Assembly (NCBI GenBank): GCA_032718475.1
Contig: JAUCBJ010008445.1
Location: 1-54,286, forward strand
Reading direction: 5' to 3'
Source: Nemertoderma westbladi
Lineage: Eukaryota; Animalia; Xenacoelomorpha
Length of the DNA stretch: 54,286 nucleotides
Shown here: positions 1 through 54,286 of the stretch, piece by piece
Numbering within the stretch: the first letter of the stretch is position 1
Layout of the letters: the number at the start of each line of letters is the position of its first letter
Program-made: the position numbers and the translations under genes
The notes under the pieces: model-generated
Told to the model about the DNA's origin: nothing
The model's database searches: none
The model's input: the letters and a program-made list of their open reading frames with translations, nothing else

Positions 1-10
1 CGTTTGCCTA

Positions 11-1216
11 TGCTGGCCAGTTCCCCCCCAGGCGCTGGAATACTCTAAAAAAGGTTTTCTAACTGTATATAGATTCCCCTCGCCCGCAAGGTACCTTTAC
101 AGGTGTTTTAACGGACATAAAAATCATTCTGCTATATACGTGTTTTAGTGGACATGGTAAGACAAAAACTTGTAATGCACCAACCACCTTTCACAGCTTA
201 GCCGTGATGATTCATATTACGACATCTAGCAGCTGGTTGCTGACATGGAAACAGCCATTGGACGCGTGGTTCTTTGTTTGGCTTGGGCCAATCAGGGCGG
301 TTTTTCCTGTCGACGTGTAGCTTTTAGTCGATCATAAGGAGAGTGTTCAGTCTTACTGTTTTTTCTGGATACTTTGTTGTTATTGCTGTCTAAGCCAGAA
401 ACACCGGCATTTTTGGATAGATACTGCTGTACCGTAAACTGCTTGAATTATCGAAAGTATAAACTGTTACCTAACTGACTTAAATCACTCATCTCACCTT
501 GATACTTTTAATTGCATTAATTATATTGTTTGTACTGTTATTTTACCGTCAGTTATTAATTGTAAATATTTGTTGATGGAAATATTGCTATTTGGATAAT
601 ACGGATAAATCACCCAATTCCCAATTTTCTTGATAACACTACAGGTTAGAGAGACCGGCTATATATAACAATTGCGATTTATATTAATGTGGTGTGTATT
701 GAATCCAATGTTATTTAGCAGACCCTACGTGAGTCAATTACTGCTCTCTTTATGTGTGATCAAATGTACTGACTGGCGGCAGAATAGTGTGTATGATTGT
801 GATTGGTAACAAAGTATTTCCTAAAGAATACGTTTTATACTTTAATCATAAGCAGTATCGTTGCGTTTTAGTATAAGTCTTAGTTCTGTTTAAATAGATA
901 AAGCGCCACGTCCTAAAGGAACTGTTAATATTTCCCGAAAGCCAATAATATCTGTCAGAGATTAATTATTAACGATCTATCGAATAATACATTAGGTATA
1001 CACTGCAACCTTACACTGTAATAATACAATTCAAGCATCCGAATTCAGTCTCCCGGGTGTAGATCCATCGGGTGAATGATCGCGCATGGGCTGACTTCGG
1101 CTAATGTTTTGCGTATTAGCATAAATTATTGTCGTATGCTAAAGTGGTTTTAATTAACTAAAAGACATATAAATTTTGGCAGGTTAAACTGCTAAAGGTC
1201 TTCAAAAGCGCGAACA
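11..1216 (+). mobile_element. Solo LTR, diverged relative of the element C LTR
   Basis: TG...CA ends with GCCTA on both sides (6-10, 1217-1221). Long colinear similarity to 19564-20771, e.g. gcgccacgtcctaaaggaactgttaatatttc and the terminal ggcaggttaaactgctaaaggtc..aaaagcgcgaaca. Confidence 0.85.
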
Positions 1217-1651
1217 GCCTATTAATTGAATTGTCCATCACTAAGTAGATTTAACTCGTAGTACGCAGGACACAGGGAGTCTACGTAGGACACAGGAGGT
1301 CTACGTAGCAACAACGGTGTGTGGGAGGGGGTCGATTGACCAATGATAAGGGAATTGGGTGCACTGGTGGGTTTGGTGTTGGGTGTTGGGATCCTACATG
1401 TATGCAACCCCTGTAGTTGCTTGCACATTATCGTAAGATGTATCTACCCAATTTATTTATTGTATATTCCTGTACCTAACAGGATACTGCGCTAACTAGC
1501 TCTTCCTGCCCATTTTATTGTGAATTATGTAATGTATTAAATTTGTTATAATTATGTATTATTTGGGAAAACAATCAATCAAACAGTCAGACTTATGCAC
1601 TTCAATTTCGACTTGAAATTTAATTTAATTTTTCAATAATCTAAGTATTAA

Positions 1652-3214
1652 CCCTATTAAACCCGGGGGGGGGGGGTGTCAATATGACCCCCCCCCCCCC
1701 CCGTGGTTTTTTTATTATAATTCTAAAACAAAACAAACGCAGTTGGGAATCTGAAATTTTTAATTACTTTTCCTAAAAATCTATTGTCTTCCTAGTAGTG
1801 AAAACCGTTTTCAAAAATATTGAGTACTTTTCGAGTTATAGCACCATTTTTTAACAATACTTTTGGCACTTTTTTTGAGACGTTTTTTGAAAATTATATT
1901 TCATTAAATATGAATTGTAACATCTCTATTTTTGATTTACAACGGTTTTTTGGTGTTAGAAATTTGATGGAATTCATATAAATTGATTTAGAAATTTCAA
2001 ACTTGTTTTTTTCGGTGGGTGCCAAATTTTGGTGCCAGCACCAAATTTTGAAATAAGTCAATTTTGTAAATTGATCGTTTGAAACTTGTTTTTTACGCAA
2101 TTGGGGTTTTTTGGGTTTCTGGATTCGATGAAATATATACGAGTTGCACAAAGCGTATCAAACTTGTATTTTCAGGTGCTGTGTGCAAATTTTGGTGCTA
2201 GCACGAAATTTTGAAAATCCATTCAATAGATAAAATTGCTTGTGACAATTTATTTCTTGCGTTTTAGAGGTTTATGGCTGTTCTGAATTCAACGGAAAAT
2301 ATAATTATCGAATTAGACATCTCAAACTTGTATTTTTCGGATGTGGGTGCAAAATGTGATGCTAGCAGCAAATTTTGAAAACCATCAAATATATCAATTG
2401 ATTGTGTCACCTTGTTTCTTGCGTTATACGGGTTTGTGATGGTTCTGAATTCAATGGAATCAGTAAAAATTTCATAAGAGATCTCAAACTTGTATTTTTC
2501 GCCGGTGGGTGAAAATTGTTGTGTCAGCACCAAATTTTGGAAAATATGCAAATTGATAAGTAGATAGTATCACCTTGTTTCTTGCATTATACGGGTTTAT
2601 GTGGGTCCTGAATCCGATGGAATCAATAAAAACAGCACTGGACATCGCAAACTTGTACTTTTTGGTGATGGGTACGAAATAATTTGCCAAATTACGCCGA
2701 AAAATACAAGTAGCAATGATCTGGCATATTAGAAATGTATTCCATTAGAATCTGCGCCCTTGAAAACCTGAAAATGTGAATTTATAGCATCGTATAAGCG
2801 AATTAAAAATTTTGTGTTCTAACTGAAAAGTGCTGGTTACTTGTTTTTTTCATTTTTTTCCTACGCAGATAGGACTAAACAGCCATTTATAGTAATCATA
2901 TCATTTTTTAATATTTTCCAATGTATTTTGCACCCCAGAAAACCTGTATTGAAAAATAATTAGCCGAAACTGTAACTTTCAAATTTGGTGAAAATTGTGC
3001 ACTACTTGTAATTTTGGTGCTGCAATATAACCACCCCAGTACATTTTTTCGAAATTTTTTTTTCGGTCGGATCCAGGCAAGTGATACCTAAGTACAAACA
3101 AAAAATCAGACGTTTTCGTAAATATTTGTAGATTTTAGAGGGGGGGGGGGGGGGGGGGGGGGTCAATATGACCCCCCCGGTATTTGTACATTTTATAGCC
3201 CGGTACTAATAGGG
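1652..3214. mobile_element. Non-autonomous piggyBac-like DNA transposon (MITE)
   Basis: TTAA at 1648-1651 and 3215-3218. Imperfect TIRs ccctattaaacccggg / cccggtactaataggg. The subterminal palindrome G(n)tcaatatgaC(n) is present at both ends. No transposase ORF. Confidence 0.75.
1960..2700. repeat. Degenerate ~162-bp tandem repeat (~5 copies) inside the MITE
   Basis: The motif aaacttgt(a)ttttt..gtgggtgc(a)aaatt..gcaccaaattttg recurs near 2000, 2160, 2324, 2486 and 2649. Confidence 0.75.
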
Positions 3215-3374
3215 TTAAAGTATACCTGTACACTAATTAAATATATTTCTGTGAAGAATCTTATTCTGAATATTATTTCTCAAACTGGGTATCCGTTCTC
3301 AAACCTTTTACTAATGATAGTCAACGGAGAATTTCGGTAGGTAAAGTAAGACTGGGGTAAGAGTTGAGAAATCA

Positions 3375-4023
3375 TATAAGCGGATTCAATTCCCTGCACT
3401 ACCCAGCGGAAACTGGGCGAAGTGGCATTTTACCAATTATACTTGGGAAGTTGACATTACCAATAATAATGTCAATATCACCTAATAACCAATTTAGGCG
3501 ATACACATCGCCAGCCACAAAGAAAGTTGAGAGGTCATAAACCATCTCAGAGGGACAAAGGGGCTAGCAGGGCTAGCACATGGGGATAGTGGCAACAGGT
3601 AGTGGCGTGATGGTAATTAATCGGATTAGCCAATGATGGGAGTGGAAACTGGTTATTGGAACGCATCTACTGGCCATGCCACTCAATACAGTAGCTGTGA
3701 TTAATATGTGTTAGTAATATTTTGTATTATATTGTGTTATAATATATATTGTGGATTATGATACAGTTGGTAATCTGTAGAGTTGTGAGACCGGAACAGT
3801 TTTTAACTGTCGTCATTACCGTGCTATTATATTCTGACTGTGCTATTATTATGTTCTGTGATTATAACAACTAAGACTAAAACTGAGTTATTCCAACGGC
3901 CTCCGGCCTATTATATTATATTCAGACACCACAGCCTTTCAGCAGCCTACGGACGCAGCGACGCGTATAACACAAACACACCGGTCAGGGTCCAAACTGC
4001 CAACTCCGTTGGATCCCGTCACA
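3375..4023 (+). repeat. 5' LTR of element A
   Basis: Runs t(a)taagcggattcaattccc...ggatcccgtcaca and matches 37023-37689. Confidence 0.9.
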
Positions 4024-4089
4024 GTTAAAAACTGCCAACAAGTCAACAGCCATTTAAATAAACTGTGACCACAGCCAGCGCCAACGAGA

Positions 4090-7000
4090 AGATGAGCGAA
4101 CACAAGATGCCCCAAGGTCCAGAGGGAGAAACGAGCCCGCCGCGAACCCCGAGCGACAGAGATCAGACGATTTGGAAAGCAGCGACGAGGCCACACTGGA
4201 TTCGCCAATGAGGGATGCTCCGGTTGTTGAGGAGGAGATCGGTCGAGTACGAGGAGGAGGGGGGAGCGAGTCGATGCGAGATCACAGTGGAGAATGAGGT
4301 ACCGAAGTCGCCGGCCAACCAGTGGCCGAGGGCGGCGAACGGCCCACCAGAACGGCAACGGTGGGGCTGACGGTACGGCGCCGGATGAGGAGGGAAGGTC
4401 AAGTCCAGGAGGAAGACGTCGGGATGAGCGATCGCCTATGAAGAGGGTACAACGCTACCAGGAAGTTGTTGAAGGACGCTTGAGAGGGAGGAAAGGTAGA
4501 CCAGCCCAAGTTGTACCGGAGGCTAGGTGAGTGCAACAAACATTTTCGCTACCGAGTCCGAATTGGGCAGGGGGAACTAGGAAGTGAGAGGGCAAGGGGG
4601 GTTGCCACAGAACTGTTAGAATTGTGGTGATCCGAGGTGGTGGCAGCTGGTGTGGTGTACATAGGGCCTTATCTAGTAGATGCGAGGGGGATTAAGTTAG
4701 TGGGATGGGTGGACCCACACGACACCGAACCCGAGGTTAACGCCAAAGATGCGGTGTCATTGGTTAGTAGGAATGCTAGTAAGCATGGGAAAATTAGTAG
4801 GACGAACAGGCAACGGGAGTTTGTCGCAACCGAAAAGTTGGCTACATCCTCCGCGAAAGCAAGAATGGTGTTAGAGATAGATCTGGCGTGTCAACTAGAC
4901 ATAGTCGCGCTGGATCAAAAGGAACTAGAGAGACTGCTTTACTAGAAAGGGAAAGGGAACTAGCGAGAGAGTGTAAAGAGAGGGGCGAGAGGGTGGTGAG
5001 AAACTATAGAGAGCGGGAGGAGAGAGAAATGAATGAGTGCGAGGAGCGACAGGTGAGAGGGGAAAATGAGCGCAAGGAGCGAGAGGCGAGAGAAGAAAAC
5101 GAGGGCAAGGAGCGAGAATCGAGAAGAGCTGAGAGGATTGAGAGAGAAGGGAACGAGCGTAGAGAGTGGGAGGCGAGGGAGGCAGAGTTAGCTGACCAGT
5201 AAACGTATGCGGGATGATATGCATACCCGGTTGAGGGGGTTAACGCAATACCAGGTGAAACAGAAGCGCCAATTAGAACTGGCAAAAATGTGTTTATCGG
5301 AGTGTGAGGCTGGTTCGGGTAGTATTTATGATGAACCAAATGTGATAGAAACCTTTGTTAATATGCCACTTACAGGTACCGCACGACAGACCCAAGACTG
5401 GTATGACCGGATGGGGTGGTAATAACAATACGTTTAATGAAGTTAATGTTAATAGTACTGTAATAGATAACCCTAATACTAATGAAACTTTTCTTGCAGG
5501 AGATAATATTTTGCCCGGTAATTATTCCAACAATTGTGCACAAAGTAATTTAAGTAATAATGTAAATAACAGTGAACAAAGTCATTTAAATAATATAAAT
5601 ATTGCTGATCAAAATTATTTAAATAATTTAAACAATAATCCGGTTTACAATATAATAAATAACCCCGGCGGAATTAATCAAAATAATATAATTAATAATG
5701 TAAGAAATCAACAGGGCGAGACTATTAGCGGTGCAATTTATATAAATGTAGGGGAAACAGGCAATATGCCTAGTGAGAACCTACAAGGCTACGCAGTAGC
5801 GCAGGGAGGAGCGAGGGTGAATAAACCCAGTGAGGGTAGAAGTAATGCATCGACTGGAGGGGAACATGGGGGCGAAATAAAAGGTGACGGGTGGGGGGGG
5901 GGGGGGTACGGGTGCCCCACCACAACCAATCAATGACGAATGGGGGGGGGGGGGGCAGAGAATGCCCCACGAGCGTCGGCAGATAATGCGCACAGTGATT
6001 TAAATGAACCGTGGCACCCAATGGCGGATGAGAGGGGGGGGGGCAGAGAATGCCCAACGAGCGTCGGCAGATAATGCGCGTGGTGAGTTAAATGAACCGT
6101 GGCACCCGATGACAGAGGATAGTAGAAGGACTGCGAATATCTGCGGGGCCATCCAACCGGGCAGAGGCCGGGACGTTGGTGCCGTAAGCGGCCAAATGAG
6201 GAAACGTCGAGCCCACTCGGAAAACGGAATAAGAACAGTGGAGTTCATACTTGAGATCGAAATGAGATCTCACGAGGGAGGACATTACGCTGGAGTCAAA
6301 AGAAGCGAGAAGGGAAGAGGAAGTGTTGCTATGGGCAACCAGAGAGGAAGGACGGACAGTGGACAGTCGATAGTCGAGATGGAGATAGAGAGCTGGTGGG
6401 GTCGTACTCCGGGAGATTGCCGTCGCCCCAGAGAAACACAACCTGGTGAAATATACCACACACTGGGAGAGGGGTACTTGAGTGTACTGGTATGAGGAAG
6501 AAGACAGGAGAGGGGATTGCAATGCAATAGAGAATGTGAGGGAATGCAATATCAGACGAAGCAAAAATGCCAATTAGAACTAGCAAAAAGGGTTTATCAG
6601 AGAGCGAGGCTGGTTTGGGAAGTATTTAAGAGGAACCAGGGGTGATGGAAACCTTTGTTAATACCCCACTTACAGGTACCGGATGACAGACCCAGAACTG
6701 GTGTGACCGGATGGACGAATGGTGGGTAATGACAATACGTTTAATGAAAACGTTATTATTAATAGTACCGTAGTAGATAACCCTAATACTAACGAACGAA
6801 ACATTTTTTGCAGGAAATAATATTTTGGTTGATAATAATGATAATAATTCTGGTACGGCAAATAATTTAAACAATAATATAACAAATAATAAAGGTGAAG
6901 AAAATAACTTAAATAATAATGTAAATATTGGTGCGCTAAATATCCAAAGTAATTTAAATAACAACCCAGCCACAGCAAATAATACTATAATAAATAATCC

Positions 7001-9558
7001 TGGTGAAATTGATCAAAATAATCTAAATAATAACGTAATATATATACAGGGTGAGGCTAGTGGCGATATAATTAATACAAACGTTGGGGAAGCAGGTAAT
7101 TCGCCCAGCCCCACAGATGTCGACGGGAAATGCGCTCAGTGATTCAAGTGAACCGGGGCTCCCGATGATGAAGGAAAGGGGGGGGAGGGCAGCAGAAGCC
7201 CCATGAGTGTCGGCAGATAATGCGCGTGGTGAGTTAAGTGAACCGTGGCACCCAGCGACAGAGGATAATAGGAGGGCAACGAATATCTGCGCGGCCGTAC
7301 AACTGGGCAGAGGGAGGGACGTTGGTGCCGTAAGCAGCCAAACGAGAAAATGTCGAGACAACTCGGAAGATGGAAGAAGGACAGTAGAGTTCATCCGGGA
7401 GGTCGATACGAGACCTCATGAAGGAGGACATAATGCTGAAACCAGAAGAAGTGAGGTGGAACGAGGTTGTGTTGCTACGGGCAATCAGAGACATCGAGAG
7501 AGGATGGACAGTGAACCGTCGATAGTCGAACTAGAGAGAGAGAGCCGGTAGGGTTGTACTCCGGGAGATTGCCGTCGCCCCGAAGGAACACAACCTGGCG
7601 AAATATACCATACACCAGGAGAGGGGTACAGAGTGTACCGATACGAGGAGGAAAACGGAGGAGGGGATCGGAGGGAAACTTCCCATCGGAACGTAGCTGC
7701 AGATTGAGGATATGGTAGTTGCGGGAAGGAGTTCTCGGAATATTCGAGAAGATTAAACGTCAATCCGGAGGGACACAGGCAGACTACAGAATATACTGTA
7801 GGCCTTACTGCGCATACTATAGGCCATGCTGGGAGAGATAGTTTGGCGATAGGGTAGCGCGAATGCCGGGATTGCACCCGGAGGTCGCGGCATACATACT
7901 GGTTAGTAGGCAGGAACCTGATAGGCCTATACCGATACCTGCACTCCAGTATGACTATAATATGCAGGGATACAATATATACTCAGGGGAGGGGGGGGGG
8001 GTATTGCAGATAGGTGTATGGGCCCCAATATAATGACATCAACCCCAGTACCAAATATAACATCGGTGGGGGGGGGGGGGGGGACAGGGTGACATTCCCC
8101 CATTACAGTATCCGCAATACGCACCTGCATGGAGCCTGCATCCCTACCGTCGAGCACGCTGGAAGTACAAGCGATGGGAACGGTAACACTCATCGACAAG
8201 CCACCAAGGTATTGAAGGAGGATTCACGACCGCATGGAGAGCCCTTGACATGGAATTTGGCCATCCTGCGAAGATTATCTGACAAACCTTAAGGGGAATA
8301 ACTTCAGGCGGACTCGCAGATAACCCCGTTAGCATCAATAATTTCGCTAACAATGTAGAGAAAGCGCTAATAGCGTTAAAGACTCTAGATGCACATTACG
8401 AACTTAATGCATCGAACAACATCACCACGATAGCACAGGCACTACCGATCTGGCTGAGGAACAAATGGAGAAAGATCGCTTTCTCCACTCGAGAAAGGAA
8501 AGGTGCAGAGCCAGGGTTGGAGGAGATGTCGAACTTCCTGAACTACAAAGGCGGAGCTAATAACAGATCCACTCTATAGTGAGGACAGTCTAGGCAAGGC
8601 AACAAAAACGGAATACAGCCAACCTAAACCCGAAAATAGTGCGGCGAATGCACTTCCGAAGGTGAGGCAGTCGCTACCGTATGCAGCCACACAGGGGACT
8701 TCACGTCCACAGGGAGTAGAGCCACACCGTGGTAGGGACAGATACCAAGTAACAACATGAACAAATACAAACCCAATACCCCCAGTAGGCCGAGTCCAAG
8801 TAACCAAAACACTAAACCGCTAGATATGAATCTAAGTGCAATACGTGAAGTGCTATATGAGGAATGCTACAATCCCGATTACAAATGTCAATTGCATAGA
8901 AACGGGACCCATAAGACCATGGACTGCAAGCATTGGCAGGCGTTACTTAAACAAGATTGGATAGCCTACACTGGTAAGAATGGACTATGTCATCGATGCA
9001 TGGTAGGAGGACACAGGAAGGATGAGTGCCAGGAACCGCCGATAAAATATGCCGAGACTGATGGGACTGGAGGCCAGGCGATGGTGACAAGCACCATGGG
9101 AGCAAAGAGGAGGGGAACAGTATTACTCGGAGTAGTACCAGTGAGGATAATAAGGGTGAACGAGCTATCGGTTACAACGCTAATGCTGCTCAATAGCGGA
9201 GCAGCGTTCACGCTAGCGGAAAGTTGGGTGGCCGAAAAGATAGGGTTATAGACAAGGTCAAGTAAGATGGCGGTAACCACAATTTCCAGCAAGGATGAGG
9301 TCATGAAAATGAGGACGGGATGATGCAAAATAGCAGCGATAACACCAGTGTGCAACTATGGGGCTACCATCAAACCCATTCAGATAATAGAGTCAATCAA
9401 CATTAACGCCAGGCAACCTACAAAGATCAAAAACGAGCAATACCGGTACCTGGACAATATTGACTTCTCCATGCCCGAAATGGACGTCCCGAAACTCATA
9501 GTCGGCATGGACTGTCTGACGGCCCACGAGAGACTACAGACCGTCTTTGGCGAGGATA
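4090..9558 (+). pseudogene. gag: Element A gag-protease region, fragmented
   Basis: Coiled-coil and Asn-rich fragments. Zn knuckles CQLH..H..C and CHRC..GH..C, plus a degenerate protease motif LLNSGA, in ORF 8757-9251. Many stops and frameshifts; start approximate. Confidence 0.7.
5262..7655 (+). repeat. Imperfect ~1.3-kb tandem duplication inside A gag
   Basis: gccaattagaact..gaggctggtt..gaaacctttgttaata..cacttacaggtaccg occurs at ~5267 and ~6568. gtcggcagataatgcgcgtggtgagtta and actccgggagattgccgtcgccc occur in both copies. Confidence 0.8.
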
Positions 9559-10279
9559 CTACTACTACTACTAGTATCGGCATGCTCCATTGCAGCTGCA
9601 TTTTTAAGAATGCTGTGCCGGCTTGTCGACAAAATTGCGCCAACACAACTCGCAATCACCAATGACATTTGCTAGATCATCCGCATCTTCAAGGCCAGTG
9701 TCCTTTAAGATGCATCTCAAGAAAGTCATGGGCTGTCCACCATGCTTTTTCACTCCATGAGGCTGCCAAAGTACAAGATTATGCACTGGCTGGTCCTCAC
9801 GGCGAAAGCAATGTCCTGCAAAGCGGAGGCGATTTTGTTCTAGTGTCAAGCTTGGGGGAACCAATGAGACACCTCCAATGTTATATAGTGTCTGGTTGGA
9901 GATGTGTGCATTGTACTTGACACAATGAACCCGGCGTAGCATTCTCGTGAATGTGCCATCCAGAGATTTGGTGTCCTCAGCAGTTAGAGCCCAGCGTGGA
10001 CTCCCATAGAGGAGTACTGGAACTACTGCTGCTCTAAATAATTGGACCTTAAGTTTCCGATTAATTCTCGGTGACTTCCAAATCCTGGAAAGCATTCAAG
10101 GCTGCCCATGCCTTTCCCTTACGTATTCGAAGGTCCTCACCTGACTTCCGGATCCATGATCCCAGGTAACAGAAATCGTCCACTTGCTCAAGCATACCAT
10201 CCTTTGAGCTTATGCTCATCTGATCAGAGACTTGCTGAGAACTTTCAAAGTTAACTGTCAAAATTTTGTTCTTTCTGGA
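9559..10279 (-). mobile_element. 5'-truncated RTE-like LINE copy with (TAG)n tail and 57-bp TSD
   Basis: Nearly identical (reverse complement) to 40590-40710 and 45473-45990. The tail reads (cta)n on the + strand from 9559. The flanks 9502-9558 and 10280-10336 are identical. Confidence 0.9.
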
Positions 10280-10336
10280 TCGGCATGGACTGTCTGACGG
10301 CCCACGAGAGACTACAGACCGTCTTTGGCGAGGATA

Positions 10337-11708
10337 GGGAGCGAGATCCAGTGGCCATTCTCACGCCATGCTGGCCCAATTGACAAGAGTCCCGTTCAGC
10401 GTGTCCGAATCCTCAGGGTGCATGTTCGCTGGAACAATGAGGGAAATGGAGGACGAGGGAGCAGATGAGCAACTCAAGAGGCTGCTACGGCAGGATTTCG
10501 AGGGGCTGAAGGAGGCCGGGGTGGGAACCTCAGTGGAGGACAAGCAGGCGCAGGAGAGCGTCAGGAACTCGATGAAATGCCAGGGGGGACAATATACCAT
10601 AGGGATGGTATGGAAGCAGCCGAAGGTGCCCCTACCAGACAAAAAAAGGATGGTCTTGGCGAGGCTTCGAAAATTAAAGCAAACACTTGGACGGAGCCCT
10701 GAAAAGAACGAGTACATCCACAAAACCATCAAGAAGTATGTGGATCGAGGATGGGCCCTGGAACTACCGGTGGATGAACCAAATTCCGAGTAGGACCTAC
10801 TATTTGCCACTTCATGTGGCTCTGGATCCTTTAGAAGGACAAGTTAAGAATGGTGGTCGATGCATCTGCCAAGGCAAATGGCAAGAGTCTAAATGACTAC
10901 CTACTGGAAGGCCCCAATATCTATAAGTCGGGGATAGAGGTCCTATTAAGGTTTAGAAGTGGAAAACATGCCTTCACGTGCGATATTGAGGGCATGTTTA
11001 ACCAAGTGCGAGTGACGGAGGAGGATAGCGATAGTCATCGCTTCCTGTGGTACAACAGCGACGAAGGACCGTTGGAGATACCGATGTACAAGATGGTAGT
11101 ATATGGGGGCCAAGTCGTCCCCATTTACCATGACTTCAGCCATAAGAGACACGGTGGAGGGCAAAGAGGGGGAGTACAGTGAGGAGGCAATTGATATGAT
11201 TTGACGCGGGTTCTATGTGGATGATGGGATGGGTTCTGGAAACTCGGTTAAAGAGATACTTGATACAGGGCGCAAACTTCGCGACTTCCTGAAGGGATCA
11301 GGATTTAACCTTACAAAATTCCAGTCCAACTCTAGAGAATTTATGGAAGCCATAGAAGATAAACAACCGGAGGTAAAGATAGATAAACCTATAACAATAA
11401 AGGAGCAGATTATGGCGGACAAGAGAATAGAATCGCAGGAGAAGTCACTAGGGATCGTATGGAACCGGGAGACAGATGAGTTGGAATATCAACTAAATCA
11501 GGAGGGTGCCGGGATCCATACTAAACGAAGCTATGTGTCATACATATCGAAGATTTACGATCCGCTAGGCCTAGCGTCCCCATTGTTAGTCACGGGGAAA
11601 CAAATATTGAAGAAGGTCTACAAGATAAAAGATGACTGGGACGCGGAGGTCCCAGTGGAGATAAGGAAACAGTGGGAGAAATGGACAGGGAGCCTCAAGG
11701 AAATGGGG
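10337..11708 (+). pseudogene. pol: Element A pol, RT region (first part)
   Basis: YYLPLH, VVDASAK..SLNDYLLEGPN, FTCDIEGMFNQV, FYVDD, SKIYDPLGLASP. Stops and frameshifts. Cut at KEMG by element B. Confidence 0.9.
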
Positions 11709-11729
11709 TGAAAGATCTCCCACGCCAAA

Positions 11730-12759
11730 TAGATCGCAAATTATTCGTGGATGTGAGGTAATCGCCCAGTACACGCAACCTCGCCACTTCAACTGTGACT
11801 CGAACTCATTTACGCCAGGGGTATCTCCCTCACCGTATACATCCGTGTATTTGCTCCTCTTGCTCTCCTTATAATCCCAACTAAACATTTGGTATGAGAT
11901 ATAACCTGTTCCAGGTAATCCTGAAATATCCTTGCTCAATAGCCCAAAGCAACAATGGTCTAGTATCCACGTATGGTGTAAGCAATCAATCCTCCTCCGT
12001 GGGCATTCCTGCGAAATCGCTAATAAGGTCATCCCGTACACCGGATCCGATCTTGACGATACTTTTATCAAGTACAACGTCTCGTACGGCCTTTGGCAAC
12101 ATCCTAGCTTCGATGCTACAAGCCAGGTCCATGGATTTAACTATCTGTTTTATCATCGCGTGTCTTTGCGTCATTCCTTCCGGCATAGGCATCTTTCTGT
12201 CGCTCCTCTGTCGGCTGAAGACATGTAACACGCCATCTGGTGCTCGAATCTGCATGGTCTTTGAAGTGAGGCTTTGCTGATGACTTCCTCCTTCATTATC
12301 GTAAAACATATAACCATTCTCCTTTAGAGATCGGCTAGTTGCGTCCCAATCGTCGAGTAAATCGTCGGTAGGGTTCCAAATTCTCCCTATTGACTTTTCA
12401 TCATCGAAACTAATAGGTTTTCTGGTCCAATTGGTCGCAATATCGGTGTCGGTCTCAAACGTGCCGACTCCAATCCATAATCGAATCGTTTTTGTCAGAT
12501 ATCCTCGCAAGATGCAAGGTGCGATATCTGGCCCCGCGCGATCCACTTCCTTAAAGTCCGTAATATGTGGAGGCACGTTGCGTACGATTTTCTGTACTAT
12601 CGTTCTACGCAACTCGGCTGACTCTAACACATAACCAAAGGTAACCGATGGGAGGAAATCCAGGTTCGAAATGATCTCCGGGTGTTCTACGATAGGGTAT
12701 CTCATAAGTTGTCTCCTCTCGGGTCGGTATACTAATAGGAAAGCTGGTTGGTCTCGCAA
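11730..12759 (-). pseudogene. Element B accessory ORF, C-terminal part: DEDDy-type 3'-5' exonuclease domain (stop and frameshift)
   Basis: ExoI-like MFYDNE, then MQIRAPDGVLHVF, and ExoII-like LPKAVRDVVLDKSIVKIGSGVRDD. After the stop at 11986 the frame reads YVDTRPL. No ExoIII motif recognised. Confidence 0.7.
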
Positions 12760-13708
12760 CTGGTACTATTGCTTTAGTAGGATGGGGCTGAGGTTCTCGC
12801 GTCATCTCGACATGAGGTATCTGTAGTCTCTGCAACAAACGCTGAGCAAAGGTGATACTATCGACGAGCTCGGGTGTCATCTCCTTAGGTTCGGTTTGAT
12901 CGTGGGATATCCAGTAAAATGGTAGGCTCGCGAGCCTTCCGCCGAACTCCTCGATCTCACCTTTCTCGTACACCTTGTACGCCCTGTAGAGGCTCAAAGC
13001 TTCCCGTTTCTCTTGTGTCGACTTGTTAGACTCATCCACTACCATATTGTAGACGTCTGGTTCGACTAATTTGGGTTCGTAAATAACGATCTCACCCGCA
13101 TTCGGTCCACTCATCTTGAACGAATGGTACGGATTCGTCAAAGGGTATCCGCCTTCTTGGTAACGCAGACTTTGGTGGTATGAGCATTGTGCTAATATTG
13201 GCTCGGGGTTCTCCGAGTTTAATCGCATAGGAATCGCGTTGTCTTGCTCGCGCATACATGCTCCACATTTGTAAAACAGTTTATATATGGAGAACGCGTC
13301 CTTTGTCCCTTTGGCTCCTCGAGCGCGTCTATAAAGATGCATTCCTTCAAATTCGTCCCTGGCTGCAGGCAAGGGTTCGTTCGCCGTCAAATATTGCAGC
13401 ATATGATATAATCGGCGTATCTCCGTGTCTGGATCCTCGCAAATGTCACTGGCGTCGCATAACGCATCGTAGGGATACAACGCATTAAACTCCGCGCATA
13501 ATTCCTCCGCTCTTTTGTTATAAGCGTCCAATCTCTGTCGCGTAACATTCGGGTCCGCCTTGGATTTAGCAAGCTTGGCTGTACTCCTAGCCATACTCTC
13601 CACTCCAAACACGCTAAAGTTTTTAGCTCCATAATGATTAAACAGCGCCTGGTGCTCCTGTTCCTGCGTAAACCCCTGACGTAACTCCTTATAAATCTTC
13701 TCCGCCAT
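12605..13708 (-). CDS. Element B accessory ORF, N-terminal part (367 aa, unknown domain + CxxC..CxxH)
   Basis: ATG-started ORF downstream of pol on the same strand. Homologous to C ORF 29551-30627. Probably joined to 11986-12759 across a frameshift. Confidence 0.7.
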   Translation of the reverse strand: MAEKIYKELRQGFTQEQEHQALFNHYGAKNFSVFGVESMARSTAKLAKSKADPNVTRQRLDAYNKRAEELCAEFNALYPYDALCDASDICEDPDTEIRRLYHMLQYLTANEPLPAARDEFEGMHLYRRARGAKGTKDAFSIYKLFYKCGACMREQDNAIPMRLNSENPEPILAQCSYHQSLRYQEGGYPLTNPYHSFKMSGPNAGEIVIYEPKLVEPDVYNMVVDESNKSTQEKREALSLYRAYKVYEKGEIEEFGGRLASLPFYWISHDQTEPKEMTPELVDSITFAQRLLQRLQIPHVEMTREPQPHPTKAIVPVARPTSFPISIPTREETTYEIPYRRTPGDHFEPGFPPIGYLWLCVRVSRVA

Positions 13709-14447
13709 TATATACGCGTATATATGGTTACATATCGTTACGTTTCTACTAGATGAAGCACAAAATAAAGGTTAGATGTGAGGAGACTTAGAGTTTGTCG
13801 GCTTTTGGCTCAACTTTGCTCTAAAACTCCTACCCATTTGCCTAATGACTTCGGGTTCGCGTGATTTCGCACTGGCTCCTAATCCAAAAAAATGTGCCGA
13901 TAAAAAACGAATTCCGGGTAAACTAGCCGCGAGTCTAAAATACTCACCTTTTAATTTCCCAAACTACATTCCCAAAGAAAGTAGTGCAGTCGAGAATTAA
14001 TTTGGTCTAAATAATAGTAGACACGACTACATAGAACAAGGCCGATTTTCTTTTCCAAAAAAAATTTATCGGTAGGCTCGCAAGCCTTCCATCCGCTCTT
14101 GTCCTCCCCAATTTTAATTTTTATCTAGTTGTATTCTAGAATTCGCATTCACTGGAGAATCATTTTTCTTAAATTTAAATCCAACTAAATGGATTTGTCT
14201 AATAATTTTTGAAAAATTGTCTCACTTGTGGGTTCCAAGTAGAATTCCATTCCTACTGTACACACCATCCCGCTCCTATGTGATACATAAGGGTACTACC
14301 CTCCATGTTCACATATAAAGACAATGGAATTCCACCGCTGTCTCTATCTACAGTGAAGAGGATTACAAATGCACATACAGTAATACAAAATACTAAATTA
14401 CTAAAATACGGTAAGTCTATGTGGTGGCCATCAAGGGTTCCACATCT

Positions 14448-17400
14448 CTATTTACTAAGGTTGGGTGGAGATTTGTAATCTCCTGTCTCGTTTCTAGTCT
14501 CCTCAAGGAGCACGAGACGTTGTACAGGCCTATCTACGGTACGTCCGTCGATAGTCCGTACAGTAACTGTCCTTACTACACCAGATGTAGGGTGTGTGGT
14601 CAAAATGACTCCAGTCAGCCAAAACCGTCTTTTCAGATTGGCTTCAGCCAATAAAACATGGTCACTGCGTCTCAAACATCGGGTATTAAGATACCAAGAG
14701 GTTCTGGTCGAAATAGAGGGCAAATAATGCTTCTGCCATATTTCCCAGAATTTGTTGGCTATCAGCTGAGTGATTTTCCAAGCTTTGTTGCCGTATCCGT
14801 CGCTATCGACAGGTACCGAAGTGGGCAACAATGTCGTCGGTGCCTGCATAAGCAGGTGCGCTGGTGTCAAGGCAAACTGTGCATCGTTATTGTCTGGGAT
14901 CAAAGCAATCGGTCTAGTGTTCAAAACCGCTAACTCGATTTCTATTAACAACGTCGTCAGTTGGTCGTCTGTTAATATGTGTTGCGTCGGTATTACTTTT
15001 GCCATAGCCGTCTTGATTGAGCCAATCAGCCTTTCCCAAACGCCGCCTCTCCACGGACTGTCAGGAGTGTTAAAGTTCCAAACAATACGGTGAGGACGTA
15101 GTTCCTCGGAAATCTGGTCTTGGTCCAACTTCCTTAAAGCTCTGGTTATTTCATTCCGTGCACCCACAAAGTTAGTCCCTTGGTCGCAATAAATGGATTT
15201 GACCAATCCACGTCTAGCGATAAATCACCGTAAGGCTAGGATAAAGGCGTTGGTGGTCAAGTCTGTCACACGCTCAATATGGACAGCTCTGCTGGCCATG
15301 CAAGTGAAGATTAATCCCCAATGTTTTACCTGTACCCTTCCGCGTTTCGCGATTATGGGTCCAAAACAGTCTATCCCTGTCTCAGTGAAAGGGGGTCTAA
15401 AAGCCTGTAATCTTGTTAGTGGTAGTTCACTCATTTCTTGGTGTCCTATCCTCGCGTGCACCTTCTTACAAATTATACAGTTCCGTGTTACCGAACTCAG
15501 TGCCTTGCTAGGCCTAATCAGTACAAACCTCGATCGTAAGTGTGATAGGCAGTGATGTCTACCCACGTGTTTGAGTCGTACATGTGCGTCCAGTATCATA
15601 GCGCGCTGTAATTCATGGTGTTGCAGTATGATGATAGGATATCTAAAGTCAAGTGCAAAGTCAATGTTCTGGAGTCTGGACTTGTGACAAAGTAAGCCCC
15701 TGTAAATAATCGGACTCCAACTCAAAATCGGTGAAGACTTGATCTGTTTACCCTGATTGATCGCTGTGAACTCTCGTGCGAAATATTGCAATTGATAATG
15801 TCGAATAATATCAACTTCACAATGACCAACTTCCTCTAAGGTAAGTCTTGTAGGAAAGTCGCGTTTGCCTCTGGCATATTGTCTCAAACGTTTGAGCCAT
15901 GCTAACTTGCAGCATGCGTCAGTCCATGATCTAGTTAGGTTTACTATCCTGTCAACGTAAGTGTTAGTGACGTCATCAGGTGAGGTATAGTCGTAATGTG
16001 GATACTTGTTTGGACTTGGTAGGCCCGCGGGCCTTCCAGTAGGTGTCTCCCTTTGTACAATAGGTTTGTCTGAGTCCTCAAGTATGTCAATCTCCATGGT
16101 CTTACCTCTACCGTCCGCACCTAGAGAATTGACTGGCAGTAACGGTTTCAACTCTACAGTCCTAGTGTGTTCCTGTGAGCTTGTAAGCTTCCTAACCTTA
16201 GTCACACGTTTACCTGTAGGTGGTAAGTCAAGTATTTTCTTTGAGCGGAGTGTGATCGCTGTGGCCACACCTTCGTTGTCCAAAGAAGTCAAATTCGGTA
16301 AGTTGTTAATACCTAATGGGTGTGTACTAGTCCGCTCCAATGAATTCATTGCGTCCTTACAGTACACATCGTTTCTTTCCAATTGTTTATCTAATGGAAA
16401 GTCTAGTAGACAGTCTGGTGAGGCATCCGGTGAACAGTCTGGTGAGACGTCTAGTGAGACATAGCGCGGAAATTCCGGCGAAATGTCCTGTCGTCGGTCC
16501 CAAAGAAAGTCTGGCATAGCTTCTGTCAGAAAGTCTGGTCTAAAGTCTGGTGGACAGTCTGTCGAGATGTCTGGTGGAAAGTCTGGTGAAACGTCCGGTA
16601 GACAATCCGTCGAGAGTTCCATAAAACAATCTGGCGAACAATCCGGAGAATAATCTGGTGTCGCTTCTGGTGAATAATCTGGCGAGTCATCTGGTGAACA
16701 ATCCGGCGAAACGTCTGGTGAAATCTCCCGCGGAACATCCGGTGAAAGATTCATATGAGCATCTGGTCGAGATTCTGGTGAGACGTCTGGCGTAATGTCA
16801 GGTCTAGCGTCCAGGTCGTCAGATTTCGTCCATCCTTGTTTCCTCTTGACCTTGGCGTTGGCTTTCGCTTTAGATTTGACAACTGTGTCAATTTTTATCT
16901 CGGCACCCTCCGGTATGGTATTGGTTGTATCGAATAACGGTGGCCACAACGGTGGTTTACAAAAGTTGATTGGTAGCATCCCCCGTGATGCGATGTCAGC
17001 TGGGTTCAGCTTCCCTGGACAGTGACGCCAATCTTGTTTGAGCGACCGGTCCAATATTTCAGCCCGTCTGTTGGCTACGAAAGTCTTGAACTCAAATGCT
17101 TCGTTGTTTATGTACCAAAGTACCAACGTCGCATCCGTCCAATATGTGACCTTCAAGTTAGCCTCCAGCTCGCGTTGAACTAGACTGACAATATCGGTGG
17201 ATATCGTCCCGGCTTGCAGCTCTCCACGAGGTACAGTCATATACTTCAACGGCATTGTTCTAGCCCTAGAAGTAACGAGAGACACATCGTAGCTGTCCGA
17301 TGTCACTTGTCGTCTAAGGTATAAGGTAACCCCCAATCCATCCTTGCTAGCGTCACTAAAGCTGTGAAGCTCTAAATCGGCAGGAAAGGTGGTCTGCAAA

Positions 17401-19314
17401 GGAAAGTATACCCTTGGTATGGTATAGTCTTGTAGGAACGTCAGTTAGGCTTCCCAGTCCCTCCATTGCTCAGCTAACTTTTCTGGGATGGGATCGTCCC
17501 ATTCCAGTCCGGATTGCCAAATGCTGCGGAGTATGATCCTAGCATGTAGGATCACTGGACTAATGAAACACAATGGGTCATACAATCGACTCATGGTCGA
17601 TAAGCAAGTCCTCTTAGTGAGAGGTCTAGTCTGGTCATTGGACCTTACACGTACCCTAAATTTGTCGGTGTTAGGGTCCCAACTAAGTCATAATACTTTG
17701 GTCGTAGGTAGAGGTTCTAGGTCTAAGTCTAAATCTCCTCCACTGCGATCAGTCGGGTCGAATGAGTTCACTAGTTCGGGTTCATTGGAAGCGAACTTCT
17801 TAAGGCGGAATCCGCCCTCAGCGAGACAATCCTGGAGTTGGTGTGCTACGGTTGTAGCGCGCTCCAGAGTGTCACAACTCTTGAGGCCGTCATCCACGTA
17901 GAAATCTCGTTCCACTGTCCGAGCTACTTCTGGGTAAAATTGGTCTTGTCTGTCTAGTGCTGTTTGCTTTAAGGCGTACATGGTGCAGTTGGGGCTGTCC
18001 CTGGCTCCGAAAACTCTTACCTGCATTTGGTAAGTTTCTGGCGGAAGTTCTAAATATCCGTCCAGATACCAAAGAAACCTCAAGCTGTCCCTGTCCCGCT
18101 CCAAAGCCTTAACCTGGTGAAACATGGCCTCTACGTCACAGGTGAAAGCCACTTTGCGTTGTCTAAAACGCATTAGGACTCCCATGAGGTAATTATTCAT
18201 ATTCGGCCCGTCCATCAGTTCGCTGTTCATAGACATCCCTTGGTAAAGCGCAGCGCAGTCGTTGACTACACGCACATTTCCAGGTTTGTCCGGGTGTCGA
18301 ACAAAATGATGTGGCAGGTAATATGTCTGATCTGTGGTTACCTCGGGATTTAACATCCTAATGGCGTATCCGTTTTGGAGATACGTCTGAAGTTGCGCAT
18401 TGTATTGCATATGGGCCATTTCATCAAGCAACAATCGCTGCCTTATTGATTTGAGTCGCCTCAAAGCAAGCGGGTAGTTGTTAACGAGATTAGGTTGTCC
18501 ATTGCGCTACAACATGCCAACCTTGTAGTGGCCATTCGCGGTCTGGCGAATGGTATCCCTCATAATATTTAATGACCGTTTTTCCTGTTCTGACATAGCG
18601 GTCTCGTAACTACCGGGTTCTGCTGAGTCCTGTTCTAACCATTGAATGGTCCGTTCAGTCAGCAGTTGGTCAAGCGCTGCTTGCACTGCGCCATGGTCCT
18701 CGTCCACGTCTTCGTCCGCTGTGGTGGCTAGTGTCAATGTGTCTGGTAGGCTCACAAGCCTTCTGGTGTCACTAGTCAGCGTCGAATCGTCTTGTGGCGG
18801 TTTGACAACCTTCTGATCTGTCGGTAGGCTTGCAAGCCTTCCTAGATCAACCACCGGTGTCGAAGCCTGGTGGGTGGGGTCAATGACCTTCGGATTTTTC
18901 GGTAGGCTCGCAAGCCTTCCAAAACCCTCGTTCCCCAGCAACAACACTTTGGTCTTCAGTAGTCAATACAACCTGGTTTACTGCAAGTAGTTGTAAGTCA
19001 GAGGTCCGTGTGGTCGTGTCCAGATCAGTTACGTCAGTATCAGTTACGTCTGCATTTGCGACGCAAGTCTGTCGTAGTGCAGTCTGTACAATTGGACCAT
19101 AGGAGTGTGAAGGAGAATTATCTATCGTAGTAGTCAATAAACTACACGTACTCAAAACGTCGTCCTCCTGGTCACTTACCTCTAGTGAACGCACTGGTGC
19201 TCTAGTATACCAACCTATGGGAGTTCTACATGCGTAGGGGTTGCCCGCTGTAATAACAGATGGGCGTGTCTCCCATACCTGATGTAAGTTAAACTGGTCT
19301 GTCCCAATTAACAT
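14448..19314 (-). pseudogene. pol: Element B pol (end of PR region, RT, RNase H, integrase) with a few stops and frameshifts
   Basis: YYLPHHFV, RDFYVDDG, ELHSFSDAS, WRHCPGKLNPADIASRG, HHCC zinc domain, TGIDCFGP, CDQGTNF, GGVWERLIG. Confidence 0.92.
16400..16810 (-). repeat. In-frame 12-bp (xSPD-like) tandem repeat in the RNase H-integrase linker of B
   Basis: Translates as PDVSPDCSPDDSPDYSPEATPDYSPDCSPD... within ORF 15225-17399. Confidence 0.85.
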
Positions 19315-19563
19315 CGCGATTGAGCGATAATTAACAATTCCAATAACGATCCTAAATTTACAAACTATGAATAGTAAATTACAGATAAATTCTGCCTAAA
19401 AGTAATTTAAGTAAAAGTAAAAGTAATGTTCAGAAGTTTACAGTATATTTACAGTTTTACAAAGATTTATCAAACAGATCTAAAGAGTTATAACAAATAA
19501 AGTTCTAAGCAAGAGAAATGGTAACTAGAAACAAGTTCTAGGATAACAAGAGTAAGTGAAGTA

Positions 19564-20771
19564 TGTAAAGGCTTTTGCGGATCTAACTAGTTATTTTCCC
19601 CGCAAAGTACTCTGTAGGTGTTTTAACGGACATAAAAAGCCATTTCCTTACTGTACCGGTGTTTTAGTGGACATAAAAGCCATTTCTTCTATATGTGTAC
19701 TTTAGCGGACATAACTAACTGTGTACTTTAGCGGACATAACTAGCGATCGTATGTCGCAATAGCCAAAATCCTCTTGACACAGTGTAGTTACTATGACGA
19801 CGGCTAACAGCTGATCTGTACACGTGGAGCTTTTCCTTTGTTCTCTGTCGTTTCTTTGTTCGGTCGACCAATCAGAGCGTTTTTTGACTCTGTGTTGGAG
19901 GTTGTATACAGTAACTCATGAATTGAGTCAGTATGTGCATTTTGTCCTGAGCCCAGAAGACCGGCTTTGGAATCTCTGTGTTTTCAGTCTTTAGCCCAAC
20001 ATTAGTAGGCTTAATTATAGAACGTATATCTGTTATCTTACTTACAAACCAATTCATACCATACCAAACCACATAACCATTCATACCTTAACATTTGTAC
20101 TGCTATTTACTGTCGGTTATTCATTATATCAGTTGATGGAATATTATTATATTTGGAATACCGATAAATAATTACAAAACCCTCAATCTTCTTGATATAC
20201 TGAAGGTAAGAGAGACCGGTTACATATAACGATTGCGACTTACATTAAAGTGGTTTTGAAGTGAATCTAATGCTATTTCATAGGCACTACATGTATCGGT
20301 CATTGTTCTCTTTATATGTGACTAAAATTAGTGAAGGTCGGCAGATCGGTGTGCAGCATTGTGCAGTAGTGTGTATGGTATGATTGTGACTGATAACAAA
20401 GCATCTCCTAAAGAATGCGCCATATATGTGAATCCATAGCCATCCCGTTGTGTCTAGTTTAAGTCATAATTCTGTTTACATATTTAGAGCGCCACGTCCT
20501 AAAGGAACTGTTAATATTTCCTGAAAGTGAATAATATTTGTCAGAGATTATATATTACGATCAGTCGAATAATACAGTAGGCCTACACCGCAATAAGGTT
20601 AGGCTTCTGAATCCAGTCTCCCGGGTATATCCAGCGGGTGAATGGTCGCGCATAGACTGGCTTCGGCTAATGTAGTGTATCAAATACTCGTCATAGGCTA
20701 AAGTCGATTTATTATCTAGAAGACATCCAAATTTGGCAGGTTAAACTGCTAAAGGTCTAAAAGCGCGAACA
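19564..20771 (+). repeat. 5' LTR of element C
   Basis: Direct repeat of 31153-32355 with only scattered substitutions and one 5-bp indel. Confidence 0.95.
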
Positions 20772-21050
20772 ATAACAGATATAGCTTCTGTATTGCGGTA
20801 GGCAATAAAGCTGAAGTACCGGTCAACCGGTACCTAGTAGGCCTGACTACCTAACCACCCGGACCGGTACCTACAGCAGTACAGGTACAGCAGTATTATT
20901 CGATTTTGATAATTATATACCGGTAGGCCTTAATAATTAATCAGGGACTGCAGCCCTGTTTTTTTATTGAAATTTTACTTATTTCTGTCAGTTTTATTTA
21001 CTTGTAGGTTAATATTGAGCAGAAGACGTGTAAGCCTGCCCAGATTGTAC

Positions 21051-21630
21051 AGATAATTTGTAGGCTGGACTGTTGTCTGACTGTTGTTAAGTCTGAAGGG
21101 ACTGTAGTGTGTGTAGAGCGTATGTCCGAAAAAGTACTAGTTAGGAAAGTAGGGGCTTCCAGTGCTGTGAGGTAAACCCCCTCGAAAGAATAAGTCGTAC
21201 TACTCGGTTAGAACGCATACTAACTAACCATTTCGGAGTCTGCATATACTGTAGTTTATTTAGGCTTGATAGTAGTCTGCCAGCGTTTGGTTTGTACTTT
21301 GTTTGTGTAGTCTGTACTGGTAGCGTAATATTTCTTATTTAGATAATTTGTAGGCTGGATTTTGTCTGGCTGTTGTTAGGTCTGAAGAGATTTCGGTGTG
21401 TGTAGAGTGTATGTCCGATAAAGTGCCAGTTGGGAACATAGGGGCTTCCAGTGCTGTGAGGTAAACCCCCTCGAAAGAATAAGTCGTACTACTCGGTTAG
21501 AACGCATACTAACTAACCATTTCGGAGTCTGCATATACCGTAGTTTGTTTAGGCTTGATAGTAGTCTGTCAGCATTTGGTCTGCATTTTGTTTGAGTAGT
21601 CTGTACACGTAGCGTAATATTTATTATTCA
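21051..21630 (+). repeat. 290-bp tandem duplication in the 5' leader of C
   Basis: agataatttgtaggctgga... begins at 21051 and again at 21341, with a long identical core. Confidence 0.9.
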
Positions 21631-22952
21631 GAGTTTATGCGATTATTCGCAACATTCATATCCCCAAGTTTATTCCTACAGTAATTGTGCTTGTTATACA
21701 TACCGTTATAGTTAAATTAACCCCGGTACTACATCAGGGCTGCTTGGCGTAGGTAAAGACTGGTGATTTTGTGCCCCGGTCACTCCAGCAGATACCGTGG
21801 TTCTTTTAGCCGTTCAAGTATTTTAACTACTGATTATTTGTTGTATAAGTACTTGTACCTAATTTAGGGTTTAGTGTACAGTGCTTTCCGAAGGTAATTA
21901 GTGTAGGCAGTATATTTGTGTTGTAAAGTGGTTAATAGGCACGTTGGTTCTGGTAGACCGCGGTAATTAACTTCTAGGTAGGAACACTCCGTGATACATA
22001 ACGTAGTACTTATAGCGATACGGCTATAAGTCGTCAGACGGTGGTATTTTTCTTATCTGGACAACGCAGTATATTTACTACTGCTTTATTATTTTCAAAT
22101 ACCGTAGTACTCTGTCCGTTGTAATAACCAGATAATCTAACCCTTTGTTAGGCTGGTTTGTAGACTTCTTGTAAAATTACCCTAAAAATTCGTACGTGTA
22201 ATTTTGTGTTTATTTAGAGATTGTAATCTCACCCCGAATTGTATGTAATTTGTAGTATTAAGTAACTTAGGTAAATTAGAATTATTTGTTTTAGTGTCCA
22301 ACAAGTAGCACTTCACTGAGAGCGTACAGCTTCTGTGTAGTGACTCTTTCCCAGAAATAATAACATTTATTTCAAATATTGACAAAACCCATTAAAACGG
22401 GTATATATATTATAAATCAACTCAAACCGATTTATAAAATAGTAGGCCTGTCATACAACAATTAGGTCTCAATATCAGTTGGACTACTGCTTAAATAACG
22501 GTAATAAAGTAAGTTAAAGTAACCAAGTAACCCCTAAAATTCAGAAATTCAATTATTCTAAAATAATTGTATACCGGTATTCACGATAGGCCTACTATAT
22601 ATTTATAAATTTAGGCTGAAATTATACCGGTATTCTGTAATTAATTCTAGTTCATAATTATACTTATATATACTATAAGTATAAGCTGTATACCGGTATT
22701 CACGATAGGCCTATTATATATTTATATATACTTGTGCTGAAATTACATACCGGTATTCTGTGACAAATCTAGTCTGTGATAATACTTATATATATATACT
22801 ATAACCATACCGGTATTCTAATATATTATATATATATTACGCTACACTGAGTAGCAGTATCGGTAATTAATTACTAGGCTAACAGTGATACTGAATTACT
22901 AGACTTGCTTAAACTGTAATATAGCAGTAGGCATTCAACTGTACAAACAAAC

Positions 22953-23822
22953 ATGTCTGACACAAAGCAAAACCTGTCAGACAGTCTCCTAGATACAACC
23001 ATCTGTGACCCAGACAGGAGTGTGGAACGTGTGAGACCGAAGTTCAATTCACCTCCTACTGTAAGAAAGATCATCCCTCTGGTAGTAATATCAGACCCTA
23101 GGCTAGTCCAACACCGTAGGTCTATCATAGGCACTCAAGCTCAGGTCAAGCGGGACCAAGAAGCAGCGGAACAGCAACAACCCGCGAGCCGAGAACTTAT
23201 TTCTCAGCGGCCCGACAGCTCCAGTAGTGCGGATACTGTAGAGCTGACACCCGAGTGTGGAGCAAAGATGGCAGATGCGGTTTATTCGGATCCCCTTCTC
23301 ATCCTTCCTGCAGCCGTACTCACTAGAGTATTGATTGCGGTGGAGGAACACCAGATTGATTGGGCGAGAAGTAAGCGATCGACCAAGGATAGTTATGCGG
23401 GATACACAAGGGAAGAACTGAAGTCTATTGTCGAGTCGCAATGGAACTTCCCCGGACCCGGACTCCCGTTTGACTTATCGGAGGCTGCCTGGGAAGACAT
23501 ACACAGGATGGGAGTGACAAAGGAAACCAGCGATCCAGCTGTGTGGAAGAGGTCCGCAGCAGGATACGTACAGGGATTCTTCAGCTCTATGGAGCGATTA
23601 GAGGAACAGCTGTTTAGACAACCCCAAGGACCTCAAGAGCAGGGAGAGCTGCTTTATCAAGTTAGAGAAAGAATTCTAAGAATCAGACTAATCTTATCAG
23701 CCTTTGAGGAGGCTTCGAAAAGAAGACAAGACACGTCGTTGCAAGTTGCCGTAAAGACTTGGCCGTCAGCGAGTGAGTCTCAAAGTTCAAGGAACTGCCC
23801 AGTGGAAATCTCAGCTGGCTGA
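22953..23822 (+). CDS. Element C upstream ORF (289 aa), probably the Gag N-terminus offset by a +1 frameshift
   Basis: ATG-started ORF overlapping the long gag ORF by 50 nt. No recognisable domain. Confidence 0.55.
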   Translation: MSDTKQNLSDSLLDTTICDPDRSVERVRPKFNSPPTVRKIIPLVVISDPRLVQHRRSIIGTQAQVKRDQEAAEQQQPASRELISQRPDSSSSADTVELTPECGAKMADAVYSDPLLILPAAVLTRVLIAVEEHQIDWARSKRSTKDSYAGYTREELKSIVESQWNFPGPGLPFDLSEAAWEDIHRMGVTKETSDPAVWKRSAAGYVQGFFSSMERLEEQLFRQPQGPQEQGELLYQVRERILRIRLILSAFEEASKRRQDTSLQVAVKTWPSASESQSSRNCPVEISAG

Positions 23823-26800
23823 GCGCTCAACTCATGGAGAATCAACAGACGCTACCTTTTCCCAAGTGGAAAGCGAAGCGACAGCAGAGAAACCGCATAA
23901 GAGGTATGCTATTGACATCTATCTGTCAGACTATCAACGCTTTGTAGGTGATGAAGAGTTGAGGAGAAGGCTAGATGGACTTAGCCCTAATAGTGAAGGA
24001 GCCAAGCTTGTGTTGGACGCAATCGATGCGGATATGAGTGCTGCGAACCAAGCTAAATTTGATGAACGCCTCCGCATCACTAGGGTCCAAGAAGAACAAG
24101 TAAAGAAAAAACGTATAGAAGACAGAAAGACAGTGGCAGTGGCAGCAGCAGTGGCAGCAGCAGAAGCGGAAAGAAAAGTGGCAGCAGCAGTGGCAGCAGC
24201 AGAAGCGGAAAGAAAAGTGGCAGCGGCAGCGGCAGAAGCGGAAAGAAAAGCGGCAGCAGCCGAAGCGGAAAGAAAGGCGGCAGTGGCAGCGGCAGAGGCA
24301 GTGGCAGAAGCAGAACGGAGAGCGTCTGAAGAAACCACCCAACTAGAATTGGAAAACATTCAGGAGAATCAAGACTGCATAAATAAACAGTTAACAGCTA
24401 GTCAAATGCAGATGATGAGTCGATCAACTCCCAAAAGAAAGGGATATACATCATCTGAGGAAGGCGATACCACCGATCCTGAAGGCGGAGGAAATAGATC
24501 TCGTCTAAGCAGACGTAGAAGAATGTCCCACCGTCAGAAATTGCCTGATTTGCCCCCAGCTGTTAGAAGGCAACTAACTAACACAAACTTAGGTAGTACA
24601 GAACCCACAGACCAAATAATTAACATAGAAAGACTCCCTACTATAGTAGATGAGCCTGAAATAATTAGGCCTGTTCTCGAAGCCACCCCTTCGGTGATAG
24701 AGACTCCTGTACTCCCAGAACCTACCTCTAAATTCCCTTTGCATAGCACTAAACTACCTGTGCCCAGCAGAACAGCCCATGAGACAGTTCCTGTTCTGGA
24801 CTCCGAGCGAAATATCAATGATTTGTCGCCCGTTGTCCCCCGTCCACCCGCTACTACGTTGGCGACTCCCGCTTCGGCGGTCGAGTGGGTGGATGAGAGA
24901 CGGCGGGGGATGGATCTCCTGCTCGGGCAGATGCAGGAGACTGTTAAGCAGTTCAAGGGCACAGTAAGGGAAAGTAGGTTAGAGTTGCAAGAAGTGCAGC
25001 AAAGTATCGCGTTAGAACGCGATAAATTAGTAAATACACAAAGGGGTATACCACCACCCCCGGTAACAATGTGTCAACCTGTTAGGTCTGAAGTATTTCA
25101 TGCGCAAGGTGTGGAGCCTACACGCATCTATACTGCTAGCGAAGTGGAAACTCCTATAGTAAACCCTATTAAGGGTAATTATAAACCTGTTGACAATGAT
25201 ATTCCATATAGACTTGATAATAATCCGAGAAATTTATATACCGATAACTCGATATTAAATAACACGATGGCCCAAGAAAGTTTTACGCGTCAAATGGCTA
25301 GAACCGAAGCCCGTCAAGCGGTAAAGGTGGGAGAGATCGTCAAGTTCAATGGAGATGAGATGAAATGGTTACCTTTTAATGAATATTACAAAGATAACAT
25401 ACAGAACTCTGTGCTATCTAACGGAGAGAAACTTAGATTCCTCATCGAGTGCTTGGAAGGATCTCCCAAGTTAATGGCGTTAAAGTTTATTGGACATCCC
25501 GATGGATTAAGACAAGTTTGGGATACCCTAAACATCAGGTATGGTAATAGGAATAACATAGCTAGGTATTTGTATGCAAAATTGGTAGCGCCCCGAAAGA
25601 TCATTAGCAGCGGGATAATAGAGTTTTCCGATGAGATTCAAGAGATCTGTAGACAATTAGATTGGCTAGGTAGGTCTCATGAATATCAGAGTTCTATGGT
25701 TATTGGAGCTGTGGCCTCTACTTTACCGAAGGGTGGAGTAGGTACACGCTGGGATAAGAAAGTGTTATATATGATGGAACAGCAACGACGAGACCCTACC
25801 ATGGCTGATCTCATGTCATTCTTAGATGGAGAAGTGAAATTACAGCTCCTAAAGCAGTCCAGAGAGAAGACACCGGAAAACAAGGTAAGTGAGAAACCCG
25901 TTTCTAGGAGAAAGGTAATACCAGTGTGTTATACAGACGACGGCGAAAGCCAGGCTTCTCAAGAGGAAGACAGCGGGAAAGACACTGAAAGATCTTACTA
26001 TGACAACAAAGCGCCTAAGGACGTAAGTAAATTCAAGTCTCGAACCAATGACAGGAGAGAACAGGTAAGAAAAACTCCTCCTACGTCTCCTAAGAGAATT
26101 CATGTAAGAAAGCCCGAAGAAAGAACGAGTGTGCACAACGTTACTCAAAGTAAGGTAAGTAACATCAAACCAAAATGTGTGCTGTGCGACAGGCCCCACC
26201 GTTTAAGTGCGTGTGATGAATTCCTGAGGAAATCACTAAAGGACAGACGTGAAGTCATGTGGGATAAGCGGTTGTGTTATAATTGCCTCAGACGAGGACA
26301 CCAACGGCGAACCTGTTACTCCGACGCAAGGTGTGCAAAGTGCGGCGCAAAACATCATATCTTGTTGCACACTGAATTCGATCGAAACAGCCCGAGTCAG
26401 GTAAGTGAGTCCGAACTACATGTCCAATTCAGTGATGTGAACGACACTGACCAAAGTTCTGAGATGGAAGGATTCTATACGGACGAATTCTCCGATGAAA
26501 ACGAATCCTGTTACCTGATAAATACCGCAGTGTATCGAGCACTTACGTATGAAGAGGACACCGACAGCGAGCTCCCCCTAACTACTTCTGACCGACAACC
26601 ATCTTGGAAAGCACCAACTTCCAATGTAGGAATCCGAGAATTTCCTGTAGTACAGTTGAGGGTCCACGGACCTAAAAGGAGTTATATAGTGAACGCCCTC
26701 CTTGACTCCGGTAGCACAGGAACATTCATCGACAAAGAACTAGCCGAAGACATCTTTGCTGGACAACCCAAGTTCCGAACTAAGTTAAACATGTCAGGAA

Positions 26801-27915
26801 TTATGCAGGTTTGGAAATCTACAGTAATAACGGATTATTATGTAGGTGCGTTGTCCACCCCCCAGGATGAACTAGGAGAACACAGCATAAGGTCAGTAAA
26901 AATGGTGGCGATAAAGAACTTCGCTACCAGCCAAGTAGAACCTTATAACTGGGATGAGGACGATTCCACCCAGCAGCTTAATATACCTAGATTCAACACA
27001 GACTACCCTGGAGTGCAAATACTCATCGGCCAAAATGCGCATGAGGCGCTTGAGACATTGGAGAAACGGCCTGCTCAACCGCAACCACTACAAGCCTATG
27101 CGGGAAGAACTAGAGTAGGTTGGTACCTTACTGGCCCTTCCCGTAGAACTCTCATAGAAAGGTTACCAAAAGAACGGGTATACCAAGTAAGTGAATGGGA
27201 AGCGGAGAGCAGTGAAGTAGACGACCCAACTGAGGGAACACTATACTCCTCAGATAATGACGATATTAACTCCAATGTAGATCAATGGAGACATTGCCCC
27301 GAGACGATTAATCTAGCCGACATCGCTTCCAGAGGAGCAACTCCTCAAGAACTGACAGATACTCCAGACTGGTTAGGTGGACCCGACTTCCTAAGTAAAG
27401 AAGATGAATGGCCTCCCCATCTTACCACGGCTGAGATTAGACAAGCCAAGGGAGCGGAGAAAGTCAAACCTAAAACCCAGACGAGTAAATCAAGGTTATT
27501 TAAACCCGTGATAGATCTGTCTGTACTACACATTGCCAGAGACGATGCTGTGGATCTAAACTCCCCCACCGCGAACCGATCTGTTGTGGAGATCAGAGAG
27601 AGAGACTGGAGATCTGGAACACCAGACGTCTCGCCGGGACTCTCACCTCTCCTGCCGGGAGCGATGGACCACTATAGATCCTGGAATCGGCTTTGTAGGG
27701 CCGTCGTGTATTTGAAGCGATGTTTCTATCGTCACTATTCCAGGACGAAGAGGAAACCTGGAATTGTCTTCGAGACACAGCAGCTCAATCGCCCAGTTGG
27801 TCGTTTATATTTACTGGAACGAGACCGAGAACTGTCCGGAAACTATGGAAGGCAAGATACTCTTCCCACGACCACCTCCCTAATCCAACAAACATCTAGG
27901 GACTCCCCAACGTAA
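23773..27915 (+). CDS. gag: Element C Gag-protease polyprotein fused in frame to RNase H-end and integrase-tail remnants
   Basis: KFNGDEMKWLPF (DUF1759-like), BEL triple Zn knuckle CVLC..H..C / CYNC..GH..C / CAKC..HH..LH, protease ALLDSGS, then WRHCPETINLADIASRG and RPVGRLYLLE. Confidence 0.88.
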   Translation: MSLKVQGTAQWKSQLAERSTHGESTDATFSQVESEATAEKPHKRYAIDIYLSDYQRFVGDEELRRRLDGLSPNSEGAKLVLDAIDADMSAANQAKFDERLRITRVQEEQVKKKRIEDRKTVAVAAAVAAAEAERKVAAAVAAAEAERKVAAAAAEAERKAAAAEAERKAAVAAAEAVAEAERRASEETTQLELENIQENQDCINKQLTASQMQMMSRSTPKRKGYTSSEEGDTTDPEGGGNRSRLSRRRRMSHRQKLPDLPPAVRRQLTNTNLGSTEPTDQIINIERLPTIVDEPEIIRPVLEATPSVIETPVLPEPTSKFPLHSTKLPVPSRTAHETVPVLDSERNINDLSPVVPRPPATTLATPASAVEWVDERRRGMDLLLGQMQETVKQFKGTVRESRLELQEVQQSIALERDKLVNTQRGIPPPPVTMCQPVRSEVFHAQGVEPTRIYTASEVETPIVNPIKGNYKPVDNDIPYRLDNNPRNLYTDNSILNNTMAQESFTRQMARTEARQAVKVGEIVKFNGDEMKWLPFNEYYKDNIQNSVLSNGEKLRFLIECLEGSPKLMALKFIGHPDGLRQVWDTLNIRYGNRNNIARYLYAKLVAPRKIISSGIIEFSDEIQEICRQLDWLGRSHEYQSSMVIGAVASTLPKGGVGTRWDKKVLYMMEQQRRDPTMADLMSFLDGEVKLQLLKQSREKTPENKVSEKPVSRRKVIPVCYTDDGESQASQEEDSGKDTERSYYDNKAPKDVSKFKSRTNDRREQVRKTPPTSPKRIHVRKPEERTSVHNVTQSKVSNIKPKCVLCDRPHRLSACDEFLRKSLKDRREVMWDKRLCYNCLRRGHQRRTCYSDARCAKCGAKHHILLHTEFDRNSPSQVSESELHVQFSDVNDTDQSSEMEGFYTDEFSDENESCYLINTAVYRALTYEEDTDSELPLTTSDRQPSWKAPTSNVGIREFPVVQLRVHGPKRSYIVNALLDSGSTGTFIDKELAEDIFAGQPKFRTKLNMSGIMQVWKSTVITDYYVGALSTPQDELGEHSIRSVKMVAIKNFATSQVEPYNWDEDDSTQQLNIPRFNTDYPGVQILIGQNAHEALETLEKRPAQPQPLQAYAGRTRVGWYLTGPSRRTLIERLPKERVYQVSEWEAESSEVDDPTEGTLYSSDNDDINSNVDQWRHCPETINLADIASRGATPQELTDTPDWLGGPDFLSKEDEWPPHLTTAEIRQAKGAEKVKPKTQTSKSRLFKPVIDLSVLHIARDDAVDLNSPTANRSVVEIRERDWRSGTPDVSPGLSPLLPGAMDHYRSWNRLCRAVVYLKRCFYRHYSRTKRKPGIVFETQQLNRPVGRLYLLERDRELSGNYGRQDTLPTTTSLIQQTSRDSPT

Positions 27916-29550
27916 CAGCGTCTGGAGTGGGTGTGTGACTATATTATTTTATATTTGTTTTTATTATTTTATATTTATGTATGTATTATTATGTAATTTT
28001 ATTATAATCGTTTTCTTTAATTTTATTTAGTAGAATGTTATTTTAGCGATTATTTAGTAGATTAGTGCAATATATATTAGTGTTTATTACTTAATTACTT
28101 ATATATTATATATTTAGTGCGACGGCGAGAAATAATTCTTTTTCTCTTTCCTTACTGTCCGTATTACATTACAAATACGTAACTACAGTAAGATGAAATG
28201 TCCGTACTTATTAAAGTACAATAAAGCTCCTACTATATTCAAGTATTATTGGTAAGTAGAGTATTAGGAATGCAAAATTCAGATCCTCGTGTCTCGGCTA
28301 AACCAAGCTCTGGGTAGACCTTGGAAACGACTTGCCTCTTCTCACTGACATTGCTTCGTGCGATATTGCTCTCATACCGTATCTCAAATAGTACATATAG
28401 TAGCGTGATGTCCCTTTAACAGTAGCGTACAACGCAAAAATAAATCTGTTAAACCCTTTGACCATCTGTAATTCTAGTCGATTAAGATATCGCGGCACCC
28501 ACCGATATACTTGAAAGACAAAATTCTAGAATCAGTGGTTAACGTCCCCAGACATGTTCTGGAATAAACTGGTGCCCATCCTTAAATATTAATTATTAAT
28601 ATTTACAAAATCTGTCAAATTTTAGATCCTTTAAAATTCTAGTCTATTAAGATATCGTAGCACTTACCGATATTCTTAAAAGGACCAATTTCCTAGAATC
28701 AAGGATCCTAGTCCCCAGACATGTTCTGGAATAAAATTGTGTCTATTTCATATTAAATAATAAAATTTACGGGAATAAATTTAAATTCATGTTTTAATGA
28801 ATTTGATAAATTGTCATCTTTATACAATTCATAACATTCCCAAAATTCCATTAATTAATAGATCATGGGAGCGGAGATTCACTCTATTAAGTGTATTAGT
28901 GTGCGAGAATCTCCAATATAGTCAATAGCCGATAAAATTCATAAAATCATGTATAAAGAGGAATATTGACAATTAAAGAATTACTATTAAATAGCATCCC
29001 AGATCTGTATGCTTGGGAATTACCCTAATTCTACCGCTAGCTTTCCATAATGTCACCATGGCAACAACCACGCTAGAATTAGAAGTGAGTTAAAAGAACA
29101 ATAAAGCTTGCCCATTGAATAGCATAAGGAATAAATAGCACACTGCTAGTATCCCAGGATACCCAATAATAACGTGGCATTCTGGAAGGCACTGACTAAC
29201 GGACAAATGGCCCGAATGTGAGCGATTTGTGACAGTTGTGTGGAATTTGTGCGTTTATAGGTGAATGTTACTACTAAAGTGTGTTTGCAGTAGCGAGTCG
29301 CAATTGTGAAAGTAACCCTAACTCTCCAGTAAGAACCTGAAGTAAATCTAAGCCTTTGGGACGGACGGTGGAGTGACTCGCGCTGGTTGTTGTGGTCGTT
29401 GTGCAGCTACGACGTTGGCGATAGGCACATCGGCGAAAGTACACCAGCGCTGAGGATCTTGCGCTGTCCGGGGGCCGAGAGGGGTAGGCAGCGACGCCCG
29501 CTAGCCCAAATATAAACTCATTATAATATTGATAAACTCATATAGCAGAT

Positions 29551-30627
29551 ATGACTGAGTTGATAGAAGATGATCTTGGTATCAGGGAGCGATATACTCT
29601 ACCTTTACAAGCGTTTGTTGATAGCTTGATACGCGGCGACGCTGGTCCAACTACTACGGAGGACGATGATCGTTATATCGAACCGCCAATGTCCCAGGAG
29701 CAACTTACGCGTGAATTGGACTATAGAAAATTCACCGCTCGCTATGCGCATCGTAATGGTACGTATATGGACTTCTTAACTACTGGCCATCCTATCGATT
29801 TACACGATACGGACGATGTAGACACCGAAAGGGAAATGGTTTTATTTAAATATCCTACCCAGCGGAGGCGGAACGATAAACCGAGAATGGAACACGAGAA
29901 TTCTATTCGAAACAGACTCGAAGGAGAAGACATTGAAGAGCCGGATAAACGCAGCGACTTCAACGATTATCTGGAATTCCTGAGAGAAACATATCTCAAT
30001 ATTGCCAATCAACAAAATCCAGAAACTCGATATCCTCAAGGTATACATCATGATCCTATGATAGAACTCAAACGACTCTATTTCACTATGATGTATCTTA
30101 CCGCCGATCGACCGCTACCTGTCATCCCAGATAGCTTCGAACAGATGGAGGAATATTGTAAAACCGAATAAATATCACCCGCGTTTCCCCTATAAGACGT
30201 GCGTCTTTGGTATTATTGCGATGAATGCCCAAGACCCAACCAACAAACGGAAAGACATAAACATCCGCGGAGACGTTGCTTTAAACACGGTTTTACTCGC
30301 TATATTTACGGGAGTTTCGAGCGAAACTTGTTCGATGTATCACCGACGCTCGCTCGACTCAAACGATCCTTAAATAAACCTATGATCCGAGTTCCGGAAT
30401 ACTCGGTCAGACCTCCTCATTCCCTAGTTAGACCTCAGACTCTTGATCCTAATAGTATCACGGATCCTCCCGAACTGTCCTCACTGTCCAAAGATCTAGT
30501 GTTACTCGAACAGTTAGTCGGTGGCACTCCGGTTGTGGGCTCCCTAAATATTCGCCCATCTTACCTAGTCGGATTGGGACGCAGACATCTAATATCGCCA
30601 TTCAACTGTGTCATCGTCCCTGTTTAA
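29551..30627 (+). pseudogene. Element C accessory ORF (one in-frame stop at 30169-30171)
   Basis: ORFs 29551-30171 and 30199-30627 share a frame. DPMIELKRLYFTMMYLTADRPLP and YYCDEC..RCFKH match the B accessory ORF. Confidence 0.75.
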
Positions 30628-31152
30628 CCCGATACAACCTGTCACCGCGGCGGAGGAAAGAGTTATACGAAACGCGTTGGACACTATTCGTCAAAAGATC
30701 GGAAAATGAACCTACAATTGTTTAGAGAAACATAAATTACAGTAGCAAGTCCAAGCGGTAAACGAGTTAACTTTATCTCAGTTCGATCAGGAAATTCAGA
30801 ATCTCTAAGAAGATATCGAACTTGGACGACCCTATTCTCTGCAAGAGTTTTGGACGAACGCATCCAACGATAAGCGGAGGAAAATCAGCTCGAGGAGAAG
30901 CATATCGAAATGGACGAGACATCGACCGTAACCCTAAACCTTCAGATGCAATTGTATTGCACCCTTTACCCAGGAGTTATGGCCCTCCTAGTAAAGTGGC
31001 TCACCCCAAAGAGAAAAGGACTCTTGCTAGCCTCCAAAAAACTGCGTAAACGCCGTCTGCGCAAGAAAAACTAACTGTTTAGAGTATTTTTATATTTTAG
31101 AAACTGTGATTTTTTATATTTTATAGAATTAAATCCCATTTTCTGGGAGCGG

Positions 31153-32355
31153 TGTAAAGGCTTTTGCGGATCTAACTAGTTATTTTCCCCGCAAAGTACT
31201 CTGTAGGTGTTTTAACAGACATAAAAAGCCGTTTCCTTACTGTACCGGTGTTTTAGTGGACATAAAAGCCATTTCTTCTATATGTGTACTTTAGCGGACA
31301 TAACTAACTGTGTACTTTAGCGGACATAACTAGCGATCTTATGTCGCAATAGCCAAAATCCTCTTGACACAGTGTAGTTACTATGACGACGGCTAACAGC
31401 TGATCTGTACACGTGGAGCTTTTCCTTTATTCTCTGTCGTTTCTTTGTTCGGTCGACCAATCAGAGCGTTTTTTGACTCTGTGTTGGAGGTTGTATACAG
31501 AAACTCATGAATTGAGTCAGTATGTGCATTTTGTCCTGAGCCCAGAAGACCGGATTTGGAATCTCTGTGTTTTCAGTCTTTAGCCCAACATTAGTAGGCT
31601 TAATTATAGAACGTATATCTGTTATCTTACTTACAAACCAATTCATACCATACCAAACCACATAACCATTCATACCTTAACATTTGTACTGCTATTTACT
31701 GTCGGTTATTCATTATATCAGTTGATGGAATATTATTATATTTGGAATACCGATAAATAATTACAAAACCCGCAATCTTCTTGATATACTGAAGGTAAGA
31801 GAGACCGGTTACATATAATGATTGCGACTTACATTAAAGTGGTTTTGAAGTGAATCTAATGCTATTTCATAGGCACTACATGTATCGGTCATTGTTCTCT
31901 TTATATGTGACTAAAATTAGTGAAGGTCGGCAGATCGGTGTGCAGCATTGTGCAGTATTGTGTATGATTGTGACTGATAACAAAGCATCTCCTAAAGAAT
32001 GCGCCATATACGTGAATCCATAGCCATCCCGTTGTGTCTAGTTTAAGTCATAACTCTGTTTACATATTTAGAGCGCCACGTCCTAAAGGAACTGTTAATA
32101 TTTCCCGAAAGTGAATAATATTTGTCAGAGATTATATATTACAATCAGTCGAATAATACAGTAGGCCTACACCGCAATAAGGTTAGGCTTCCGAATCCAG
32201 TCTCCCGGGTATATCCAGCGGGTGAATGGTCGCGCATAGACTGGCTTCGGCTAATGTAGTGTATCAAATACTCGTCATAGGCTAAAGTCGATTTATTATC
32301 TAGAAGACATCCAAATTTGGCAGGTTAAACTGCTAAAGGTCTAAAAGCGTGAACA
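31153..32355 (+). repeat. 3' LTR of element C
   Basis: Copy of 19564-20771, preceded by the short purine-rich gggagcgg. Confidence 0.95.
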
Positions 32356-32360
32356 AAGTA

Positions 32361-32801
32361 AGTGATAACTAGAAAGTAACTAGTGATAACCGAAGGCAAA
32401 CCGGCCCTTATATAGTAAATCTGGGACATAGAATCCGCTAGAACCTTCCAGAGCATTCCATGGCCTCACATTGGATCAATAAGATGTTCCATGCCCTATG
32501 ATTGGCCCAACTCATCGTTTCATATGTTGTACGCACCTCATTGGTTTACCAAATTAGATCAAATTAAAATAAATTGCCCAAAAATGCAAATTTCCCGACT
32601 GGGATTCGAACTCGTAACCTATCTGTAATGTAACCAATGCCTTAACCATCTGACCACTGCGCCATTAGATTACCTACAGATTTTATGTGTACCAATATGA
32701 ATAGGCATATTACATTACTATAATTTAATCAAAATGCGTCAGATTTTAGAAAGTTTTTACGTTAAACTACAAATGCTACCTTATAGTGAAATAATCCATC
32801 A
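32361..32801 (-). promoter_or_regulatory. Probable U3 part of the element B 5' LTR (continues at 19563 to ~19340)
   Basis: Starts TG at the TSD. On the minus strand it has several CCAAT boxes and TATATAA (~32408-32414). No second LTR copy is available to confirm. Confidence 0.6.
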
Positions 32802-34946
32802 TGGGGACTTATATTATGCCAGGTGTATACTTCCCGGATGGGGACATGACCAATTTAGAACTATACATGTTCTCCGATGCATCCCTGGAAGCATATGGTG
32901 CGGCACTTTATTTGGTGCAGTGGAAGGGGACTCATAAGCCCAGGCTTGCCTTTAGTAAAACGAGGTCAACGCCATCAGATTCAGCATCAGTGCTGAAACT
33001 CGAGCTAACGGCTGCGAGATTAGGAGTGAGAGCGACAGCATACTTGGTGGAAACGATACCAAGTATAGTAGAGACGCAATACTGGACAGATTCCATGGTA
33101 GTGTTGGGATGGTTGCATAATGAGAAGATGCATTAGCCCATATCTGTGGCGAATAGAGTGGATGAGATAAGAGCAACGTCACACTTGGAGAAGTGGCACT
33201 ACGGCCCAACTGACGACAATCCAGTGGATCTGCTATCGAGGGGCGTTGTGCGCCGCACTTTCTCGAGGAAGCAGGAGTTGTGGCAGCATGGCCCACACTT
33301 CCTTAACGATAGGTCGAGCTGGCCACCGATGAGGAAGGTAGACCCAAGTACAGAGGAAGTGACAGTGGAGGAGGAATCAGAGGAATCAGAGGGGGAGGAA
33401 ATATTTAGTCAACTAGTGAGGGAGGTTAAGGAGGCACCCCCACGATCAAAGCCGATAGAGTCGTGCAATATCCCAACGGATAGGTTGCTCATTTACAGCT
33501 CCAGCTGGTATAAGACGAAGAAGCTAGTAGCATATCTGAGTGCCTACGGAGAATTCCTTAGGGGAGCTAGAAAGGATACCAAAACGAGACTCACCATCGA
33601 TCTGGAAGGAGTGGCCAAAGCCGTGATACGATACGAGCAAAGGAAGGGATACGGAGACGAGGTAAACCGCTTCAGCAAACAATAACGCCTTCATCAAGAC
33701 AGCGAGCTCAATGCGCTGTCACCACAATTAGCTAAGGATGGGATCCTAAGTCATGAACTCCTGGGTGGTAAACAACATCAGCCCCATAATCCCAACAAAG
33801 CCGATAATAATCCACAACAAATCACCAATAGTCTACCAGATCATATGGGACACCCATAAGTCCATACTACACTGGGGTACCAACCAGACCCTAATAGAGA
33901 TTCGAAAGATATTCTGGGTTATCCAGCTCAGGAAGATGGTGAAGGAGGTAGTGGGGCAATGCCAGATGTGCCGACGGACGAAGAAGGAGAGGGCCGTACA
34001 GGAGATGGCGCCATTGCCGACCAACAGGATGAGGCATCACGACCCACCGTTCACACACTGTGGTGTGGACATGTTTGGGCCGATTAAAATAAAGGCGATG
34101 CGGCATACGGAGAAACGCTACGGCATTATCTTCATCTGCAATAATACGAAGGCGGTGGGGATAGAACTGGCTCAGGACGCCACGGCGTCGGCATTTATTA
34201 ATGCGCTAGAGAGGTTCATGACCCGGAGAGGAGGAACAGTATAGGTACTATACTTTCGTGGGCGCGGAGAATGAGTTAGTGAGGCCCTTGACATTCTGGA
34301 GGGCGAAGAAGTCAAGGCAGAGATGAGGACACACCTAATCAGGTGGAAGAGGAGAACTCCATACGCACCACAAATGCTGGGATGTGTAGAGCGACTTGTG
34401 GGAAGCTCCAACCAACTCATGACCAAGCTGATGAATAACCATATGGTCACTGAGGACGTACTAAGGACAGTCCTGGCGAAATGCGAGGGAAATATCAACA
34501 GCCGGCTGCTGTATCCCGAGTGAGACGATCCAGAATCCCTGGACGTCCTAACACCAGCACACCTGCTGATGGAGAGACCAGTGACGATTGACATGCGAAA
34601 CATCGATCCAGACGATATGCATTCGTGTCAAAACTGGAAGGTGGCTAAGGCGATAAGTGCAGAGTATTGGACAAGGTGGATCCATGAGTACCTTCCAACA
34701 CTGCACAAGAGGAGTAAATGGAGGAATAACCAGAGGGAGCTAAGAAAAGGTGACTTGATAATCGTCACAGATGATACGATTATCAACAATCACTGGAGGT
34801 TGGCTAGGGTAGTGGAGACCTACCCCGACGAAGACGGAAGAATTAGATCCGTGGAAGTGAGGATCAGAGGGAAGATAGGGGCCAAAGATAGGAAGACCTA
34901 CAAGAGGGCGGTAGGGAAGTGTTGCCTATTGGTGGGATCGCCCTAA
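32802..34946 (+). pseudogene. pol: Element A pol, RNase H and integrase (second part)
   Basis: MFSDAS, LELTAARLG, YWTDS, DNPVDLLSRG, H..H..CQMC, CGVDMFGP, VERLVG, LTPAHLL, WRLARVVETYP. Multiple stops. Confidence 0.92.
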
Positions 34947-35194
34947 ACTAGAGTCATCCAATATATCGGACTGAGGGGGGTGGGAATGAGGGCGAGACGC
35001 CCTTCCCACACACTAAACAAAAAAAAAATAAATAAATAAAATAAAATAAGCAGTAGTAAAAAAGTACTAAGGTACGCTGTAGGTAGACATTATGTACATT
35101 TGATGGGTATGGACGTACCAATGTACATAATACATGTACAATTACGTACGTTGGATGGGTACAAAATGTACCAACGTACCTAATTTACATACCC

Positions 35195-35700
35195 ACTATT
35201 GTGGGCACTGAGGGCGCCACCTGAGGAGTTGAACGGGAGGTATGTACGCATACTATAGTAGAGGGGTACATAGTGCCATACATTTGTGGGCACTGAGGGC
35301 GCCACGTGAGGAGTTGACGGGAGGTATGTACAATACCGTAGTAGAGGGGTACATAGTACCGTAAATTTGTGGGCACTGAGGGCACCATGTGAGGAGTTGA
35401 GGGAGGGTATGTGTATGCATACCATAGTAGAAGGGTACATAGTACCGTAAATACGTAATATGTACTATAGTGGGCACTGAGGGCACCACATAAGAAGTTG
35501 AGGGGGATATGCATGCATACAGTAATAGAAGGGTACACGGTACCATAGTGAAGATTAGGAGGGGTATACATTGCGTACATCTGTTGGGCACAATGTGCCA
35601 ACGTACGTAATAAATACCAGCACAAGCCCGGGTCAATGGGACCAATAACACGTAATACGTACTATTGTGGGCACTGATGGCGCCACGTGAGGAGTTGTAG
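35195..35700 (+). repeat. Tandem ~85-100-bp repeats in the pol/accessory-ORF spacer of A
   Basis: The core gtgggcactgagggcgccacgtgaggagttg occurs near 35201, 35286, 35369, 35470 and 35667. Confidence 0.85.
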
Positions 35701-36162
35701 GGGGTATGTAGGCATAGTAGAATAGATCGTGTAGGCCGCACGAACTAGACTTCTGTAGCGCATAGCCCATGGTGCAGAGTTAGAGGACTGCTACAGAGCC
35801 AGAAAGTTGTCTGGTAGGAAGCTAGTACAAGGGTAAGAAAATTGTAGCTAGTCTTCTCTGTAGGCAAGTAGTGATGAATTACTTACATAGTAATTGAGTA
35901 GCAGCTAGAGTAATAGCACGTCAGTTGAGGTTGGGGAGTGAACACAGCACTGAAGAATCAGGGGTAAATTGGCACATAGAGGGGAATACTCATACGAAAC
36001 ACTGGCAGAACGCATATAGGAGGTAGGCCATCACTGATTTAAACTAATTAAGACCATACTTATTTATCTCTTGCCCTACTGAGCCTTTCTAAGGCACCAC
36101 CAGTCTGGTGAGAGAGGAGAATCGTGATGGCCCAGAAACTATGAAGGAGTTTATCGTATTCC

Positions 36163-36597
36163 GTGGAGAAGGGGGGATATATGGTCCCGGGTGACGTGGA
36201 GACAGTAGAGGATGATGGTGGGACAAGAAAGGGGTCAGGAGGGTCGAGTAGAACTATATTGCTGCATTTAGTGGCGGTGAACGGAGATATTTTTCTGTTT
36301 GATCTAGCGACCTATGGTAAGAAGACTGGGCCAAAGTTGAACCGCCTACCAGATGCGATGCAGAAGATGGTAAGTTCAAAGACTATGATTGAGATTGGAT
36401 CGGCGATACGTGGTGAAGTGGAGAGGATTATTGGACCGGGCACCCCGAATCTTCTGGACATGCAGGTAGTCTACAAGGTTATGACAAAACCAGATGGACT
36501 TGCGGATTCACTCAAGTGGGGGGCGAGACGGGGAGAGACGATTTATATCACTTCCGAAGGGGGGGTTAAGACACGTCGTGTAGACGAATATATATAA
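36163..36597 (+). pseudogene. Element A accessory ORF remnant: DEDDy-type 3'-5' exonuclease-like
   Basis: GDVE (ExoI-like), ILLHLVAVNGDIFLFDL, LPDAMQKMVSSKTMIEIGSAIRGE (ExoII-like), NLLDMQVVY. Confidence 0.65.
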
Positions 36598-37022
36598 TAT
36601 ATAATATACGTACTATAGTCAAGTACTTTTTTCCAACTAGCTACTGGGACTGGGGACCAATTGACTAGAACAGGAAGACAAGACATTAGACGGAACACTT
36701 CTTGAGTGCGACGGCATAAACGAGAATGTTAGGCCCGACAGAAGTGAGTGGGGATAAAATGGGTTGAGTATCAGGGGAGCATGGGGAGAAGGTGCTAGAG
36801 TTAATGGAGAAAAGTAAAGGGTGCGAGGTCCGAGTGTGGGGAGCGAGCGGAGAGGAGGATGAGTCCTAAGAGACTAGTGAGAGAAAAAGGGACAACAAAG
36901 TCCGAGAGATAAAATTGCGTGACGAGTGAGATCCACATCCATAATTAGATTGGATTCCAGCGGAATTGAAGCGCACTTAAGGTTGATGCTATCTTCTCAC
37001 TGGGAAGATAACATGGGGGGAG

Positions 37023-37689
37023 TGTAAGCGGATTCAATTCCCTGCACTACCCAGCAGAAAATGGGCGAAGTGGCATTTTACCAATTATACTTGGGAAGGT
37101 GACATTACCAATAATAATGTCAACTAACAACCAATTTAGGCGATACACATCGCCAGCCACAAAGAAAGTTGAGAGGTCATAAACCATCTCAGGGGACAAA
37201 GGGGCTAGCAGGGCTAGCACGTGGGGAGAGTGGCAACAGGGAGTGGCGTGATGGTAATTAATCGGTTTAGCCAATGATGGGAGGGGAAAAGGTGGCGTGG
37301 TGATGGTGATGGCGTGGTGAAAAGGATGGCAGGTGATTGGAACGCATCTACTGGCCAGGCCACTCAATACAGTAGCTGTGATTAATATGTGTTAGTAATA
37401 TATAACCGTTGCACTTGTGGATTATGATTCAGTTGGTAATCTGTAGAGTTGTGAGACTGGAACGGTTTTTAACCGTCGTCATTACCGTGCTATCATATTC
37501 TGACTGTGCTATTATTATGTTCTGTGATTATAACAACTAAGACTAAAACTGAGTTATTCCAACGGCCTCCGGCCTATTATATTATATTCAGACACCACAG
37601 CCTTTCAGCAGCCTACAGACGCGGCGACGCGTATAACACACACACACCAGTCGGGGTCCAAACTGCCAACTCTGTTGGATCCCATCACA
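37023..37689 (+). repeat. 3' LTR of element A
   Basis: Runs tgtaagcggattc...cccatcaca. TATATAA at ~37399 with TCAGT about 30 nt downstream. Confidence 0.9.
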
Positions 37690-37734
37690 AATCCCGCACC
37701 CAGCTCAAACAAACTCAAACTAAACATTGGTGTG

Positions 37735-37876
37735 GATTTTAGTTGCAATGCATGCGAATTTGGTTCCAATGGATGCGAATTTAGTTCCAATGGATGCGAA
37801 TTTAGTTCCAATGGATGCGAACTTAGTTCCAATGGAAACGAATTTAGTTCAAATGGAAGCAAATTTAGTTCCAATG
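37735..37876. repeat. 21-bp minisatellite (~6-7 copies)
   Basis: Repeated unit gaatttagttccaatggatgc. Confidence 0.9.
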
Positions 37877-38722
37877 TTTCAGGTGTTGGGCGAGCCACGT
37901 AGTTGGTGAAGAATCTGTTTAATGACATTATTAGGTGGATGGTTAAATAATAATTGTAAATAACTAATCCAAAACACCCAACCTCCTAACCAAAACAATC
38001 TTATCCCAAACAACGCCCGACCTCTAAACCCAAACAATGCCCAACCTCCTAACACAAACAACGCCCATCCACCTAATCCGAAACAACTGGTAAATATTGT
38101 ATTTGGTGTGAAAATGGCACATGTGGATGACTTGAGTATATAATACTACAGACTCATTCAGTCAGTATCAATATACCCGTAATTAATATAAAAAAACAAT
38201 AAAACAACAAAAACTAATATAGATTTCAAAATGTGTAATTATACATTTAATTCATCAATAATAATTCCTTTTTTAAAAATGACAGAAGGGTTTTACAATT
38301 ATTGTACACTATACACTAATTACACTAATTAAGTAATTCGTACAATTAGCCTGTACACTAATTAAATATATTTCTGAGAAGAATCTCATTCTGAATATCA
38401 TTTCTCAAACTGGGTAGGCCTACCCGTATACTGCTCGCTTACATTCGAGGTTCGCCACACATTGAAATAATTACACATTGCTTACATTGAAATAATAGTG
38501 TGTGCAGATCTTGCTAAACTATGCTCACTATCATGATATATAGACGGAAGTGCAGTGCACGTCACAGATAATTTTCTTCTGGATATCGGGTTGAAAAACC
38601 TATCAGTTTATGAGTTTCGAGACAAATCAATCTCTTCTAATCTCATCTACAATGTCATGGGTCTTTGAGTATATTCATGTGAAAAACTGTTTAAATTTTA
38701 AAATTGCTCTACTGAGTTGTAT

Positions 38723-39034
38723 TGTGAAGGGATTCACGAGTTGGCGAGGGAATCCCAACCGGATGTGTTCGCTTTCGGGCTATACGTGTCGCCGCGTCCG
38801 TAGGCTGCTGAAAGGCTGGCAATGTCTGAGTTCTAAGGCCGAAGGCGGTTTGAATAACTGAGTTTTAGTAGCAGTTGTTCGTAATGTCAGAATATAATAA
38901 TAGCACAATCAGAATATAATAGCACGGTAAATGACGATGGTTAAAAACCGTTCCAGTCCCACAACTCTACACATACCAACTGAAAAATAGGTAATAAGTG
39001 TAACGGTTATATTACTAACACACGTAATCCGCTT
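38723..39034 (-). mobile_element. Shorter LTR related to the A LTR, cut at its 5' tip by the LINE
   Basis: The reverse complement reads aagcggatt..gttagtaatataaccgtt..gagttgtgggactggaacggtttttaacc..cagcctttcagcagcctacggacgcggcgac..cttcaca. Confidence 0.75.
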
Positions 39035-39056
39035 CTCCAGTGATCACCGCCTTATT

Positions 39057-40710
39057 GTGGCCAAGGTAAGACTTAGTCTGCGTGCTAGCAGAACAACGAA
39101 ATCTGCCTTGCCGCGGCATGACTGGTCCTCTCTGTTGCAACAGCCAAGTGTGAGATCCAGCTTCACACTACAGCTGAGCAACAGGTATGAGGTTCTTGCC
39201 TCTGAGGCCGCAGATCACTGTGAGGACTATACTGCCTTCACAGAAGCAGTTAAGTTAGCAGCTGCAGAAACAGTTCCTGTATACCCTCGAAACAGGAAAA
39301 GGGCCCCCTGGATGGACTGACAACAAAATCCAGAAGTGCCGAAATGACCTATATAAGGCGCAGATAGAGTCCCGACTCAAACAGACTACAGCAGCCAAGA
39401 ATGCAGTTAAGGCTGCATCTAGGTCCCTGAACAGGCAGTATTCTGTTAATCTACAGGAGCTAATAAACCAACAGGTTGATGCCATCAATGATGCTGACGA
39501 CAGCAGGCAATCATCCCAGGCATGGAAATCGATCAACTTGCTTACTGGGAGGAAAAGCCAACCAACCACCAAGGTTAAGGCTGAATCACCAGCCGATCGC
39601 CTCAATAATGGTTGGAAGGCCCACTTTGAAAACCTCCTCAATAATGACAGGGTATTACCTGATAACTTTATAGAAGTAAAAGTGTCTGAGTCTGTACTCC
39701 TAGATATTCCCATTGGCGATAAATCCTTTGCAGAAGTGAAGGCTGCTGCAAAGAGCATTAAGACCAATCGTGCCAGTGGAGTAGATGGTGTTCCCCCTGA
39801 AGTCTTTAAAATACCTGAGTGTTTAAAGCTCATCTATCCCATCATAGTAGACATGTACCGAACAACAAGAGTCCCACAAGAAATGAAAACAAATAAGTTG
39901 GTGCCAGTTCCCAAGAAGGTCAACCTAACACTCTATGGTTCTTTTCGGGGAATCTCATTGATCTCGATTGCTGCAAAGCTATACAATAGAATTCTATTAA
40001 ATCGCATCAGGGATCCCATTGAGAGACTGCTTCGTGGAAATCAGAATGGATTCCGTAAAGGTCGTGGGACCATGGAACCCATTTTGGCACTTAGAAGGAT
40101 AATTGAAGAGTTATCAAAAAAGAAAGACAGGCATCTGGCTGTTATCTTTGTTGACTTCTTCAAGGCCTTTGATTCAATCTCCCGCTCACGTATGTTCAGC
40201 ATACTTTCATTATATGGGATTCCTGATGAAATTATTGCAGCAATCAGATCAGTATACGATGGTTCAACAACATTTGTGTCTACTGTTGATGGTGACACAG
40301 AACCATTTGAAGTGTTATGGGGCGTCCTCCAGGGAGACATACTTGCACCATTCTTGTTCATAATTGTGGTTGACTATGTTCTACGCATGTCCTTAGATCA
40401 TCATAATGATGATGGGGTGCTGATAACTCCACCTACTGGCTCCAGAAGTCGAGGAAATCCTGCCAAGTACCTAACTGATCTAGACTTTGCTGATGACTTA
40501 GGAGTACTCTCAGAATCACTAGAGGGAGCCCAACGGTTCCTCAGCTCATTAGAACATGCTGCTTCTAGTGTTGGTCTTTTTATTAATTCCAGAAAGACCA
40601 AAATTTTGACAGTTAACTTTGAAAGTTCTCAGCAAGTCTCTGATCGGATGAGCATAAGCTCAAGGGATGTTATGCTTGAGCATGTGGACGACTTCTGTTA
40701 CCTGGGATCA
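39057..40710 (+). pseudogene. RTE-like LINE ORF (linker + reverse transcriptase)
   Basis: Non-LTR RT motifs as above. Frameshift near 39320. Broken after FCYLGS. Confidence 0.85.
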
Positions 40711-40769
40711 CTACTGTGGGATCTCCAACACTACCAATTTGTTTCCTACGTATTTGATAATTTGGGCCC

Positions 40770-43700
40770 ATGCCGCCTAAATCTAAAGGGAAGCAAATAC
40801 CCACGTCACCGCCCATGGCGGACAGCAGCGACGGCGACGAAACTATAGAAGCCCGAGGCGGCAGTCACACTCCTATCCGGATGGATGACCTCGCGCATAT
40901 TTTCGCCCACCAACAGACTGCTATGGCTCGGCTGCTGGCGCAACAGCAGGAAGATGCCAACCGTCGCCAGGAGGCTGCGGACGACCGCCTACTTCAACAA
41001 CAGGCGGCCGCGGACGACCACATCACTCAAATCCTCGCGGCTTTACAACCCGGCGTGGCGGCGGCCGCCGCACCTGGACCGCCGGTGACCCAACCCACAT
41101 ACGCGGGGGCCGCTACGAACCCAGCTCCACGACGCCGGGTTATCAACATCTCTGCCATGGAGAAGATCGACGCGGACGTCGATTTCTCCTCGTTCCGCTG
41201 GTGGAGACAGGCGTGGAGGGTCCACGCCCACCGGCAGCAGGTTGCCACATTCCCCAGGGCGGAGCAGGTTTATGCTCTCGTCACCGCCCTGGGCAGCGAC
41301 CTCCAGGAGACCATCCGCGTCACCCTCCAGGTTGACATCGACTCGGACGAGACGACCCCTTGAGACGATCCTCAACACTCTCCAGGCCCACCTCCGCTCC
41401 AAACGGAGCATCGCGATCGACGCGATCAAGTTTCACGAGTGCCGCCAAGGTGGGAACGAGGGGTTCAACTCCTTCAGGGTGGCCCTGGAGGACCTTGCGG
41501 ACACCGCCGAACTCTGCGGCCACTGCCGGGACCGGCAGATCGTTACCCAAATCCTCGTAGGTGTGCGGTGCTCGGAGACCCGCACCGAGCTGCTCAAGGT
41601 GCTCCCACAGCCAACCCTCGAGGACTGCGTGTGGATCGCGCAGAGTGTGGAGGCCAGTGAGAGGAATGACTCCATTCTGGCGAGCGGGAAACCGATCCAC
41701 AAACTCTCCTCCTACAAACGCGAGCGCTCGGTTTCCCGAACCCCGGCGGCCTCCCGCACCCCGGCAGGTTCTCGCTACTCATCCCCCGATCCTTCCCGTC
41801 GAACCAATGCATCCAACAGTTGCGGCAACTGTGGGCGAACCCACGACAAGGGGAAGGACTGCCACGCCAAGGGTATCATGTGCCACGCCTGCGGCAGGAA
41901 GGGGCACTTCAAGTCGGTGTGCTGGTCCAAATCTGCACCCAAATCGTTGAAGGTTTTGATGATCTTCCGACAACAGAGCATCCACAGCTCAGACAAAGAC
42001 CGGACCAGTTGCGACCTCAACTACATCTCTGTCGATGTAACAAACTTGAGGACAAACTGGTTTATGGGACGGGCCCGCCACTCCCTCCCAGATAGCGGAG
42101 CGGCCACCTCCGTCCTCAACGAGAAACTCTTCCTCCAACTTGGGGGTCACCATGCCGAACTCCTCCCGCTGCGGGAAGACGACAAGTTCGAGGTGGCAAA
42201 CCGGCTCCCCATGGCGGCCATGGGACGGTTCCCGGTGGAGCTCAAATACTTCAGGGTGAAGGCGATCACCGAACTGGTCATCTCCCCAGAGTCCGACGGT
42301 TTAATCCTCTCCAAGAGGACCATCCAGGACCTCGCCATCCTCCCGCGGAATTTCCTGGCTCCCCTCTGCAGCCGAGGAACCGTCGCCTCCGTCGCTCCAT
42401 CCTCGGCGACCCGCTCCCGGGACGACTACCTCCGCGAGTTCGACGACGTCTTCGACGACGACTCCGCCCACTCCCGATGATGCACAGCCCGCCCATGCAC
42501 ATCCTGCTGAAAGATGGGACGACGCCGTTCCACATCAACGGCGCGCGACCCATCCCGTTCGCGACTTTGCGTTGACCTCCGCCACTTAAACTCGCAGGTA
42601 CGACGTCCCTGCTATCCTACCCCGAGTCCACAGTCGGCGGTGGCCGGAGTTTCTTCCACCGCCCAAGTTTTCTCCGTGTTTGACGCCGCCAGTGGCTACT
42701 GGCAGGTTCCCCTGGATGAGGAGTCACAACTCCTCACAACTTTCGCGACTCCCTGGGGCCGGTACCGTCACACCCGCAGCGTCATGGGGCTCATCTCGTC
42801 CGGAGATGAGTTTAACCGGCGGGGCGACCACGCACTCCAGGGACTCCCCAACCTCAGCAAGGTTGTAGACGATGTGCTCCTCTACAACGACACCATGGAG
42901 GAGCACCTGGCCAACGTCGGCCAGTTCATGGAGTGGTGCCGGACCCACGGCATTACACTGCACCCTGGGAAGGTGCAGTTTGCCCAGGCCGAAGTTCGGT
43001 TCGCTGGGTACCTATCGGCGCCTCCGGTATTAAGGCCGACCCGGAGAAACTGAAGGCGATCGCCGCCTTCCCCCACCCAGGGAACATCACTGACCTCCGC
43101 AGCTTCATGGGACTCGTGGAGCAACTCGCTCCATTCTCCGGCGACATCGCCGCCGCCATATCTCCACCCCGCCCCCTCCTCAGTACGAAGGCGACCTTCA
43201 CCTGGACGGGGGACCACGAACGGGCCTTCGAGGCCACTAAACTGGCTCTTATAACCCCACCGACCCTCGCCCCATTCGACACGACCAGGGAGACCCGCCT
43301 CGTTACAGACGCCTCCCGGCTGAAGGGCCTCGGTTACACCCTCCTCCAGCGGTACGGGGAGGATTGGAGGCTGATCGAGTGCGGCTCGATGTTCACCACC
43401 GACACGGAGTCCAGGTACGCCATCGTGGAACTCGAGCTCCTCGCCATCGTATGGGCCGTCCAGAAGTGCCGGCTGTATCTTCTCGTCCTCCCCCACTTCA
43501 ACTTGATTGTCGACCACCAACCGCTCGTCACAATCATCGACAAGTATACGGTGGATGCCACTGACAACACCCGCCTCCAATGCTTCAAGACTAAACTGGC
43601 CCCGTACCAGTTCACCACCACGTGGACCAAGGGGAAGGACCACGCCATCGCCGATGCATTGTCCTGCGCCCCGGTCAATGACCCCACACCCGATGACATC

Positions 43701-45077
43701 GTCTACGATGGGGACATGGCGATCTACATCAGGGCAGTCACCCGCCAGTCCGCCGCCGACATAACTGGCGGACCACCTCGCGGATCCCATCCTCGAGGAA
43801 CTCGCCCGAGTGGGTAGGGACGACCCGGACTATAAAGCCCTACTCGCCGCCATTGAGTCGGGCTTCCCGGAATCCGGCCTGAAGGAACCGGCTGTCAACA
43901 TATACTGGTCCGCCCGGGACCAGTTAACTACGGACGGGGACCTGGCCTTGTTCGCCACCATATTGTGGTCCGCACAGGGTCCCGGAAACCCACCCTCGCG
44001 CGCCTACACGCGGCACACCAGGGGGTGGAAAAAACGCTACGTCGTGCCCGGCAGTGTGTATACTGGCCGGGCATCACCAACGACATCCGGACGTCCGTGG
44101 GCACCTGCAGCGTGTGTCTGGCCTGTCGGTCAAGTCAGACCAAGGAACCATTTCTGACGGAGCCCCCACCAACTCGCCCGTTTGAAGATATCTCGGGAGA
44201 TTTCTTCTCACTCCACGGGAAATATTTCCTCGCCACCGCTGACAGATATTCCAGATGGCCGGAAATCTACAGTTTCTCCGCCCCACCCACCGCTGCCCGG
44301 ACAACCACCGCCCTGCGTGACTGGTTCGTCCGCTACGGGGTACCAACCCGCTTCCGGTTGGACGGCGGAACCCAGTTCACAGCAGCAGAGCTGACCAGCC
44401 TCCTGAAAGACTGGGGGGTCACACCGGTCACATCGTCACCAGAATGCCCCCAGAGTAACAGGCACGCTGAATCAGCAGTGAAGGCCCTCAAGCGCCTACT
44501 GGAGAAGACTGGGGGGTCAATGACCTCTGCCACGTTTCAAGAGGGGCTCCTGGAACTCCGAAACAGCCCCAGGGAGAGCGGCTTCTCCCCAGCGGACATC
44601 GTGTTCGGCCATCCTATGAGGTCGCGCATTCCGGCCTACACAGTGCCTTCGCTCGGACACTCCAGGAGACCCGGACGGAGCTAGACCGAGTGGCGCCAGC
44701 ATTAAAATCAACCAGGACCGCCCAATATAACCGCGGAGCGAAGGCCCTGGAACCACTCGCAGTAGGGCGCCAGGGTCCGGGTTAAACACCCGACCAATAA
44801 ACGGTGGGAGCGCACCGGCACCATCGTTGAGTCCGGTAAACACCGGAAGTATACTGTCCGGATGCCTTCTGGACGCACACTCATCCAGAACCGACGCCTA
44901 CTTATTCCGGACACCGCCCTCCAGGAGACACCCACGGGCCTACCAACCCCGGACGCGACACCCACAGCCCCCAAACTCGTACGCTGGCATGAACCCCTCA
45001 TCGAAACTCAACAATTTGAGAAACGTTCAGTTTCCAAATACCCGAGGCGGGTACGTCAGCCACCCGACCGACTCTGA
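40770..45077 (+). pseudogene. pol: Gypsy gag-pol, frameshifted
   Basis: Two Zn knuckles (CGNCGRTH..C, CHACGRKGHFKSVC), PR PDSGA, RT RLCVDLRHLN / FDAASGYWQV / VDDVL, RH TDAS..YAIVELELLA, IN H..HQG..YWPG..CSVC, DGGTQF, PQSN..AE. Confidence 0.9.
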
Positions 45078-45143
45078 CATCTGAGTAAGAACGAATTTTA
45101 GCTCGGGACCGCCTCAGACGGCTAACCCGAGCTCGGAAGGGGG

Positions 45144-45472
45144 TGTGGCAATAGCGACTATGGTACCAGTACCGGCACTAGATACTTTCACTTTTCATGA
45201 CGACCGAGAGTCTGTCTGTGATATATATAGATACTTAGGCGTTCAGGACACTGGGACCTACCTATGAGAAGTCACGGCACACAGACTGTCCTGTCTACCG
45301 GTACTATGTTTGGGCCTAGATCCGTGTAGCCCAGTAGGCTACCTTTATTCAATATATACATTATATATTATTATACTTATCTGCTCCGGCATATGTTCCG
45401 ACTTTACAACATTGCCTGCACGGCATCCCGATACCAGATATGTGGGACCGAGAGTAGATTCTCCCACATACA
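45144..45472 (+). repeat. Gypsy 3' LTR (329 bp)
   Basis: Lies between the PPT and the resumption of the LINE, with TG...CA ends. Confidence 0.75.
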
Positions 45473-46639
45473 GAAGTCACCGAGAATTAATCGGAAACTT
45501 AAGGTCCGATTATTTAGAGCAGCAGTAGTTCCAGTACTCCTCAATGGGAGTCCATGCTGGGCTCTAACTGCTGAGGACACCAAATCTCTGGATGGCACAT
45601 TCACAAGAATGCTACGCCGGGTTCATTGTGTCAAGTACAATGCACACATCTCCAACCAGACACTATATAACATTGGAGGTGTCTCATTGGTTCCCCCAAG
45701 CTTGACACTAGAACAAAATCGCCTCCGCTTTGCAGGACATTGCTTTCGCCGTGAGGACCAGCCAGTGCATAATCTTGTACTTTGGCAGCCTCATGGAGTG
45801 AATAAGCATGGTGGACAGCCCATGACTTTCTTGAGACGCATCTTAAAGGAGACTGGCCTTGAAGATGCGGATGATCTAGCAAATGTCATGGGTGATAGGG
45901 AGTTGTGGCGGCGCAATTTTGTCGACAAGCCGGCACAGCATTCTTAAAAATGCAGCTGCAATGCAGCATGCCGATATTAGTAGTAGTAGTAGTAACAATT
46001 AATATTCATTATCATTAATTAATAATTAAGGTACCTTGAAATGTACGGTTGAGGCTATTGTAATCTATTTATGTGAAGGGAATTCAATAACACAACAATT
46101 AAATATGGATTGAAAATAACTTGTCGTAGAAAATAATAATCAATATTCCACTCTTGATTTAGGCTTTTCAATGGAGGAATGCAAGTTCTCAACCAGTTCC
46201 ACAGGTTGATCTTCTACAGCACATCCTTCCATCCAGTTTCCCAAGTTCCATTATTCGTTTTATACCACATGTCACCACTACACAGATTTTTCAGATTTAG
46301 TGGGGAAAACACCGGACCGGAGGCGACCCAAAGCTGATCCCTTAGCTGTTACCAATGAGGAATGGGTGGGGGGAGTGAACACTAACTCACAAGGGTAAAC
46401 ACTCCATAGCCCTCCAACCATTTCGTTACACCCCAATCCTCAGGCCGAAGCCGGAATGTCTAAAATACAGTGCCTATTCTAAGGAATGTTTGATACCGCT
46501 AACTTGGGGAGGGTGGCCTGGGGGGGGGGGGGGGGGGGTGGGCGTAGACAGTAATTCTTCGTGGAGGGGTGGAAAATCCCTATCATGTGGAGAGAAATTT
46601 TTAGTGATCCTACAGTAAGGTTATATATAACAAATTTAA

Positions 46640-48492
46640 CTTATTTAACTACCTGCAGACTGGTATAATGCAGACGGCGCTTCATTTCTGTAAAGATACA
46701 GCCTATATGCTGTAGTAGATGCTAGCAATAAGTTTCAGTCTAAATGGGTTGTAAATATCAAAGTTGGAGAAGATGTTCACTTGCAGACATTTCGGCCTCT
46801 AGCGGTAGACTGGGGAACCGCAGACGAGACACTACGATTCCTTACAGATGCAAACTATGCTGTAGTTGATACCTTCCAAGTTTCAGTCTAAACGGATTTT
46901 AAATAACAAAGTTGGAGAAGATGTTGAAGAAGATTCGCCCCCTAGCAGCAGACTGGAGAAACGCAGACTGGTCAGAGTCCTTTCAAACCTATGGTCAAGT
47001 ATATATCCGCAAAGTGTCAGTTAGAACAGTTTGAGTCTGGTGGTGCAACTGTTGTACTGTAATACAGTAATAAAGTTTCCTGCCTGTTGACCAGCAATTT
47101 GGCCGAAAACGACTACAGAATAGCCCAATTTGACCACAAATACGCATCCACAAAGGGCATATACACTATACAGGCATCTGGGCTTAGCATATGCGTAAAA
47201 GTATAATATATAAAAATATAGCTTCGAGATAATGACGGTTCACGTTCACACGTGCTTAGAACGATATGCATCACGTAGACGTACAAGATAAGCCCCAACG
47301 TGTAGTGCAGTAGTGTGACAGCCTGCAGCTGCAGACTGAACTGCTACGCCTACCACGAGCGAGACATCCGCAGCCCCACATCAGCGACCACGAATTAAGC
47401 TTTCACGCCAACAAACGTGTAAAATAAAACCCTGAGACAGTGACAGCTGTTTGCATCGTGTTAATGCGCATTGAATGAGCCACAAAGCAAGGAATGAGAG
47501 CGAAATCTGACGACGTGTATCGATGGACATACATTGGTACAAACTGAGCAGATTTATATATATTACAGTAGATAGACTAGAAAGCCAGTGGCCCTTCGGG
47601 CCACGGCTTTCTAGTTCACAAGCCTATTCAGCATTCCAAACATTAATTAATTAATTAATCACTTCCAAAGGATTAAAAATTGTAAAAATATGGAAGAAGG
47701 TTAAACTGTAGAACTGCAGGTCGTTACCATCCTCGTAAACACAACCTACTGTATAGTTTAGTTAGTTTAGTAGGGACTTTTAGATCGCTGCCAAGATTCA
47801 AAATGGGAGAAGGATTTCACTTTCAGACAATTCGTCCCCTATAGTCGCGGAATTGAGAACTGTGGACTGGTCAACGTCCTTCACAAAGATGTAGCCTTAT
47901 GATGTACATACAGTAGTACAGTAGACCTCTGTCAATTAGCAGCCTAAAAGCATTTTTAATAAATAAATGTGCGAATGTTTATACGTATACGTTTATACGA
48001 TAACGTTTACACTTTCAGAAATTTGGCCCCCTAGCGGTAGACTGGAGAAATGCAGACTGGTCCTAGCTCCTCCCCAAACGCGCAGTCTTGGTGTAGTAGA
48101 CCTCTGCCAAGTATCAGCAAAAATCATTAGGAACAACGAAATGGGATAAGGTTTTCACTTTCGGATATCTCTCCCTCTAGTGGCAGACTGGCTAATTGCA
48201 GATTGGTCAGCATCCCCCGCAAACACACAGCCTATGGTGTAGTAGACCTCTGCCACGTATCAACTAAAAGGCATTAATAATAACGAAATGGGAAAAGGTT
48301 TTCAGTTTCGGACATTTCGCCCCCTAGCAGCAGACTGGAGAACTGCAGCTTGATCAGTGTCCTCCCAAATACATAGTCTATGGTCAGGAACATATCTGCA
48401 AAGTATGTATCATTTAGAACAGATTCAGACTGATGGTGCAACTGCTGTTTATAGAGTTTCCTGCCAGCTGACCAGTAATTTGGCTGAAAATG
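46640..48492. repeat. Two related arrays of ~130-bp subrepeats, possibly from a Helitron/Helentron-type non-autonomous element
   Basis: The unit ttcgccccctagc(g/a)g(t/c)agactggagaa..gcagactggtc recurs at ~46795, 46935, 47832, 48025, 48172 and 48317. The shared tail ggtgcaactg..agtttcctgcc..tgaccag occurs at ~47042 and ~48435. Confidence 0.6.
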
Positions 48493-49704
48493 GTTATGGA
48501 ATAGATGTAAAAGCTTTTGCGGACAAAATAAGTCATTTTGCGCAATTCGCTAAATACTCTAAAAGGCCTATAACTTATGCAACTAAGTGTCTGTGAAAAA
48601 ACTCAAGTTGGGATGACAAAATCAACCAACTGTTTCTTTGTGTGAAGAATCTGCTTTGTTGACATATATTTCAGCCAATCAGAGCGATCTCTCTTCCCTG
48701 TGCACAGTGGCCTATAAAAAATGACGCAATGCGGCAAATTCGGAGAATTCCTTCATTCAGAATTCATTCATTCTGACATTCTGACTGTTCTGACTTTTGC
48801 CCTAACATCAGTGGCCTAAGAGAGTCATAAGAACGCAAATCTATTAACTTGTAACTCATAACACATTGCACATCTCAATTCATACATTCTGACTCATTGC
48901 ACATTTCGTATCACACCGCTGCCCTACATTCTGATATACTGTTTTTATACTATTGTTAATTACTGTTATATATTAATGGATGTTATACTGTAGGAAGAAC
49001 ACATTCGAAATAGGCCGTCAAATGAAACATGCTTTTATGCGCGTGCCACATGTGCCATTACACACTTCAAGTGCGAGTACTCTCAAAGGTAACATACTTG
49101 AATTGCCATAGTGCGTATTTCCACACAATTACCACATATCATCCTCACTTGGGCAAAACGTGATTCGACGCACAATCCCATACATACAGTATATATATAT
49201 ATATATGTGTGTTTATCATTCAGAGCGGTGCCTATCACCACCCACCCCCCCCCCCCCCCCCCCCCCCACCCCCCCCGGCCCTACTCCTTACAATGATTAC
49301 TAGCTAATTTATTTTGCCCATGCCAATGTTTGATTTTATTAATATTCTATAATATTATCTACGCTTATTATAAAATATTCTAGAACATTAGTATATCATC
49401 TTCTTTTATAGAATTTAAAATTTGTTATATTTTTAAAGATTTTCTTTTGTAATTTATGCTTTAATACGTTTAATTATTGCAACTAATTATAATAAGTAAA
49501 TGATTTATAAGTAGCTTTACGATATTAATTATTATAATTAACAATAAACACTTGTAATCTCAATGATTTAACCAATAGTATTTCAGGAAAAACGGGTTCT
49601 AAATGATTAACTACCATATAATTTTCTAACCTCAAACACGTCTCCGTTCTGTGAAACCTAATATTATAATTATTACTAATTACAATATAAAAGAAGAAAT
49701 TCTA

Positions 49705-50110
49705 CACCTGTGTTGGCTAGACGCAATTCCCTGCAGTTCCCTAGGTCTCAAGCTTTCTAACTCTCAGCTCCGCATATCAATCACTACCCGCCTCGGCTGC
49801 ATATTAACCGAGCCCCACTCCTGCACCAGGTGGGGAAGCCCAATCCATGCGGATGGTCTACACTGCACGACCTTTATTGCCAAAAGAGTGCTGGCTGATT
49901 CGCCCGCCATTCAATGTTGAATGAGATCGTGAAGCGTGGGTTGGCCAGCTGTAATATCCCATATATTCTAGAACCACCCGGCCTCTCTAGAACAGATGGT
50001 AAACGGGTAGATGGGATGACTCTGGTGCCTTGGGAGAGCGGAAAGACCTTGACCTGGGACTCCACTGTGGTGGACCCCCTCGCACCAAGCCACTACAGGA
50101 CAAGATCTGC
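49705..50110 (+). pseudogene. C-terminal zinc-knuckle/restriction-like endonuclease fragment of a CRE-like non-LTR retrotransposon
   Basis: WLDAIPCSSLGLKL..RLG..DGLHC, then [45 protein letters not shown]. Confidence 0.75.
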
Positions 50111-50310
50111 TACTACAGGACATAGGTAACCAGTTAAATAAACAAATGAATTAACCTCGTATTCTATTAAGTCAACTTATACTATTACTAGGATTACACA
50201 TTATACTATTACTTATCTTAATACTAATCTTATGTTAATATGTATGTATTACCGTATACATAATCTGCATGTACATTGTATAGCCCATATTTTTACAATA
50301 TTTTTCTATA

Positions 50311-53300
50311 ATGGCCATCCACAAACTAATTCCCACTTTGGTTAACCACCCTTGTAAAATATGCCGTATAGAGGTAAGGCAGAACCACCAGGCACTCTGC
50401 TGCGACCTCTGTGATGAATGGCTGCACCTAAAATGCATTTCACTGGGTCTATCTAAAAAGGACTACACTCACTTTCAAAACTCAATTTCAAACTGGTTCT
50501 GCCCCACTTGTCTATCTGAATCATTGCCATTTATGCACATTGCAGACGACAACGAATTTACACTCACAGCAAGAGACTACCGTATACCCGACTGCATAGA
50601 TATTACATACTTAGACACACAGTATTTCGATAAGTACAACTTAACAGATCCCACATCGACTAAGAACACTGACTTTGACACAGACTTTAACCCAGACGTC
50701 CACATTCCCACTGATACTGCACATTTACGGAACTGTACTTATAGTTTCCCGGAGGATTTCAATACAAAATTTGGGCATCTCTCCCCAAAACTGTCCCTTA
50801 TTCATTTCAATGCTCGTAGTTTGTCAGCCAATTTCGATAAAATTGAAAGCTTATTAATCAGTTTAAAAACGACTTTCTCCGTGATTGCTATCTCAGAAAC
50901 CTGGCTGAATGACACTGACCACTCACAGTTCTCCCTACCAAACTACAAATTATTTTCTCAACCTCGAAAAGACAAAGATGGTGGTGGCGTCGCTATATAT
51001 GTACACACCGACCTTACAGCATTTCCACGCATGGATTTACATTGTAAATCCCCAACCCCAATAGAAAATCTTTTCCTTGAAATCCCACAAACAAAGAGTA
51101 AAAATATAATTGTTGGTGCAATCTACCGTCCCCCTAATACCGCTGTGCAGGAAACTTTCGCCTCTCTACAACCTACGATGGAAAAAATTAATAACGAAGG
51201 TAAACCCTGTTTTTTACTTGGCGATTTTAACATCGACTTATTAAAAACAAACATTAGTCCTGTTAGTGCAGATTTTTTTAACTTTATAACGACCTATAAT
51301 TATATACACACTATCTCTAAACCCACCCGAATTACAGACCACTCAGCAACTCTAATAGATAACATTTTCACTAACTCTTCGTCAACTCTAAAATCTGGGT
51401 TACTAATCTCTCATATTTCCGACCACATTCCAATCTTCACGCTTACAGATATATTAACTAGTCAGAAACCAAAACAACAATACATGTACCGTAGAAAACT
51501 ACGCGACAAAAAAAAACAGGAATCTTTCACAAACGCCCTAAAAATGAAAAATTGGGATGAATTATACAGACATACTACTGCAGATAGTGCATACAACACT
51601 TTCTTACACACCTACCAACACTATTACAATACACACTTCCCACTTGAACGAGAGAAAATACGTAACACAGAAAAACCCTGGCTGACTGACTCCTTGGTTA
51701 GAGCATTGAAAAAACGCGATCGACTATTTGGAAATTATACTAAGAACCCCACCCCTGATAAACAGGCATCATTCAAACGTTACCGTAATGCATTGAGCAG
51801 TTTACTTCGAACCGCAAAGAAAAACTATTACAGTTTGGCACTGGACTTTAAGAAGCAAAATGCTCGCGCAGTATGGGGTCACATTAACCAGTTAATTCAT
51901 AAGAAACCTAAATCCTCATTGCCCACACTGGTAACTCACAACACACGAACATATACAGCCCCAATAGATATCGCAACTGCCTTCAACGACAATTATATCA
52001 ACATAGGTCAAAAACTAAATAACAAAATACCTACTACAGATGGTTCCCCTCTGGACTACCTACCCAGAACTGAACCCACTGTAAAACTCAAAATGTTTAA
52101 CACAATAACACCAACAGACATTATATACACAACTAACTTATTGAACAAGAGAACTAGCCCTGGTTACGACGATCTAGCTGCATACAGTATTTACCCCTCT
52201 ATCACACTCATTGCCGAACCCCTGGCTCACATTGTTAACATCTCACTGTCTACTGGCTCAGTCCCCAGCCAAATGAAAATTGCACGTGTAACACCAGTAT
52301 TTAAGGCAGAAAACCCGACTGTGGTTGAAAATTACAGACCTATCTCGGTACTTGCATACTTTTCAAAAATACTAGAAAAAATCGTACACACGGAACTAAC
52401 AGATTACCTTACTAAACAGGCAATCCTCACACCTGATCAATTTGGTTTCAGAAATAAACGCTCCACACAGCACGCCTTACTCACCTTACTAGAAAACATC
52501 ACAGACGCATTAGACAAGGGTGAATACTGTGTCGGAGTGTCTTTGGATTTATCTAAAGCCTTCGACACAGTTAACCACAAAATACTGATACAGAAACTAC
52601 AACGCTACGGGATAACTGATACAGCGCTGGTCTGGATCACTAGTTACCTTACAGATCGAGTGCAATATGTTACAGTAGGTACAGCGCAATCAAAGTACTC
52701 CACAATTGTAATAGGATTACCACAAGGGTCGCTTCTGAGCCCTTTGTTATTTATAATCTACTGTAATGACCTACCCTCAGTATCCAACATTTCTAAATTC
52801 ATTTTGTACGCTGACGATACGAATATGTTTAAATCCAGTGCAGACCTAAACTCACTGATTACAGATATTAACAATGAGTTGGATAAACTAACAAAGTGGT
52901 TTCAACTGAACCGACTGTCTCTAAATATAAAAAAATCTAATTTCATTATTTTTCGAACTCAAAACAAAATGCTAGACTTAAACACACTACCTGCTGTAAC
53001 AATTAACGGAAATACAATTAAGCGACAAAAAGTTATCAAATTCCTGGGTGTCAACATTGATGAACACCTGACTTGGAAAAATCACTGTGACTATCTACGT
53101 ATCAAAATCAGTCGTAATATTGGCATAATAAATAAAATAAAAAATTTTGTCACATCAAAAACATTAATAGTATTATACAATACGATGATAGCTCCGTATC
53201 TGATGTACTGCAATACTGTGTGGGCAGCAAAATCGTATAAAACCATAAACACCGACACCAACAGACCTACACACAAACACTACAGACATCGACATAAGCG

Positions 53301-53712
53301 ACGAAAACCAACAGACAAACTCACTACTAATGTTTCAACCTTGCACAAACTGCAACAGAGAGCCCAGAATATTGTCGTATCAAAAGGCAACACAGACTTC
53401 ACTCCACTTACAATACGATCTATTTATATAAAACAGATAACAATACTAAGCTACAGCTACATACATAAACTATTACCAGCTGACATATTCCCTTCTCTAC
53501 TCACTCTCATATCAACAACACATGAACACCAAACGCGATCGGCAGCCAATAATAACTATATGGTACCACGCACACGCCTTGAGATTGCTAGACAATCAAT
53601 CAGAGTGCGCGCACCAGAGGTCTGGAACACCCTGCCTTCTTCTTTACGGAACGCTAATTCAGTAAATTTATTTAAAAACGCCATAACTAAACTGCTCGCT
53701 TCAGAGCAATAA
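50311..53712 (+). CDS. Intact CR1/L2-group LINE ORF2: PHD finger + AP endonuclease + reverse transcriptase (1133 aa)
   Basis: PHD CxxC..CxxC..HxxC..CxxC. APE motifs HFNARSL, ISETW, IYRPP, LGDFN, IDNIF, SDH. RT motifs YRPISVL, QFGFR, DLSKAFD, GLPQGS, YADD. Confidence 0.93.
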   Translation: MAIHKLIPTLVNHPCKICRIEVRQNHQALCCDLCDEWLHLKCISLGLSKKDYTHFQNSISNWFCPTCLSESLPFMHIADDNEFTLTARDYRIPDCIDITYLDTQYFDKYNLTDPTSTKNTDFDTDFNPDVHIPTDTAHLRNCTYSFPEDFNTKFGHLSPKLSLIHFNARSLSANFDKIESLLISLKTTFSVIAISETWLNDTDHSQFSLPNYKLFSQPRKDKDGGGVAIYVHTDLTAFPRMDLHCKSPTPIENLFLEIPQTKSKNIIVGAIYRPPNTAVQETFASLQPTMEKINNEGKPCFLLGDFNIDLLKTNISPVSADFFNFITTYNYIHTISKPTRITDHSATLIDNIFTNSSSTLKSGLLISHISDHIPIFTLTDILTSQKPKQQYMYRRKLRDKKKQESFTNALKMKNWDELYRHTTADSAYNTFLHTYQHYYNTHFPLEREKIRNTEKPWLTDSLVRALKKRDRLFGNYTKNPTPDKQASFKRYRNALSSLLRTAKKNYYSLALDFKKQNARAVWGHINQLIHKKPKSSLPTLVTHNTRTYTAPIDIATAFNDNYINIGQKLNNKIPTTDGSPLDYLPRTEPTVKLKMFNTITPTDIIYTTNLLNKRTSPGYDDLAAYSIYPSITLIAEPLAHIVNISLSTGSVPSQMKIARVTPVFKAENPTVVENYRPISVLAYFSKILEKIVHTELTDYLTKQAILTPDQFGFRNKRSTQHALLTLLENITDALDKGEYCVGVSLDLSKAFDTVNHKILIQKLQRYGITDTALVWITSYLTDRVQYVTVGTAQSKYSTIVIGLPQGSLLSPLLFIIYCNDLPSVSNISKFILYADDTNMFKSSADLNSLITDINNELDKLTKWFQLNRLSLNIKKSNFIIFRTQNKMLDLNTLPAVTINGNTIKRQKVIKFLGVNIDEHLTWKNHCDYLRIKISRNIGIINKIKNFVTSKTLIVLYNTMIAPYLMYCNTVWAAKSYKTINTDTNRPTHKHYRHRHKRRKPTDKLTTNVSTLHKLQQRAQNIVVSKGNTDFTPLTIRSIYIKQITILSYSYIHKLLPADIFPSLLTLISTTHEHQTRSAANNNYMVPRTRLEIARQSIRVRAPEVWNTLPSSLRNANSVNLFKNAITKLLASEQ

Positions 53713-54286
53713 CACTGTGTTTTCTACATGCATTTTATTATTGTTTATGTATTTTCTATTTTACATGTACACGCTAAACAAAACTGTTACACTTTCTATT
53801 GTTACAAATATATTAGATTACGTACCGTATTGTTAGATAGATGCTTACAATACAGATCACTGTATATAGAGTACCGTATTGTTGTTGCATAGATATTATC
53901 TTAGTTAGAACTTTGTTTTATATTTCAATTTTAGGTTTGTATCCGAATTCAGTTTTCTATTTTCGTTTCCACACCAACTAATTAGATATGTATTGTTTAG
54001 AATTATTCCTCTATAATTAAAAGTGCACTTATATAATTATTGCAGTATAATGCAGTATAATCATAACTACAGTAGGTTGGTTGTTTTATAGTTGCAATTA
54101 CTTACGCTTGAATACTATGATACTCGATCGTACAGTAGATTTGTCGGTTATTTGTTTTTGTAATGCGTTTCTTAGTGCAGCTACAATTGTTGAATGCTAA
54201 CGGTGGCTGGTGTAATGGGCCTACCCGTCCAACCACCGTCTACATTCTACATTGTATGTAGAAATGTAGTAAATTGTTCAGAAATA

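Follow-up and report, generated by a model that had tools for sequence, protein, structure and literature searches.

Exonuclease genes carried by retroelements

The closest described systems to the locus reported here come from bdelloid rotifers, in which the LTR retrotransposons Juno and Vesta, as well as the Athena/Terminon elements, carry a third open reading frame (ORF3) for a DEDDy exonuclease, as described in PMC5408684 and PMC6431247. The occurrence of such ORFs in bdelloid retroelements, which a sequence-only reading of our locus had mentioned, is indeed described in PMC5408684. According to PMC5408684, the rotifer ORF3s show no departure from neutrality, a role in silencing is doubted, a DEED variant is present in the ORFs and their function was untested. 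By comparison, the ICTV profile of Belpaoviridae holds only gag, pol and env-like genes together with a tRNA primer site (PMC8742986). We found no literature report of a DEDDy exonuclease in a BEL/Pao element, and the main texts of PMC3118150, PMC8220671 and PMC12440569 do not contain the word ‘exonuclease’, although supplements, Repbase and GyDB could hold such an annotation.

We analysed a stretch of 54,286 nucleotides of Nemertoderma westbladi DNA (the window), in which a BEL/Pao element called X carries an ORF3 of this general description. Judged against the published descriptions of the rotifer ORF3s, it shares a sense orientation behind pol, the lack of a membrane segment, DEDDy-like motifs and a family-specific presence, and some of the rotifer ORFs likewise carry a Cys/His motif. 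In this comparison by description, the rotifer hosts are Ty3/gypsy-type and Penelope-like elements whereas the host here is BEL/Pao, and ORF3 of element X is set apart by its length (>650 codons), by roughly 470 front residues of no known kind and by a third-position bias among its differences from other copies. If the exonuclease reading given below is true, a second reverse-transcribing family joins the rotifer Gypsy-type and Penelope-like elements as a carrier of exonuclease cargo. Unlike the rotifer case, the present one comes with a sign of purifying selection and a high-copy family. Its many natural copies offer material for two questions: which functions LTR elements derive from third genes other than envelope genes, and whether retrotransposons of animals have counter-silencing or primer-processing enzymes of their own.

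A BEL/Pao element within a nest of retroelements

Retroelements are nested within one another in the window, and three BEL/Pao elements among them, called A, X and B′, are relevant here. Element A, on the plus strand, is bounded by LTRs at about 3375–4022 and 37023–37689 that are 95% identical. Its RNase H region is the insertion site of element X, as supported by the frame continuity of element A. The insertion carrying element X (11709–32801, minus strand) is 21 kb long, has TG...CA ends and is flanked by a 5-bp target duplication, TGGGG, at 11704–11708 and 32802–32806. Because the two ends of this insertion share no sequence, both LTRs of element X must survive only as remnants. Two deletions have affected this copy, from which gag, the primer site and a full LTR are all missing. 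Along the minus strand, what is left comprises an LTR remnant, pol, a 740-nt spacer, ORF3 and a terminal remnant of 31 nt (11709–11739), which likely represents the last bases of the 3′ LTR.

The pol gene of element X (14448–19395, minus strand) encodes the end of protease, reverse transcriptase (RT), the RNase H region, integrase and DUF5641, and is interrupted by several stops. Pfam profiles detect Peptidase_A17 (E = 4e-17) and DUF5641 (E = 1e-18), and the scores for Integrase_H2C2 and RVT_1 fall under their cut-offs. By these pol signatures and by the PR–RT–RH–IN order along the strand, element X is a BEL/Pao element (Belpaoviridae), as had been proposed from the sequence alone. The likeness to the Belpaoviridae profile, which lies in this domain order and in the Pao and DUF5641 signatures, extends to the TG...CA ends, the 5-bp duplication and the position of a third gene in the place of env. 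In contrast to the profile, the third gene of element X is not env-like, and its neighbours A and B′ are without a tRNA-type primer site.

Element B′ (19564–32356) is an insertion within the LTR remnant of X. It is young, with LTRs that are 98.75% identical (1189/1204) and a duplication of AAGTA, and it has an open gag–protease frame of 1386 codons in which RT and RNase H are skipped without loss of frame; there is no integrase. B′ thereby resembles a maintained non-autonomous family, and complementary genes are present in the surrounding element X. An older LTR piece at 529–1216 has 73% similarity to the LTRs of B′.

ORF3 is a family-wide gene damaged in the window copy

ORF3 of element X starts at an ATG at 13708 (minus strand), 740 nt past the integrase stop at 14448 and in the sense orientation, and runs for about 656 codons down to 11740. 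Three breaks interrupt it, namely frame changes near 12698 and near 11914–11920 and, between them, a TGA at 11988–11986. This structure bears out the sequence-only description of a sense ORF of more than 600 codons after the integrase that is broken by frameshifts and a stop. The gene end given there as 11730 is corrected to a cut-off at 11740, where contig cover stops.

The breaks divide the gene, on the minus strand, into three parts. The N-terminal part (12699–13708) consists of 336 codons without a stop, belongs to no known family and has no membrane segment; a C-x2-C-x23-C-x2-H motif within it (13175–13267) likely binds zinc. The middle part (11920–12697), which contains the TGA, begins with about 120 residues of no known family and continues into an exonuclease-like domain. 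The last part in the window copy (11740–11913) retains 57 codons before the cut-off. Maximal 19-residue hydropathy is 0.52, 0.92 and −0.17 in the three parts present, the gene end being lost from this copy. An env-like fusion glycoprotein was considered and rejected for ORF3, given the maximum of 0.92 and the lack of a membrane anchor in the parts present.

We examined other copies of the gene in contigs from four public DNA runs of one organism, produced by three studies, with each run at no more than 0.30 of the sampled words. Absence of the ORF from other copies had been set beforehand as a refuting result; instead, contigs of all four runs cover 11748–13800 in every bin. The integrase end, the spacer and the ORF3 start are bridged by overlapping contigs, with no single contig across the whole. 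At the TGA, all contig depth deviates from the window copy in 4/4 runs, and at each of the two frame changes the contig sequence differs from it in length. Since other copies differ at all three breaks, these are private to the window copy. ORF3 is a family-wide gene that is damaged in the window copy, and the BEL/Pao family of element X is high-copy.

Contig cover stops at 11740 with loose ends in 3/3 runs, indicating that the gene continues in other copies. The truncation itself is real, because one contig crosses the junction (11690–11782) as the window has it, with 1 difference; assembly error as the cause of the 11740 junction was rejected on the same grounds.

Differences between the window copy and other copies were also sorted by codon position. 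Among the 40 listed of the 80 differences in 11690–12420, 32 fall at third codon positions (binomial p = 2e-9, which is not a dN/dS value), comprising 21/27 above the last frame change and 11/13 below it. The adjoining region 12421–12697 has 6 of its 9 listed differences at third positions. The N-terminal part has a third-position change at just 2 of its 10 listed sites (the listing gives 40 of 575 differences); this sample is small and biased toward changes private to the window copy, and still speaks against uniform constraint. Taken as a whole, ORF3 is a real, family-wide and selected third gene.

These observations bear on the idea that ORF3 is a captured fragment of a host gene, carried as neutral cargo. 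The broken state of the window copy would suit that idea, as would the lack of third-position bias in the 10 listed sites of the N-terminal part. It nevertheless appears very improbable, given the bias in the last half of the gene and the private nature of the breaks, along with related ORFs in two other families and the failure to find a close host protein.

A probable exonuclease domain in ORF3

The sequence-only reading had placed a DEDDy 3′–5′ exonuclease gene in the env position. The accessory gene holds up as a non-envelope, family-wide ORF3; for the enzyme identity, a motif model is favourable (ranks 1–2 of 870) and database profiles are not. All of the motifs quoted in that reading (YDNE, LP.. 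and YVDT) were located in ORF3, on the minus strand. YDNE (12303–12292) is an ExoI-like D-x-E. LPKAV (12099–12085) falls in a helix plus ExoII-like stretch at 12028–12099, which also includes the ExoII-like GSGVRDD (12048–12028, within KIGSGVRDD) and yields the strongest single match to WRN/EXD2-type profiles. YVDT lies at 11973–11962. The arrangement resembles that of the WRN-exo/EXD2/Mut-7 group (PF01612) in its order of D-x-E, two strands, a helix followed by K-x-G-x-G-x-x-x-D, and a later D. Compared with this group, ORF3 lies under any database threshold, has about 30 extra residues inside the exonuclease-like domain after the third strand, and shows no match in the window copy to ExoIII or to the W motif that precedes it.

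Element A carries a second exonuclease-like ORF, a remnant at 36145–36597 (plus strand) behind its integrase, with GDVE at 36190. This ORF ends early, and ExoIII is found in none of its frames. It and ORF3 of element X are similar to each other to an extent reached by 1 of 3000 shuffles, and the elements themselves are distant, with 33% identity (42/129) at the integrase end and 51% over an RT piece. Furthermore, ORF3 of element B′ (29536–30627, plus strand) shares a helix and the C-x2-C...C-x2-H motif with the N-terminal part of ORF3 of element X (BLASTP E = 3e-8), and no exonuclease part is seen in it. Three arrangements thus coexist in the window: element X combines the zinc motif with the exonuclease, B′ has just the zinc motif, and A has just the exonuclease. 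Some of this difference among the elements may be decay.

Unbiased searches with ORF3 were blank. The proposed check against PF01612 gave no match, nor did other Pfam profiles; PHROG and NCBIfam gave no meaningful match, a sequence search of the PDB no match, and RNase D-type profiles (60 sequences) nothing. No relative of either ORF3 part emerged from a word-indexed search of 5.8 billion proteins, which is length-limited and weak, or from metagenome and viral contigs. ORF3 was seen in 0/3 unrelated BEL/Pao integrase loci in such contigs, which are short, so this count carries little weight. The sole HMMER match in 1.84 billion representatives was rejected as an unrelated three-repeat protein without exonuclease motifs, and two tblastn matches in phages were judged to be due to chance. 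Two AlphaFold models of ORF3, made without a deep alignment, have pLDDT values of 33.5 and 34.6, too low to be of use.

Targeted tests used a WRN/EXD2-type set of 120 bacterial proteins, for which the nearest solved structures are WRN, Mut-7 and EXD2, and a pool of 870 six-frame segments. With unfiltered HMMER, the ORF3 segment is at the top of the 870, but at E = 3.3, and the best decoy reaches E = 2.5, so that decoys are its equals. With hhalign (47 of the 120 sequences), ORF3 alone gives P = 0.0019 (probability 14%), ORF3 together with the element A ORF gives P = 0.0017 (15%) and the element A ORF alone gives P = 0.13 (0.5%).

A five-block ordered-motif model that allows long linkers, in which blocks and linker limits were set with the query known, puts the ORF3 segment and the element A ORF in the first two places of 870 whichever profile set is used (16.5 and 24.0 versus 8.0 for the best decoy, and 33.1 and 28.5 versus 19.3). 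These ranks are kept with the first and the wide linker limits, where 0–1 of 1000 shuffles reach the score (wide, 0/1000). With tight, cellular-like linkers, ranks drop to 1–8, below the best decoy, and 4–16 of 1000 shuffles reach the score. On the first three blocks alone, ORF3 ranks 385 and 61, from which it follows that its signal comes mostly from the ExoII block; the element A ORF ranks 3 and 1.

Could ORF3 be a real accessory gene of some other fold, with exonuclease motifs that arose by chance? The blank unbiased searches would fit such a protein, and the model was built with the query known. Even with wide, untuned linkers, however, two distinct post-integrase ORFs lead the ranking, and they do so through complementary blocks. 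We therefore regard chance resemblance as improbable, and the last part of ORF3 probably has a DEDDy-type exonuclease fold. The exonuclease reading as a whole is likely rather than proven, its backing coming from the targeted tests.

Among the individual catalytic motifs, the chain model assigns YDNE to the ExoI block, where the block score is near zero. HMMER, hhalign and the same model agree in aligning the ExoII acidic residue; set beside the rotifer ORF3s as described, the ExoII place holds D in element X and E in element A. In the window copy, which ends at 11740, the suggested check for an ExoIII Y-x-x-x-D motif found none in three frames: the best score is −1.3, whereas members of the group reach at least 36. 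A formal YGEGD at 11837–11823 sits in a Gly/Pro loop.

ORF3 might accordingly encode a DEDD fold that is catalytically dead and binds RNA, as in EXD1, Maelstrom and Egalitarian, for use in RNA transport or as a decoy. Besides the lack of an ExoIII match and the near-zero ExoI block, the roughly 30 extra residues agree with a dead module, as do the E in the ExoII place and the early end of the element A ORF. Against this, both ExoI acids (D and E) and the ExoII D are retained, and none of the 40 listed differences (of 80) touches their codons; moreover, the copy is cut off before the gene end, and ExoIII may lie beyond. A dead module seems unlikely on this evidence, and the predicted catalytic activity of the domain stands at about an even chance.

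A predicted spliced transcript and possible functions

A predicted splice-acceptor-like site at 13749–13775 (minus strand), composed of a CTAAC branch motif, a pyrimidine tract and CTAG, lies 41 nt before the ORF3 ATG. The pattern, which was picked after it had been sighted, occurs just this once on 7.6 kb of the element X strand, and 13 of 5000 spacer shuffles yield such a site within 100 nt of the ATG. One ATG–TAA lies between the site and the ORF3 start. It is reasonably likely that ORF3 would be expressed from a spliced RNA, as env genes are.

Our preferred explanation, which we hold tentatively, is that element X carries a conserved third gene, likely spliced, whose protein would join a zinc-binding front part to a DEDDy-type 3′–5′ exonuclease domain. 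This protein would act on host small RNAs, or on their precursors, by trimming or holding the 3′ ends, and in this manner may weaken silencing of the element. Given the fold, the odds for an anti-silencing role fall just short of even. The role is preferred because BEL/Pao elements can do without the gene, because it forms a separate ORF rather than part of Pol, and because the nearest profiles are those of WRN, Mut-7 and EXD2. Mut-7, Nibbler and EXD1 function in small-RNA pathways. Part of this background is covered by PMC5408684.

The primer sites of the neighbouring elements carry a self-priming signature: in element A, 4023–4034 pairs with 3797–3808, and in element B′, 20772–20783 pairs with about 20025–20036.

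Such sites raise the alternative that the exonuclease serves replication of the element by removing unpaired nucleotides from the 3′ end of a primer RNA that the element makes itself, or by trimming the ends of its cDNA. In both A and B′, the primer site pairs over 12 nt with the element’s own LTR and there is no tRNA-type site (1 and 4 of 5000 shuffles, respectively), and element A combines such a site with an exonuclease-like ORF. 3′-end processing has also been proposed in PMC5408684 and PMC6431247. On the other side, element X no longer has a primer site, and B′ has a self-pairing primer site yet no recognisable exonuclease part, although B′, being without RT, might receive help in trans. 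It is also not evident how the product of a separate, likely spliced ORF would reach the particle. A replicative function is accordingly rated unlikely, well behind the anti-silencing role.

A more ambitious proposal joins these strands in a self-priming BEL/Pao lineage with a long-held, modular and spliced gene, composed of a zinc domain and an active WRN/Mut-7-type exonuclease, that has been swapped between families and would either mature the primer or destroy small RNAs. ORF3 would then be the first nuclease accessory gene of Belpaoviridae. We consider this full combination doubtful.

Other features of the window

Several further features were observed in the window. Within pol of element X, the interval between RNase H and integrase contains an in-frame D/P-rich repeat of SPD/PPD-like units (16400–16750, about 130 residues). 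The LTR remnant of the same element includes a tRNA-like stretch (32590–32665, minus strand) for which ARAGORN makes no call and which is likely a SINE or a tRNA pseudogene. In element A, 83-nt tandem repeats occupy 35199–35716, between the integrase and the exonuclease-like ORF, and 9557–10279 consists of inserted pieces of the same RTE-like LINE as that found at 39259–45947. This LINE itself contains a GC-rich (about 61%) Gypsy-type element at 40761–44684. Finally, an intact LINE ORF of 1142 codons at 50284–53712 encodes a PHD finger, an endonuclease and RT.

Follow-up and report, generated by a model that had tools for sequence, protein, structure and literature searches.

How does a BEL/Pao retrotransposon begin minus-strand DNA synthesis when no tRNA-type primer site follows its 5' LTR? 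The question is raised by an element, hereafter element C, that lies in a 54,286-nucleotide contig of Nemertoderma westbladi (JAUCBJ010008445.1), the whole of which is referred to as the window. According to the ICTV Belpaoviridae profile, members of this group are primed by host tRNA through an 18-nt site that pairs with the 3' terminus of tRNA-Arg or tRNA-Gly (PMC8742986), and the available text of a further report describes an insect element with an 18-nt tRNA-Tyr site (PMC4580426). Here we describe complementarity between the primer position of element C and its own LTR, together with counterparts in related elements, and propose that a BEL/Pao group likely starts copying with its own RNA rather than with a host tRNA.

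Element C and its surroundings

The boundaries of element C were obtained by aligning its LTR pair (19564-20771 and 31153-32355; TGT...ACA), the members of which are identical at 1189 of 1209 positions (98.3%). Since the LTR end was set by this alignment together with the AAGTA flanks, it is independent of the self-priming hypothesis. The features of the element are as follows:

19564..20771, + strand: 5' LTR, 1208 bp, TGT...ACA, delimited by the LTR-pair alignment
31153..32355, + strand: 3' LTR, with the 12-mer of the predicted primer at 31614-31625
19559..19563 (left) and 32356-32360 (right), + strand: target-site duplication AAGTA
31145..31152, + strand: polypurine tract GGGAGCGG, adjoining the 3' LTR
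21051..21632, + strand: tandem repeat pair, about 290 bp each, in the 2.1-kb leader
22920..23822, + strand: open frame of 300 codons, which overlaps the beginning of the gag frame and has no Pfam match
23755..27915, + strand: 1386-codon frame with BEL/Pao Gag (DUF1759, E 5e-11), zinc-knuckle region, protease, and the end of the Pao RNase H/Peptidase_A17 region
29536..30171, + strand: extra ORF downstream of pol, no Pfam match, related to the extra ORF of element B at 12605-13771 (E 5e-7 to 2e-6)

Mapping of the 1386-codon frame against full-length polyproteins with tblastn places the protease directly next to the end of the RNase H region, and by Pfam and tblastn mapping RT, most of RNase H, and integrase are missing from the element. 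DUF1759 or Peptidase_A17 is listed for 25 of the 27 homologues. Among the features that characterize BEL/Pao elements, element C has paired TG...CA LTRs, a target duplication, a polypurine tract, a BEL/Pao Gag (DUF1759, zinc knuckles), and a protease, whereas the gag-PR-RT-RH-IN order is absent from it and is found in elements A and B. Its class assignment follows from the protein domains, which are of the BEL/Pao type and not those of a Ty3/gypsy chromovirus Gag-Pol (Tf1/sushi), and is made despite the lack of a tRNA primer site. No Rfam matches were found within 19500-33000. Judged by these features, element C is a young, non-autonomous (deleted) BEL/Pao LTR retrotransposon.

Element C is nested inside element B, which is in turn nested inside element A:

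3375-37689, + strand: element A, a degenerate BEL/Pao element hosting B and C (5' LTR 3375..4023; 3' LTR 37023-37689)
11709-32801, - strand: element B, a BEL/Pao element with target duplication TGGGG, which keeps RT, RNase H, integrase, and extra ORFs; gag region and primer site missing

The best RT matches of element B are to molluscs, echinoderms, and cnidarians (40-50%). Its two ends are unlike each other, and the insertion point of element C falls within an apparent element B LTR, about 50 nt downstream of a TATA box. Element B further contains a motif resembling the primer site of element C (19486-19506) and, in its right end, a tRNA-like B-box stretch (32595-32670) in which ARAGORN called no tRNA; tRNA genes were found neither in the window nor in the 30 scanned of the 92 outside loci introduced below. 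Solo or partial LTRs related to element C (1-1216 and about 48507-49190) and to element A (38781-39022) all retain a motif at the primer position. The window also holds a non-LTR RT frame (39259-45994) that is broken up by Gypsy-type pol sequence with RNase H and integrase (42816-44684). The 3' part of this non-LTR frame recurs, inverted and free of the Gypsy interruption, inside element A (9557-10279). A 1142-codon open LINE frame (50284-53712) has PHD, endonuclease, and RT domains.

The primer position of element C

The sequences relevant to priming, several of them predicted, are listed below:

20772..20783, + strand: primer-binding position of element C, ATAACAGATATA, exact reverse complement of 20025-20036, no TGG
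20025..20036, + strand: predicted self-primer of element C, TATATCTGTTAT, 12 nt, contiguous
19868..19911, + strand: CCAAT box (19868) and TATA-like TATACAG (19905) in the element C LTR, aligned with the TATAAAA of the related LTR starting near 48507
20206..20739, + strand: predicted intron-like segment of the element C LTR, between primer and LTR end, donor AAG/GTAAGA and acceptor CAG/
452..476, + strand: homologous primer motif in the C-related solo LTR (1-1216), which is 73% identical over its 3' 690 bp and has no interior, so that its primer site is unreadable
3797..3807, + strand: predicted self-primer of element A, 11 nt
4024..4034, + strand: primer-binding position of element A, GTTAAAAACTG, complement of 3797-3807, no TGG

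The first-pass annotation had read 20772-20783 as the perfect reverse complement of 20025-20036, starting at the LTR boundary, and had noted that no TGG tRNA-type site is present. Both observations hold: given the LTR pair and the AAGTA duplication, the complementarity is exactly 12 nt long and begins with the first base past the 5' LTR (gap 0), and TGG is absent within 6 nt of the LTR end in element C as well as in element A, so that neither carries the 18-nt site complementary to a tRNA 3' end by which ICTV describes BEL/Pao. Matches of at least 12 nt arose in 5 of 5000 dinucleotide shuffles of the element C LTR (shuffle mean 5.8). Among the 2128 start positions in 20772-22899 only 20772 reaches 12 nt, and the 12-mer, when up to one mismatch is allowed, is found nowhere but in the primer site and once in each LTR. 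The match at the primer site of element C is a real, non-chance feature.

All 12 pairs are present in the minimum-energy fold of the element C leader, with pair probabilities of 0.74-1.0 for three assumed starts, with or without 20206-20739. The duplex (12 bp) is AU-rich, has a predicted energy of -11.8 kcal/mol, and closes a loop of 735 nt. With respect to the three-duplex pretzel of Tf1, the central duplex forms in the predicted fold and the flanking duplexes are not evident in it. The CCAAT box is located 157 nt, and the TATA-like motif 120 nt, upstream of the primer site, which would place the transcription start near 19930-19935, about 90 nt upstream of that site.

Both splice sites of the intron-like segment are kept in the solo LTR at 1-1216, and removal of the segment would leave a last exon of 32 nt. 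Its joint has no complement anywhere in the interior of element C. A GT-AG joint at 20205/20740 is absent among the 12 joints listed from 752 sequencing-run contigs along element C, contigs that are uninformative on either start or splicing. The predicted intron must stay in the replicating RNA of element C or be restored from the 3' LTR.

The match of element A is 11 nt long, has letters unlike those of element C, and was equalled in 1 of 1000 site shuffles. Its 3' LTR copy (37463-37473) and a third LTR copy show one differing position, which would pair as G-U. With an RNA start at 3765 the element A duplex is not part of the minimum-energy fold (pair probability 0.04), and it forms only when the RNA starts at the site itself. 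The primer site of element A also folds into a small hairpin with a 7-nt loop.

Relatives outside the window and predicted splice junctions

Outside loci were collected by alignment on the RT of element B and comprised 80 loci on metagenome contigs and 12 in prokaryote genome bins (L081-L092), the latter being presumably host DNA contamination; a search of viral contigs returned no relatives. A repeat brackets the coding region in 32 of the 80 metagenome loci, from which L030 and L068 were excluded because no LTR end is bracketed by their terminal repeats, and loci without an LTR pair (48/80 metagenome and 6/12 genome-bin loci) were not counted. Shuffles and cross-pairs served as controls. The insect element with the tRNA-Tyr site we take to belong to BEL/Pao.

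Where the LTR pair of an outside locus diverges, TGG is missing from the sequence that follows in all cases but one. A first, unbiased scan found no contiguous matches after CA at the true LTR ends of the outside loci, and it was this failure that led to a splice-junction reading: in most outside LTRs a GT-AG intron is predicted, and the exon-exon joint is the reverse complement of the primer position. Under strict rules (GT[AG]AG donor, gap of at most 4 nt), matches of 10-15 nt were obtained for 13 of 14 elements (C, A, and 12 loci) and were equalled in no more than 4/1000 site shuffles and 3/300 LTR shuffles; L061 fails under the strict donor. In a blind scan, 30 of 61 loci gave matches compared to 11 of 183 shuffles, a few of the matches in loci lying at places other than LTR ends.

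The rules were then widened post hoc, after six missed loci had been read by eye, to include donors GT[AT]CGT, acceptor AAG, a gap of up to 6 nt, and an intron of up to 1200 nt. Under these widened rules 37 of 38 rows (30 metagenome, 6 genome-bin, C, and A) match over 10-15 nt, each with at most 1/100 shuffles, 31 of the 37 across a predicted junction and 6 contiguously. Counting outside loci with an LTR and a primer site only, 35/36 match their own LTR under the same rules, 4 contiguously and 31 only across a predicted GT-AG junction. It is important to note that for 19 of these 36 the match was already in view when the LTR end was inferred; where the end was given independently of the hypothesis by LTR-pair divergence, 16 of 17 outside loci match over 10-15 nt. 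In a held-out set scored under rules fixed beforehand, two of five scored loci were clean (L084 and L087), L086 gave 11 nt but at 8/500 with a mis-set LTR span, L083 (8 nt, 21/500) and L092 fell below 10 nt, and L089 was unscored. Once boundaries were set by eye, L086, L089, and L092 pass, and L083 shows 10/11 across a junction (one mismatch).

The predicted LTR introns range from 66 to 1022 nt across loci (L084, 1380-1718; L087, 1355-1806; L089, 1022 nt). A strict TATA box was found upstream of the primer in only 4 of 25 loci (at 31, 49, 133-135, and 221 nt), and start sites are consequently not generalisable.

Because many loci may share few hosts, the unit of evidence was taken to be the site class, defined by the first 10 nt of the primer site, and not the locus. 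Matches to the own LTR of at least 10 nt were found in 26 of the 27 site classes, versus 10 of 702 cross-pairs; TGG occurs in a single class, which also matches its own junction. Covariation can be followed in the close relatives L084 and L087, in which the last three bases before the donor are CAC and TAA and the primer sites carry GTG and TTA, respectively, that is, two base differences just before the donor are met by two compensating changes in the primer sites. A comparison of related families with shuffled controls had been set beforehand, in the first-pass annotation, as one of the tests on which self-priming could fail; it returned family-specific complementarity far above both shuffles and cross-pairs.

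An RT tree of 26 of the 80 loci and 16 database proteins places elements A and B in a group of 39 rows (96/99) separate from five insect rows, a placement that carries a long-branch warning. In a Gag-protease tree element C is a long branch (SH-aLRT 81). As all three are long branches, the kinship of C, A, and B to the outside loci appears loose.

Proposed mechanism, alternatives, and known systems

From these data we judge it probable that element C primes minus-strand DNA in cis from its own RNA, cut by RNase H, with enzymes supplied by a relative; given that the element has neither RT nor a full RNase H, cleavage and priming must come in trans. Transcription is predicted to start near 19930, after which 20025-20036 would fold onto 20772-20783. 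By analogy with Tf1, the RNase H of a trans-acting RT may cleave immediately 3' of the 12-bp duplex, and the upstream fragment, bearing about 90 extra unpaired nt, could be extended across 20771 back to 20037. Despite the internal position of the primer, a single cleavage where the duplex ends on its 3' side would still free it, and all sequence upstream of the cut would be supplied again by the 3' LTR copy, in which the same 12-mer is present. In most relatives the primer would be assembled by splicing of the 5' LTR intron, and the 3' LTR intron would have to remain unspliced for inheritance. The earlier proposal that a cleaved 5' leader serves as primer is partly supported: its core is strengthened by the family-specific complementarity in relatives, and it is amended in that the enzymes would act in trans and in that the primer of most relatives lies across a predicted junction.

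A wider reading, which we favour to a moderate degree, is that a large BEL/Pao branch of aquatic animals dropped tRNA priming, and that most of its families remove an intron from the 5' LTR by splicing, creating a joint that pairs with the primer site, and retain the intron of the 3' LTR. The contiguous primers of C and A are what loss of the intron would give.

A primer of the element's own sequence might also come from elsewhere, i.e. from a short LTR-only transcript (ex. of a solo LTR), a dimer partner RNA, or the 3' LTR copy. Both LTRs of element C contain the 12-mer, solo LTRs with a homologous site lie in the window, and AWTAAA follows the primer inside the LTR in most junction-type LTRs, making a short spliced LTR transcript possible. 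We nevertheless regard such an origin as unlikely, since the duplex forms readily in cis in the predicted fold of element C, Tf1 acts in cis as far as the available text of its reports goes, and a junction primer could arise only from spliced RNA, while the inherited 3' LTR must keep its intron.

It is quite unlikely, in our estimation, that the duplex has a purely structural role, for example in leader folding, a block to early polyadenylation, packaging, or 5'-3' pairing, with priming by something else. Such a role would suit a site about 90 nt inside the predicted transcript, and the 3' OH of the primer is a prediction. What argues against it is that in every one of the 37 matching rows the match begins 0-6 nt past the LTR end, the place at which a primer has to stop if it is to define the DNA terminus, that no other primer site is visible, and that an A-pyrimidine is conserved at the primer end.

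This conserved end bears in turn on a third alternative, in which a host tRNA cut in its anticodon loop primes, as for copia and Ty5, and the complement in the LTR is secondary. Predicted primer ends, that of element C included, fit the anticodon-loop pattern Y-U-NNN-R plus 1-3 nt in 19 of 27 classes compared to 8.4 expected; they share U at -6 (21/26), A at -2 (23/26), and a pyrimidine at -1 (26/26), all three of which are present in C and A, and the loops read from C and A are GUU and UUU, respectively. Anticodon-loop primer sites are known for Copia-type elements from the available part of PMC10886601. Against these points, three GUU-loop classes have three different 5' flanks, two classes imply stop-codon anticodons, and the anticodons deduced in this way are scattered; the 5' half of each site tracks its own exon 1 letter by letter, with the compensating changes of L084 and L087; and the sequence past the primer forms no anticodon stem in cis (mean 1.5/5 pairs). 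We find priming by a half-tRNA unlikely, and the loop-like primer ends may reflect a preference of the enzyme or be a remnant of their origin. A chance match in AT-rich sequence, which the modest energy of a 12-bp AU-rich duplex (-11.8 kcal/mol) and the many elements read in the scan might invite, is hardly credible given the 5/5000 shuffles for element C and the presence of comparable matches, made of different letters, in A and 35 of 36 outside loci.

Reportedly, the C. elegans BEL element Cer7 has been proposed to encode its own tRNA-like primer. So far, Tf1 is the only element for which self-priming has been demonstrated; predictions exist for some Gypsy and plant Copia lineages. For BEL/Pao we found no published account of it in the texts searched: it is unreported in the available text of PMC6317226, PMC3601003, PMC4600332, PMC5341516, PMC8220671, PMC3286476, PMC4580426, and PMC10886601, and term searches of the text of PMC554778, PMC3118150, and PMC6238403 returned no mention of PBS, priming, or tRNA. 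The elements described here resemble ICTV BEL/Pao in having LTRs of up to 1.2 kb, a polypurine tract, gag-PR-RT-RH-IN in A and B, DUF1759, Peptidase_A17, and DUF5641, and differ from it in the lack of TGG in C, A, and 26 of 27 site classes (PMC8742986). With the half-tRNA systems (Drosophila copia, Ty5, Bianca, and fungal Helenus) they share a site without TGG and anticodon-loop-like primer ends; in those systems, however, the site matches a host tRNA, whereas in the BEL/Pao relatives it matches the own LTR, family by family.

Predicted self-primers with at least 10 nt of complementarity 0-5 nt past the LTR are reported for the plant Ty1/copia TAR lineage (Houba, Osr-1) and the Tcn1 clade in the available text of PMC6317226. 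That survey of plant Copia and Gypsy elements used the same criterion as we do, concerns other superfamilies and hosts, and in its available text makes no mention of a splice-junction primer; its predictions extend self-priming beyond one superfamily (PMC6317226).

The closest counterparts are Tf1 and Tf2 of Schizosaccharomyces pombe and the Tf1/sushi group (Ty3/gypsy chromoviruses, including Tj1 and Tosmo), which, in the available text of PMC7175516, 10.1101/2022.12.06.519325, and PMC4600332, likewise lack a tRNA site and have 11-12 nt of LTR complementarity just past the 5' LTR. For Tf1, pairing to the primer site involves the first 11 bases, RNase H cleavage falls between bases 11 and 12 (available text of PMC7175516), and a three-duplex structure is required (available text of 10.1101/2022.12.06.519325). 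Element C agrees with Tf1 in having a primer site complementary to its own LTR and no tRNA site. Unlike Tf1/sushi elements, it has BEL/Pao Gag and Pol, no RT of its own, and a 735-nt loop; unlike in Tf1, its primer probably lies away from the transcript's 5' end, the promoter motifs placing it about 90 nt inside, and in most BEL/Pao relatives splicing is predicted to be needed for the primer.

If the proposed reading is true, self-primers would exist in all three LTR superfamilies, and tools that require a tRNA site would miss or misjudge those of BEL/Pao. The splice-junction form would be a new way of making a primer, placing reverse transcription under spliceosome control, and raises the question of how one RNA splices the intron in one LTR yet retains it in the other. 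Set beside the known systems, self-priming of element C would represent a known mechanism in a superfamily described as tRNA-primed, and the splice-junction primer of its relatives would be new in kind.
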